Source of the DNA: a virus
Lineage: Duplodnaviria; Heunggongvirae; Uroviricota; Caudoviricetes
Direction: 5' to 3' (one strand)
IMG/VR virus record: IMGVR_UViG_2690316149_000015
Location: 1-39,222 of that record
DNA length: 39,222 nucleotides
In this document: positions 1 to 39,222 of the stretch, one piece after another
Position numbering within the stretch: the stretch's first letter is position 1
Layout: each line of letters begins with the position of its first letter
Notes under the pieces: generated by a model
The model's input: only the letters and a program-made list of their open reading frames with translations
Database searches by the model: none
What the model was told of the DNA's origin: nothing
Program-made: the position numbers and the translations under genes

Positions 1-327
1 ATGCCTCATAACCCAAATACCTGGCTGGAGTTGGTCCAGAGCTGGTGGCGTGGAGACACACCGCTGGGCGCAGTGATTATGTCGATCGTTATGGCTGGCT
101 TGCGCATTGCCTATTTTGGCGGTGGTGGTGGCTGGAAACGAAAAACGCTCGAGATTTTGCTCTGTGGTGCTCTGACGCTGACTTTTGCATCCGCTCTTGA
201 GTATGTCGGATGGCCTAAATCTCTTTCTGTTGCCATTGGTGGCGGCGTTGGGCTGATCGGGGTCGATGCTATTCGTGGGGCTGCAATGAGAGTAATCGGT
301 AATAAGTTTGGTGGCTCTAAGGAGTAA
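1..327 (+). CDS. putative phage holin
   Basis: 108-aa ORF immediately upstream of the endolysin; hydrophobic glycine-rich segments (FGGGGGW, AIGGGVGLIG) with a charged C-terminus. Starts at window base 1, so the true N-terminus may lie upstream. Confidence 0.5.
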   Translation: MPHNPNTWLELVQSWWRGDTPLGAVIMSIVMAGLRIAYFGGGGGWKRKTLEILLCGALTLTFASALEYVGWPKSLSVAIGGGVGLIGVDAIRGAAMRVIGNKFGGSKE

Positions 328-330
328 TTT

Positions 331-807
331 ATGCAGGTACTAAATTCCCAGCGTAAAGCTTTCCTGGATATGGTGGCATGGTCAGAAGGAACGGATAACG
401 GGCGACAACCGACACGTAACCACGGTTATGACGTTATTGTCGGTGGCGAACTCTTCACTGATTACTCCGATCACCCTCGCAAACTTGTCACGCTAAACCC
501 GAAACTCAAATCAACAGCTGCAGGCCGTTATCAACTTCTTTCACGTTGGTGGGATGCTTACCGCAAGCAGCTTGGGCTGAAAGACTTCTCTCCCAGAAGC
601 CAGGACTCAGTGGCATTACAGCAGATTAAAGAGCGTGGCGCTTTACCGATGATTGATCGCGGCAATATTCGTCAGGCAATCGACCGTTGCAGCAATATCT
701 GGGCGTCTTTACCTGGTGCAGGTTACGGTCAGTATGAACATAAAATTGGCGACCTGATTTCCCGGTTTAAAGAGGCTGGTGGGGTGGTAAATGAAGCTGA
801 GATATAA
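331..807 (+). CDS. phage endolysin, lambda R-like lytic transglycosylase
   Basis: 158-aa translation (QRKAFLDM..AWSEGTDNGRQ..TRNHGYDVIVGG..) matches my recollection of the lambda R endolysin family nearly along its whole length. Confidence 0.9.
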   Translation: MQVLNSQRKAFLDMVAWSEGTDNGRQPTRNHGYDVIVGGELFTDYSDHPRKLVTLNPKLKSTAAGRYQLLSRWWDAYRKQLGLKDFSPRSQDSVALQQIKERGALPMIDRGNIRQAIDRCSNIWASLPGAGYGQYEHKIGDLISRFKEAGGVVNEAEI

Positions 808-1183
808 GCTGGTTATTGTTGCCTTCTTTGTTACCGTCATTGGTTCCTTCATCTGGTCTGCCGGGCATTACTACAGCAAATATCTGCACGAAAAGGAGCG
901 TGCTGATGAGGCTATACGAAATGCTGAATCAGCAACTGCCATTACCCGTAACGTTCTGCAATCACTGCAAATCATCAATACAGTTATAGAGGCTAACCAG
1001 CATGCAAAACAGCAGATTGCACTGGAGTCACAGAAAACCCAGGAAGATATCAAAGTGGCTGTTGCGGATGATGATTGTGCTTCACGTCCTGTGCCTGCTG
1101 CCGCTGCTGACCGGTTGCGGAAGTACGCGGACAGTTTACGTGAACACTCCGGCGGTACCACTGCCAGCCAGCTTGACTTCTGA
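791..1183 (+). CDS. i-spanin (Rz-like)
   Basis: Overlaps the endolysin stop; N-terminal transmembrane helix followed by a charged, probably coiled-coil region; correct position in a lysis cassette. Confidence 0.6.
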   Translation: MKLRYKLVIVAFFVTVIGSFIWSAGHYYSKYLHEKERADEAIRNAESATAITRNVLQSLQIINTVIEANQHAKQQIALESQKTQEDIKVAVADDDCASRPVPAAAADRLRKYADSLREHSGGTTASQLDF

Positions 1184-1316
1184 TACACCTGTACCGTTTA
1201 TACCCAACCCACTGACGTATGGTGCAAGTCTTGATTTGAATGTAAGTTTGTTATCCGCGTTGGCTCAATGTAATAGGGATAAGTCTGATATCAGAATCAT
1301 TGATAATCAAAATTGA
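1068..1316 (+). CDS. o-spanin lipoprotein (Rz1-like), overlapping Rz in +1 frame
   Basis: Internal ATG of ORF 1002..1316 gives MMIVLHVLCLLPLLTGCGS with a lipobox (LLTGC), followed by a proline-rich short protein. Confidence 0.5.
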   Translation: MMIVLHVLCLLPLLTGCGSTRTVYVNTPAVPLPASLTSDTPVPFIPNPLTYGASLDLNVSLLSALAQCNRDKSDIRIIDNQN

Positions 1317-1519
1317 TGTATATTTTTATCGTCATGTAGATAACGAACAAGGTATTCCTCTGATACGTTTCGTTGAATACAGGTCATGGGTAGGCATTGC
1401 AATATCGCTTCGAAATTATCTGTGATAATGCTCTTAATTTTGAATGTATGTATTTGGGAAAAGAGATAAAGTAATAGTCTAATTAATGGAGATATCCACA
1501 AAACACAAAAGGGACTATT

Positions 1520-2026
1520 ATGCGACCAGATCAATTTTTCTATCCAGATACTTTTACCTTTAATTCATCCACCTATTATGGTCAACGTGACTCATCTAAA
1601 GGTCGATTGTATATTCCTATTGAAAGTGACTTATGTCCATTTAATATCGGCGATATCATTGTGCAAAAAATGGTCGACAGGGAAAGACTATTTGAAGTGC
1701 TTGATTACGAGGTGCAAATTAGTCTCGAGGCTGGTTGCCCTGGCTACTCACATTTGGCGGTATTGATAGTGAATGCATTGGATGTAAAAGAGAAGCCGAA
1801 GCAGATTACGACCCATTTGACGTTTAACGGTGCTATTAATGCTGGTGGTGATTTTCAAGCCGGTAATGACAATTCGATCACAAAGAATATAACCATTCAA
1901 CAACTACATGATGCTATAGAGCATTGCAATGATCCAGAGGTTAAAAGCCTTTGGCAAAAGCTATTGGAAAATCCGACGTTTGCTTCAATTGCTTCAATAT
2001 TGGCAAAAAGTGCTTTAGGACAGTAA
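1520..2026 (+). CDS. hypothetical protein (AT-rich moron between lysis and packaging genes)
   Basis: 168-aa ORF in a clearly AT-rich block (about 1320-2030) between GC-normal lysis and HNH/terminase genes; no motif I recognise. Confidence 0.55.
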   Translation: MRPDQFFYPDTFTFNSSTYYGQRDSSKGRLYIPIESDLCPFNIGDIIVQKMVDRERLFEVLDYEVQISLEAGCPGYSHLAVLIVNALDVKEKPKQITTHLTFNGAINAGGDFQAGNDNSITKNITIQQLHDAIEHCNDPEVKSLWQKLLENPTFASIASILAKSALGQ

Positions 2027-2083
2027 TTCATCAAGCCCCATTCAATATGGGGTTTTTATGCTTATTACAAAGAGTTTTCTTCA

Positions 2084-2434
2084 ATGCCACCACGAACTCC
2101 AAAAGCCTGCCGTGTTCGCGGGTGCCGCCGTACCACCACTGACCCGTCAGGTTATTGCGAAAGCCACAAAAGCGAAGGCTGGAAGCAATACAAGCCAGGA
2201 CAATCCCGTCATCAGCGCGGCTACGGTTCGAAGTGGGACGTTATCCGCGCGCGTGTGCTGAAACGTGACAAAGGTTTATGTCAGTTATGTCTGCGCGCTG
2301 GTGTGGTGCGTGAGGCGAAAACTGTTGACCACATCATCCCTAAAGCGCATGGCGGCACTGATGCCGACTGTAATCTGCAGAGTCTGTGCTGGCCGTGTCA
2401 TAAGGCGAAGACGGCCCGTGAACGGCTTAAGTGA
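2084..2434 (+). CDS. HNH endonuclease, terminase-associated (copy 1)
   Basis: 116 aa with zinc-finger/HNH signature (CRVRGC..., DHIIPKAHGG, CNLQSLCWPCH) directly upstream of the terminase small subunit, the usual arrangement in HK97-like packaging modules. Confidence 0.85.
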   Translation: MPPRTPKACRVRGCRRTTTDPSGYCESHKSEGWKQYKPGQSRHQRGYGSKWDVIRARVLKRDKGLCQLCLRAGVVREAKTVDHIIPKAHGGTDADCNLQSLCWPCHKAKTARERLK

Positions 2435-2559
2435 TAATAATTCTCAACTGTCTGAGGGGAGGGGCGGGTCAAATCTCTGCGGCCTGACGTCTTCAGGACT
2501 GCCCGCCCCATCGTTTTTTTATACCCGCGAAAAATGAAATTTAACCAGGAGTGCCGCAT

Positions 2560-3045
2560 ATGGCTGGAACGGCGGGGCGTTCCGGGCGTCGCCCCAAGCC
2601 AACGGCGCGCAAGGCGCTGGCCGGAAACCCCGGCAAGCGAGCCCTGAATAAAGATGAACCTGTTTTTACGCCCATCAAAGGTGTTGAGCCACCGGAATGG
2701 TTCGCTGAAGAAGATCTCCCTCTCGCTACGATCATGTGGCAACTGACAACTAAAGAACTCTGCGGTCAGGGCCTGCTGTGCGTGACTGACCTCGCGGTGC
2801 TTGAGCGGTGGTGCGTGGCCTATGAGTTCTGGCGACGTGCCGTGAAAAATATTGCCAGCCAGGGCAACACCATTACCGGTGCAATGGGCGGTATGGTCAA
2901 AAACCCGGAGCTGACCGCCAAGAAAGAACAGGAGTCCGAGATGAGCAGCACGGGGGCAATGCTCGGACTCGACCCCAGCAGCCGCCAGCGTCTGATTGGC
3001 CTGGCGGGGAAGAAGAAAGCCACTAACCCGTTTCTGACAATCTGA
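2560..3045 (+). CDS. terminase small subunit, P27-type (copy 1)
   Basis: ORF 2551..3045; ATG at 2560 follows an AGGAG ribosome-binding site. Translation identical to the copy at 5662..6147; precedes the terminase large subunit. Confidence 0.8.
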
Positions 3046-3058
3046 AAATCATCGAATC

Positions 3059-3227
3059 ATGAGCCGGAAATCTTACCCCAACGTAAATGCTGCCAATCAG
3101 TATGCCCGGGATGTCGTGCGCGGAAAGATTGTGGCCTGCCAGTTTGTGATTCAGGCCTGCCAGCGCCATCTTGATGACCTGATGGCGGAAAAAAGTAAGT
3201 CGTTTCGTTACCGCTTCGACAAGGAAT
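3059..3227 (+). pseudogene. terminase large subunit N-terminal fragment, truncated by IS3
   Basis: First ~55 codons identical to the intact TerL at 6161; the reading frame diverges exactly where the IS3 terminal inverted repeat begins (3228). Confidence 0.85.
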
Positions 3228-3257
3228 TGATCCTACCCACGTAATATGGACACAGGC

Positions 3258-4124
3258 CTAAGCGAGGTTCTGGTTTTCAAATTGTTCCGGACTGAGGCCG
3301 CCACACCAACTGTGCCGCCGCCACCGATTGTAATCACATTCGATATAATTAAACACCGTTGCCCGCATTATTTCCCGGCTGATAAAGTGTTCTCCATGGA
3401 TACATTCCACTTTCAGCGAATGAAAGAAGCTTTCCACGCAGGCATTATCGTAGCAGCAACCTTTTGCGCTCATACTTCCACGCAGATTATGCCGCTTCAG
3501 TTGCGCCTGATAATCTGCTGAACAGTACTGGCCTCCACGGTCCGTGTGAACGATAACGTTCCGGGGCCTCTTACGCCGCCACAGCGCCATCTGCAGGGCA
3601 TCGCAGGCCAGTTGCGCCGTCATGCGTGGCGACATTGACCAGCCAATAACGGCACGTGACCACAGGTCAATGACCACTGCCAGATACAGCCAGCCTTCAT
3701 CTGTACGTAAGTACGTGATGTCTCCTGCCCACTTCTGGTTCGGGCCACTGGCGTAAAAATCCTGCTCCAACAGATTTTCTGACACAGGCAGGCCGTGTGC
3801 GCGGTAGCTGACCGGGCTGAACTTCCGGGAGGCCTTTGCCCTCAGTCCCTGACGGCGCAGGCTTGCCGCCACGGTTTTTACGTTAAAGGGGTAACCCTGA
3901 GCACGCAGTTCATCCGTCAGGCGTGGGGCACCGTAACGCTGTTTTGACCGGGTAAAAGCCGCGAGGACAACGCTGTCGCAGTGTTGGCGGAACTGCTGAC
4001 GCGTGCTTATCCTTGTCCGCCGCTGACACCACGTATACCAGCCGCTGCGGGCCACCCGGAGCACGCGGCACATTGCTTTGATGCTGAACTCAGCCTGATG
4101 TTTTTCAATAAAGACATACTTCAT
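3258..4124 (-). CDS. insF: IS3 transposase OrfB (DDE integrase domain)
   Basis: 288-aa translation recognised as IS3 InsF; overlaps orfA as expected for the -1 frameshift fusion. Confidence 0.9.
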
Positions 4125-4420
4125 TTCAGGCGCTTCGCGAAGTATGTCGCGGCCTTTTGGAGGATAGCCAGCTCTTCATCCCGTTCTGCCAGCTGGCGTT
4201 TGAGACGTGCAATCTCGGTAGACATCTCCAGTTCACGTTCAGAAGACGTCTGCTGATTTTGCTGTTTACTGCGCCAGTTGTAGAGCTGTGATTCATACAG
4301 GCTGAGTTCACGGGCTGCGGCAGTAACACCGATGCGTTCAGCAAGCTTCAGGGCTTCACTGCGAAATTCAGGCGAATGCTGTTTACGGGGTTTTTTACTG
4401 GTTGATACTGTTTTTGTCAT
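4121..4420 (-). CDS. insE: IS3 transposase OrfA (HTH subunit)
   Basis: ORF 4121..4429; ATG at 4420 follows a GAGGTGA ribosome-binding site; translation [13 protein letters not shown]... recognised as IS3 InsE. Confidence 0.9.
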
Positions 4421-4699
4421 GTGAGTCACCTCTGACTGAGAGTTTACTCACTTAGCCGCGTGTCCACTATTGCTGGGTAAGATCACTCATCACGTATTTG
4501 TGTTTCATGTTTGCGATTGTAGAAGTAGCCATTCAGTTCATTTAACTTTTTATGCATCCTATCGTGACTAATTGCTTCGATCAGTAAATCCTGAATCATA
4601 CTTTTCTCTAGGTAATCCGAACGGTTGTAAGTGACAGTATTGTGCTGGCATGTCATTAATATGTAAAGGTATTGTGAATGCCAGAAAGATAACGAAGTA

Positions 4700-5053
4700 T
4701 CATCGATAGAAAAACTTTACAGCCCACTCGTAAACAGCTTTGTAAATCGGTTCATGGTAAATACTATCGATACTATTCAGATGTGCGATCATCGCCTCCA
4801 CAGTTGTAGTGGTTGTTTCTAATATTTCGATTATTGCAGGGCGGTCATCATCTTCATCGAAGTATTCGAACAGCAGTACAGGTTTACCATGCAATTCAGC
4901 ATCTGAGACTCTAAGGTTACAACTACCGCTCAACTCAAAGTGAATTTTGTAATTACCTTCTACAGAATGGCCTACGGGGAAAAAGTATAGGGTGTCATCT
5001 TTGTTCAAAAGCCATGCCCATTCATAACTATTCATTTGTGAACTCCTGTTCAT
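4700..5053 (-). CDS. hypothetical protein (AT-rich moron upstream of second packaging module)
   Basis: 117-aa antisense ORF in the AT-rich block 4486-5120; acidic stretch (FEYFDEDDDRP); no recognisable motif. Confidence 0.45.
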   Translation of the reverse strand: MNRSSQMNSYEWAWLLNKDDTLYFFPVGHSVEGNYKIHFELSGSCNLRVSDAELHGKPVLLFEYFDEDDDRPAIIEILETTTTTVEAMIAHLNSIDSIYHEPIYKAVYEWAVKFFYR

Positions 5054-5185
5054 TGAGTTTCAACAACTATCAACTACATCCAGCGAAGCATAAAAGATCG
5101 TTTATGGCAAAACCGGAATGGAGTGCGATTCGATTCTGAGAAGGGTGCCACGTATCGTACGCGAACCATCCAAGAGGATTATGCA

Positions 5186-5536
5186 ATGCCCCCACGAACC
5201 CCAAAAGCCTGCCGCGTTCGCGGCTGCCGCCATACCACCACTGACTCGTCAGGCTATTGCGAAAGCCACAAAAGCGAAGGCTGGAAGCAATACAAGCCAG
5301 GCCAGTCCCGACACCAGCGCGGTTATGGTTCGAAATGGGATGTTATCCGTGAACGTGTGCTCAAGCGTGACAAAGGCCTGTGCCAGTTGTGCCTGCGTGC
5401 TGGTGTGGTGCGCGAGGCGAAAACCGTTGACCACATCATCCCTAAAGCGCATGGCGGCACTGATGCCGACTGTAATCTGCAGAGTCTGTGCTGGCCGTGT
5501 CATAAGGCGAAGACGGCCCGTGAACGGCTTAAGTGA
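5186..5536 (+). CDS. HNH endonuclease, terminase-associated (copy 2)
   Basis: ATG at 5186 inside ORF 5123..5536, after a GAGGA ribosome-binding site. The 5' third differs by about 10% from copy 1 (R/H, P/S, A/E changes), then becomes identical. Confidence 0.85.
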   Translation: MPPRTPKACRVRGCRHTTTDSSGYCESHKSEGWKQYKPGQSRHQRGYGSKWDVIRERVLKRDKGLCQLCLRAGVVREAKTVDHIIPKAHGGTDADCNLQSLCWPCHKAKTARERLK

Positions 5537-5661
5537 TAATAATTCTCAACTGTCTGAGGGGAGGGGCGGGTCAAATCTCTGCGGCCTGACGTCTTCAGGA
5601 CTGCCCGCCCCATCGTTTTTTTATACCCGCGAAAAATGAAATTTAACCAGGAGTGCCGCAT

Positions 5662-6147
5662 ATGGCTGGAACGGCGGGGCGTTCCGGGCGTCGCCCCAAG
5701 CCAACGGCGCGCAAGGCGCTGGCCGGAAACCCCGGCAAGCGAGCCCTGAATAAAGATGAACCTGTTTTTACGCCCATCAAAGGTGTTGAGCCACCGGAAT
5801 GGTTCGCTGAAGAAGATCTCCCTCTCGCTACGATCATGTGGCAACTGACAACTAAAGAACTCTGCGGTCAGGGCCTGCTGTGCGTGACTGACCTCGCGGT
5901 GCTTGAGCGGTGGTGCGTGGCCTATGAGTTCTGGCGACGTGCCGTGAAAAATATTGCCAGCCAGGGCAACACCATTACCGGTGCAATGGGCGGTATGGTC
6001 AAAAACCCGGAGCTGACCGCCAAGAAAGAACAGGAGTCCGAGATGAGCAGCACGGGGGCAATGCTCGGACTCGACCCCAGCAGCCGCCAGCGTCTGATTG
6101 GCCTGGCGGGGAAGAAGAAAGCCACTAACCCGTTTCTGACAATCTGA
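5662..6147 (+). CDS. terminase small subunit, P27-type (copy 2)
   Basis: Translation identical to copy 1; immediately precedes the intact TerL. Confidence 0.85.
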
Positions 6148-6160
6148 AAATCATCGAATC

Positions 6161-7894
6161 ATGAGCCGGAAATCTTACCCCAACGTAAATGCTGCCAATC
6201 AGTATGCCCGGGATGTCGTGCGCGGAAAGATTGTGGCCTGCCAGTTTGTGATTCAGGCCTGCCAGCGCCATCTTGATGACCTGATGGCGGAAAAAAGTAA
6301 GTCGTTTCGTTACCGCTTCGACAAGGATCTGGCTGAACGGGCCGCCAAATTTATTCAGCTGTTGCCGCACACCAAGGGTGAGTGGGCATTCAAGAGGATG
6401 CCCATCACGCTGGAGCCGTGGCAGCTCTTTGTGATCTGCTGCGCGTTTGGCTGGGTCAATAAAGGCTCCCGGCTGCGCCGCTTCCGTGAGGTGTATACCG
6501 AAATCCCCCGTAAGAACGGCAAATCGGCAATCTCTGCCGGTGTCGCCCTGTATTGTTTTGCCTGTGATAACGAGTTCGGCGCGGAAGTGTATTCCGGTGC
6601 CACGACGGAGAAACAGGCATGGGAAGTCTTTCGTCCGGCAAGACTGATGTGTAAACGCACACCCATGCTGACGGAAGCGTTCGGGATTGAGGTTAACGCC
6701 TCAAACATGAACCGTCCGGAGGATGGCGCGCGGTTTGAACCGCTGATCGGCAACCCCGGTGATGGTTCATCACCCCACTGTGCCGTGGTGGATGAATATC
6801 ACGAGCACGCCACCGATGCGCTTTATACCACAATGCTTACCGGGATGGGGGCGCGACGTCAGCCACTGATGTGGGCCATCACCACCGCCGGGTACAACAT
6901 TGAGGGGCCGTGCTACGACAAGCGGCGGGAAGTCATCGAGATGCTCAACGGCTCGGTGCCTAACGATGAACTGTTCGGGATCATCTATACCGTTGATGAA
7001 GGTGACGACTGGACCGACCCGCAGGTGCTGGAAAAAGCCAATCCAAATATTGGCGTATCGGTTTATCGCGAATTTTTGTTAAGTCAGCAGCAGCGTGCGA
7101 AAAATAACGCCCGTCTGGCAAACGTCTTTAAAACAAAACACCTCAATATCTGGGTGTCGGCACGTTCGGCGTATTTCAACCTGGTGAGCTGGCAGAGCTG
7201 CGAGGATAAATCACTGACCCTTGAGCAGTTCGAGGGGCAGCCGTGCATTCTGGCCTTTGACCTGGCGCGTAAGCTGGATATGAACAGCATGGCGCGACTT
7301 TATACCCGCGAGATTGACGGTAAAACGCATTACTACAGTGTGGTCCCGCGCTTCTGGGTACCGTATGACACGGTGTACAGCGTCGAGAAAAATGAAGATA
7401 GACGGACAGCCGAACGCTTTCAGAAATGGGTGGAAATGGGCGTCCTGACCGTTACCGATGGTGCAGAGGTGGATTATCGCTACATCCTCGAAGAGGCCAA
7501 AGCGGCGAACAAAATCAGCCCGGTCAGTGAGTCACCCATCGACCCCTTCGGGGCGACCGGGCTGTCACATGACCTTGCTGATGAAGATCTGAATCCCGTC
7601 ACTATCGTCCAGAACTTCGCCAATATGTCCGATCCGATGAAAGAGCTGGAAGCAGCGATTGAATCGGGACGCTTTCATCATGACGGCAATCCCATCATGA
7701 CCTGGTGTATCGGCAATGTGGTCGGCAAAAACATGCCAGGTAACGATGATTTAGTGAAGCCCGTCAAGGAGCAGGCGGAAAACAAAATCGATGGTGCGGT
7801 TGCACTGATTATGACGATCGGTCGGGCAATGCTCAAAGAACCTGACGATTTCCTCTCATCTCTTGATCCGGACGATGATCTCTTAATTCTATGA
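6161..7894 (+). CDS. terminase large subunit
   Basis: 577 aa with ATPase and nuclease regions (e.g. EIPRKNGKS Walker A-like, VVDEYHE); position between TerS and portal. Confidence 0.95.
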
Positions 7895-8052
7895 AATCAC
7901 TAATTGCTGATGTTATCGGGCTGGCTGGTTTTGGCCTGCTTACGTGCGGGGTTTACCTGCAGTTTGGTATGGCTCCGGCTCTGATTTTGTCCGGTGCTTT
8001 ACTGCTGGTGGGCGCACTGGCTATGGTCAGAAGGGGGACGCGTGCTGCTTGA
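7891..8052 (+). CDS. small hydrophobic protein between terminase and portal
   Basis: 53-codon ORF ([26 protein letters not shown]...) below the ORF-track cutoff; its start overlaps the TerL stop (ATGA) and its stop overlaps the likely portal start. Confidence 0.35.
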
Positions 8053-9268
8053 TGCTCTGTTCAGAAGTAAATCACTGGAGAATCCTTCCACCCCGATAAC
8101 CGGGGATGCCGTTGATACTGATGGGCTGTTCCGGGCTGACGTTTATGTCAGTCCTGAGACTGCGATGAAACTGGCTGCGGTGTATTCCTGTATCTATGTC
8201 CTGTCTTCCAGCCTTGCCCAGATGCCGTTGCATGTTATGCGCAGGCACAAGGGGAAGGTTGAACCCGCACGCGATCATCCTGCGTTTTATCTGGTTCATG
8301 ATGAGCCCAATACCTGGCAAACCAGCTACAAATGGCGCGAACTGAAGCAACGTCACATCCTTGGCTGGGGGAATGGGTATACCTGGGTGAAACGTAATCG
8401 TCGCGGTGAAGTCATATCCCTGGATTGCTGTATGCCGTGGGAAACGACGCTGATGAATACTGGTGGCCGATATACCTACGGTTTGTACAACGAATATGGG
8501 GCGTTTGCGATCAGTCCGGACGATATGATCCACATCCGTGCGCTGGGTAATAATCAGAAGATGGGGCTGAGTCCGATTATGCAACATGCCGAAACAATAG
8601 GCATGGGGATGAGCGGTCAGAAGTACACAGAAAGCTTCTTCAGCGGTAATGCCCGTCCGGCGGGGATAGTATCCGTTAAAAGCGGACTCAATAAGGAAAG
8701 CTGGGGCTGGCTTAAAGATCAGTGGCAGAAGGCATCGCAGGCGTTACGCCGCCAGGAAAACAAAACCATGCTGCTGCCAGCCGATCTGGATTACAAGGCA
8801 CTGACTGTGTCGCCAGTTGACGCTCAGATCATTGACATGATGAAGCTGAACCGTTCAATGATCGCCGGTATTTTCAATATTCCTGCGCACATGATTAATG
8901 ACCTCGAAAAAGCCACCTTCTCCAATATTTCTGCGCAGGCGATTCAGTTTGTCCGCTACACGATGATGCCGTGGGTGACGAACTGGGAGCAGGAGCTTAA
9001 CCGTCGCTTGTTTACCCGCGCTGAGTTAGCCGCCGGGTATTACGTCAGGTTCAATCTGACGGGGCTTTTACGCGGAACTCCGCAGGAGCGCGCGCAATTC
9101 TATCACTTCGCTATTACCGATGGATGGATGAGCCGTAATGAGGCCCGCGCATTCGAGGATATGAATCCGGTTGAAGGGCTGGACGAGATGCTGGTAAGCG
9201 TGAATGCTGCTAACCCGGCAGGAGATTTTAAGCCCCCAAAAAACGATGAGGGAAAAACCAATGAATGA
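8042..9268 (+). CDS. portal protein (HK97 family)
   Basis: ORF 7994..9268; the likely start is GTG at 8042, preceded by AAGGGGGA. 400+ aa, sited between terminase and prohead protease. Confidence 0.85.
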   Translation: MLLDALFRSKSLENPSTPITGDAVDTDGLFRADVYVSPETAMKLAAVYSCIYVLSSSLAQMPLHVMRRHKGKVEPARDHPAFYLVHDEPNTWQTSYKWRELKQRHILGWGNGYTWVKRNRRGEVISLDCCMPWETTLMNTGGRYTYGLYNEYGAFAISPDDMIHIRALGNNQKMGLSPIMQHAETIGMGMSGQKYTESFFSGNARPAGIVSVKSGLNKESWGWLKDQWQKASQALRRQENKTMLLPADLDYKALTVSPVDAQIIDMMKLNRSMIAGIFNIPAHMINDLEKATFSNISAQAIQFVRYTMMPWVTNWEQELNRRLFTRAELAAGYYVRFNLTGLLRGTPQERAQFYHFAITDGWMSRNEARAFEDMNPVEGLDEMLVSVNAANPAGDFKPPKNDEGKTNE

Positions 9269-9863
9269 CCGTGAAATCCGTTGTTACAGCGGTGAGGTGC
9301 GTGCTGAGAGGCATGACGATAACCCGGCGCACATTATCGGTTATGGATCGGTGTTTGACTGTCGTTCTGAGCTGATATTCGGTTCATTCCGCGAAATCAT
9401 CCGGCCCGGCGCTTTTGACGATGTGCTTGGTGATGATGTACGCGCACTGTTTAACCACGATCCTAATTTTATTCTTGGGCGTAGTGCAGCAGGCACGCTG
9501 AATCTTTCAGTTGATGAGCGCGGATTACGCTATGACATCCAGGCTCCGGAGACACAGACCATTCGTGATCTGGTGCTGGCCCCGATGCAACGTGGAGATA
9601 TTAACCAGTCATCTTTCGCTTTCCGTGTCGCCCGTGACGGTGAGGAGTGGTATCAGGATGAGGATGGGGTTGTTATTCGCGAGATAACCCGCTTTTCCCG
9701 TCTGCTGGATGTCAGTCCTGTGACATATCCTGCCTATCAGGAGGCTGACTCGGCTGTTCGCTCCATGAAAGCATGGCAGGAGGCGCGCAACAGCGGCGCG
9801 CTACAGAAAGCCATTAATCAACGTATGGCGCGTGAACGCGTCCTGACCCTTCTTAACGCGTAA
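9261..9863 (+). CDS. prohead maturation protease (HK97 family)
   Basis: ORF 9204..9863; ATG at 9261 overlaps the portal stop; canonical position between portal and major capsid. Confidence 0.8.
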   Translation: MNDREIRCYSGEVRAERHDDNPAHIIGYGSVFDCRSELIFGSFREIIRPGAFDDVLGDDVRALFNHDPNFILGRSAAGTLNLSVDERGLRYDIQAPETQTIRDLVLAPMQRGDINQSSFAFRVARDGEEWYQDEDGVVIREITRFSRLLDVSPVTYPAYQEADSAVRSMKAWQEARNSGALQKAINQRMARERVLTLLNA

Positions 9864-9873
9864 AGGAAACATC

Positions 9874-19769: not shown

Positions 19770-20317
19770 TGAGGACGATTGAAGCCATGCAGCGACAACT
19801 CCTCGGCCTGATTGGGCGGGCCGTGGTGAAAAGCATCAGTGCCGCCACGAAATGTCAGACCGTGGATGTGTCCCTGATTGCCGGTGAACCCAAAGCCGGG
19901 GTTGAACATCTTGAACCCTACGGTTTTACCGCAAGGGCAAACAGCGGTGCGGAAGCGGTGGTGTTGTTTCCGGATGGCGACCGTTCTCATGCGGTGGTTG
20001 TTACGGTGTCGGACCGTCGCTACCGCCTGAAAGGGCTGCAAACGGGGGAGGTGGCTGTCTATGACGATCAGGGGCAGTCCGTGACGCTGACCCGGGAGGG
20101 GATCGTGGTGGACGGTGCAGGTAAAACGATCACGTTTCGCAATGCGCCCAGAGCACGTTTTGAAATGGACCTGGAAGTGACCGGACAGGTGAAAGACCTG
20201 TGCGACTCCGGCGGCACCACCATGTCAGCGATGCGGCTTGCCTATAACGGGCATCGTCACAGAGAGAACGGTCAGGGCAGTAACACCGACAAACCTGATA
20301 AAGCGATGGAGGCATGA
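19769..20317 (+). CDS. baseplate assembly protein V / spike (Mu gp45-like)
   Basis: 182 aa, start overlaps the upstream stop; baseplate cluster order. Confidence 0.75.
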   Translation: MRTIEAMQRQLLGLIGRAVVKSISAATKCQTVDVSLIAGEPKAGVEHLEPYGFTARANSGAEAVVLFPDGDRSHAVVVTVSDRRYRLKGLQTGEVAVYDDQGQSVTLTREGIVVDGAGKTITFRNAPRARFEMDLEVTGQVKDLCDSGGTTMSAMRLAYNGHRHRENGQGSNTDKPDKAMEA

Positions 20318-20742
20318 TGGAACTGTGGCTGACGGTGAACGGTAAACGCACCTGCGCCAGCGCACCGCTGGATCCGCTGACCCGCGCCGTGGTGATTTCC
20401 CTGTTCACCTGGCGGCGGGCGGAGCCTGATGACAATGCCGACGTCCCGATGGGATGGTGGGGGGATACCTGGCCTGCGGTACAGAATGACCGTTACGGCT
20501 CCCGGCTGTGGCTGCTTCAGCGCAGCAAACTGACCAATCAGCTGGTGCTGACGGTAAGGGGGTATATCCGCGAATGCCTGCAATGGATGATTGATGACGG
20601 CGTGGTGTCCCGTATTGATCTGGATATCCGCCGCACCGGGATTAATGAACTGGGTAACAGTATCACTCTCTGGCGTCGTGACGGACCGGTAATGATTTCT
20701 TTTGATGATCTGTGGAGTGCGATAACGCATGGCGGACAGTGA
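20314..20742 (+). CDS. baseplate protein (Mu gp46 / GPW-like)
   Basis: 142 aa, overlapping starts and stops on both sides. Confidence 0.7.
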   Translation: MMELWLTVNGKRTCASAPLDPLTRAVVISLFTWRRAEPDDNADVPMGWWGDTWPAVQNDRYGSRLWLLQRSKLTNQLVLTVRGYIRECLQWMIDDGVVSRIDLDIRRTGINELGNSITLWRRDGPVMISFDDLWSAITHGGQ

Positions 20743-21787
20743 ATTTCAGCGCCCGACGCTGGCAGAAAATATCAGTATGCTCCGTAACGATTTATTCGCC
20801 AGGCTGGACGTCAGCGACACGCTCCGGCGCATGGATGAAGACGTGCGGGCAAAGGTGTATGCGGCGGCGCTGCATACGGTTTACGGGTACATCGATTATC
20901 TGGCAATGAACATGCTGCCTGACCTGTGCGATGAGTCCTGGCTGGCGCGACATGCTGCGATGAAACGGTGTCCGCGCAAGGGGGCCACGGCTGCCAGCGG
21001 GTATATGCGCTGGGAAGGTGTCAGCGATGGCCTGAAGGTGACCGCCGGGAGTGTTATTCAGCGCGATGACCTGGTTCAGTATACTGCAACTGCCGATGCA
21101 ACCAGCTCCGGTGGTGTCCTGCGCGTGCCGATCGCCTGCTCAAATGCAGGCGCGGTCGGTAACGCTGACGACGGTACGGCATTAATCCTGGTCACGCCGG
21201 TGAATGGTCTGCCGTCTTCCGGTGTGGCTGACACCCTGACAGGCGGATTTGATACTGAAGAGCTGGAAACGTGGCGCGCCCGCGTCATTGAGCGGTATTA
21301 CTGGACGCCGCAGGGCGGGGCTGACGGGGACTATGTCGTCTGGGCTAAAGAAGTGCCCGGCATTACCCGCGCATGGACATACCGTCACTGGATGGGAACG
21401 GGAACTGTCGGTGTGATGATTGCCAGCAGTGACCTGATTAATCCCATTCCGGAAGAATCAACGGAAACGGCGGCAAGACAACATATCGAGCCACTGGCCC
21501 CGGTGGCAGGCTCTGATTTGTATGTGTTCAGGCCGGTGGCACATACGGTGGATTTTCATATCCGCGTGACGCCGGACACACCAGAAATACGGGCTGCCAT
21601 TACCGCGGAGTTGCGTTCGTTCCTGCTGCGTGATGGTTATCCGCAGGGAGAACTCAAGGTATCGCGTATCAGTGAGGCGATTTCCGGTGCGAACGGGGAA
21701 TACAGCCATCAGTTGCTTGCACCGGTGGACAATATCTCCATTGCGAAAAACGAACTGGCGGTACTGGGGACGATTTCATGGACGTGA
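20729..21787 (+). CDS. baseplate J-like protein (Mu gp47-like)
   Basis: 352 aa; typical size and position of the baseplate J family. Confidence 0.8.
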
Positions 21788-22362
21788 CAAACGATGATTA
21801 CATCCGCCTGTTATCGGCACTGTTGCCGCCCGGTCCGGCGTGGTCAGCCAGCGATCCGGCGATTGCCGGTGCGGCACCGTCATTAACCCGTGTTCATCAG
21901 CGTGCGGATGCCCTGATGCGGGAGCTGGATCCGCGCACCACCACTGAACTGATAAACCGCTGGGAGCGTCTGTGCGGTCTGCCGGATGAATGTATTCCGG
22001 CAGGGACGCAGACCCTTCGCCAGCGTCAGCAACGGCTGGATGCGAAGGTTAACCTGGCGGGCGGCATCAACGAGAATTTTTATCTTGCACAGCTTGCTGC
22101 CCTGGGCAGACCAGACGCTACCATCACGCGATACGACAAAAGCACGTTCACCTGCTCATCGGCCTGTACTGACGCGGTGAATGCGCCGGAATGGCGGTAT
22201 TACTGGCAGGTCAACATGCCAGCCGCCACAAACACCACCTGGATGACATGTGGCGATCCCTGTGATTCCGCGCTGCGTATCTGGGGCGACACCGTTGTCG
22301 AGTGTGTGCTTAACAAACTCTGCCCGTCGCATACCTACGTAATTTTTAAATATCCGGAGTAA
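21778..22362 (+). CDS. tail protein, Mu gp48 / YmfQ-like (DUF2313-type)
   Basis: 194 aa between baseplate J and the tail fibre, the same slot as ymfQ in e14. Confidence 0.7.
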
Positions 22363-22365
22363 TCC

Positions 22366-23046
22366 ATGCATCGTATAGACACGAAAACCGCGCAGAAGGA
22401 TAAGTTCGGCGCGGGTAAGAACGGTTTTACCCGTGGTAACCCCCAGACCGGCACACCTGCCACCGATCTGGATGATGACTACTTTGACATGTTGCAGGAA
22501 GAACTTTGTAGCGTGGTGGAGGCATCCGGTGCCAGTCTGGAGAAGGCGCGGCACGACCAGCTGCTTACCGCGCTTCGTGCGCTGCTGTTAAGCCGCAAGA
22601 ATCCGTTTGGCGATATCAAATCGGATGGCACGGTGAAAACGGCTCTCGAAAACCTTGGTTTGGGAGAAGCGGCAACGAGGAACGTCGGAACGGATACCGG
22701 GCAAGTACCAGATATGAGTAGTTTTACAACGGGGCACTCTGGAGCAGCAGACTGGCCGAATTCTAAATCTGGATGGAGTAAGGGGCCGGATGGGGTAATT
22801 ACACAATGGGGTATTTTCGGTTTCCCCGTTGGACAGACAGGGACGAATGTTGTTTTCCCGCTACCTTTCCCCGCGCGGGTCGAATCAATTACACTGACAA
22901 TGGCAGATATCCAGGAGTCTCTGCTTTCTCCAACAACCATGCCTGCTTATGGAGTTAACTCAACTGGTACTTCAAGAACGGGTTTTACAGCCCGTATGTC
23001 AGGTAGCGGTGGGTTTAATCTTTGCTATATAGCGAAAGGGAGATAA
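22366..23046 (+). CDS. tail fibre protein: constant N-terminus plus currently expressed variable C-terminus
   Basis: 226 aa; the upstream Pin crossover site lies inside it at 22643-22668, encoding ALENLGLGE. Confidence 0.8.
22643..22668. promoter_or_regulatory. Hin/Gin/Pin-family inversion crossover site (left)
   Basis: 26-bp imperfect dyad CTCTCGAAAACC-TT-GGTTTGGGAGAA; the last 14 bp are identical to the reverse complement of the site at 24470-24495. Confidence 0.65.
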
Positions 23047-23050
23047 CAGA

Positions 23051-23494
23051 ATGAATAAAGTTAAAAGTGTTTACAGCCCTTCCGAAAATGCAATCTACAA
23101 CGCAGCGCTATACGAAAGTTATATCAAGGAGGGGACATGGCCGCAGGATGGTATTGAAATCAGCGATGAGGATGCTGTCAGATTTAATGGGGGAAATAAG
23201 CCAACAGGAAAAATGCTGGGAATGGTTTCAGGGGCCCTTGCATGGGTTGATGAGCCGCCGCTTTCACCAGAACAGAAAATATCAGATGCAGAAAACATGA
23301 AAGCCACATTTCGTGCAAAAGCTGACAGTGAAATATCCTGGCGTCAGGATGCTGTTGATGCGGGCATTGCAACTGATGAAGAAACTTCAACTCTCACCCA
23401 ATGGAAGAAATACCGTGTGCTGCTGATGCGTGTTGATACTTCAACAGCCCCCGATATTGAATGGCCTACGCCTCCGGCAGTTCAGGCCAGATGA
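23051..23494 (+). CDS. tail fibre assembly protein (Tfa), inside the invertible segment
   Basis: 147 aa; C-terminal region (WKKYRVLLMRVDTSTAPDIEWPTPP) typical of Tfa/U-family chaperones; converges on a second tfa on the other strand. Confidence 0.85.
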   Translation: MNKVKSVYSPSENAIYNAALYESYIKEGTWPQDGIEISDEDAVRFNGGNKPTGKMLGMVSGALAWVDEPPLSPEQKISDAENMKATFRAKADSEISWRQDAVDAGIATDEETSTLTQWKKYRVLLMRVDTSTAPDIEWPTPPAVQAR

Positions 23495-24068
23495 CATCCG
23501 GCGCGGTGCTGGTATCTGTTGCCGTCACCGCGTCGATATAATCCAGCACAACGTTAAGGCGAGTTGTTTCTGCCTGCATCAACTTCCGTCCGGCCTGCAA
23601 TTTCAGTTGAATCAGACTGATGGAAGCCATAGCAGCATCAATAAGCGACTGGCGCTGTGCTTCTGCTGCATCTACTGCGGCGCTATGCTGTGCCTCGGTA
23701 TCCGTCACCCATTTCTCACCATCCCATTCATCGTATGGCGTTAACGGGGCGATAGTGGTCGTATTTTCAGGATAATCACCCGGACCTGTGATTTCTTTCA
23801 ATTCTCCTGTTTCGGTGCTATAAACGATTTCACCGCGATGGTCTGGCACATATTCCCATGAGTTTAAATCCATCGAACGGCAGATAGCATAACCCGCCTT
23901 ATGTGTGCCAGGGGCATCTAAACAGGAATATGCAGGGATACCGACACCAATGGCAAGATATTCATTTGAAGTGGAAATATATTCCCGAGTTTCACCATCA
24001 TAGTTATAGACGGTAATATTCCCCGCCTTCGTGGCAATAAGCTCGCTATTTAATACGGCGTTATCCAT
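23466..24068 (-). CDS. alternative tail fibre assembly protein (Tfa'), inside the invertible segment
   Basis: 200 aa on the minus strand with the same C-terminal Tfa signature (TSTAPDVIWPELPE); 3' ends of the two tfa genes overlap. Confidence 0.85.
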   Translation of the reverse strand: MDNAVLNSELIATKAGNITVYNYDGETREYISTSNEYLAIGVGIPAYSCLDAPGTHKAGYAICRSMDLNSWEYVPDHRGEIVYSTETGELKEITGPGDYPENTTTIAPLTPYDEWDGEKWVTDTEAQHSAAVDAAEAQRQSLIDAAMASISLIQLKLQAGRKLMQAETTRLNVVLDYIDAVTATDTSTAPDVIWPELPEA

Positions 24069-24523
24069 TATGCAGCCCTCACGATAAAGTTAAATGCAAT
24101 ATTTCGTGGACGGGTTTCACTCCCGCCATATGATGATGTAAATCCCGAATATGCCCGGTGTCCCGCATCCGTCGTATTAGCCCAGGAAGGACCGCTAGAA
24201 GTATAGATGACCCCATTGTAATCATGGCCGTGTGCCTCAATGCTCCCGTCCTGAGCAGACAGGAGAGTCCGTCCTGAATCAATTCCTCTTCCATCATCCC
24301 ACCCACGAATGAATTCGCCGCGTAAATCTGGCAATTTATTTGTCGGATAAACTTTTGCCAGTTCCGGATACTCTTCGGCAGAAAAAGCTGCACCGTTGCA
24401 TTTCAGCCAACCTGTTGGCGGTGTGACTGAAGGCCACGGAACAGGCACACCTACGGGTAATGCAGAGCCTTCTCCCAAACCAACGTTTATGAAAATGCAG
24501 AAATAACGAGCAAATGGCATCAT
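24068..24523 (-). CDS. silent alternative tail fibre C-terminal cassette (S'v-like), expressed only after inversion
   Basis: Contains the PVGVPVPWP..GW..C..G..F tail-fibre tip motif; its 5' end encodes NVGLGE across the right crossover site, in frame with LGLGE at the left site. The ORF-track start is probably not a real start. Confidence 0.8.
   Translation of the reverse strand: MMPFARYFCIFINVGLGEGSALPVGVPVPWPSVTPPTGWLKCNGAAFSAEEYPELAKVYPTNKLPDLRGEFIRGWDDGRGIDSGRTLLSAQDGSIEAHGHDYNGVIYTSSGPSWANTTDAGHRAYSGFTSSYGGSETRPRNIAFNFIVRAA
24470..24495. promoter_or_regulatory. Hin/Gin/Pin-family inversion crossover site (right)
   Basis: TTCTCCCAAACC-AA-CGTTTATGAAAA; reverse complement TTTTCATAAACG-TT-GGTTTGGGAGAA shares the central TT and 14 bp with the left site; lies just upstream of pin. 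Confidence 0.65.
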
Positions 24524-24549
24524 TCCTGCTTTTGTCAGGGAGATCTACC

Positions 24550-25104
24550 ATGCTTATTGGCTATGTACGTGTGTCAACAAATGACCAGAACACAGATCTA
24601 CAACGTAATGCGCTGAACTGTGCAGGATGCGAGCTGATTTTTGAAGACAAGATAAGCGGTACAAAGTCCGAAAGGCCGGGACTGAAAAAACTGCTCAGGA
24701 CATTATCGGCAGGTGACACTCTGGTTGTCTGGAAACTGGACCGACTGGGGCGCAGTATGCGGCATCTTGTCGTGCTGGTGGAGGAGTTGCGCGAACGAGG
24801 CATCAACTTTCGTAGTCTGACGGATTCAATTGATACCAGTACCCCAATGGGGCGCTTTTTCTTTCATGTGATGGGTGCCCTGGCTGAAATGGAACGAGAA
24901 CTGATTGTTGAACGAACAAAAGCTGGACTGGAAGCTGCTCGCGCACAGGGACGAATTGGTGGACGTCGTCCCAAACTTACACCAGAACAATGGGCGCAGG
25001 CCGGGCGATTAATTGCATCAGGCGTTCCTCGCCAGAAGGTGGCGATCATCTATGATGTTGGTATATCGACACTGTATAAGAAGTTTCCGGTCGGAGATAA
25101 ATGA
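24550..25104 (+). CDS. pin: serine DNA invertase, Pin/Hin/Gin family
   Basis: ORF 24514..25104, start taken at MLIGYVRVSTNDQ; catalytic serine motif and C-terminal HTH; recognised as essentially the e14 PinE sequence. Confidence 0.95.
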   Translation: MLIGYVRVSTNDQNTDLQRNALNCAGCELIFEDKISGTKSERPGLKKLLRTLSAGDTLVVWKLDRLGRSMRHLVVLVEELRERGINFRSLTDSIDTSTPMGRFFFHVMGALAEMERELIVERTKAGLEAARAQGRIGGRRPKLTPEQWAQAGRLIASGVPRQKVAIIYDVGISTLYKKFPVGDK

Positions 25105-25105
25105 A

Positions 25106-25143
25106 ACCGTAGCACGTCGTATGCAAGAAGATCGTGCTGCGGT
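25106..25143. terminator. putative bidirectional hairpin between convergent pin and GIY-YIG genes
   Basis: ACCGTAGCACG ... CGTGCTGCGGT, an 11-bp stem with one mismatch and a 16-nt loop, in the 60-bp gap between the two stop codons. Confidence 0.35.
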
Positions 25144-25164
25144 TTATGCTTATCACTTAAAGAC

Positions 25165-26034
<870 letters not shown>

Positions 26035-26117
26035 CTAACCCTTTGAATTTACATAGCGCAAAAAGATACCTTTCCTCATAATGTGAGCTAATTTTATGTT
26101 TCGTTTGATGATCGGGT

Positions 26118-26179
26118 CGGTCTCGAAAACCGGAGTAGGGGCAACTCTACCGGGGGTTCAAATCCCCCTCTCTCCGCCA
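26118..26179 (+). other. partial tRNA-Ser (serU-like, anticodon CGA) 3' fragment; probable prophage attR core
   Basis: CGGTCTCGAAAACCGGAGTAGGGGCAACTCTACCGGGGGTTCAAATCCCCCTCTCTCCGCCA matches my recollection of the serU 3' 62 nt (anticodon loop, variable arm, T arm, acceptor 3' strand, CCA). No D-arm or 5' acceptor sequence upstream. Confidence 0.65.
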
Positions 26180-26278
26180 CTTTATCAATGACTTATCTCC
26201 CGACTTCCCGCCTTGCTTTTCCTAAACAGAACAATCGTAGAATATTCTTGAAGGGTTAGATCGTCACTGTTTTCTGTT

Positions 26279-26505
26279 CAGAACAGAAAATATCAGATGC
26301 AGAAAACATGAAAGCCACATTTCGTGCAAAAGCTGACAGTGAAATATCCTGGCGTCAGGATGCTGTTGATGCGGGCATTGCAACTGATGAAGAAACTTCA
26401 ACTCTCACCCAATGGAAGAAATACCGTGTGCTGCTGATGCGTGTTGATACTTCAACAGCCCCCGATATTGAATGGCCTACGCCTCCGGCAGTTCAGGCCA
26501 GATGA
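26279..26505 (+). pseudogene. 5'-truncated tail fibre assembly gene (copy 2 of tfa 3' part)
   Basis: Duplicate of the tfa C-terminal 75 codons only; the N-terminal part is missing because the repeat unit starts inside tfa. Confidence 0.7.
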
Positions 26506-27079
26506 CATCCGGCGCGGTGCTGGTATCTGTTGCCGTCACCGCGTCGATATAATCCAGCACAACGTTAAGGCGAGTTGTTTCTGCCTGCATCAACTTCCGT
26601 CCGGCCTGCAATTTCAGTTGAATCAGACTGATGGAAGCCATAGCAGCATCAATAAGCGACTGGCGCTGTGCTTCTGCTGCATCTACTGCGGCGCTATGCT
26701 GTGCCTCGGTATCCGTCACCCATTTCTCACCATCCCATTCATCGTATGGCGTTAACGGGGCGATAGTGGTCGTATTTTCAGGATAATCACCCGGACCTGT
26801 GATTTCTTTCAATTCTCCTGTTTCGGTGCTATAAACGATTTCACCGCGATGGTCTGGCACATATTCCCATGAGTTTAAATCCATCGAACGGCAGATAGCA
26901 TAACCCGCCTTATGTGTGCCAGGGGCATCTAAACAGGAATATGCAGGGATACCGACACCAATGGCAAGATATTCATTTGAAGTGGAAATATATTCCCGAG
27001 TTTCACCATCATAGTTATAGACGGTAATATTCCCCGCCTTCGTGGCAATAAGCTCGCTATTTAATACGGCGTTATCCAT
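26477..27079 (-). CDS. alternative tail fibre assembly protein (copy 2)
   Basis: Identical translation to 23466..24068. Confidence 0.8.
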   Translation of the reverse strand: MDNAVLNSELIATKAGNITVYNYDGETREYISTSNEYLAIGVGIPAYSCLDAPGTHKAGYAICRSMDLNSWEYVPDHRGEIVYSTETGELKEITGPGDYPENTTTIAPLTPYDEWDGEKWVTDTEAQHSAAVDAAEAQRQSLIDAAMASISLIQLKLQAGRKLMQAETTRLNVVLDYIDAVTATDTSTAPDVIWPELPEA

Positions 27080-27534
27080 TATGCAGCCCTCACGATAAAG
27101 TTAAATGCAATATTTCGTGGACGGGTTTCACTCCCGCCATATGATGATGTAAATCCCGAATATGCCCGGTGTCCCGCATCCGTCGTATTAGCCCAGGAAG
27201 GACCGCTAGAAGTATAGATGACCCCATTGTAATCATGGCCGTGTGCCTCAATGCTCCCGTCCTGAGCAGACAGGAGAGTCCGTCCTGAATCAATTCCTCT
27301 TCCATCATCCCACCCACGAATGAATTCGCCGCGTAAATCTGGCAATTTATTTGTCGGATAAACTTTTGCCAGTTCCGGATACTCTTCGGCAGAAAAAGCT
27401 GCACCGTTGCATTTCAGCCAACCTGTTGGCGGTGTGACTGAAGGCCACGGAACAGGCACACCTACGGGTAATGCAGAGCCTTCTCCCAAACCAACGTTTA
27501 TGAAAATGCAGAAATAACGAGCAAATGGCATCAT
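27079..27534 (-). CDS. silent tail fibre C-terminal cassette (copy 2)
   Basis: Identical translation to 24068..24523. Confidence 0.75.
   Translation of the reverse strand: MMPFARYFCIFINVGLGEGSALPVGVPVPWPSVTPPTGWLKCNGAAFSAEEYPELAKVYPTNKLPDLRGEFIRGWDDGRGIDSGRTLLSAQDGSIEAHGHDYNGVIYTSSGPSWANTTDAGHRAYSGFTSSYGGSETRPRNIAFNFIVRAA
27481..27506. promoter_or_regulatory. second copy of the right inversion crossover site
   Basis: Position of 24470-24495 plus 3011 within the identical repeat. Confidence 0.6.
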
Positions 27535-27560
27535 TCCTGCTTTTGTCAGGGAGATCTACC

Positions 27561-28115
27561 ATGCTTATTGGCTATGTACGTGTGTCAACAAATGACCAGA
27601 ACACAGATCTACAACGTAATGCGCTGAACTGTGCAGGATGCGAGCTGATTTTTGAAGACAAGATAAGCGGTACAAAGTCCGAAAGGCCGGGACTGAAAAA
27701 ACTGCTCAGGACATTATCGGCAGGTGACACTCTGGTTGTCTGGAAACTGGACCGACTGGGGCGCAGTATGCGGCATCTTGTCGTGCTGGTGGAGGAGTTG
27801 CGCGAACGAGGCATCAACTTTCGTAGTCTGACGGATTCAATTGATACCAGTACCCCAATGGGGCGCTTTTTCTTTCATGTGATGGGTGCCCTGGCTGAAA
27901 TGGAACGAGAACTGATTGTTGAACGAACAAAAGCTGGACTGGAAGCTGCTCGCGCACAGGGACGAATTGGTGGACGTCGTCCCAAACTTACACCAGAACA
28001 ATGGGCGCAGGCCGGGCGATTAATTGCATCAGGCGTTCCTCGCCAGAAGGTGGCGATCATCTATGATGTTGGTATATCGACACTGTATAAGAAGTTTCCG
28101 GTCGGAGATAAATGA
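27561..28115 (+). CDS. pin: serine DNA invertase Pin (copy 2)
   Basis: Identical translation to 24550..25104. Confidence 0.9.
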   Translation: MLIGYVRVSTNDQNTDLQRNALNCAGCELIFEDKISGTKSERPGLKKLLRTLSAGDTLVVWKLDRLGRSMRHLVVLVEELRERGINFRSLTDSIDTSTPMGRFFFHVMGALAEMERELIVERTKAGLEAARAQGRIGGRRPKLTPEQWAQAGRLIASGVPRQKVAIIYDVGISTLYKKFPVGDK

Positions 28116-28175
28116 AACCGTAGCACGTCGTATGCAAGAAGATCGTGCTGCGGTTTATGCTTATCACTTAAAGAC

Positions 28176-29045
<870 letters not shown>

Positions 29046-29128
29046 CTAACCCTTTGAATTTACATAGCGCAAAAAGATACCTTTCCTCATAATGTGAGCT
29101 AATTTTATGTTTCGTTTGATGATCGGGT

Positions 29129-29190
29129 CGGTCTCGAAAACCGGAGTAGGGGCAACTCTACCGGGGGTTCAAATCCCCCTCTCTCCGCCA
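29129..29190 (+). other. partial tRNA-Ser 3' fragment (copy 2)
   Basis: Duplicate of 26118..26179 within the tandem repeat. Confidence 0.6.
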
Positions 29191-29774
29191 CTTTATCAAT
29201 GACTTATCTCCCGACTTCCCGCCTTGCTTTTCCTAAACAGAACAATCGTAGAATATTCTTGAAGGGTTAGATCGTCACTGTTTTCTGTTCGATACTGTGA
29301 CATTCAGCACTTGATTCGCTATGGATCTGACAGGAAGGTTTCGAGCGAAAATCTGCAGTTATTCAGTCGTTTTCTTATCGGTCACCATTATTCTTTTAGA
29401 CATTGATCCTACAAAGCTGCCGCAAAGTTGGTGGTGGGAACTGAAGTTGCGTAGAGAAGGGGTCAATACCCGGAGGCACACATGGGCTGGCAAAAGTGTA
29501 GCGGTATTAGGCGCAGCTATTTAGCCTAGTTATGTTTTATGAAAACTTGATGTCATATAAGTGTCTTACTTATTGGCTGTAAATAAGTTTTTTCTAAGGA
29601 ATTGTTTCTTGAGTATCATTTGTAACTGTAACGGAATTTATAATCCTTTGCTTTATTGTTACGGTATTTTTTATCACACCCTATTTTTTATGTGGTTTTT
29701 TATACTGAAGTTTGGCAAAGTGAACTTTATATGCATATACTTCATCCTAGTTTCAGTTAAATTGGGTGGATGAT

Positions 29775-30518
29775 ATGGCAACTACATGTTCAGTTATATT
29801 GATTATGGAGTCCTTTGATGTTTATTTCGGAAAAGAGAGTGTGTTTCTGGAGAGAGGTTCATCTGTACTTGTCGATTCTAGCTCTAGAGATTTTTTCCTG
29901 ACATATCCTGAAAGAGTGATAGTGGCGGATTTTGGCGCTGAGTTTATTAGTCGCTATTTGAAAGCTAATAACTTAAGGGATATTTCTGATTGTAGGGAAT
30001 ATCCATCTTATTTAAAAATAAACTTTGTTGACTTCAGTTTAATTAAAGGATTAATTAGTTGGGCTAATCACTGTGCTGAATACATAGAAATTTTTGATGA
30101 GTCTATTGCTTTTACATGTCTCTCTGCATTTTCTTCTGAAAAACAATTTGGAGTATTTCTGTTTGGATGTTTGAAAAGCACAGGGGCTAAAGTTAAAACG
30201 ATTATTCATACGGATTTATCTGCACCATGGCGTCTTAAGGATATATCATCAAGATTATATCTCAGCGAAAGTTTACTAAAGAGGAAATTGAAAGAAGAGG
30301 GGGTATCATTCAGTAAGATCATACTTGATGAGAGGATGCAAATGGCTGAATATTTACTCAGCACTCGTTGTTATCCTATTAGTAAAGTAGCTAAGGTCTG
30401 TGGTTATGCCAGTGTCTCATACTTTACTTATGTATTTAGACGTTATTTTGGTGTTTCTCCAAGTCAATACTCTCAGAGGAGTTCAGAAAGTAAAATTCTT
30501 ACTCACCAGGGAATCTGA
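29775..30518 (+). CDS. AraC/XylS-family transcriptional regulator (AppY/EnvY-like)
   Basis: ORF 29766..30518 starts at GTG; ATG at 29775. C-terminal double HTH (WRLKDISSRLYLSESLLKRKLKEEGVSFSKII...KVAKVCGYASVSYFTYVFRRYFGVSPSQY) resembles AppY/EnvY as I recall them; the gene sits in a strongly AT-rich block. Confidence 0.85.
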   Translation: MATTCSVILIMESFDVYFGKESVFLERGSSVLVDSSSRDFFLTYPERVIVADFGAEFISRYLKANNLRDISDCREYPSYLKINFVDFSLIKGLISWANHCAEYIEIFDESIAFTCLSAFSSEKQFGVFLFGCLKSTGAKVKTIIHTDLSAPWRLKDISSRLYLSESLLKRKLKEEGVSFSKIILDERMQMAEYLLSTRCYPISKVAKVCGYASVSYFTYVFRRYFGVSPSQYSQRSSESKILTHQGI

Positions 30519-30522
30519 TCAT

Positions 30523-30787
30523 TGTTCTTGCCCCCTTATTTCCAGACAGGGGGTGTATCTTAAGTTAACGTTACCCGCTGACGTCGATATTCTCGCGGAG
30601 AGCGATAACCCAACGCACTGTGCGGATGGTTTTCATTGTAATATTCGATCGCCACTGCAAGATTATGCAATGCCGTTCTTACATTCGGTTTCGGCATGAA
30701 CGCGATGTAGACTTCCTTCATCGTTTTCACGAACCTTTCTGCCATTCCATTACTCTGAGGACTGCTGATTACCCATGAGGAGTACAA
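30523..30787 (-). mobile_element. IS2-group (IS3 family) remnant: terminal inverted repeat plus transposase C-terminal fragment
   Basis: TGTTCTTGCCCCCTTATTTCCAGACA at 30523 resembles the IS2 terminal repeat; ORF 30560..30787 ends ...[14 protein letters not shown]...[18 protein letters not shown], like an IS2 OrfB C-terminus, with the upstream transposase missing. Confidence 0.65.
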
Positions 30788-31007
30788 TTAAACGGGTTAA
30801 TCAGTTTCTCCATTTGAAAGAAAAAAGACTTCTGTACTGTTTGATATCACCGCTATTTTCTTATTTTCTGTGCAGGTCGTAGTGGGACAAAACTGAGACA
30901 CATAAGGCCTCACAATGGCTTGCAAGGCTTTACATGTTTTGATGTGGTGGGACGTGTGAGCGCAGTGTTGATGGGGTAATGCTTTGAATTAGAAGCGGAT
31001 TCTTATA

Positions 31008-31053
31008 ATTCGTAATGCGAAGGTCGTAGGTTCGACTCCTATTATCGGCACCA
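31008..31053 (+). other. partial tRNA-Thr (thrW-like) 3' fragment; island att core
   Basis: ATTCGTAATGCGAAGGTCGTAGGTTCGACTCCTATTATCGGCACCA matches my recollection of the thrW 3' 46 nt from the anticodon loop to CCA; the 5' half of the tRNA is not upstream. Confidence 0.65.
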
Positions 31054-31381
31054 TTTATATCAAGCAATTACGATTAAATCCTCTCTTTGTCTGCATCATG
31101 ATTTTTTCCGTGTAACTCCATGTGTAAGTAATTTTCGTCAACATAAATCAACAATAGAGCATCCGTATCTCAGATTGGCTCAGTCTTGTTGATTTTTTCA
31201 TCTTGATGAAACAATATTTCTGATATTGATGTTGGACATTTGGGGGGCAGCTTAGCAGGCCTGTACAGGTTGTTTCATTGATTATTACTCTATATGCCTG
31301 CCCTTTTAGATAGCCCTTTCCTGTCTACTTCCATCTATGGTGTAATCCCTTGCGAGATTAAGGTTTCTTTCGAGAGATAGT

Positions 31382-32041
31382 ATGGAATTATTCGAAAATT
31401 ATTTGTCAGCGTTACCTAAAAAAAAGCGATTGAGTAAAGTCAAGTTGATTATCCTAAAGAGATTATGGGTTTCAGATGATTTTGATTTTCCTAAACCTTG
31501 GGTCCCATCGACAGAATTACTGGAATTGACAGGGCAAAAGTACTTCGATAGACGAACAAGAGAGTTGCGTGATGAACTAGGCTGTGATCTCGAAAGCTCG
31601 TACATTCCGGAATTCTCGGGACATGCTTGGCGGCTGAAATCAAGCATGATTGCCCCGCCAATGGAAAGGGAATATCTGACAGAATCACAACGATCCAGTT
31701 TATTTTCTAACTGCAGCAATACATGTGCAACATGTGGTAAAACTGTTGCCGCTGGGGTCAGGGGGCTACAAGCGGATCACAAAATACCTTTGTCACGCGG
31801 TGGTGGAAATGAGTTAACCAATTGGCAAGCTCTTTGCCACAATTGCAACGTAGGTAAGAGAAGAGCATGTGAGGGATGTACTGAAGATTGTTACACATGC
31901 TCATGGGCATTTCCTGAAAAATTTGGGATAACAACAATGCTCCATCTGCCAGAAGCTAGTTTAAGAAGAGCCCAACAACTAGCTGATGCAAAGGGTTTTT
32001 CTTTAGACGAAATCGTTGACTACGCAATACGCAAGCTTTGA
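31382..32041 (+). CDS. HNH endonuclease with N-terminal putative recognition domain and C-terminal RHH-like tail (candidate restriction endonuclease)
   Basis: 219 aa; zinc-binding HNH core (CATCGK...QADHKIPLSRGGGNELTNWQALCHNCN) plus a second Cys cluster (CEGCTEDCYTC); the 3' end overlaps the convergent methyltransferase gene by 22 bp. Confidence 0.8.
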   Translation: MELFENYLSALPKKKRLSKVKLIILKRLWVSDDFDFPKPWVPSTELLELTGQKYFDRRTRELRDELGCDLESSYIPEFSGHAWRLKSSMIAPPMEREYLTESQRSSLFSNCSNTCATCGKTVAAGVRGLQADHKIPLSRGGGNELTNWQALCHNCNVGKRRACEGCTEDCYTCSWAFPEKFGITTMLHLPEASLRRAQQLADAKGFSLDEIVDYAIRKL

Positions 32042-33090
32042 ACATCATTCGATTCCAGTGGTGATGCCAACTGTTTTTTTTTCATTAGATCAACCGCTTC
32101 GAGTGCTTTACGAATTTGCCTTCCTGTTGCTTCGGCAACAGGAGGAGGAAAAGCGTTACCTACTTGACGATAAGCAGCTGTTTTTTTCCCAGAGAATTCC
32201 CACCAGTCCGGGAAACCTTGGATTCGTGCAGCCATTCTCACCGTCAAACGAGGCATATTTTCAAGACCTGCTCGAATATTTCCGTCTCTTCCAATATACC
32301 CAGTAAACCCCTTTTCAGGGCTACTATCAGCTATGGAATGCCCGTTGACTCCAAGCGCTTGCCAAGCTTTTTTGGCTCTCGTCGGTCCAAGGTCTGGACC
32401 TCCATGCTTATGGGAACCGCCAACAAGTGTAGGGGCTATATTGTTAGCGGCCTTTCTCCATGCCTCGGCTCCTTCCCAGCCACCCTGTGACATTAAGTCA
32501 AAGAGAGCATCACCCACAGTCGGTGGTATCAACGTTTCACTCGGCCAACGAAAATGAGCGGAATACTTACCACGCAATGCAACTAAAAGAACTCGGGGAC
32601 GAAGCTGAGGAACTCCGTAATCAGAAGCGTTATGAAGTTTCCAAAAGGTTTTATAACCCATTGCAGAGAAAGCATGATCTAGTTCTTGTCGGTATTGTTT
32701 AAACTTTGGGTCTAATAAACCTGAAACATTTTCAATCATTACTGCTTTTGGCTTAATGATGTTCACAATTTTGAGCGCTGTTGGAAACAAATCACGTTCA
32801 TCATCTTTGCCTAGTTGTTTCCCTGCTTTTGAGAATGGCGGGCAGGGCACTCCCCCTGCGACCAAGTCAATATCAGAAAAATTATATGCAGTATGTTCAG
32901 CAAAATGCTTAACGCAACCCTCTATGATATTTTCCCAACCTAAAGAATGGAGCTCATTGTTGAGGCGAAGAGTTTCGCAGGCTGCAGGATCAATCTCGAC
33001 GAGCGCGCGGTGAGTGAAGCCAGCGTTATGTAACCCTAGAGCTTGACCTCCTGCCCCTGCACAAATCTCTACAGATGTGTATTGTAACAT
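32020..33090 (-). CDS. DNA (cytosine-5)-methyltransferase
   Basis: 356 aa with canonical C5-MTase motifs: I (EICAGAGG), IV (GGVPCPPFSKAG), VI (ENV), VIII (QLRPRVLLVA), X (GNAFPPPVA). Confidence 0.9.
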   Translation of the reverse strand: MLQYTSVEICAGAGGQALGLHNAGFTHRALVEIDPAACETLRLNNELHSLGWENIIEGCVKHFAEHTAYNFSDIDLVAGGVPCPPFSKAGKQLGKDDERDLFPTALKIVNIIKPKAVMIENVSGLLDPKFKQYRQELDHAFSAMGYKTFWKLHNASDYGVPQLRPRVLLVALRGKYSAHFRWPSETLIPPTVGDALFDLMSQGGWEGAEAWRKAANNIAPTLVGGSHKHGGPDLGPTRAKKAWQALGVNGHSIADSSPEKGFTGYIGRDGNIRAGLENMPRLTVRMAARIQGFPDWWEFSGKKTAAYRQVGNAFPPPVAEATGRQIRKALEAVDLMKKKQLASPLESNDVQSLRIA

Positions 33091-33885
33091 GTCATTAAAC
33101 CTGTATATAAAAACAGTTGTATGTTTATCTGATCAGAGACCATTACGCAACAAATTGTACAAAACAAGTAGTACCGTCGCTATTGAACCGGTCAGCTTAG
33201 TTACTTGATTGCTGAATGACAAGGCAATCTACAACTTTGTTTTGGAATCCTATATTTATCAAATAACTAACATTCGACAGTACTATTGGCATTCTCTTGA
33301 TCAGACAGGCAGAATCTCATGTGGACTGAATAAAATGCCTTAGCTGAGTACGAAAAGAACTACTATCTGTTTACATGATTTTTTGTCCGTAAGATGCATT
33401 GCGTCCGCTGTAAATAGCAGACGCATTCTGCAGAGAACAAATGAATAAGAAAGATTGGCACGCTGCTTGTGGAATTCAGCTTTGGCTTCGTCGCAACATG
33501 TCGGTTGTTTGTCGTGCTCGTAAGATATCTACGGTCTGAAGATAATGTGATTGCTCCCGCCTGCTCAACACTCTGTTATCGATACGAATCAGTTCGTACT
33601 TATCTACTAGGAAGTTGACTGTATCGGCTAAGGGGAATCCCGTTTTCAATATGTACCTTCATAACAGTGTCGTCAATGCGCTGCGTATCGTTAAGAGTCA
33701 GGCTGTAGTGTTTGTCCTGCAGGTATGTAACTAGGGGCTGTCAGACGGTTACAGAGGACTTCGCCACACGTTTTCGGGATATAGGTAAAATTCTCATCGT
33801 CGGTTATTCTGCGAATAAAAGAAATTAATTGCGGACGGGTTTTTCGCGGTACGTCACTGTCGTATGGCAGCCAGCGTATCTTGGT

Positions 33886-34294
33886 TTATGCCCTGCTCCG
33901 TATTGTTATGTCGGTCGGTATGGCATAATGCAGTCCTAGCTTTTTCATCGCTGGCAAATGTACCAGTGCGAACCGAAGGGGGGATTCACCGATCATCCTT
34001 TTCGCATACAGCGTGACGGTCTGCTGATGACGGGGATTCAGTTCACCGCTGGTGAACATGAGTTCCAGTTGTTTCATCAGCAGTGGAAAGGCTTGGTCCA
34101 GATGGTATGCATCCGCATCGCTGAACCGGCCTCTGATACCGGCGCGGTCTGCAAGGTAATGCAACTGATTGCCCTCCTGCACCAGACGGGCGCCAAAACG
34201 GGGTGTCACTGTCACGAACGGTGCAGGGCAGCCCCCACCAGGGGCGGTCGTGATTGTCGTCGGGATAATTTGTTTCATGGAGCGTGTCTGACAC
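33886..34294 (-). pseudogene. CbeA/YeeU/YfjZ-family antitoxin, frameshifted and 3'-truncated; cognate toxin absent
   Basis: MSDTL..DDNHDRPWWGLPCTV is in one frame (ORF 34043..34294), the continuation TVTPRFGARLVQEGNQLHYLADRAGIRG...TLYAK in another (ORF 33886..34308); family resemblance stops after TLYAK at about 34000. No toxin-sized ORF downstream. Confidence 0.6.
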
Positions 34295-34373
34295 GATAAA
34301 ATCCTCACAGAAAATCGGTTAAGAACGGTCAGGTAATGTCGATAATTCTGCTCATCAGAATGCCCTTACTGAC

Positions 34374-34595
34374 TCAGTTCAGAGTGACGCTCATCAGCCG
34401 GACATACGGGCCAAAACTGTCCTTACGGCGTTCTGCAAACACGGCCAGCACACCGGGAATATCCTGCACTTCACGACCGGTATACTCTTCAGTGCTGCCG
34501 TGCCAGCGGTACTTACCGGCACAGAACGGGAAAAGACGGGATGCAGGATGCTGGCGGTGAATACGCATGGCTTCACCACGGGTGATAATTTTCAT
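34374..34595 (-). CDS. DUF987-family protein (YeeT/YkfH/YpjJ-like)
   Basis: 73-aa translation MKIITRGEAMRIHRQHPASRLFPFC... recognised as the YeeT family; conserved position between the RadC-like gene and the antitoxin. Confidence 0.85.
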   Translation of the reverse strand: MKIITRGEAMRIHRQHPASRLFPFCAGKYRWHGSTEEYTGREVQDIPGVLAVFAERRKDSFGPYVRLMSVTLN

Positions 34596-34657
34596 AATGG
34601 GATACCTCTGAAGACAGAAGATAAAAGTGAAAACAGGTGTGATGTGGTTGTGAAGGG

Positions 34658-35149
34658 TTAAAGCAGACCATGTTCGGCAAAGGAGAAAACCTGGTTGCCA
34701 CCGACTATCAGATGGTCCGGCACCCGGATATCCACCAGAGCCAGTGCCTGTACCAGACGCTCAGTGATAAGCCGGTCTGCCTTACTGGGTGTAATTTCAC
34801 CGGACGGGTGATTGTGTGCCAGCACCACGGCAGCGGCATTGTGGTACAGGGCGCGTTTAATCACTTCCCGGGGATGGACTTCCGTGCGGTTGATGGTGCC
34901 GGTGAAGAGGGTTTCACCGGCAATCAGCTGATTCTGGTTGTTCAGATACAGCACCCGGAACTCTTCACGCTCTAGTCCCGCCATGTTCAGAATCAGCCAT
35001 TCCCGTGCTGCACGGGTGGAGGTGAAGGCCACGCCGGGTTCATGAAGATGGCGGTCCAGGGTTTTCAGGGCCCGCAGAATGAGACTGCGCTCGCCGGGCG
35101 TCATCTCTCCGGGCAGAAAGGAAAGCTGCTGCATTGTCCCTGCCTCCAT
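34658..35149 (-). CDS. RadC-like JAB/MPN-domain protein (YeeS/YkfG/YfjY-like)
   Basis: 163 aa with the JAMM-like motif HNHPSG; conserved in CP4-type islands. Confidence 0.9.
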   Translation of the reverse strand: MEAGTMQQLSFLPGEMTPGERSLILRALKTLDRHLHEPGVAFTSTRAAREWLILNMAGLEREEFRVLYLNNQNQLIAGETLFTGTINRTEVHPREVIKRALYHNAAAVVLAHNHPSGEITPSKADRLITERLVQALALVDIRVPDHLIVGGNQVFSFAEHGLL

Positions 35150-35632
35150 TCAGTCGATGATGCGCATAATGGCGCTGCATTCCGGATGCTGCAGGGCGTA
35201 ATCCCGCAACCGGTAATAATGGACCGTCATGGCATAACACTCCGTACGACAGGCATGATGACTGTACGTCATCAGACAGGCGGTAATGCCAGCTGCTTTC
35301 GGGCTCATTTCAGCGCGGTTACCGTTCATGGCACTGAACAGTATCCAGGTTTCATCATCGTCATCCGGTTCAGGGGCCATAAATGCCCCGCCGTTGTTCA
35401 GGGGGTACAGATTCCAGATACCACCACAGTAGTCTTCACACAGACGGTCCATCCAGCCAAAGATACGGGGCTCCAGGGTTACCCACTGTGGAATGAGGCT
35501 AAAGTGCTGCGGCCAGAAGCTGATGCGCTGTTCATCAGGGACGGGAGTGGCAACCAGTTGAGACTGGTTATTCCCTGATGCCGCAGTCACGGAAACAGAA
35601 GGTGTGGTGGAGCTATGCGAAAAGGTTGTCAT
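35150..35632 (-). CDS. antirestriction protein, ArdB/KlcA-like (YfjX/YafX family)
   Basis: 160-aa translation recognised as the YfjX/YafX family (WNLYPLNNGGAFMAPEPDDDD...); start overlaps the radC-like stop. Confidence 0.8.
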   Translation of the reverse strand: MTTFSHSSTTPSVSVTAASGNNQSQLVATPVPDEQRISFWPQHFSLIPQWVTLEPRIFGWMDRLCEDYCGGIWNLYPLNNGGAFMAPEPDDDDETWILFSAMNGNRAEMSPKAAGITACLMTYSHHACRTECYAMTVHYYRLRDYALQHPECSAIMRIID

Positions 35633-35723
35633 GAGATTATTCCTTATAAAAAGTAAATGAATGGAAGAATGCCTGGGGACTGGTACAGACGTGAGTCAGG
35701 GCTGCACTTTCAGGGAAACAGCA

Positions 35724-36602
35724 TCAGCGCATGCTCTTCAGCAGCGTTTCTGCCATCACCCACAATGCGCGATTGAGCTTAATGTCCGTGTCGATGCTGT
35801 GAATGGCACGGGTGTGGATACGTTTTCCTTTAGCGCTGCGACCGGAAATCCCGCCTTTCAGCATATTTTCCTGGATGGTCTGATAAGCACTCCACAGGTC
35901 CTTACCGTAATCCTCCCGGCGTCGTGGTGTCAGAATGTCAGCGGTGGTGACCGGCTGATGTTTATCACCATAACGGTAAGTCAGTGCCGCCTGTGCCAGC
36001 GCCTGACGTGCCGGTGGCGGCAGAACCAGCGACTGCATGGCATCACGCTTCTCCTCTATCCGGTCAAACACGCCCACCACCTCGTAAGCCCCTTCAATAA
36101 CTTTCTCCACCACATTTCCCCGGTGCGGAACACGCACTTCCCCCAGAGACTGACCACAGACACACCCGTTCTGGCAGACGAACCTGAAGTAACCCGGCAG
36201 CATCTGGTAGCTGGAGGTACCGTCATGGGAGTTGAGCAGAATGATTTCAGGGACATGTTGTCCGTTTATCTCCCCGTCACGGCGCAGACGCAGCATGTGT
36301 TTGGTATACCCCCGGCGGCCCGGGTCACGTACGCGGGTCTGGCAGGCGAAGAATGGCTGAAAGCCTTCCCGCTGCAGGCTTTCCAGCACTGTGATGGTGG
36401 GGATGTACGAATACCGTTCACTGCGGGAGGTATGCCGGTCTTCCCCAAAAATGCTGGGAACATAGTGCATCAGTTCTTCATGGGTCAGTGGGCGGTCACG
36501 GCGTATCTGATTAATCCGTCCGAAGCGACTGGCTAATCGCATAATTAACTCCTTATCTGATAATGAAATAAAAGCAAAAAGGCCATGTCCCCGGAGGAAC
36601 AT
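35724..36602 (-). CDS. DUF932-family protein (YfjQ/YafZ-like)
   Basis: 292 aa; family recognised from conserved CP4-island gene order and sequence. Confidence 0.75.
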   Translation of the reverse strand: MFLRGHGLFAFISLSDKELIMRLASRFGRINQIRRDRPLTHEELMHYVPSIFGEDRHTSRSERYSYIPTITVLESLQREGFQPFFACQTRVRDPGRRGYTKHMLRLRRDGEINGQHVPEIILLNSHDGTSSYQMLPGYFRFVCQNGCVCGQSLGEVRVPHRGNVVEKVIEGAYEVVGVFDRIEEKRDAMQSLVLPPPARQALAQAALTYRYGDKHQPVTTADILTPRRREDYGKDLWSAYQTIQENMLKGGISGRSAKGKRIHTRAIHSIDTDIKLNRALWVMAETLLKSMR

Positions 36603-36631
36603 GGCCTGATGGAATATATTATTGCTGATGA

Positions 36632-37570
36632 TTAATGTTGCTGATTTTTCTCTTTAACTTTTGACCATGAGGGGCGTCGGTTGCCGGAAAATTCCTTCTG
36701 CATTGACCAGTAACCAATCGGGAACTGCTTCACCAGCACCCCGTTGATACCAATATCGACGGACAGATACTGACCGTTGTTGATGCTGCCCTTGCGGATG
36801 TACGCATCCGCACTGCAGGTGCCGGTATCATACTGCCGCCATGTTGCGGTATCGCGGGCGGCAACATAAAAATCACCGAAAGCACAGCCCGTTGCTGACT
36901 TACGATTCAGAACGGCAACGTAATACTTAGTGTTGGCTATAATGGCGCAACTGCTGCTCTGACCGCCGCAGACCTGCCATAACGTTTTGCCGCTGTCACC
37001 CTTAAAGGTCCAGATAGTGTCTGCCGGTGCGCCGTCTGTATGTGTTACTGGCAATGCCGGAGCCTGCTGCACTGGTGTAACGTCGGGTACGTCGCGGCGT
37101 AATAGTCGTGCTTCAGCATCCCCGACATCGCCAAACATGTTTTCCTCTCCGCTGTTGTAATAAAAACCGGCAATAACATGTTCTGAGGGGATATACAGTA
37201 TTTTCAGATAATGGTCACCGCAATTACCCCGCTCACAGACAGACCCCAGCAGCCACTTCTCGTCACCAACGATCACCGGAATTAATCCACTGTCAGGGCC
37301 GTTCATGGAGCCCTGTTTTCCCGTTAACCCGGTGAGTCCTGCTGACTTCAGCGCATCATCAAGGTCTTTCTTGAATACCGGGTCAGCATCGTAGATACTG
37401 CCCAGAAAGGGGCAGGAACCGTATCCGTTTTCATTATCACCAGCATCAGGATCACAGCGCATTGCATCTGCTGCCGTTTTTGCGACACCGGCAGCGTAAA
37501 CTCCGGTGGAAATAAAACAAAGCGAGGATATCAGTATTACCTGTTTTAATTTACGTAATACAAGAAACAT
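36632..37570 (-). CDS. hypothetical secreted protein (signal peptide, Cys-rich)
   Basis: 312 aa; N-terminal hydrophobic signal with AxA-like cleavage site (VYAAG); multiple cysteines; no recognised catalytic motif. Confidence 0.6.
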   Translation of the reverse strand: MFLVLRKLKQVILISSLCFISTGVYAAGVAKTAADAMRCDPDAGDNENGYGSCPFLGSIYDADPVFKKDLDDALKSAGLTGLTGKQGSMNGPDSGLIPVIVGDEKWLLGSVCERGNCGDHYLKILYIPSEHVIAGFYYNSGEENMFGDVGDAEARLLRRDVPDVTPVQQAPALPVTHTDGAPADTIWTFKGDSGKTLWQVCGGQSSSCAIIANTKYYVAVLNRKSATGCAFGDFYVAARDTATWRQYDTGTCSADAYIRKGSINNGQYLSVDIGINGVLVKQFPIGYWSMQKEFSGNRRPSWSKVKEKNQQH

Positions 37571-37635
37571 GATTATTTTTACTCCATCCTGTTTATATAA
37601 AAGAAACGGGCTCCGTGAAGAGCCCTGTAAAAAAT

Positions 37636-38046
37636 TTAAAAGTCAATGGTATTAAGACCGACATTCTTTTTGATGGAGGGATCGTAAATAACAACGGTAA
37701 GATGGTCTTTGTCTGAAGAACGGACAAACTTAGCGGTGGCCTCACCACTGCATGTTGCATGACGGTTATAATCCATCATTTTACCTTTGCTGGTAGCAAG
37801 ATTGACAACGATGATATAAGGATCATAACAGGCCGAACCTCCCGGACTGCTCAGCAAGGCATATTTGCCATCATCAGAGACACCAATGAGGCTGCATATC
37901 CCGTCTTTTACATCCTCACTTCCGCACATCTGCTCACTTCCATCTTTCACATCAATCACAGTACGGGGTAATTTAACCTCTGTAGCATTAACTGATGCAC
38001 TCAACAACAAACCTGAAACTATTAATGACAATATAAACGCTTTCAT
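37636..38046 (-). CDS. hypothetical secreted protein
   Basis: 136 aa; signal peptide MKAFILSLIVSGLLLSASVNA; several cysteines. Confidence 0.6.
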   Translation of the reverse strand: MKAFILSLIVSGLLLSASVNATEVKLPRTVIDVKDGSEQMCGSEDVKDGICSLIGVSDDGKYALLSSPGGSACYDPYIIVVNLATSKGKMMDYNRHATCSGEATAKFVRSSDKDHLTVVIYDPSIKKNVGLNTIDF

Positions 38047-38136
38047 ATACTCATCCTGTTTATCATTACGGGGGATATATTCCTTTTATCTGCTCATGAA
38101 CCACAAGCAGGGCCTGTTGTCGGCCCTGTGGAATAA

Positions 38137-38361
38137 TTAACGTTCGTCCCGGTCCCGTAAAACCTTTCGCGCCAGACGTTTTTCCATCTCCGTTACACTG
38201 CTGAAAATACCGTTGTCGGTGATAATTCTCTTTAGCTCTTCGCTGCTCCTGGTCTCCAGTCGGTCATGAAGAGTTTTTACCTCCTGTGCACTGTTGAGGG
38301 CGTCTTTTGCAACCTCTTTAAGCAGTTTCCCGGTTACACTCCAGAATCCCATGGGAGCCAC
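38137..38361 (-). CDS. hypothetical small protein
   Basis: 74-aa ORF in an operon-like array downstream of the zinc-ribbon gene; no motif. Confidence 0.4.
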   Translation of the reverse strand: MAPMGFWSVTGKLLKEVAKDALNSAQEVKTLHDRLETRSSEELKRIITDNGIFSSVTEMEKRLARKVLRDRDER

Positions 38362-38363
38362 CT

Positions 38364-38513
38364 TTACAGATAACCGTTATCTTTGCCCCACTCACACCCG
38401 CAGTCCCGGCACATCCAGCCATCGGCCCAGGGAATGGTGTCGTGGGAGCCACAGTCCGGGCAGCGTTTGCCGGAGGTCGGGTTACCGGGTGTGATACGTC
38501 TTATTTTCATCAT
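38364..38513 (-). CDS. small zinc-ribbon protein
   Basis: ORF 38364..38570; likely start MMKIRR at 38513 after an AAGGA ribosome-binding site; CxxC...CxxC (CPDCGS...CRDCGC); start sits 1 nt after the WYL regulator stop. Confidence 0.5.
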   Translation of the reverse strand: MMKIRRITPGNPTSGKRCPDCGSHDTIPWADGWMCRDCGCEWGKDNGYL

Positions 38514-38514
38514 G

Positions 38515-39222
38515 TTATCCTTCTGTTGCGGGTTGATGTGGTTCAGGGCATAAGCCGGACAGCACTTCACCTATGAACCGGAAATGAGGTAATGCCTGTA
38601 AAAATTTCGGGCGAGAAAGGATGTCGCGCACCGTGGCGTCGGGTGTAAAAGTGTCCGGATGAAGCGTGACGCACCGGATATCAGTCAGTGGCAGTGCGAT
38701 GATGCGTGTCTGGTGTGCCCCTGTCAGATACCAGCTACCGGCATGCAGAACCAGGCGGTAGGGTGAGATATCCGTATGGTTGCATCCGTTGCCGTGCAGA
38801 GTCACTTTCCGGTATTCCTGGACAGCATTTACCAGCCGGATAAAGACTCCACTGTCGGTGACGGTCTGTGCAGAATCTCCCTGCCAGATAAGGCAGGGAG
38901 ATTCACCCGGCCCACCCAGAAGTGAACTGACCAGATGTCCGTCAAGTCCCGGAAACAGGGACTCAACGCCCGACTGACGGGCAAAGGTTATCACTGCCAG
39001 TTCCCGCTGACGGCTGCCGGACAGCAGACGGCACTGGCCCTGTCGATACTCCAGGTCCAGGTACATCAGTCGTTCACGAAAATCCCGGCGCAGGGTACGA
39101 ACTGACACGTCAAATTCAGCAGCCAGTTTGCGTATATCCAGCGTTTCGCCTGCCACCAGACGGCTAATAATTATCGACAGTCTGACGGCAAGCCGGTCAT
39201 GGCGATGCTCAGCCTGAGTCAT
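38515..39222 (-). CDS. HTH-WYL domain transcriptional regulator (YfjR-like)
   Basis: 235 aa; N-terminal HTH (LAVRLSIIISRLVAGE...) and WYL motif (HAGSWYL); ATG lies at the window edge, so the N-terminus is probably complete but cannot be confirmed. Confidence 0.8.
   Translation of the reverse strand: MTQAEHRHDRLAVRLSIIISRLVAGETLDIRKLAAEFDVSVRTLRRDFRERLMYLDLEYRQGQCRLLSGSRQRELAVITFARQSGVESLFPGLDGHLVSSLLGGPGESPCLIWQGDSAQTVTDSGVFIRLVNAVQEYRKVTLHGNGCNHTDISPYRLVLHAGSWYLTGAHQTRIIALPLTDIRCVTLHPDTFTPDATVRDILSRPKFLQALPHFRFIGEVLSGLCPEPHQPATEG

Follow-up and report, generated by a model that had tools for sequence, protein, structure and literature searches.

A moron in the Rz1-HNH slot of an SfV-like prophage encodes a member of a nameless phage and satellite protein family with a RHIM-like linker and a possible role in abortive infection

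In the definition of Hendrix and Juhala, a moron is reportedly an accessory cassette of the phage late region, which has a deviant nucleotide composition, carries its own promoter and its own terminator and is present in some genomes and absent from others; the definition is also said to include expression from the repressed prophage. Lambda bor encodes an opposite-strand lipoprotein just past the lysis genes, and the membrane protein HK97 gp15 prevents DNA entry. In the HET-S/NWD2 system of Podospora a HeLo pore-former stands under the control of an amyloid motif, and a motif shared by adjacent genes is the hallmark of amyloid-signalling pairs.

The prophage-borne Bab/Agp system of E. coli kills by an amyloid signal that acts on a small, helical membrane effector (bioRxiv 10.1101/2024.11.07.622273). 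BASS motifs have been described from multicellular Actinobacteria and Cyanobacteria, and the same work gives the RHIM core tetrad, (I/V)-Q-(I/V/L/C)-G, and the signature G-phi-Q-phi-G (bioRxiv 10.1101/2020.01.06.895854). Abortive-infection proteins with an AbiTii domain (PF18864) include AbiT of Lactococcus (PMC3710099, PMC13064643), and the AbiTii domain is viewed as a sensor-type module at the N-terminus, with effectors attached on its C-terminal side (PMC3710099). Finally, cfPICI satellites are defined as elements without holins, and their gene set is used here as published (PMC10085698).

The window, i.e., the whole stretch of viral DNA analysed (39,222 nucleotides), carries the following features around the gene of interest:

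1-327: holin gene, upstream of ORF 1520-2026
331-807: lysozyme gene, upstream of the ORF
791-1183: Rz/DUF2570 gene, upstream of the ORF
1068-1316, plus strand: Rz1 (LysC) o-spanin gene, inside Rz (791-1183), left border of the slot (RefSeq, ORFs)
1276-2083, plus strand: mosaic AT-rich cargo block, the probable moron (BLASTN breakpoints versus SfV and SfIV; GC content)
1317-1519, plus strand: non-coding AT-rich stretch upstream of the ORF, GC about 0.31
1520-2026, plus strand: 168-aa ORF with ATG start, member of PHROG 5789
2033-2060, plus strand: intrinsic-terminator-like hairpin AAGCCCCAT-TCAAT-ATGGGGTTT with T-run, 7 nt past the stop codon
2084-2434, plus strand: HNH endonuclease gene (PF01844, E 5.3e-15), right border of the slot
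downstream of the ORF: TerS gene (PF05119, E 5e-21)

The Rz1 coordinates are those of the RefSeq annotation at the identical locus, carried over by offset. Compared with SfV, an 808-bp block (1276-2083) stands where that phage has a 91-bp spacer between Rz1 and HNH. Homology to SfV and SfIV ends at 1275-1296 and restarts exactly at the HNH start codon, ATG at 2084 (BLASTN), and the last ~40 nt of Rz1 fall inside the block. These sharp mosaic boundaries (1275/2084 versus SfV) are accompanied by a deviant nucleotide composition. The GC content is 0.364 in the block, versus 0.494 in 1-1275 and 0.556 in 2084-3250, and the GC profile drops to 0.31-0.42 over about 1300-2100, versus 0.47-0.60 on either side. 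A first-pass annotation of the window, made from the sequence alone, had described a 168-aa ORF in an AT-rich block between Rz/Rz1 and the HNH gene, preceded by an AT-rich region of its own; the ORF was found exactly so, and both compositional observations hold. The hairpin proper of the terminator-like element spans 2033-2055 and is followed by the T-run, and comparable elements were recognized by eye 3' of seven of nine diverse homologues. At all nine homologue loci examined the composition is deviant as well, with a gene GC of 0.39-0.43 versus 0.46-0.56 in the surroundings.

Both flanks of the slot occur in 316 E. coli genomes and the cargo in 29 of 5,426. The E. coli slot is either empty (91 bp) or filled with at least six other, unrelated AT-rich cargos, and at least seven different states were found. 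Among the alternative contents are:

145-aa transmembrane protein
124-aa ORF on the opposite strand
GrlR-family protein
64-aa ORF
two-gene cassette on the opposite strand

This polymorphism bears out the earlier view that the lysis/packaging junction is a recurrent site for accessory genes. The insertion relative to SfV, the terminator-like hairpin and the polymorphic slot therefore make the moron call for block 1276-2083 well supported: most features of a moron that can be read from sequence were found, and none of those tested spoke against it. The best explanation of the block, judged at the sequence level, is a horizontally acquired accessory cassette in an SfV/e14-like prophage. Lambda bor and lom and HK97 gp15 are likewise single small genes of deviant composition among conserved late genes, present or absent and with their own terminator, and bor occupies the equivalent position just after the lysis genes; yet none of them is related to the window protein in sequence or fold. 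The moron finding itself is ordinary, and the Rz1-HNH junction proves to be a much-used cargo site from which small accessory genes could be mined.

The AT-rich stretch 1317-1519 may harbour a promoter. It includes a perfect palindrome (ATTATC-TGT-GATAAT, 1415-1429), the right half of which reads by eye as an extended -10-like element (TGTGATAAT, 1421-1429), and an RBS-like AAGGGA (1509-1514) 5 nt 5' of the ATG. A sigma-70 consensus scan of the plus strand from 1276 to 1519 returned no site, and no Rfam family was detected in 1-5300. The same upstream region contains a minus-strand ORF (1307-1534; 75 aa, TTG start) that RefSeq does not list.

To judge by its conservation, ORF 1520-2026 is a real gene. 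Its homologues form 22 clusters with 48-98% identity in a nearly gap-free alignment, and the wider family comprises 79 representative clusters among 1.84 billion proteins. From Enterobacterales to Campylobacterota, the family recurs where prophages and capsid-forming satellites carry their cargo. The window protein belongs to phrog_5789 (E 6.6e-79), annotated by PHROG as function unknown, and stands in RefSeq as WP_032249113.1, “hypothetical protein”. It matched nothing in Pfam, NCBIfam or PADLOC, including the models of PADLOC-DB 2.0; of nine further relatives tested against PADLOC, eight had no match either, and one relative weakly matches PDC-S53 (E 1.9e-4). This family, nameless in curated libraries, is the interesting part of the locus. 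The first-pass remark that no motif could be assigned thus holds for such libraries but not for family comparison, through which alone a RHIM-like motif and a modular C-terminal tail surface.

A first profile search of genome contigs with the close-family alignment found none, and a word-indexed search with the alignment of the C-terminal module yielded 11 short fragments and little gain. Matches to proteins of 4,708 and 1,793 aa (13 and 5 stretches, respectively) were rejected as spurious and repeat-driven, these being Big_9/cadherin repeat proteins. Four relatives (P0034, P0066, P0069 and P0098) provide no gene context because their contigs are too short.

The window protein is predicted to consist of three parts:

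1520-1786, plus strand: N-terminal beta-barrel domain (aa 1-89), confidently predicted, putative sensor or binding domain
1823-1897, plus strand: N/Q/G-rich linker motif FNGAINAGGDFQAGNDNSITKNITI (aa 102-126), conserved and RHIM-like
1895-2023, plus strand: C-terminal three-helix module (aa 126-168), helices at 126-134, 139-150 and 152-165

Among the relatives the N-terminal domains are swapped and include the beta-barrel, a phrog_16834 type, a DUF2513-like winged helix-turn-helix, a Zn-ribbon and others, while the motif and the C-terminal tail are retained next to these unrelated domains.

The N-terminal barrel resembles head-closure/stopper barrels in a generic way, and the protein could accordingly be a morphogenetic or virion-associated one derived from such a head-closure protein. 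The identity is only 6-14%, however, and split barrels of the PilZ and FMN-binding kinds reach scores just as good; Foldseek returned nothing significant, and BLASTP against the prophage's own head-closure protein gave an E of 0.05 over 22 aa. Neither sequence or profile homology to Phage_HCP and SPP1 gp16-like proteins nor a head-tail joining position was found, and variable presence, frequent opposite orientation, hydrophobic tails and interchangeable N-domains also argue against a virion origin, which we regard as extremely improbable. The motifs of the c-di-GMP receptor PilZ, RxxxR and (D/N)xSxxG, are absent from the window protein.

Across 60 diverse relatives, conservation is highest at six columns, three of them in the linker (Q113, G115 and N118) and three in the helices (A141, K142 and N151), and the pattern phi-Q-phi-G-x-x-N is present in 80 of 97 family entries, with FQAG (23), VQVG (19), VQIG (10) and IQIG (5) as the commonest cores; relatives carry the motif peptide NIGSISSQQVQVGNNNNQIVNITI. 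In the window protein the core reads F112-Q-A-G-N-D-N118 (nt 1853-1873). Despite its strongly conserved positions, the linker is predicted to be disordered (pLDDT below 50).

With RHIM, the fungal PP motif and BASS3 the linker shares a central phi-Q-phi-G followed by x-x-N, an N/Q/G-rich stretch of ~25 residues and alternating hydrophobics. The Pfam RHIM model (PF12721) matches 11 of the 60 relatives at E<1: P0098 alone (24.9 bits, E 1.4e-5) exceeds the gathering score of 20, and the ten others, among them P0067, P0056, P0093, P0090 and P0088 at 10-16 bits, are sub-threshold. In contrast, the window protein gave no PF12721 match at E<=1 and stays below the 20-bit gathering threshold. Its sequence G-D-F-Q-A-G-N-D-N lacks both the core tetrad and the G-phi-Q-phi-G signature, and a core that reads FQAG, not (I/V)Q(I/V)G, lies outside the model and counts against a defence reading. 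The family further differs from RHIM/BASS3 proteins in its hosts, unicellular Proteobacteria with their phages and satellites, and has neither a Bell domain nor an NLR partner. Taken together, the family comparison suggests a RHIM-like linker motif, for which amyloid formation and homotypic interaction are putative. Weak, below-threshold matches to the Pfam HET-S motif model were also seen in relatives. The likeness to HET-S/NWD2 is one of concept, a helical membrane-targeting domain with a terminal hydrophobic helix controlled by an adjacent amyloid motif, whereas the polarity is reversed, the motif being N-terminal to the helices here.

The final helix of the C-terminal module is a small-residue helix (PTFASIASILAKSALGQ). 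A three-helix module with such a terminal helix is predicted, a candidate at most for a Bell/HeLo-type membrane-targeting effector domain, and neither the sequence nor the fold of the module matched the PDB or other solved structures. A profile search of PDB sequences returned only designed helical repeats, which were judged noise. In most relatives the tail is strongly hydrophobic (Kyte-Doolittle 1.6-2.1 over 17 aa); the best C-terminal 17-mer of the close homologues P0002 and P0012 reaches about 0.7, and the window tail (aa 153-168) is amphipathic and weaker (Eisenberg <H> 0.38 versus 0.70). Membrane insertion is therefore less obvious for the window protein than for its cfPICI-type relatives. 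No signal peptide, envelope-targeting feature or lipobox was seen in the window protein. Its N-terminus is predicted to form a soluble barrel, and a cytoplasmic location is predicted for the whole protein, which carries a helix at its C-terminus.

A helix that looks membrane-active, next to lysis genes, might belong to a late lysis-accessory protein, such as an XhlA-like regulator or enhancer of holin or spanin action. In the window and in three further phage backgrounds with differing holin and endolysin types, the gene is co-oriented with the spanin genes and lies directly 3' of them; this same-strand order, found in at least four phages and behind three non-homologous lysis cassettes, fits a lysis-linked role and counts against a defence reading. 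The C-terminal part of one relative also weakly matches phrog_937, “hemolysin” (E 0.0026). Yet most otherwise homologous prophages are without the gene, SfV, SfII and SfIV lyse without it, and the gene has its own terminator-like hairpin. Some relatives lie on the opposite strand within packaging or head modules, and others are abundant in cfPICI-like satellites, a satellite family defined by its lack of holins (PMC10085698); a local comparison of six cfPICI-like loci likewise found no match to holin, lysozyme or Rz. The window protein shows neither a transmembrane segment nor a family match of the holin/XhlA type, and XhlA does not appear among the 25 Pfam families that head the list for the 60 relatives. 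A lysis-accessory role thus appears decidedly unlikely. Homology to a structural or lysis-accessory protein, named in the first-pass annotation as evidence that would overturn its call, did not turn up at the level of sequence, where generic fold likeness and the weak “hemolysin” match were all that emerged.

In unrelated phages and satellites the homologues occur singly and are often on the opposite strand. A BPP-1-like podovirus has a single one in this orientation between its TerL and portal genes, and a Serratia homologue lies between primase and virion genes. At six loci in named genomes (L043, L044, L046, L048, L053 and L055) the family gene occupies an opposite-strand cargo slot of cfPICI-like elements in the order int-alpA-primase / family gene / capsid...TerL, and the metagenomic L034 adds the same slot. 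An island with resolvase, HipA and AIPR beside the family gene (L037) extends this company to Abi-type genes.

The closest link to abortive infection comes from a single 3.2-kb contig (L036), on which a 217-aa AbiTii-domain protein (PF18864, E 1.9e-42) has the family motif at its C-terminal end (...NVNIGSITGHQVQLGNNNTQ) and is followed, 25 nt 3' of its gene, by the family member P0054 with its own copy of the motif (...FNIGSISSQQVQVGNNNNQ). The architecture of the family also recurs in most AbiTii proteins of ~300 aa, in which an N-domain is followed by a strand-like segment rich in N, Q and G, by helices and by a hydrophobic C-terminal helix rich in Gly and Ala. The window protein itself, by contrast, contains no AbiTii domain (no Pfam match to PF18864). 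Homology of the module to the C-terminal region of the 300-aa AbiTii proteins was rejected because the hhalign probability is 4%, and the architecture alone is analogous; the AbiTii subclass with “LQIGDYNSI” gave no Pfam match to RHIM, and the likeness there is by eye only.

Residence in a cargo slot cannot by itself separate defence from other accessory functions. The moron might instead carry an accessory or lysogenic-conversion gene outside phage defence, with a role in membrane or stress physiology, host interaction or regulation and with a RHIM-like segment that is merely a conserved oligomerisation or linker element. The Rz1-HNH slot also holds the GrlR-family regulator and small proteins without a defence signature, lambda bor serves host fitness from the corresponding junction, PADLOC gave no match for the window protein, and the amphipathic tail of this protein is no clear membrane anchor. 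Against this reading, the family recurs in satellite slots and beside Abi-type genes (AbiTii, AIPR) across phyla, exchanged N-domains beside a constant motif and tail are a typical design of immune proteins that join a sensor to an effector, and the N-terminus is a predicted soluble barrel without signal peptide or envelope targeting; we rate a non-defence function as unlikely.

Domain layout, modularity and genomic company suggest an abortive-infection-type defence gene rather than a lysis or virion gene. We tentatively propose, with a probability of roughly 40%, that the window protein is a defence protein composed of a sensor, a self-assembly motif and a membrane-active tail. The weakly hydrophobic tail, the missing PADLOC match, a module homologous neither to AbiTii C-terminal regions nor to PDB entries, the single contig behind the AbiTii pair and the empty promoter scan speak against this reading. 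In the lytic cycle the cassette would be transcribed together with the late operon, and in the lysogen transcription would probably start in the AT-rich upstream region and end at the cassette's own terminator. The N-terminal beta-barrel would sense a trigger, which an infecting phage probably supplies as one of its components, and recognition would lead to self-association through the RHIM-like phi-Q-phi-G-x-x-N segment of the linker, in an amyloid-type or beta-arcade switch. Self-association would then cluster or free the small-residue C-terminal helix, which might engage and damage the inner membrane. As a result, the infection would be aborted or excluded, and the lysogen population and the resident element would be protected.

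If this mechanism is true, immunity by amyloid-type switching would not stop at animals, fungi and multicellular bacteria, with Bab/Agp as the one further case; mobile elements would commonly use it as a compact design encoded by a single gene, and a very small protein (about 170 aa) would offer a genetically tractable E. coli model. A broader proposition, which we consider doubtful, is that PHROG 5789/16834 and their relatives form an unrecognised class of single-chain “amyloid-switch” abortive-infection proteins with an exchangeable sensor, a self-templating RHIM-like motif and a membrane-disrupting helix, spread by morons and cfPICIs in unicellular Proteobacteria and occasionally split into motif-sharing gene pairs with AbiTii-type sensors. 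In that case, phages and satellites of enterobacteria would also use signalling of the RHIM type, and a mechanism would be at hand for the C-terminal parts of AbiTii proteins.

Bab/Agp is among the closest known systems to the proposed defence protein. Both occur in E. coli prophage cargo or defence hotspots, and both join a small domain of helices, with a hydrophobic one at the terminus, to a short N/G-rich motif without order in the monomer; Bab/Agp acts by membrane-directed cell death, an action that is putative for the window protein. The two differ in that they share no sequence homology, the motif is internal and RHIM-like here but a C-terminal BASS11 there, and the hydrophobic helix is C-terminal here but N-terminal there. 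The window gene has no partner of the Agp type (TPR-GreA/B-PIN), and sensor, motif and putative effector lie in one chain.

A phage- or satellite-borne gene, which by its gene order would be read with the late operon, might also encode a counter-defence protein, the motif of which co-assembles with and poisons an amyloid-signalling or immune complex of the host, as do herpesvirus RHIM proteins; eukaryotic viruses are known to deploy such RHIM decoys (bioRxiv 10.1101/2024.11.07.622273, PMC13506858). However, no host system of Enterobacteria with this motif is known, the BASS11 of Bab/Agp being different (bioRxiv 10.1101/2024.11.07.622273), the hydrophobic tail and the swapped N-domains resemble an effector and a sensor and not a minimal decoy, and the motif-sharing neighbour on L036 is an Abi-type protein in the same operon. 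Counter-defence is thus very improbable.

In amyloid-signalling pairs of the BASS or Bab/Agp type the motif is shared by adjacent genes and placed terminally, C-terminal in the effector and N-terminal in the receptor. The window motif is internal (aa 102-126 of 168), and no second motif-bearing ORF was found in the window or at most homologue loci; both observations weigh against the defence reading. Sharing between adjacent genes, as in Bab/Agp, is seen in the relatives L036, where the motif of the AbiTii protein is C-terminal, and L046, where the adjacent upstream gene carries a degenerate copy. Finally, two paralogues lie side by side at L035, and at L026 a second motif-bearing gene is located 2 kb away.

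The open reading frame (ORF) that the first-pass annotation had placed between Rz/Rz1 and an HNH gene is present as described, and the sequence AAGGGA lies 5 nt upstream of its start codon.

Lysis and packaging genes around the ORF
1-327, left neighbour, lambda-type holin
331-807, left neighbour, GH24 lysozyme
791-1183, left neighbour, Rz (DUF2570)
ending at 1316, left neighbour, embedded Rz1/LysC
1520-2026, + strand, ORF with ATG start, 168 aa
2084-2434, right neighbour, HNH endonuclease (PF01844, E 5e-15)
right neighbour, P27-family small terminase, TerS (PF05119, E 5e-21)

The GC content falls to 0.31-0.42 at ~1300-2100, compared with 0.47-0.60 on both sides, and the sharply AT-rich block noticed earlier (1276-2083) has a GC content of 0.364 versus 0.494 in the left and 0.556 in the right flank. 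E. coli QDFD216 has a locus identical to this one, in which the protein (WP_032249113.1) is annotated only as "hypothetical protein"; it reveals the type of the element: the prophage is SfV/e14-like, its head HK97-type and its contractile tail Mu-type.

Homology to SfV and SfIV (BLASTN) ends at 1275-1296, within the 3' end of Rz1, and resumes precisely at 2084, the ATG of the HNH gene; between these breakpoints the window has 808 bp and SfV 91 bp, and the junction is termed here the Rz1/HNH slot. The 1-kb region finds a partial match in 867 of 5,426 complete E. coli genomes and a full-length match in only 29, while a query consisting of the two flanks only places both near each other in 316 E. 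coli genomes, among which the flank spacing varies and several slot states are found. The cargos are AT-rich throughout and mutually unrelated, and the GrlR-family protein is a recurring alternative. The proposal that the lysis/packaging junction is a recurring site for accessory genes is thus borne out by seven slot states in E. coli prophages.

States of the Rz1/HNH slot in E. coli genomes
empty, 91 bp
cargo ORF 1520-2026
145-aa protein with an N-terminal hydrophobic segment
124-aa ORF, opposite strand
GrlR-family regulatory protein, 106 aa (contig L031, 931-1251, + strand; also search matches H59 and H60)
64-aa ORF
two-gene opposite-strand cassette, intact in strain 1297KP, represented in the window by ORF 4700-5053 (- strand)

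Accessory cassettes (morons) at the lysis/packaging junction are an already known kind of element, and the earlier reading of the ORF as a moron is supported by the mosaic insertion, the AT-rich composition, the polymorphic slot and a terminator-like hairpin with a T-run (2033-2055) downstream of the stop codon. Among the sequence-level features expected of a moron the promoter alone stays putative; a consensus scan of 1276-1519 yielded no sigma-70 site on the + strand. The same AT-rich region contains a perfect palindrome, ATTATC-TGT-GATAAT (1415-1429), which could be an operator and whose right half, TGTGATAAT (1421-1429), was noticed by eye as extended -10-like; an Rfam scan of window positions 1-5300 gave no match. 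The cassette is firmly established as a mobile, AT-rich unit that carries a terminator-like hairpin and occupies a cargo slot of polymorphic content.

The gene itself moves independently. Close homologues (48-72% identity) lie 3' of spanin genes in phages with holins and endolysins of different families, but also alone and on the opposite strand, in the TerL-portal interval of a BPP-1-like podovirus and, in Serratia prophages, between a DUF927 primase and the virion genes. At nine diverse loci the homologues have a GC content of 0.39-0.43 inside DNA of 0.46-0.56, and a hairpin with T residues was seen by eye just 3' of the gene at seven of them. Among deposited phage genomes, a relative was detectable in only three. 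The position 3' of the spanin genes would suit a lysis-accessory protein; yet relatives occur in satellite and opposite-strand settings and the gene is absent from SfV-type relatives, which makes this role quite unlikely. That the product is a morphogenetic protein appears very improbable.

One IMG/VR phage (L026) carries two paralogues that bracket the lysis cassette: a phrog_16834-type gene (5623-6114, - strand; core NVQVGNHN), which separates a Q-like gene from the holin and is read in the opposite direction, and a PHROG 5789-type gene (8001-8504, + strand; core DFQAGSVN) 3' of Rz1. The Q-to-holin interval is a further cargo slot in prophages from two strains.

Cargo of the Q-to-holin slot
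L001, 17352-18347, - strand, SDH-family Clp-fold serine protease, opposite-strand cargo (one strain)
L061, 1-402, - strand, KAP-family NTPase (another strain)

When species-representative genomes were scanned with the C-terminal module, 18 loci were retrieved, from genera including Pluralibacter, Kluyvera, Enterobacter, Photorhabdus, Proteus, Pseudomonas, Vibrio and Psychrobacter, and from Sulfurimonas, Kiritimatiellales and Flavobacteriaceae MAGs. Six of these and the metagenomic locus L034 share one layout by local BLASTP, in which the gene stands on the opposite strand between an int-alpA-(AntA)-primase module and a capsid-protease-portal-adaptor-HNH-TerS-TerL module. This is the gene set found in capsid-forming PICIs, cfPICIs (PMC10085698); the satellites come from Pluralibacter, Kluyvera, Enterobacter, Photorhabdus and Proteus.

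cfPICI-like loci with a family member in the opposite-strand slot (7/7)
L034, L043, L044, L046, L048, L053, L055

Another relative lies in an island with a resolvase, a RecD2-like helicase, DUF2971, HipA and AIPR, and one relative weakly matches the PADLOC candidate system PDC-S53.

The window protein carries no motif assignable from curated libraries, as had been stated: Pfam, NCBIfam and PADLOC models gave no match, and its PHROG (5789) is labelled "unknown function". AlphaFold2, run on an alignment of 20 sequences, predicts with confidence an N-terminal barrel of six strands (aa 1-89, pLDDT 81-92); aa 90-118 follow as a segment of low confidence (pLDDT <50), and the model ends in three helices (126-134, 139-150 and 152-165, pLDDT 65-77). 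An exhaustive profile search yielded 79 representative clusters, two of which, giant Big_9/cadherin repeat proteins, were discounted. Many matches cover the C-terminal 70-80 residues only and differ in their N-termini, which include a DUF2513-like winged helix, a Zn-ribbon, a phrog_16834-type domain and longer unannotated domains. In a set of 60 diverse members, where mean column identity is 17%, conservation reaches at least 90% at Q113, G115 and N118, all within the "disordered" segment, and at the helix positions A141, K142 and N151. The segment (consensus xNIGSISGxQVQVGNNNSQxxNITI) is N/Q/G-rich with alternating hydrophobic residues (phi), and phi-Q-phi-G-x-x-N is present in 80 of 97 family entries, the commonest cores being FQAG (23, the window's subfamily), VQVG (19), VQIG (10) and IQIG (5). 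In most members the last helix is TVASIIGAGASALLGLL (Kyte-Doolittle mean 1.6-2.1 over 17 residues), whereas that of the window's subfamily, PTFASIASILAKSALGQ, is amphipathic and less hydrophobic. It is firmly established that the protein joins an N-domain that varies across the family to a RHIM-like segment of high conservation, lying in a region predicted as unstructured, and to a helical module that ends in a small-residue helix.

The RHIM model (PF12721) reaches E<1 in 11 of the 60 members, more than any other Pfam family, and the HET-S motif model matches two. One member, P0098, exceeds the curated PF12721 threshold (24.9 bits versus 20; E 1.4e-5), further members reach 10-16 bits, and the window protein has no match to this model. 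RIPK3 reads ...SGVQVGDNNYL..., to which the family's VQVGNNNSQ is close; of this, the window's DFQAGNDNSI retains Q, G and the asparagines alone. A G-phi-Q-phi-G signature is common to RHIM, fungal PP and bacterial BASS3 motifs, which occur at effector C-termini and NLR N-termini encoded by adjacent genes (bioRxiv 10.1101/2020.01.06.895854). A RHIM classification of the window protein was set aside, because the protein lacks the exact signature and its motif is not terminal.

Amyloid-signalling pairs are defined by a motif that adjacent genes have in common (bioRxiv 10.1101/2020.01.06.895854; 10.1101/2024.11.07.622273). On contig L036 a family member with Zn-ribbon, motif and tail (P0054) begins 25 nt after a same-strand gene for a 217-aa protein, whose residues 7-190 form an AbiTii domain (E 1.9e-42) and whose last 27 residues, ...EMNVNIGSITGHQVQLGNNNTQHKKTAKR, are the family motif (motif-HMM E 1.5e-8; ~78% identical to the P0054 copy, counted manually). 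In Enterobacter soli (L046) the gene directly 5' of the family member has a degenerate copy, FNIDTVNSKYVQFGTSNN, and at L035 two paralogues lie side by side, to which the L026 pair described above can be added. AbiTii has been described as an N-terminal domain that Abi proteins carry fused to effectors on its C-terminal side (PMC3710099; PMC13064643). Of 80 homologues retrieved (P0111-P0188 among them), most have ~300 aa, with an unannotated C-terminal ~110 aa comprising an N/Q/G-rich strand-like segment, NIRIENFQGILGNV..S.V.Q, then helices, and ending in a Gly/Ala-rich hydrophobic helix, GGWEISVATAGGVLAAALSKFYGL. The architectural logic is the same as the family's, and hhalign detected no homology between these C-terminal regions and the family's module. 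A ~278-aa AbiTii subclass has LQIGDYNSI instead, RHIM-like by eye and without a Pfam match. It is firmly shown that the family moves as prophage and satellite cargo, sometimes beside motif-sharing neighbours, one of them Abi-type.

By analogy with Bab/Agp, an E. coli prophage-borne amyloid-signalling system, and HET-S, an amyloid-controlled pore-former of Podospora, a trigger bound by the N-domain would nucleate assembly via the motif, assembly would deploy the C-terminal helix against the membrane, and abortive infection or exclusion would result. We give this reading, a defence protein made of sensor, self-assembly motif and membrane tail, a probability of roughly 40%; it fits the window protein less well because of the FQAG core, the weaker tail and the missing partner. 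A conversion gene serving purposes other than defence is unlikely, and a counter-defence decoy improbable. The family has no name in curated libraries or in the literature searched. Judged from sequence, a sensor-effector in one chain with an internal RHIM-like motif would be a variant undescribed in the amyloid-signalling literature searched, and this architecture would belong to unicellular Proteobacteria, their phages and cfPICIs.

Two SfV-like prophages appear to meet in the window at an IS3-associated junction, because an HNH-TerS-5'TerL segment occurs twice (2070-3225 and 5172-6327, 97% identity) and the first TerL copy ends at 3225, where the IS3 element starts. The lysis cassette and the moron appear to be part of a remnant without structural genes of its own.

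IS3 element and second AT-rich cargo
~3228-4485, - strand, IS3 element (orfA 4121-4429, orfB 3258-4124; terminal repeat ends at 4485)
4486-5171, second AT-rich cargo with ORF 4700-5053 (- strand; phrog_14397, labelled "unknown function"), directly 5' of the second HNH copy

ORF 4700-5053 has no match in Pfam or PADLOC. The Rz1/HNH slot of strain 1297KP holds two opposite-strand genes, this phrog_14397 gene and one encoding 189 aa; IS3 has replaced or interrupted the latter in the window and in strain PS1Thumoskin9. A perfect tandem duplication of 3,011 bp (23268-26278 and 26279-29289, 100% identity), either real and recent or an assembly artefact, comprises tail-fibre-assembly-like ORFs, a 196-aa ORF and a 274-aa ORF.

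Follow-up and report, generated by a model that had tools for sequence, protein, structure and literature searches.

Tail-fibre genes that face an oppositely oriented second set of fibre sequences raise the question of whether the arrangement forms a DNA inversion switch, which recombinase would operate it, and how it is related to known systems, among which inversion of the P segment has been described since the 1980s. The window examined here, i.e., the whole stretch of 39,222 nucleotides that was analysed, contains such an arrangement in a tailed-virus record. We conclude with high confidence that the locus represents a P segment of the e14 type, in which the serine invertase Pin (PinE) operates a switch within the tail-fibre operon of a prophage, and that a third crossover site and a second pin gene found in the same window are most likely not real. 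The P-segment type of switch is already known, and the sites of the present locus are identical to those of E. coli K-12.

Results

Paired recombination sites flanking the fibre genes

Two 26-bp sites lie inverted to each other, each composed of two imperfect 12-bp half-sites and a 2-bp core. The left site on the fibre side (CTCTCGAAAACC-TT-GGTTTGGGAGAA) is located at 22643–22668 on the + strand, and the right site on the pin side at 24470–24495 on the − strand, reading TTCTCCCAAACC-AA-CGTTTATGAAAA as + strand and TTTTCATAAACG-TT-GGTTTGGGAGAA as its reverse complement, with the core being TT at both sites when read in the same sense. Both 26-mers were found exactly where the first-pass annotation had placed them, and agree base for base with the e14 sites of K-12, whose name, pix, presumably goes back to the original papers. 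The two sites have in common the central TT and 12 inner bp, i.e., the 14 identical bp claimed before, and the identity runs on to 15 bp with the next G; in a repeat search, their arms of 20 nt showed 95% complementarity. The outer half of the left site was constant at every locus examined. The half-sites carry the family pattern (...AAACC NN GGTTT...) seen in cixL of P1, a curated site, and in gix of D108, and the comparison with published gix/pix-type sites, which had been proposed as a check, revealed identity to the K-12 e14 sites and a match to cixL and gix in architecture and site-to-gene spacing. Between the central dinucleotides lies the invertible segment of 1829 bp (22655–24483), the same length as in K-12, so that the size match to the e14 P segment asserted earlier is exact.

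When the window was searched for TTGGTTTGGGAGAA with up to 2 mismatches, matches were confined to the crossover sites (left, right, and the third copy described below); the expected count was 0.41, and the observed count was reached in 0/100 shuffles. An extra match at 32213–32224, given by a relaxed search, was rejected as a site on account of its poor outer half-sites and a count in line with chance.

Exchange of fibre tips and chaperones

In its present form, the tail-fibre gene (22366–23046, + strand) encodes 226 aa, consisting of a constant N-terminus and the C-terminus provided by cassette 1, with a Pfam match to Gp53-like_C (2.1e-10). The constant part (22366–22654, +), comprising 96 codons and the first base of codon 97, is unmoved by inversion and identical in both inversion isomers of strain MS 69-1 described below. 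The gp53-like tip of cassette 1, occupying the currently expressed position (22669–23046, +), is followed by a tail-fibre assembly chaperone of 147 aa (23051–23494, +; Caudo_TAP, 7.1e-33). Cassette 2 is encoded on the − strand by a tip with a phage tail collar domain (24068–24483; Collar, 1.1e-14), which is currently in the non-fibre position, and by the chaperone TfaE of 200 aa (23466–24068; Caudo_TAP, 8.7e-30). Each tip moves with its own Caudo_TAP chaperone, in agreement with the earlier claim that inversion exchanges the two tfa genes.

The crossover falls within codon 97. In the fibre this codon reads CTT (Leu), and in the leader its counterpart reads GTT (Val), the first base being supplied by the outer half-site that does not move. 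In-silico flipping of 22655–24483 gave an open fibre gene of 234 aa, whose stop codon overlaps the tfaE start (TAATG) and whose length equals that of a 705-bp gene annotated as "tail fiber protein" in the MS 69-1 chromosome; the predicted in-frame fusion of the constant N-terminus of about 97 aa to the alternative C-terminus is thereby reproduced. On the pin side, a fixed leader (24484–24523, −), made up of MMPFARYFCIFIN and the first base of the Val codon, opens the ORF 24068–24523 with its own ATG, the start codon (24523) being 14 codons outside the invertible segment; it reads into whichever cassette sits on the pin side, and was likewise read through in the in-silico flipped form. Cassette 2 had been described as a silent antisense cassette encoding VGLGE. 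The antisense reading holds, as the − strand peptide across the right site is ...INVGLGEGSA, but silence is not established, because the K-12 product made from the same leader start after inversion (StfE2) is functional. A scan of 22200–25300 for sigma-70 promoters and terminators yielded nothing above the shuffled expectation.

A Gin-like recombinase and its putative enhancer

The pin gene (24550–25104, +), whose start is 54 bp from the end of the right crossover site, encodes a serine DNA invertase of 184 aa with the Pfam domains Resolvase (PF00239, 1.5e-51) and HTH_7 (PF02796, 4.8e-13). The protein aligns over its full length with Gin in structure 3uj3 (E 2.7e-94, 181 residues aligned), has the catalytic Ser in a MLIGYVRVSTNDQ motif identical to that of Gin, and shares 178/184 residues (96.7%) with K-12 PinE. 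Five of the six residues that differ from PinE are located in the DNA-binding C-terminus, and all the catalytic-domain motifs are the same as in Gin and PinE. By its domains, the Gin alignment, and the PinE identity, the enzyme is a PinE/Gin-type serine invertase, as its initial assignment to the Hin/Gin/Cin/Pin group had implied.

Within the 5′ part of pin, a candidate Fis-dependent recombinational enhancer (24571–24634, +) is suggested by position and homology. It contains two Fis-like G-N13-C cores (24571–24585 and 24620–24634) with a span of 64 bp at about 95 bp from the crossover, a layout that fits Hin, and nt 19–90 of pin align with the annotated P1 cin enhancer (nt 19–90). No excess synonymous conservation was detected over the candidate enhancer, its positions being no more conserved than those deeper in the gene.

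Natural isomers of the segment

Inversion of the segment is the only difference between the MS 69-1 chromosome and a 64-kb duplicate contig in that assembly; once the 1829 bp of one isomer (L002) are flipped, 15,401 bp align to the other (L003) with 0 differences. The 64-kb pseudo-plasmid is the other orientation of a chromosomal region. Our in-silico flipped construct aligns without interruption to the MS 69-1 chromosome at 100% coverage, and the native orientation matches the 64-kb duplicate contig and two further genomes, TUM1226 and OX030728. Alignment of the junctions limits the exchange to TTGGTTTGGGAGAAG, 15 bp including the central TT, the dinucleotide itself lying beyond that resolution. 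Where the Pin sequence is exactly the same, genomes have one or the other cassette in the expressed position, with the outer half-sites fixed. The cassette 2 tip is fused to the constant N-terminus in L002, L010, L016, and L017. The inversion by Pin at these 26-mers, as originally claimed, is thus borne out by exact inversion isomers in public genomes. For the source isolate, whose assembly contains a single orientation, inversion is indirectly supported by the two orientations among the identical-Pin genomes and within the MS 69-1 assembly, and may be presumed from these sequence comparisons. As a separate observation, the cassettes are mosaic among strains, most genome matches being split into 3 pieces with a query coverage of only about 74%.

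In K-12, inversion at TTGGTTTGGGAGAAGG has been found by genome sequencing, PCR, and qPCR (PMC12529663, PMC4272514), phase variation at the e14 locus having been detected by whole-genome sequencing and PCR (PMC4272514). About 30% of a wild-type K-12 culture was inverted, and more upon overproduction of PinE or PinQ; the inversion requires PinE or PinQ, mutants in pinE being locked (PMC12529663). The StfE2 chimera made after inversion in K-12 is functional and blocks T2 adsorption (PMC12529663), which is the one published phenotype of the K-12 inversion.

A perfect repeat with a third site

The first-pass annotation, correct as to the switch itself, overlooked a perfect direct repeat of 3.0 kb, in which 23270–26279 recurs at 26281–29290 with 100% identity. 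The second copy carries tfaE, cassette 2, a third site (27481–27506) identical to the right site, a second pin gene (27561–28115), and the GIY-YIG gene. The statement that both crossover sites had been identified therefore holds for the inversion pair, but the window contains this additional copy, probably an artefact. The source record (GCA_001284085.1, CXZS01000007.1) is a draft WGS contig, in which a single N stands at the repeat junction; the window shows this base as A at 26280. In the closest relatives (99.3% identity) the sequence is present once, and among 5,426 complete E. coli genomes no record extends across the junction. A junction search of GTDB species-representative genomes likewise gave nothing, which has little weight since the source is not a species representative. 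The 3.0-kb repeat, with its third site and second pin, is probably a scaffolding or assembly artefact, because the junction is N and no complete E. coli genome spans it.

We also considered an origin of the repeat via its 10-bp reverse-complementary ends (TTTTCTGTTC / GAACAGAAAA), either by unequal exchange in the flipped state or by template switching followed by Pin inversion. Neither mechanism gives the observed structure; the predicted products (the end of the GIY-YIG gene joined to cassette 1 reversed, or a 2.4-kb repeat) were not observed.

That the tandem repeat is nevertheless real, in which case a single left site would be accompanied by a pair of directly oriented right sites and the pin gene would be present twice, appears unlikely. 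Both perfect copies are present in the window as well as in the public contig, and the complete genome CP010171.1 contains a comparable perfect repeat of 4228 bp with two pin modules. However, the junction has never been sequenced through, and besides the draft status of the contig, the single copy in the closest relatives, and the absence of the junction among the complete genomes, perfect tandem repeats of 3 kb are expected to be unstable in RecA+ cells. If real, the repeat would allow nested inversions between the left site and right site 1 (1.8 kb) or right site 2 (4.8 kb), one of which would turn round the GIY-YIG gene together with a pin gene. One unit could also be lost via Pin or RecA and shed as a 3-kb circle. 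It is distinctly unlikely that the repeat is a real and recent tandem duplication generating a three-site, two-invertase P switch, as a possible first step toward shufflon-like multi-site systems, e.g., Min of p15B.

Discussion

The results described above identify the locus as the counterpart of the P segment in e14 of K-12. Besides the sites and segment length, the two have in common the gene order stfP-tfaP-tfaE-stfE-pinE downstream of ymfQ; the homologues here are named ymfQ, tfaE, and pinE in RefSeq, and the protein identities are 97.9% for YmfQ, 90.5% for TfaE, and 96.7% for PinE. The fibre differs from K-12 StfP at 2 positions in the N-terminal 101 aa, and the K-12 counterpart of the fixed leader is the start of StfE/StfE2. 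In contrast, the cassette expressed here has a gp53-like tip with a chaperone 35% identical to TfaP, and the collar cassette is 75% identical to that of K-12 and 27 aa shorter. Downstream of pin, a LEM-3-like GIY-YIG gene is found in place of mcrA in K-12, followed by an AraC regulator, IS remnants, and an HNH/Dcm pair. Furthermore, whereas e14 is a defective element, the present one keeps the terminase, portal, capsid, and Mu-type tail, and it lies outside the K-12 context, in which e14 borders the icdC pseudogene. The different location, the lack of mcrA beside pin, and the full head and tail modules rule out that the element is e14 itself; it is a relative of e14 and apparently a complete prophage.

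The switch is also worth comparing with those of other invertase systems. The G segment of Mu/D108 with Gin similarly has a constant fibre N-terminus, two opposed cassettes of tip and chaperone, and the invertase gene just outside, gix ending 55 bp before gin as compared with 54 bp between the pin-side site and pin. However, the core of gix is GA instead of TT, the G segment, about 3 kb in length, encodes much longer fibres, and the DNA identity between gin and pin is about 72%. In the C segment of P1/P7 with Cin, cixL (CAATCCTAAACC-TT-GGTTTAAGAGAA) likewise has TT at its centre and matches 10/12 inner half-site bases, but cin lies on the other side, with cixL overlapping its 3′ end, and the segment is about 4.2 kb. 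Salmonella Hin, likewise a serine invertase with 26-bp sites, uses an enhancer of about 65 bp that is bounded by Fis sites and lies about 100 bp away from one of the 26-bp sites; it flips a flagellin promoter without swapping coding cassettes. The Min system of p15B contains six sites and several fibre cassettes undergoing nested inversions, and would come closest to the present locus only in the event of a genuine third site; the extra site here, probably an artefact, would add no new fibre tip.

By analogy to these invertases, it is most likely that Pin dimers bind the two inverted 26-bp sites and then synapse, whereupon both sites would be cut at the central TT/AA to give ends staggered by 2 bp, and that a 180-degree rotation of one subunit pair precedes religation, leaving the 1829-bp segment inverted. 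Binding of Fis to an enhancer in the 5′ part of pin would almost certainly be required, again as judged from the related systems. In one orientation, the constant N-terminus of 96–97 aa is joined to the gp53-like tip followed by its chaperone, and in the other, to the collar-domain tip followed by TfaE. The fixed leader on the pin side reads from its own ATG into the cassette outside the fibre position. Such fibre switching of the e14 type may change the host range, as can be supposed from Mu and P1.

A different selected function, namely host defence, can be envisaged, in which the chimera of the leader and cassette 1 formed after inversion would act like StfE2 in blocking the adsorption of other phages. 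The leader ORF, including its separate ATG, is conserved between the present element (MMPFARYFCIFINVGLGE) and K-12 (MPFACYFFIFINVGLGE), and the K-12 chimera prevents T2 adsorption (PMC12529663); however, cassette 1 is unlike the K-12 StfP tip that makes StfE2, and retention of the full head and tail module renders the phage's own fibre switching plausible. We therefore regard a primary role in defence as improbable, though worth bearing in mind.

It is still less probable that the switch, structurally intact, is frozen in this element, with Pin unexpressed or inactive and the orientation fixed. The promoter scan giving nothing above chance, the single orientation in the assembly, and the six differences from PinE, with five of them in the DNA-binding C-terminus, would be in line with such a state, but genomes with exactly this Pin show both cassette orientations, the catalytic-domain motifs are those of Gin and PinE, and both sites are intact. 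It is scarcely credible that the inverted repeats are a mere conserved coding motif (GLGE) at a fibre module boundary rearranged by homologous recombination, even though the common 15 bp lie in coding sequence with the same peptide encoded on both sides and the cassettes are mosaic, since efficient exchange by RecA needs more than 15 bp of homology, the complete 12-2-12 dyad known from cix/gix is found at both sites, including the half-site beside pin on the non-coding side, an intact invertase gene lies 54 bp from the right site, and inversion at the identical K-12 sites is dependent on PinE/PinQ and locked in pinE mutants (PMC12529663).

An e14-type P segment operated by Pin thus remains the reading of the locus. 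That its sites were found and correctly read from the raw sequence indicates that invertase sites can be recognized in this way, and annotators should watch for misassemblies due to invertible DNA or in its vicinity, such as the scaffold-gap "duplication" in CXZS01000007.1 and the 64-kb pseudo-plasmid of MS 69-1. Because this allele resides in an apparently complete prophage, in contrast to the remnant of K-12, fibre switching could still serve the phage.

Crossover sites and fibre fusion

The invertible tail-fibre DNA is bounded by a left site on the fibre side (22643-22668, CTCTCGAAAACC-TT-GGTTTGGGAGAA) and a right site on the pin side (24470-24495, TTCTCCCAAACC-AA-CGTTTATGAAAA, reading TTTTCATAAACG-TT-GGTTTGGGAGAA on the other strand), which have in common the central TT, a 12-bp inner half-site, and one more G. 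The positions and shared TT given in the first-pass annotation are borne out by the sequence and by a repeat search of the window, in which the two sites appeared as 20-nt arms with 95% complementarity. With up to two mismatches, the 14-mer TTGGTTTGGGAGAA occurs in the 39 kb only at these sites and in one further copy (27481-27506); the expected count is 0.41, and the observed count was reached in 0 of 100 shuffles.

The fibre gene (22366-23046, + strand; 226 aa, gp53-like C-terminal domain) is followed by the Caudo_TAP chaperone gene of cassette 1 (23051-23494, +). On the minus strand lie the gene for TfaE, a second Caudo_TAP protein (23466-24068), and a 151-aa ORF with a phage tail collar domain (24068-24523), the ATG and remainder of the first 14 codons of which stand beyond the segment, on the pin side. 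The reading frames encode LGLGE and VGLGE at the sites, as had been claimed. Codon 97 of the fibre gene contains the crossover; its first base lies in the outer, immobile half-site, so that the fibre retains Leu and the pin-side leader, a short fixed stretch read into whichever cassette adjoins pin, retains Val. In-silico inversion of 22655-24483 yields a fibre frame open over 234 aa, with its stop codon overlapping the start of tfaE, and a chimera of the leader and the gp53-like cassette on the opposite side; the proposed in-frame fusion of the constant fibre N-terminus to the alternative C-terminus is thus upheld. The pin gene (24550-25104, +; 184 aa) begins 54 bp after the right site, and its product, containing Resolvase and HTH_7 domains, aligns with the crystallised Gin invertase over 181 residues (E 2.7e-94) with the catalytic-serine motif kept.

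Comparison with e14 and the invertase family

In Escherichia coli K-12 MG1655, the e14 region is ordered ymfQ-stfP-tfaP-tfaE-stfE-pinE. Both 26-mers are exactly those of the window, and the central dinucleotides are 1829 bp apart in both, confirming the asserted match in size to the e14 P segment. Identity to the K-12 counterparts is 97.9% for YmfQ, 96.7% for PinE, 90.5% for TfaE, 74.7% for the collar cassette (versus StfE), and 34.6% for the cassette 1 chaperone (versus TfaP), and the expressed fibre tip is unlike that of K-12 StfP. The K-12 locus is phase-variable by WGS and PCR (PMC4272514). Inversion at TTGGTTTGGGAGAAGG was demonstrated there by genome sequencing, PCR, and qPCR, with about 30% of a wild-type culture inverted, more on overproduction of PinE or PinQ, and pinE mutants locked; a survey of 562 deposited genomes found inversions in 33% (PMC12529663). 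Judged by its sites, identical to the textbook example, the switch in the window is an already known system.

The comparison with published family sites was made against the curated P1 cixL, CAATCCTAAACC-TT-GGTTTAAGAGAA, with the crossover annotated within TT, and D108 gix, TTCCTGTAAACC-GA-GGTTTTAGATAA, which ends 55 bp ahead of gin. The family is defined by sites of 26 bp, by serine chemistry in which subunits rotate, and by an enhancer of roughly 65 bp with a Fis site at both ends, about 100 bp from one site (PMC3798978).

Candidate Fis enhancer

The Cin enhancer is annotated in the P1 record at nt 19-90 of cin, and the part of pin aligned to it contains two G-N13-C cores (24571-24585, GTGTCAACAAATGAC; 24620-24634, GTGCAGGATGCGAGC). 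These candidate cores span 64 bp, with the proximal centre 95 bp from the crossover; TAATG between them is one of two AT-rich elements described between the hin Fis sites. The stretch doubles as coding sequence for the catalytic N-terminus of Pin, and no extra synonymous conservation over it was found in pin. The expected location in the 5' part of pin agrees with the Cin alignment, and the enhancer is therefore a candidate placed by homology. Between the window and E. coli strain MS 69-1, 18 of the 25 differences in 21800-25200 fall within 24498-24726, from the right site into 5' pin and including both putative cores, a pattern that points to a patch of recombination over the regulatory region.

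The 3.0-kb direct repeat

The first-pass annotation was right about its two sites but missed a perfect direct repeat of 3.0 kb, in which 23268-26279 recurs at 26279-29290, so that the window has three sites, the third at 27481-27506, two pin genes, the second at 27561-28115, and two copies each of tfaE, the collar cassette, and the GIY-YIG gene. Over 20,681 bp, the source record CXZS01000007.1 (GCA_001284085.1) and the window agree at every base but position 26280, directly after the repeat junction, where the record has N and the window A; the junction is thus an unresolved gap that was never sequenced. A single N is used by some scaffolders to mark contigs placed adjacent without detected overlap, and a 3.0-kb overlap between two contigs would give exactly the observed repeat and N. 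The unit is present just once in the nearest relatives, and a search of 5,426 complete E. coli genomes found no record that reads across the junction. The repeat is most likely an assembly artefact. A real duplication appears unlikely; a precedent for one is the complete genome CP010171.1, in which two pin modules lie in a perfect repeat flanked by IS1 copies. That repeat has a period of 4228 bp and contains tfaE, tfa, a gp53-like cassette, the right pix site, pin, a GIY-YIG gene, and flxA; the CP010171.1 loci examined have two sites of the right type but none of the left. The ends abutting the N in the source record (26270-26279 and 26281-26290) are exact 10-bp reverse complements, TTTTCTGTTC and GAACAGAAAA, an arrangement reproduced by none of the template-switch and Pin-based models tried.

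Prophage context and neighbouring loci

Upstream of the fibre gene lie genes for the small and large terminase, portal, prohead protease, and major capsid protein, and further genes in the window specify sheath, tube, tape measure, and a Mu-type baseplate. By gene content, the prophage, unlike the K-12 e14 remnant, appears complete for morphogenesis, except for a gene for an IS3-family transposase (3258-4124, -; rve, rve_2, HTH_21) upstream of the terminase genes. Directly downstream of pin is a gene for a LEM-3-like GIY-YIG protein (25165-25938, -); in a comparison of this position with loci L005, L010, L011, and L018, the cargo differs between genomes, with McrA in K-12 and, elsewhere, 1254-aa and 1484-aa proteins without Pfam match or an NleG effector. 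The position seems to be a slot for variable cargo or for defence genes. Outside the fibre module, genes for an HNH-domain protein and a C-5 cytosine DNA methyltransferase converge (31382-33090), and to their right are CP4-type island genes (RadC, antirestriction). In a locus adjoining icd (L009, GCA_019584195.1), the right site (5906-5946) has a 15-bp tandem repeat with TTGGTTTGGGAGAAG twice, and the outer half of the opposite copy (4100-4125), ACAGCGGCCAGC, departs from the canonical form. The locus resembles a P segment that has been scarred or rearranged in the classical e14 location.

Natural inversion isomers

The earlier interpretation as a Pin-type fibre switch, supported by sites and length identical to e14, gains from natural isomers. 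Three records align along the whole of the 3.4-kb stretch in its native orientation at 99.3% identity, and the flipped construct matches a fourth, the MS 69-1 chromosome, end to end in a single piece at the same identity. Among 10 further loci with Pin identical to that of the window, the constant N-terminus is joined to the gp53-like cassette in some and to the collar cassette in others, with CTCTCGAAAACC always on the fibre side and TTTTCATAAACG always on the pin side, except for a single-base variant in one locus (L016). Junction alignment at both ends shows the outer half-sites fixed and all inside swapped, narrowing the exchange point to TTGGTTTGGGAGAAG.

The MS 69-1 assembly also contains a 64-kb 'plasmid unnamed3' (NZ_CP146678.1) in native orientation. 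Over the 15.4 kb compared, its prophage and chromosomal flanks are those of the chromosome, the sole difference being P-segment orientation, and a 1829-bp flip converts the chromosomal locus into it with 0 differences over 15,401 bp. Because it shares its chromosomal neighbours and protein accessions with the chromosome, we regard it as an alternative-orientation contig from a mixed culture, apparently a second haplotype that was deposited as a plasmid. This pair indicates that both orientations coexisted in the MS 69-1 culture that was sequenced.

Follow-up and report, generated by a model that had tools for sequence, protein, structure and literature searches.

Features of the right part of the window

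The window, by which we mean the whole stretch of 39,222 nucleotides analysed, carries in its right part a tail-fibre region, a DNA invertase gene (pin), a cargo gene of the GIY-YIG nuclease family, a 3′ fragment of the tRNA-Ser gene serU (serU′), an AraC-family regulator gene, an IS remnant and a 3′ fragment of the tRNA-Thr gene thrW (thrW′), beyond which lies a chromosomal island. Part of this region, including serU′, is present twice. The features are listed with their coordinates, their strand where one applies, and the evidence for each.

22650–24488: invertible tail-fibre segment between the pix crossover sites 22650–22669 and 24469–24488 (inverted repeat)
23268–26278: tandem duplication unit 1, 3,011 bp (100% identity at offset 3,011)
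24514–25104, + strand (second copy 27525–28115): Pin-type serine DNA invertase (Pfam Resolvase and HTH_7; annotated pinE in relatives)
25165–25989, − strand (second copy 28176–29000): LEM-3-like cargo gene of the GIY-YIG nuclease family (Pfam PF22945; RefSeq annotation in relatives)
26118–26179, + strand: serU′ copy 1 (exact match to K-12 serU; no intact tRNA by ARAGORN)
26180–26278, + strand: native downstream flank of serU, copy 1, comprising its first 99 nt and ended by the duplication joint (K-12 serU alignment)
26269–26289: novel duplication joint, a perfect palindrome, TTTTCTGTTC-A-GAACAGAAAA
26279–29289: tandem duplication unit 2 (identity at offset 3,011)
29001–29128, + strand (copy 1 at 25990–26117): phage arm of a serU-type attR, between the GIY-YIG gene and the core (same arm at the true serU in relatives)
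29129–29190, + strand: serU′ copy 2, identical to copy 1
29191–29468, + strand: native downstream flank of serU, 278 nt, on the yodB side (K-12 serU-locus alignment)
29766–30518, + strand: AraC-family regulator cargo gene (Pfam HTH_AraC and HTH_18; AraC-family annotation at the equivalent place in H10407 and O157:H7)
30560–30772, − strand: IS remnant, a partial integrase-core/transposase gene (RefSeq annotation at the equivalent H10407 position; BLAST end points)
30883–31007, + strand: SfV-type attP arm directly left of the thrW core (95–96% identical to the annotated attP/int regions of SfII, SfIV, SfV and SfI)
31008–31053, + strand: thrW′, a 46-nt 3′ fragment of tRNA-Thr(CGU), thrW positions 31–76, the actual attR on the right side of the prophage (core exact in the SfV attP; RM9387 identity starts here)
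31054–39222: chromosomal island downstream of thrW, outside the prophage (100% identical to RM9387 beyond its intact thrW; Pfam)

The 62-mer at 26118–26179 begins with CGGTCTCGAAAACCGG and ends with CTCTCCGCCA (in full, CGGTCTCGAAAACCGGAGTAGGGGCAACTCTACCGGGGGTTCAAATCCCCCTCTCTCCGCCA), and an exact second copy is located at 29129–29190. It is identical at 62 of 62 positions to positions 29–90 of K-12 serU (b1975, tRNA-Ser CGA, 90 nt) and spans the gene from the 5′ side of the anticodon stem to the CCA end. Because this match is exact over 62 nt, the identity to serU cannot, on sequence grounds, be put down to chance. ARAGORN found no intact tRNA in the window, and the 5′ half of serU′ is missing, which agrees with an earlier sequence-only reading of this DNA that had recognised a tRNA-Ser 3′ fragment lacking its 5′ half. 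Across the region, Rfam returned only partial tRNA-like matches, all of them below the gathering thresholds; the sub-threshold matches include IS009, tRNA-Sec and Plastid-psbl-rps4, of which the latter two appear to reflect the tRNA-like T-arm.

The similarity to the serU locus was found to run past the CCA end for 278 nt of native downstream flank (29191–29468). The whole serU-locus match comprises 349 nt, is 96.8% identical to K-12 and ends at about 29468. This flank is, as judged from the alignment, host DNA captured along with an old attR. Structurally, serU′ is an attR-type junction, with a phage arm on its left and the native serU flank on its right.

The AraC-family gene sits where O157:H7 has its OI-8 regulator. 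The OI-8 regulator PatE corresponds to z0321 (PMC10877973), and from the matching position the gene in the window may be of the PatE type of acid-resistance and LEE regulators of EHEC. The IS remnant follows, and homology to lambdoid phages stops inside it, at 30770 according to the BLAST alignments.

Right border of the prophage

To locate the right border, we compared the DNA beyond the IS remnant with known attachment regions. Positions 30883–31071 were 95–96% identical to the attP/int region of SfV, SfII, SfI and SfIV. The 46-nt core in this segment was identical to the 3′ end of thrW and to the core of the SfV attP, and the arm on its phage side was homologous to the known attP arm. On the host side, the sequence matched an unoccupied site: strain RM9387 carries proA, an intact thrW and then the island, and from thrW position 31 onwards it is 100% identical to window positions 31008–39222. 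By these sequence matches, the actual right attachment site of the prophage is thrW′ at 31008–31053, with its SfV-type arm, and not serU′, to which the sequence-only reading had given this role.

The same right end was found in ETEC H10407, in which tail fibre, tfa, pinE, GIY-YIG, serU′, AraC, IS remnant and thrW′ follow one another as in the window. At the left end of the H10407 prophage, an intact thrW lies directly after proA, together with an integrase 98% identical to SfV Int. In 50 kb of upstream DNA in H10407, tRNA-Ser and the 62-mer were both absent, and the only elements of this kind were tRNA-Thr (thrW) and the SfV-like Int. The left end of the window's own prophage lies outside the window, and by analogy with H10407, the closest complete analogue, it presumably also consists of thrW and an SfV-like Int. 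An intact tRNA-Ser gene had been expected in the upstream DNA, an expectation that the H10407 comparison contradicts. No complete genome covered at least 80% of the left 9 kb of the window (1–9000).

With the border at thrW′, serU′ is positioned inside the prophage, 1.8 kb (copy 2) or 4.9 kb (copy 1) from the thrW′ junction. The fragment does follow the GIY-YIG gene, as had been described; the accompanying statement that this was the last cargo gene does not hold, since the AraC gene and the IS remnant precede the real border. Taking serU′ as the border would place the right end 1.8–4.9 kb too far to the left, exclude the AraC-family gene from the prophage, and predict the wrong integration site and the wrong integrase. 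A tRNA 3′ fragment beside phage genes is insufficient for calling a prophage border.

The island to the right of thrW′ (31054–39222) encodes an HNH protein, a Dcm methylase, remnants of a CbtA/YeeU toxin-antitoxin system, RadC/JAB, antirestriction, DUF932 and WYL proteins. The island is CP4-6-like, and no integrase adjoins thrW′. In H10407 and O157:H7, the place of the island is taken by a second integrase together with a P4-like satellite. The DNA to the right of thrW′ thus differs between strains, indicating that thrW hosts strain-variable tandem arrays.

The prophage was further compared with two known groups. With the Shigella serotype-converting phages SfV, SfII, SfI and SfIV, which use thrW, it shares the identical 46-nt core, an attP arm of 95–96% identity and a myovirus structural module organised alike, and the H10407 Int is 98% identical to SfV Int. 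Those phages carry the gtrABV O-antigen modification genes next to attP, whereas the window has pin, the GIY-YIG gene, the serU fossil, the AraC gene and the IS remnant instead. The prophage e14 of K-12 is a defective remnant that is integrated in icd and carries mcrA. The window shares with e14 a homologous late/tail region (YmfQ, invertible fibres of the StfE/TfaE type, and PinE with pix sites, by RefSeq names in relatives). In contrast to e14, the window holds a full-length prophage at thrW, with the GIY-YIG gene in the position of mcrA; integration in icd goes with a duplicated 3′ end of icd, and the right junction here is thrW′.

Tandem duplication and its joint

The presence of two identical serU′ copies was traced to a larger repeat. 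Positions 23268–26278 and 26279–29289 are 100% identical and directly abutting, with a unit of 3,011 bp and an ambiguity of 1 bp. The second 62-mer at 29129–29190 is therefore there because the whole block is repeated in perfect tandem; the exact duplication of the fragment, which had been noted before, stands, and it is part of a 3,011-bp tandem block rather than a 62-nt repeat. According to Pfam, the unit starts in the middle of a tail-fibre assembly gene and contains the 3′ part of tfa, a tfa gene on the − strand, an alternative fibre C-terminus (− strand), the right-hand pix site, pin, the GIY-YIG gene (− strand) and serU′ with 99 nt of its flank.

The pix inverted repeat is 20 nt long (AAACCTTGGTTTGGGAGAAG) and 95% complementary. 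The duplication created a third pix site at 27480–27499; with one site on the left and two on the right, two alternative inversions are possible in principle. The gene order of the Pin-invertible segment (22650–24488) is apparently opposite to the orientation in H10407.

At the joint between the two units, the perfect palindrome of 10 + 1 + 10 nt arises from 10-bp terminal inverted repeats of the 3,011-bp unit. Palindrome arms of at least 10 nt occurred in about 1.5e-5 of random virtual joints. Direct microhomology at the joint amounted to at most 1 bp. The joint was found in 0 of 5,426 complete E. coli genomes and was absent from the viral and metagenome collections. The Rfam match to IS009, an sRNA candidate family, lies over the joint (26268–26456) with 55 bits against a gathering score of 117; it is probably due to homology with tail-fibre-assembly coding sequence and not to an RNA gene.

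Two candidate sources of the duplication were rejected. The Pin invertase does not fit, as the pix sites (22650–22669, 24469–24488 and 27480–27499) differ from the breakpoints 23268/26278 and the AAACC..GGTTT motif is missing at the joint. The IS3-family element within the window raised the idea of an IS3-family tandem dimer as the source of the palindromic joint. Elements of this family end in TG...CA, and the unit ends are GAACAG...CTGTTC.

The block would have been duplicated in tandem very recently, or it was mis-assembled. That the duplication and the second serU′ copy are an assembly artefact, with no counterpart in the genome, is a serious possibility to which we give somewhat less than even credence. 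The 100% identity of the units, the absence of the joint from all 5,426 complete E. coli genomes and from the other collections, and the read heterogeneity that an invertible segment in this region could bring all speak for it, whereas the breakpoints do not fall on pix sites and the perfect palindromic joint, rarely expected by chance, points to a specific molecular event. Tandem duplications of recent date are also frequent in bacteria. The two 62-mers could further be read as attL and attR of a separate mobile element of about 3 kb at a serU-like site, given that they are identical, in direct orientation and 3,011 bp apart. This we regard as next to impossible, because the identity is strictly tandem and extends at 100% over the full 3,011 bp, the 62-mers lie 99 nt inside the right end of the unit instead of at its boundaries, the unit starts within a tail-fibre assembly gene, and the single-copy arrangement is known from hundreds of genomes, the joint from none. 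Whether the duplication is real or an artefact, the two serU′ 62-mers are not independent att sites.

A further repeated stretch was observed in the left part of the window. Genes for an HNH endonuclease and a small terminase occur twice (2084–3045 and 5118–6147), with about 89% identity over the first 300 nt, and between the copies lie an IS3-family orfA/orfB (3258–4429, − strand) and a 117-aa ORF (4700–5053, − strand). Located immediately upstream of the large terminase gene, the segment 2070–6147 resembles another duplication, older than the first, or a recombination scar.

Relatives at serU, spread of the cassette and proposed origin of the scar

Relatives resident at the true serU locus were sought with a chimeric query that combined the GIY-YIG arm of the window, serU′ and its flank with K-12 sequence reaching into yodB. 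The query was fully covered in three genomes, MB15, BS15R-A and RMDEC332. The MB15 locus reads mtfA, intact serU, three cargo genes, a tyrosine integrase of 328 aa, a complete prophage, pinE, GIY-YIG, serU′ and yodB, and the 62-mer occurs twice, 39,180 bp apart, as direct repeats bounding a prophage of about 39 kb. Up to about 29468, most of the MB15 prophage matches the window prophage at 95–98% nucleotide identity. The MB15 integrase and SfV Int are unrelated, with 31% identity over a stretch of 58 aa. The MB15-type order shows that the arrangement proposed in the sequence-only reading exists in relatives; integration in a tRNA-Ser gene is true of these serU residents, and for the window prophage it fails at the right junction, which is thrW′. 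Since the same junction is present at the true serU locus in these relatives, serU′ of the window can be read as a fossil attR.

The crossover point was narrowed by strain 4433 of ST131, in which unrelated DNA takes over from the same arm right behind ...CCGGTCTCGAAAACCG. A joint at this point puts the integrase crossover at the anticodon stem-loop. An anticodon-loop crossover class of tRNA-gene integration was reportedly set out by Williams in NAR in 2002. In ST131 4433 (NZ_CP103672.1, about 3370–3450), the same GIY-YIG gene and serU-type arm end a lambdoid-type prophage, and after the anticodon stem-loop sequence GGACCGGTCTCGAAAACCG the arm is followed by DNA with a Dcm methylase and a type II restriction endonuclease. 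The joint may represent a secondary-site integration or a further rearrangement at the crossover point.

We then examined the distribution of the segment to the right of the arm. A cassette at 29128–30770, starting one base before the 62-mer and including the flank, the AraC gene and part of the IS remnant, was 98.7–99.1% identical in the lambdoid phage records mEp332, ev099 and PhiR70_1, where it lies between the tail-fibre genes and int-xis. Among these is mEp332, a K-12 phage that forms plaques. Strain VG48B2 has the cassette at the right end of a lambdoid prophage by ybhB-bioA, the att-lambda locus. The Int of ev099 is of a third, different type, and its Int and Xis are lambda-sized. The left arm of the ev099-type lambdoid phages is itself a genuine serU-type arm: in 130 genomes it adjoins serU′ with the native flank that leads into yodB. 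The two unrelated arms, that of the myovirus with the GIY-YIG gene and that of the ev099-type lambdoid phages, meet the cassette at the identical nucleotide. The order GIY-YIG, serU′, AraC was present in 413 of 5,426 complete E. coli genomes (about 8%). Copies of the cassette occur in up to 11 places per genome.

Beside an intact serU, the cassette was found in none of the 5,426 complete E. coli genomes and in none of the species-representative genomes; the phages that bear it have thus never been seen using serU. The idea that the cassette forms the P′ side of a functional lambdoid serU-type attP was rejected on this count (intact serU with the cassette in 0/5,426 genomes), as well as on the lambda-sized Int and Xis of ev099 and the location of the VG48B2 prophage at ybhB-bioA. 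Neither the complete E. coli genomes nor the GTDB species representatives yielded a donor chromosome in which the AraC gene is a native neighbour of serU. Host DNA contiguous with the att core inside a phage genome, as imprecise excision would leave it, is present in the mEp332, ev099 and PhiR70_1 records. The junction at +278 bears no diagnostic signature, and the IS remnant lies nearby. A literature search returned no description of this serU fossil.

Taken together, we consider it very probable that serU′ is a fossil attR and that the resident prophage sits in thrW with an SfV-type att/int module and thrW′ as its true attR. An ancestor of the SfV/e14-like myovirus, or a phage that recombined with this ancestor, would have integrated in serU through a tyrosine integrase crossing over at the anticodon stem-loop, displacing a 3′ fragment of the tRNA gene. 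An illegitimate joining would have fused the serU attR and 278 bp of chromosome to the cassette of AraC regulator and IS remnant, most likely by imprecise excision of the specialised-transduction type or by an IS-associated rearrangement, and this joining would have turned the old attR into internal phage DNA. Later module exchange may have placed the cassette in phages using thrW or att-lambda. The serU′ scar probably has no role in excision of the window prophage.

Two other explanations of the scar were weighed against the fossil attR. In one of them, serU′ is still a functional attR, with an intact serU and an integrase beyond the left edge of the window, as the sequence-only reading had it. 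Its core, the 3′ part of serU from the anticodon stem-loop on, and its arm-and-flank anatomy are those of an attR, and MB15-type relatives realise the arrangement at serU; the host side, however, does not reach yodB but is broken off after 278 nt by the AraC gene, the IS remnant, the SfV-type attP arm and thrW′, and what follows thrW′ is an unoccupied thrW locus, not a serU locus with yodB. H10407 shares the right end but has thrW and an SfV-like Int at the other, where serU sequence, and with it an intact tRNA-Ser plus integrase, is lacking; this explanation is highly improbable. The other explanation holds that the fossil core is still active, as a secondary attB for serU-type integrases at which phages exchange arms or modules. 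It would account for the cassette being met at one nucleotide by both the GIY-YIG arm of the myovirus and the ev099-type arm of the lambdoid phages, each of which also occurs as a genuine serU-type attR arm at the true serU (the former in 3 genomes, the latter in 130), and the anticodon stem-loop, where crossover takes place, is kept in the fossil. Homologous recombination in the 340 bp shared with the true serU attR would give the same breakpoints, and no nested prophage was present at the fossil among the loci examined; an active core therefore seems unlikely to us. The meeting of unrelated arms at one nucleotide would be explained either by homologous recombination in the shared 340 bp or by integrase recombination at the core. 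If the core were active, it would be a portable secondary attB borne by phage genomes and open to serU-type integrases of co-resident phages, and site-specific recombination between phages would be a driver of mosaicism in which whole arms are swapped.

As a fossil attR, serU′ resembles the scars left at tRNA genes by integration in that it spans the anticodon stem to the CCA end and separates a phage arm from native host flank; it differs from them in that it bounds nothing, lies inside a prophage bounded by thrW′ and has its flank cut at 278 nt. A likeness to specialised-transducing phages (lambda gal/bio) is seen in the att-adjacent host DNA within the phage genome and in the plaque-forming carrier mEp332. 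In contrast to those phages, only 278 bp of non-coding host DNA are involved, the piece is fixed and widespread in natural lineages, and it travels with integration modules for other sites, thrW and att-lambda. A relic attachment site is a well-known kind of feature, and the present one is a useful boundary correction and an example of integration-site switching. It would be a natural record of a change of integration specificity, from serU to thrW or att-lambda, with the old junction and a sliver of host DNA retained, and it can now be found in about 8% of the complete E. coli genomes and in no fewer than two unrelated types of virion.

Many serU loci of E. coli showed a further class of repeat, with a start only some 13 nt ahead of the CCA end (matches from query position 478). 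From this it seems that serU also serves another element family, one whose core is much shorter.

Follow-up and report, generated by a model that had tools for sequence, protein, structure and literature searches.

Small nucleases of the HNH (beta-beta-alpha-metal) type are known from several Type II restriction-modification (R-M) systems, and the enzymes Hpy99I, KpnI and PacI are examples that are paired with a methyltransferase. In other R-M systems, such as PvuII and Esp1396I, expression is regulated by a controller protein (C-protein). A further HNH nuclease, EcoKMcrA (PDB 6ghc), is a Type IV enzyme that depends on 5-methylcytosine (5mC) and acts alone on methylated DNA. Our search of the literature returned no publication on the nuclease/methylase pair that we describe here, or on the family to which its nuclease belongs.

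The pair lies in a stretch of 39,222 nucleotides, which we refer to as the window. Its resemblance to Hpy99I, KpnI and PacI consists in a small HNH nuclease, zinc sites built from cysteines and an adjoining gene for a protective methyltransferase; it departs from enzymes of this type in that the sequence similarity to solved chains is confined to the HNH core. With PvuII and Esp1396I it would share the timing and balancing of methylase against nuclease expression, but the window has no controller gene and carries a predicted box for the host repressor LexA in the equivalent position. The locus is an ordinary two-gene Type II R-M (anti-phage) system, and its unusual features are limited to this predicted LexA switch before the methylase and to a small, probably dimer-forming tail on the nuclease. 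Taken as a whole, a Type II R-M cassette with a modular nuclease and host-wired methylase expression is the best explanation of the locus, and we give it a probability of roughly three in four. The features on which this reading is based are collected in Table 1.

Table 1. Features of the nuclease/methyltransferase locus and its surroundings, in window coordinates.
Feature	Coordinates	Strand	Basis
3' 46 nt of tRNA-Thr (thrW), att-site repeat bounding the CP4-6-like island	31008..31053	+	blastn vs K-12 thrW
Candidate extended -10 element TGgTGTAAT of the nuclease gene	31338..31346	+	Predicted; read from the sequence
Nuclease (restriction endonuclease) gene	31382..32041	+	ORF, 219 aa
Winged-helix domain, nuclease residues 1-95; probable sequence-recognition module	31382..31666	+	
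HNH (beta-beta-alpha-metal) nuclease domain, residues 96-162	31667..31867	+	
Invariant Cys4 cluster, residues 163-182, with SWAFPE after C173; presumed structural zinc site	31868..31927	+	68-member alignment
Ribbon-helix-helix (CopG-like) tail, residues 183-219 plus stop; probable dimerisation module	31928..32041	+	AF2, Pfam, hhalign
Overlap of the convergent 3' ends, 22 bp	32020..32041	.	ORF ends
C5-cytosine DNA methyltransferase gene	32020..33090	-	ORF, 356 aa; PF00145, TIGR00675
Predicted LexA operator (SOS box) ACCTGTATATAAAAACAGTT	33099..33118	.	CTGT-N8-ACAG match, PSSM
Truncated CbtA-family toxin remnant; island context, outside the R-M system	33476..33649	-	Pfam CbtA_toxin

The window is E. 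coli DNA, and the cassette is cargo of a CP4-6-like island, located at the end closest to thrW. The tRNA-Thr att fragment that had been proposed in the first-pass annotation is genuine, albeit partial: it is identical to the end of thrW of both K-12 and strain RM9387 and comprises this 3' end alone, and ARAGORN found no complete tRNA anywhere in the 39-kb window. RM9387 has an intact thrW, and the match of the window to this strain begins at position 31008. Downstream of the pair, CP4-like core genes were indeed present, namely those for the CbeA/YeeU antitoxin, DUF987, RadC and an antirestriction protein. The pair lies between the att fragment and these genes, as had been claimed, but it does not stand in the place of the CbtA toxin, since a truncated cbtA persists. 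This remnant matches positions 54-108 of the 112 in the CbtA_toxin profile (E=2.9e-18), and the annotation of RM9387 lists cbtA as a pseudogene. The cassette is located between the att site and a decayed toxin gene, and the picture of the island has to be corrected to one in which cbtA decayed beside the cassette and was not displaced by it. Both genes of the pair were found together in 56 of 5426 complete genomes; carriers make up about 1% of complete E. coli genomes, with some O157:H7 and O111 strains among them.

Recomputed ORF ends agree exactly with the coordinates, strands and 22-bp 3' overlap in the first-pass annotation, and its domain assignments were reproduced by Pfam HNH on the nuclease (residues 115-159, E=3.8e-10) and by a full-length C5 methyltransferase profile on the partner. 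That these are genuine genes rather than chance ORFs follows from the numerous high-identity homologues of each: full-length homologues of the nuclease number in the hundreds, with identities of 55-92%, and the best 120 of at least 8000 candidate homologues of the methyltransferase are 64-92% identical to it. Searches of plasmid and phage collections with tblastn gave no full-length relatives of the nuclease. The overlap of the 3' ends leaves no room for a terminator, and none was found between the genes; the sole terminator-like hairpin, within the nuclease gene on the minus strand, corresponds to chance expectation. According to the ORF ends computed for all loci, the 22-bp overlap is restricted to the enterobacterial clade, and relatives outside this clade mostly show a 4-bp overlap or a gap of a few base pairs. 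The candidate -10 element of the nuclease gene sits about 35 nt 5' of the ATG and was not detected by a consensus promoter scan. The block TATGGTGTAATCCCTTG at this position is kept in Citrobacter and Dryocola but is not preserved in Dickeya.

The methyltransferase is covered end to end by the Pfam family DNA_methylase (protein residues 5-327, profile positions 2-323 of 324, E=1e-68, 232 bits) and scores 154.6 bits against TIGR00675 (dcm), for which the cut-off is 100.65. Its catalytic motif set is complete, as expected of the modifying partner in a Type II R-M system, with EICAGAGG as motif I, GGVPCPPFS as motif IV, ENV as motif VI, QLRPRV as motif VIII and GNAFPPPV as motif X. The target-recognition domain (TRD) lies at roughly residues 171-278 and is 60% conserved among the methylase orthologues, with one block that is at least 90% conserved. 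We found no solved methylase that shares this TRD, and the source names of the homologues are all generic, such that no specificity can be read from them. The avoidance of 4- and 6-bp palindromes (observed/expected), compared between 342 kb of orthologue-bearing loci and loci with distant relatives, was uninformative on the recognition site: the avoidance seen was of a generic kind, with GGCC, GTGCAC and further palindromes being low in both sets.

On the nuclease side, the N-terminal domain of about 110 residues had been described as unassigned. The domain is there, but it does have an assignment: fold comparison with solved chains identifies it as a generic winged helix. The HNH domain that follows has the [CxxC]2 zinc site (C115, C118, C152, C155) and the catalytic residues D132-H133, N147 and N156; the His-Asn-His/Asn catalytic motif, the [CxxC]2 ligands and the beta-beta-alpha fold place it in the HNH/beta-beta-alpha-metal superfamily. 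A second Cys cluster had also been noticed in the first-pass annotation, and its residues C163, C166, C170 and C173 proved to be invariant across 68 family members; the cluster is also retained in a distant nuclease subfamily. The alignment-based AF2 model of the nuclease reaches a mean pLDDT of 89 with a pTM of only 0.56, such that the relative placement of the domains is uncertain. It was used in place of a single-sequence AF2 model, which had a pLDDT of 41 and was dropped. No solved chain covers the whole layout of winged helix, HNH, Cys4 and ribbon-helix-helix (RHH), the matches being to the HNH or the winged-helix part only. Sequence and profile searches of the PDB with the nuclease gave matches to the HNH core alone, and no named Type II restriction enzyme appeared at E<=10.

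The assignment to Type II is supported by profile similarity together with a near-universal linkage to a methylase whose variation follows that of the nuclease. The REBASE-derived PADLOC profile REase_II PDLC03478 matches nuclease residues 50-207 at profile positions 45-207 of 219, with E=5.2e-21. A C5 methylase was found beside the nuclease homologue at 78 of 80 genome loci, which came from Gamma-, Alpha- and Betaproteobacteria, Cyanobacteria, Leptospira, Bdellovibrionota, Bacillota, Planctomycetota and others. Gene orientation varies across these loci (convergent, divergent or co-directional), and the linkage persists throughout. Nucleases that are at least 39% identical pair with orthologous methylases (46-92%), with the exception of L023, where the nuclease is 57% identical and the adjoining methylase just 26%; nucleases at 30-35% identity pair with different methylases (25-33%). 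The presumed specificity elements of the two proteins are co-conserved, at 62-64% for the winged helix and 60% for the methylase TRD, as compared with only 25-34% for the RHH tail.

These observations bear directly on the alternative raised in the first-pass annotation, according to which the HNH protein would be a Type IV, McrA-like nuclease that depends on modification and sits by chance beside an unrelated orphan or epigenetic methylase. We consider this highly improbable. The HNH domain does resemble that of EcoKMcrA, but the resemblance stops there and does not extend to the methyl-reading N-domain of McrA, in the place of which the present protein has its generic winged helix. The PADLOC profile for Type IV enzymes (mREase_IV) reaches only E=5.5e-4, and the Type II match is better by 17 orders of magnitude. 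Moreover, EcoKMcrA acts alone, whereas the present family almost never occurs without an adjacent C5 methylase with which it co-varies, and this obligate linkage argues against an orphan partner. A 5mC-dependent nuclease linked to a 5mC methylase would also be self-destructive, unless the specificities of the two were disjoint.

Another question is whether the Type II system is still intact in E. coli, or whether it has decayed or been domesticated there, with an inactive or nicking nuclease and a methylase that serves, under LexA control, as a solitary epigenetic or repair-related enzyme. The island around the cassette is decaying, as seen from the truncated cbtA and from a frameshift in cbeA of RM9387, and the nuclease genes are disrupted in three relatives (L018, L032 and L036); a LexA box on the methylase would also fit a solitary role related to DNA damage. 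However, the nuclease of the window is full length, the alignment of 68 members shows all of its invariant catalytic and zinc residues to be intact, and it is at least 99.7% identical among the listed E. coli carriers of the pair. Decay of the cassette hence appears unlikely to us, and we continue with the reading as a complete Type II system.

The RHH-like appearance of the nuclease C-terminus, which had been noted from the sequence, was borne out by several approaches. The AF2 model shows an extended segment at residues 183-190 and helices at 191-204 and 208-218, and Pfam RHH_1 is detected in 16 of the 68 family members (best E=1.2e-5), the window protein itself falling below the threshold. 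Alignment of the tail with hhalign to a CopG sequence gave a probability of 94%, in register over the last 37 or so residues. It is over these final residues that the protein resembles the RHH repressors CopG, Arc and MetJ; it differs from them in that the RHH forms the C-terminal part of a nuclease, has low sequence conservation and comes without an operator that we could find. The tail is the least conserved part of the nuclease, with a pairwise identity of 34% as compared with 64-69% in the other domains, which favours a role in dimerisation over one in specificity or regulation. The first-pass annotation had considered a fused regulator. The fold that it had in mind is present, but the regulatory role found no support: the inverted and direct repeats that precede the nuclease gene are weak and lack conservation between genera, so that no conserved operator emerged there. 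Nevertheless, the tail could act as a DNA-binding autoregulator instead of a mere dimeriser.

In front of the methylase, a predicted LexA box of canonical form ends 9 nt 5' of the ATG and overlaps the Shine-Dalgarno region. It has an AT-rich spacer and is the single match to CTGT-N8-ACAG in the window. Under a PSSM derived from 18 E. coli boxes it reaches 21.9 bits, the next-best site in the window scoring 10.2; with the known boxes scored leave-one-out, it outscores 11 of the 18. Its 16-nt core CTGTATATAAAAACAG is identical to the LexA boxes of umuD and sbmC, and its flanks resemble those of dinI (ACCTGT) and dinD (ACAGTT) (PMC3009722, Table 4). In contrast to the operators of umuDC, sbmC, dinD and dinI, the present, predicted box precedes a horizontally acquired methylase gene. 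It is kept in Citrobacter, Dryocola and Dickeya against a background of diverging flanks, and in Dickeya the half-sites are conserved although 4 of the 8 spacer bases differ. Across the loci, the stretches upstream of the methylase add up to 12.2 kb and contain CTGT-N8-ACAG 6 times, as compared with 5 times in 590 kb elsewhere, and the loci that bear it form three separate gammaproteobacterial clades of the methylase tree. Most loci of the nuclease family are without a LexA box, and the system can therefore do without it. LexA motifs typical of other phyla (GAAC-N4-GTTC, cyanobacterial GTAC-type, TTAC-N3-GTAA and TGTTC-N4-GAACA) showed no enrichment upstream of the methylase, and a single alpha-type hit, GTTC-N7-GTTC in Micavibrio, is not significant alone.

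If the tail were a fused autoregulator that represses the nuclease or methylase promoter, CTGT-N8-ACAG could be its operator and not a LexA site. RHH folds are typical of repressors, the tail varies more than any other domain, as would be expected if it co-evolved with variable operators, and different lineages do carry different palindromes upstream of the methylase. Yet one of these palindromes is, over 16 nt, the umuD and sbmC box itself, and the other, GTAAATAAnnnCATTTAC, is found in two copies at exactly those loci that have a small, separate gene for a helix-turn-helix (HTH)-like protein. Furthermore, the tail is retained in lineages that have neither palindrome element, and the region 5' of the nuclease gene yielded no conserved repeat. 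We thus regard an autoregulatory tail with this operator as improbable, and return to LexA as the candidate regulator.

The HTH-like gene is confined to six relatives (L005-7, L014, L016 and L018), in which it accompanies the two palindromes arranged in tandem ahead of the methylase. The HTH-like protein of L016 has no tblastn match in the enterobacterial loci, and there is no controller ORF between positions 33091 and 33475 of the window. Judged from these sequences, control of the methylase appears to come from the predicted LexA box here and, in some of the relatives, from a small HTH protein that is encoded separately. Neither a consensus scan nor manual reading found a convincing -35/-10 pair for the methylase. 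The box overlaps a promoter-like element on the plus strand, TTGTAA-18-TATAAA, and could serve this rightward element instead.

Our reading suggests the following course of events. The methyltransferase would place 5-methylcytosine at a short site and so protect the host DNA, and the winged-helix domain of the nuclease most likely reads the same site. Cutting would be performed by the HNH domain with its [CxxC]2 zinc site, and the invariant Cys4 cluster would stabilise the nuclease fold. Since the RHH fold exists only as a dimer, the tail most likely joins two nuclease subunits, such that both strands are cut. A LexA operator over the 5' end of the methylase gene may hold synthesis of the enzyme at a maintenance level. 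DNA breaks, among them those that arise from self-restriction or from DNA entering in single-stranded form, would then trigger the SOS response, upon which the methylase would rise. Because the two genes converge and overlap without a terminator, an increase in methylase transcription could disturb the expression of the nuclease as well.

A bolder version of this idea is that the methylase is a true member of the host SOS regulon, within a damage-feedback circuit that would have arisen independently in three or more gammaproteobacterial lineages and perhaps also, through an alpha-type box, in Micavibrio. Under-methylation or entry into a new cell would cause breaks or single-stranded DNA, LexA would be cleaved and methylase transcription would go up, running antisense through the nuclease gene at the same time. 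We put this forward tentatively and would sooner bet against it than for it. The sole precedent known to us for a LexA box before a methylase gene is the BsuM methylase operon ydiOP of B. subtilis, which was reportedly placed in the LexA regulon by Au et al. in 2005. If true, an SOS-fed methylase circuit would be a Type II counterpart of what is called "restriction alleviation".

As an R-M system, the cassette is routine in what it provides, namely a lineage-restricted 5mC methylase and a barrier to phages or plasmids, and as such it has a bearing on the strain-specific methylomes and the transformability of the E. coli that carry it. Its nuclease belongs to a large and widely distributed family with a layout (winged helix, HNH, Cys4, RHH) for which there is no solved structure in full, and a modular nuclease in which the reader is separate from the cutter might be put to use in engineering. 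The stretch that precedes the methylase gene is a swappable control slot, occupied, depending on the lineage, by a host LexA box or by a private HTH regulator. LexA control of an otherwise ordinary system is modestly interesting: if the box works, a mobile defence system would be borrowing the damage sensor of its host to balance protection against self-attack.

As the first-pass annotation had proposed, the HNH nuclease gene and the C5-cytosine methyltransferase (methylase) gene are convergent and share their stop-proximal ends. Both ORFs are genes rather than chance ORFs, since residues 115-159 of the nuclease match Pfam HNH (E=3.8e-10), the methylase is covered end to end by the C5 DNA methylase model (232 bits, above the TIGR00675 cut-off), and the searches returned hundreds of full-length homologues of the nuclease and at least 8000 candidates for the methylase. 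Only one clade, that of the enterobacteria, shows the 22-bp overlap, and its methylases end in a 20-residue C-terminal tail that the others lack. Elsewhere in the family, many convergent genes overlap by 4 bp or lie a few bp apart, such that tight packing is a family habit and the exact figure has no special status.

The reading of the pair as a compact Type II restriction-modification (R-M) system is supported by several lines of sequence evidence. The nuclease matches PADLOC PDLC03478, a REBASE-derived Type II endonuclease profile, over residues 50-207 (E=5e-21). Sampling relatives at one genome per species gave 80 loci, and in 78 of these tblastn detected a C5 methylase adjoining the nuclease gene, be it in convergent, divergent or co-directional orientation. 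Nucleases that are 39-93% identical to that of the window pair with orthologous methylases (46-92%), whereas those at 30-35%, mostly from cyanobacteria and Bacillota, pair with a different C5 methylase (25-33%). The sole exception, a Desulfobaculum locus (L023) with a 57% identical nuclease and a methylase of only 26% identity, looks like a methylase replacement in an otherwise orthologous system. That linkage is kept despite rearrangement across phyla suggests a functionally coupled pair. Such linkage fits poorly with the alternative, in which an orphan methylase would merely neighbour a 5mC-dependent nuclease, and the best Type IV profile reaches only E=5.5e-4 with the nuclease. In silico, the pair thus belongs with other HNH Type II enzymes that have a cognate methylase, and would work in the same way. 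No named Type II prototype matched the nuclease, no full-length relative was found in plasmid or phage collections, the sequence data yielded no inference on the recognition sequence, and the literature searched contained no publication on the pair. By itself, such a pair is ordinary.

An alignment of 68 nucleases shows conservation along the full length of the protein, and the AlphaFold model built from it has a mean pLDDT of 89 (pTM 0.56). The nearest solved relatives of the HNH domain are EcoKMcrA, GVE2 and Gme HNH; no solved structure related beyond the HNH core was found. The second Cys cluster noted in the first reading is invariant, and the suspected ribbon-helix-helix (RHH) tail holds up as a fold: Pfam RHH_1 is found in 16 of the 68 members, and the tail profile aligns in register with CopG at 94% probability. 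The tail is the least conserved part (pairwise identity 34%, versus 64-69% for the other three regions), whereas the target-recognition domain of the methylase is 60% conserved, including a block conserved to at least 90%. This would argue that the winged helix (residues 1-95), and not the tail, tracks a presumably constant target. RHH domains occur only as dimers, so the simplest role for the tail would be to pair two subunits, with two HNH sites cutting both strands. Of the proposed fused regulator, the fold stands; the tail may act in autoregulation, but no conserved operator was found in front of the nuclease gene. In a distant subfamily with the same four-part layout, the residues of the winged helix differ and the methylase is another one, which fits the winged helix as reader domain.

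Directly upstream of the methylase lies a predicted LexA SOS box. When the upstream regions from E. coli, Citrobacter, Dryocola and Dickeya are aligned, the ACTGT-N8-ACAG block is kept while its flanks diverge; in Dickeya, four of the eight spacer bases are changed with both half-sites intact. CTGT-N8-ACAG occurs once in the 39-kb window, and the 16-nt core is identical to that of the umuD and sbmC boxes (PMC3009722, Table 4). A symmetrised weight matrix built on the table's 18 boxes gives the box 21.9 bits, and in leave-one-out scoring it outranks 11 of those known boxes; the next-best site in the window reaches 10.2. In six fetched loci (Citrobacter, Dryocola, Dickeya, two Neptuniibacter-like genomes and an Endozoicomonas), a box of this kind is the top-scoring site and always directly upstream of the methylase. 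Across all loci, the windows upstream of the methylases total 12.2 kb and contain the motif six times, whereas the other 590 kb contain it five times. In a neighbour-joining tree of the methylases, the loci with a box fall into three separate clades, and most family members lack such a box. The methylase is probably wired to the SOS response. A divergent transcript is a possible alternative, because the box shares sequence with a promoter-like element that points rightward (TTGTAA-18-TATAAA); no methylase promoter could be defined. The literature searched held no paper on a LexA-controlled Type II methylase, and a precedent would be the BsuM methylase operon ydiOP of B. subtilis, reportedly in the LexA regulon. 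In alphaproteobacteria the LexA box is of the type GTTC-N7-GTTC, and in one such host, Micavibrio (locus L020), GTTCctattttGTTC lies some 54 nt ahead of the methylase; we take it to be such a box, a single case that is not significant alone.

Other members carry a different arrangement at this place. Six loci from Thiotrichaceae, Methylococcaceae and Moraxellaceae have two tandem palindromes, GTAAATAAnnnCATTTAC, upstream of the methylase, and exactly these loci (L005, L006, L007, L014, L016, L018) encode a divergent 64-aa HTH-like ORF (weak Pfam match to a CI-repressor HTH, E=0.054). They appear to represent a variant of this R-M family that resembles controller-protein systems; the window lacks it. 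With LexA-type boxes in some loci and the HTH-like ORF with palindromes in others, the region in front of the methylase behaves like a control slot whose content can be exchanged.

Features of the cassette, its surroundings and related loci (window positions unless a locus or residues are named)
Feature	Position	Strand	Remarks
Tandem duplication	23268-26278 / 26279-29289		3011 bp, 100% identical
AraC-family regulator gene	29766-30518
rve_3 integrase-core fragment of IS element	30560-30787		75 aa
Last 46 nt of thrW (tRNA-Thr)	31008-31053
Shared by left and right parts	31008-31071		64 nt
Candidate extended -10 of nuclease gene	31338-31346		TGgTGTAAT, kept in three genera
Nuclease ORF	31382-32041	+	219 aa, six-frame ORF list
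ORF overlap	32020-32041		22 bp
Methylase ORF	32020-33090	-	356 aa, six-frame ORF list
Predicted LexA SOS box	33099-33118	+ (reading)	ACCTGTATATAAAAACAGTT; ends 9 nt before methylase ATG, outside the pair as first annotated
cbtA remnant	33476-33649		profile positions 54-108 of 112
Toxin-antitoxin pair	33476-34308
Antirestriction-family gene	35150-35632	-	PF03230, E=2.5e-35
HNH domain	residues 96-162		zinc site C115, C118, C152, C155; catalytic D132-H133, N147, N156
Cys4 cluster	residues 163-182		CxxCxxxCxxC, invariant
C-terminal tail	residues 183-219		extended segment, then two helices (model)
HTH-like ORF, L016	5736-5927	+	64 aa
Putative LexA box, L020	5703-5717
Nuclease and methylase, L023	4001-5779

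The window is E. coli sequence: at least 80% of the 2.4-kb stretch with the pair is present in 56 of 5426 complete E. coli genomes, at 99.7-100% identity among the matches listed, and RefSeq names the genes there 'HNH endonuclease' and 'DNA cytosine methyltransferase'. In E. coli RM9387, where thrW is intact, the order is proA, thrW, HNH, methylase, cbtA pseudogene, yeeU pseudogene, DUF987, JAB/RadC, antirestriction, DUF932 and onwards; by gene order, this is a CP4-6-like island with its toxin end toward thrW as in K-12. The pair does lie between the tRNA-Thr att fragment and the CP4-like core, but it does not take the place of the CbtA toxin gene, whose C-terminal half is still present, such that the cassette has att on one side and a decayed toxin gene on the other. 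The CbeA/YeeU antitoxin ORF has 140 aa and a GTG start in the window, and the RM9387 annotation marks it as frameshifted; this toxin-antitoxin pair is decaying. An antirestriction-family gene lies about 2 kb from the cassette on the same island.

No complete tRNA was found in the window. To the left, an integrase-core remnant of an IS element directly adjoins the thrW fragment, with an AraC-family gene and the tail module of a prophage beyond it; the fragment is therefore an att repeat separating two elements that are stacked at thrW. Positions 27000-33400 are contiguous in none of the 5426 genomes. The left part (prophage tail, pin, GIY-YIG, AraC, IS remnant) and the right part (R-M and CP4-6-like island) are each found separately, with only a short stretch around the thrW fragment in common, which points to a rare stacking of two elements. 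A tandem duplication, which must be of very recent origin or else an artefact of assembly, comprises genes for tail-fibre assembly, the pin invertase and a GIY-YIG (LEM-3-like) protein as well as a tail-protein fragment.

What is observed of the box is that it is present and recurs, together with its quality and position; for the mechanism we infer that LexA would hold the methylase at a maintenance level and that SOS induction, which could come with self-restriction, repair or entry as single-stranded DNA, would boost it. A separate extended -10 appears to serve the nuclease gene. Stronger methylase transcription could interfere with the nuclease gene, as the two genes are convergent and overlapping, and no terminator was found between them. 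The four-module nuclease family (winged helix, HNH, Cys4, RHH) is uncharacterised, and together with the probable SOS wiring and the swappable slot it raises the interest of this system above that of an ordinary pair.
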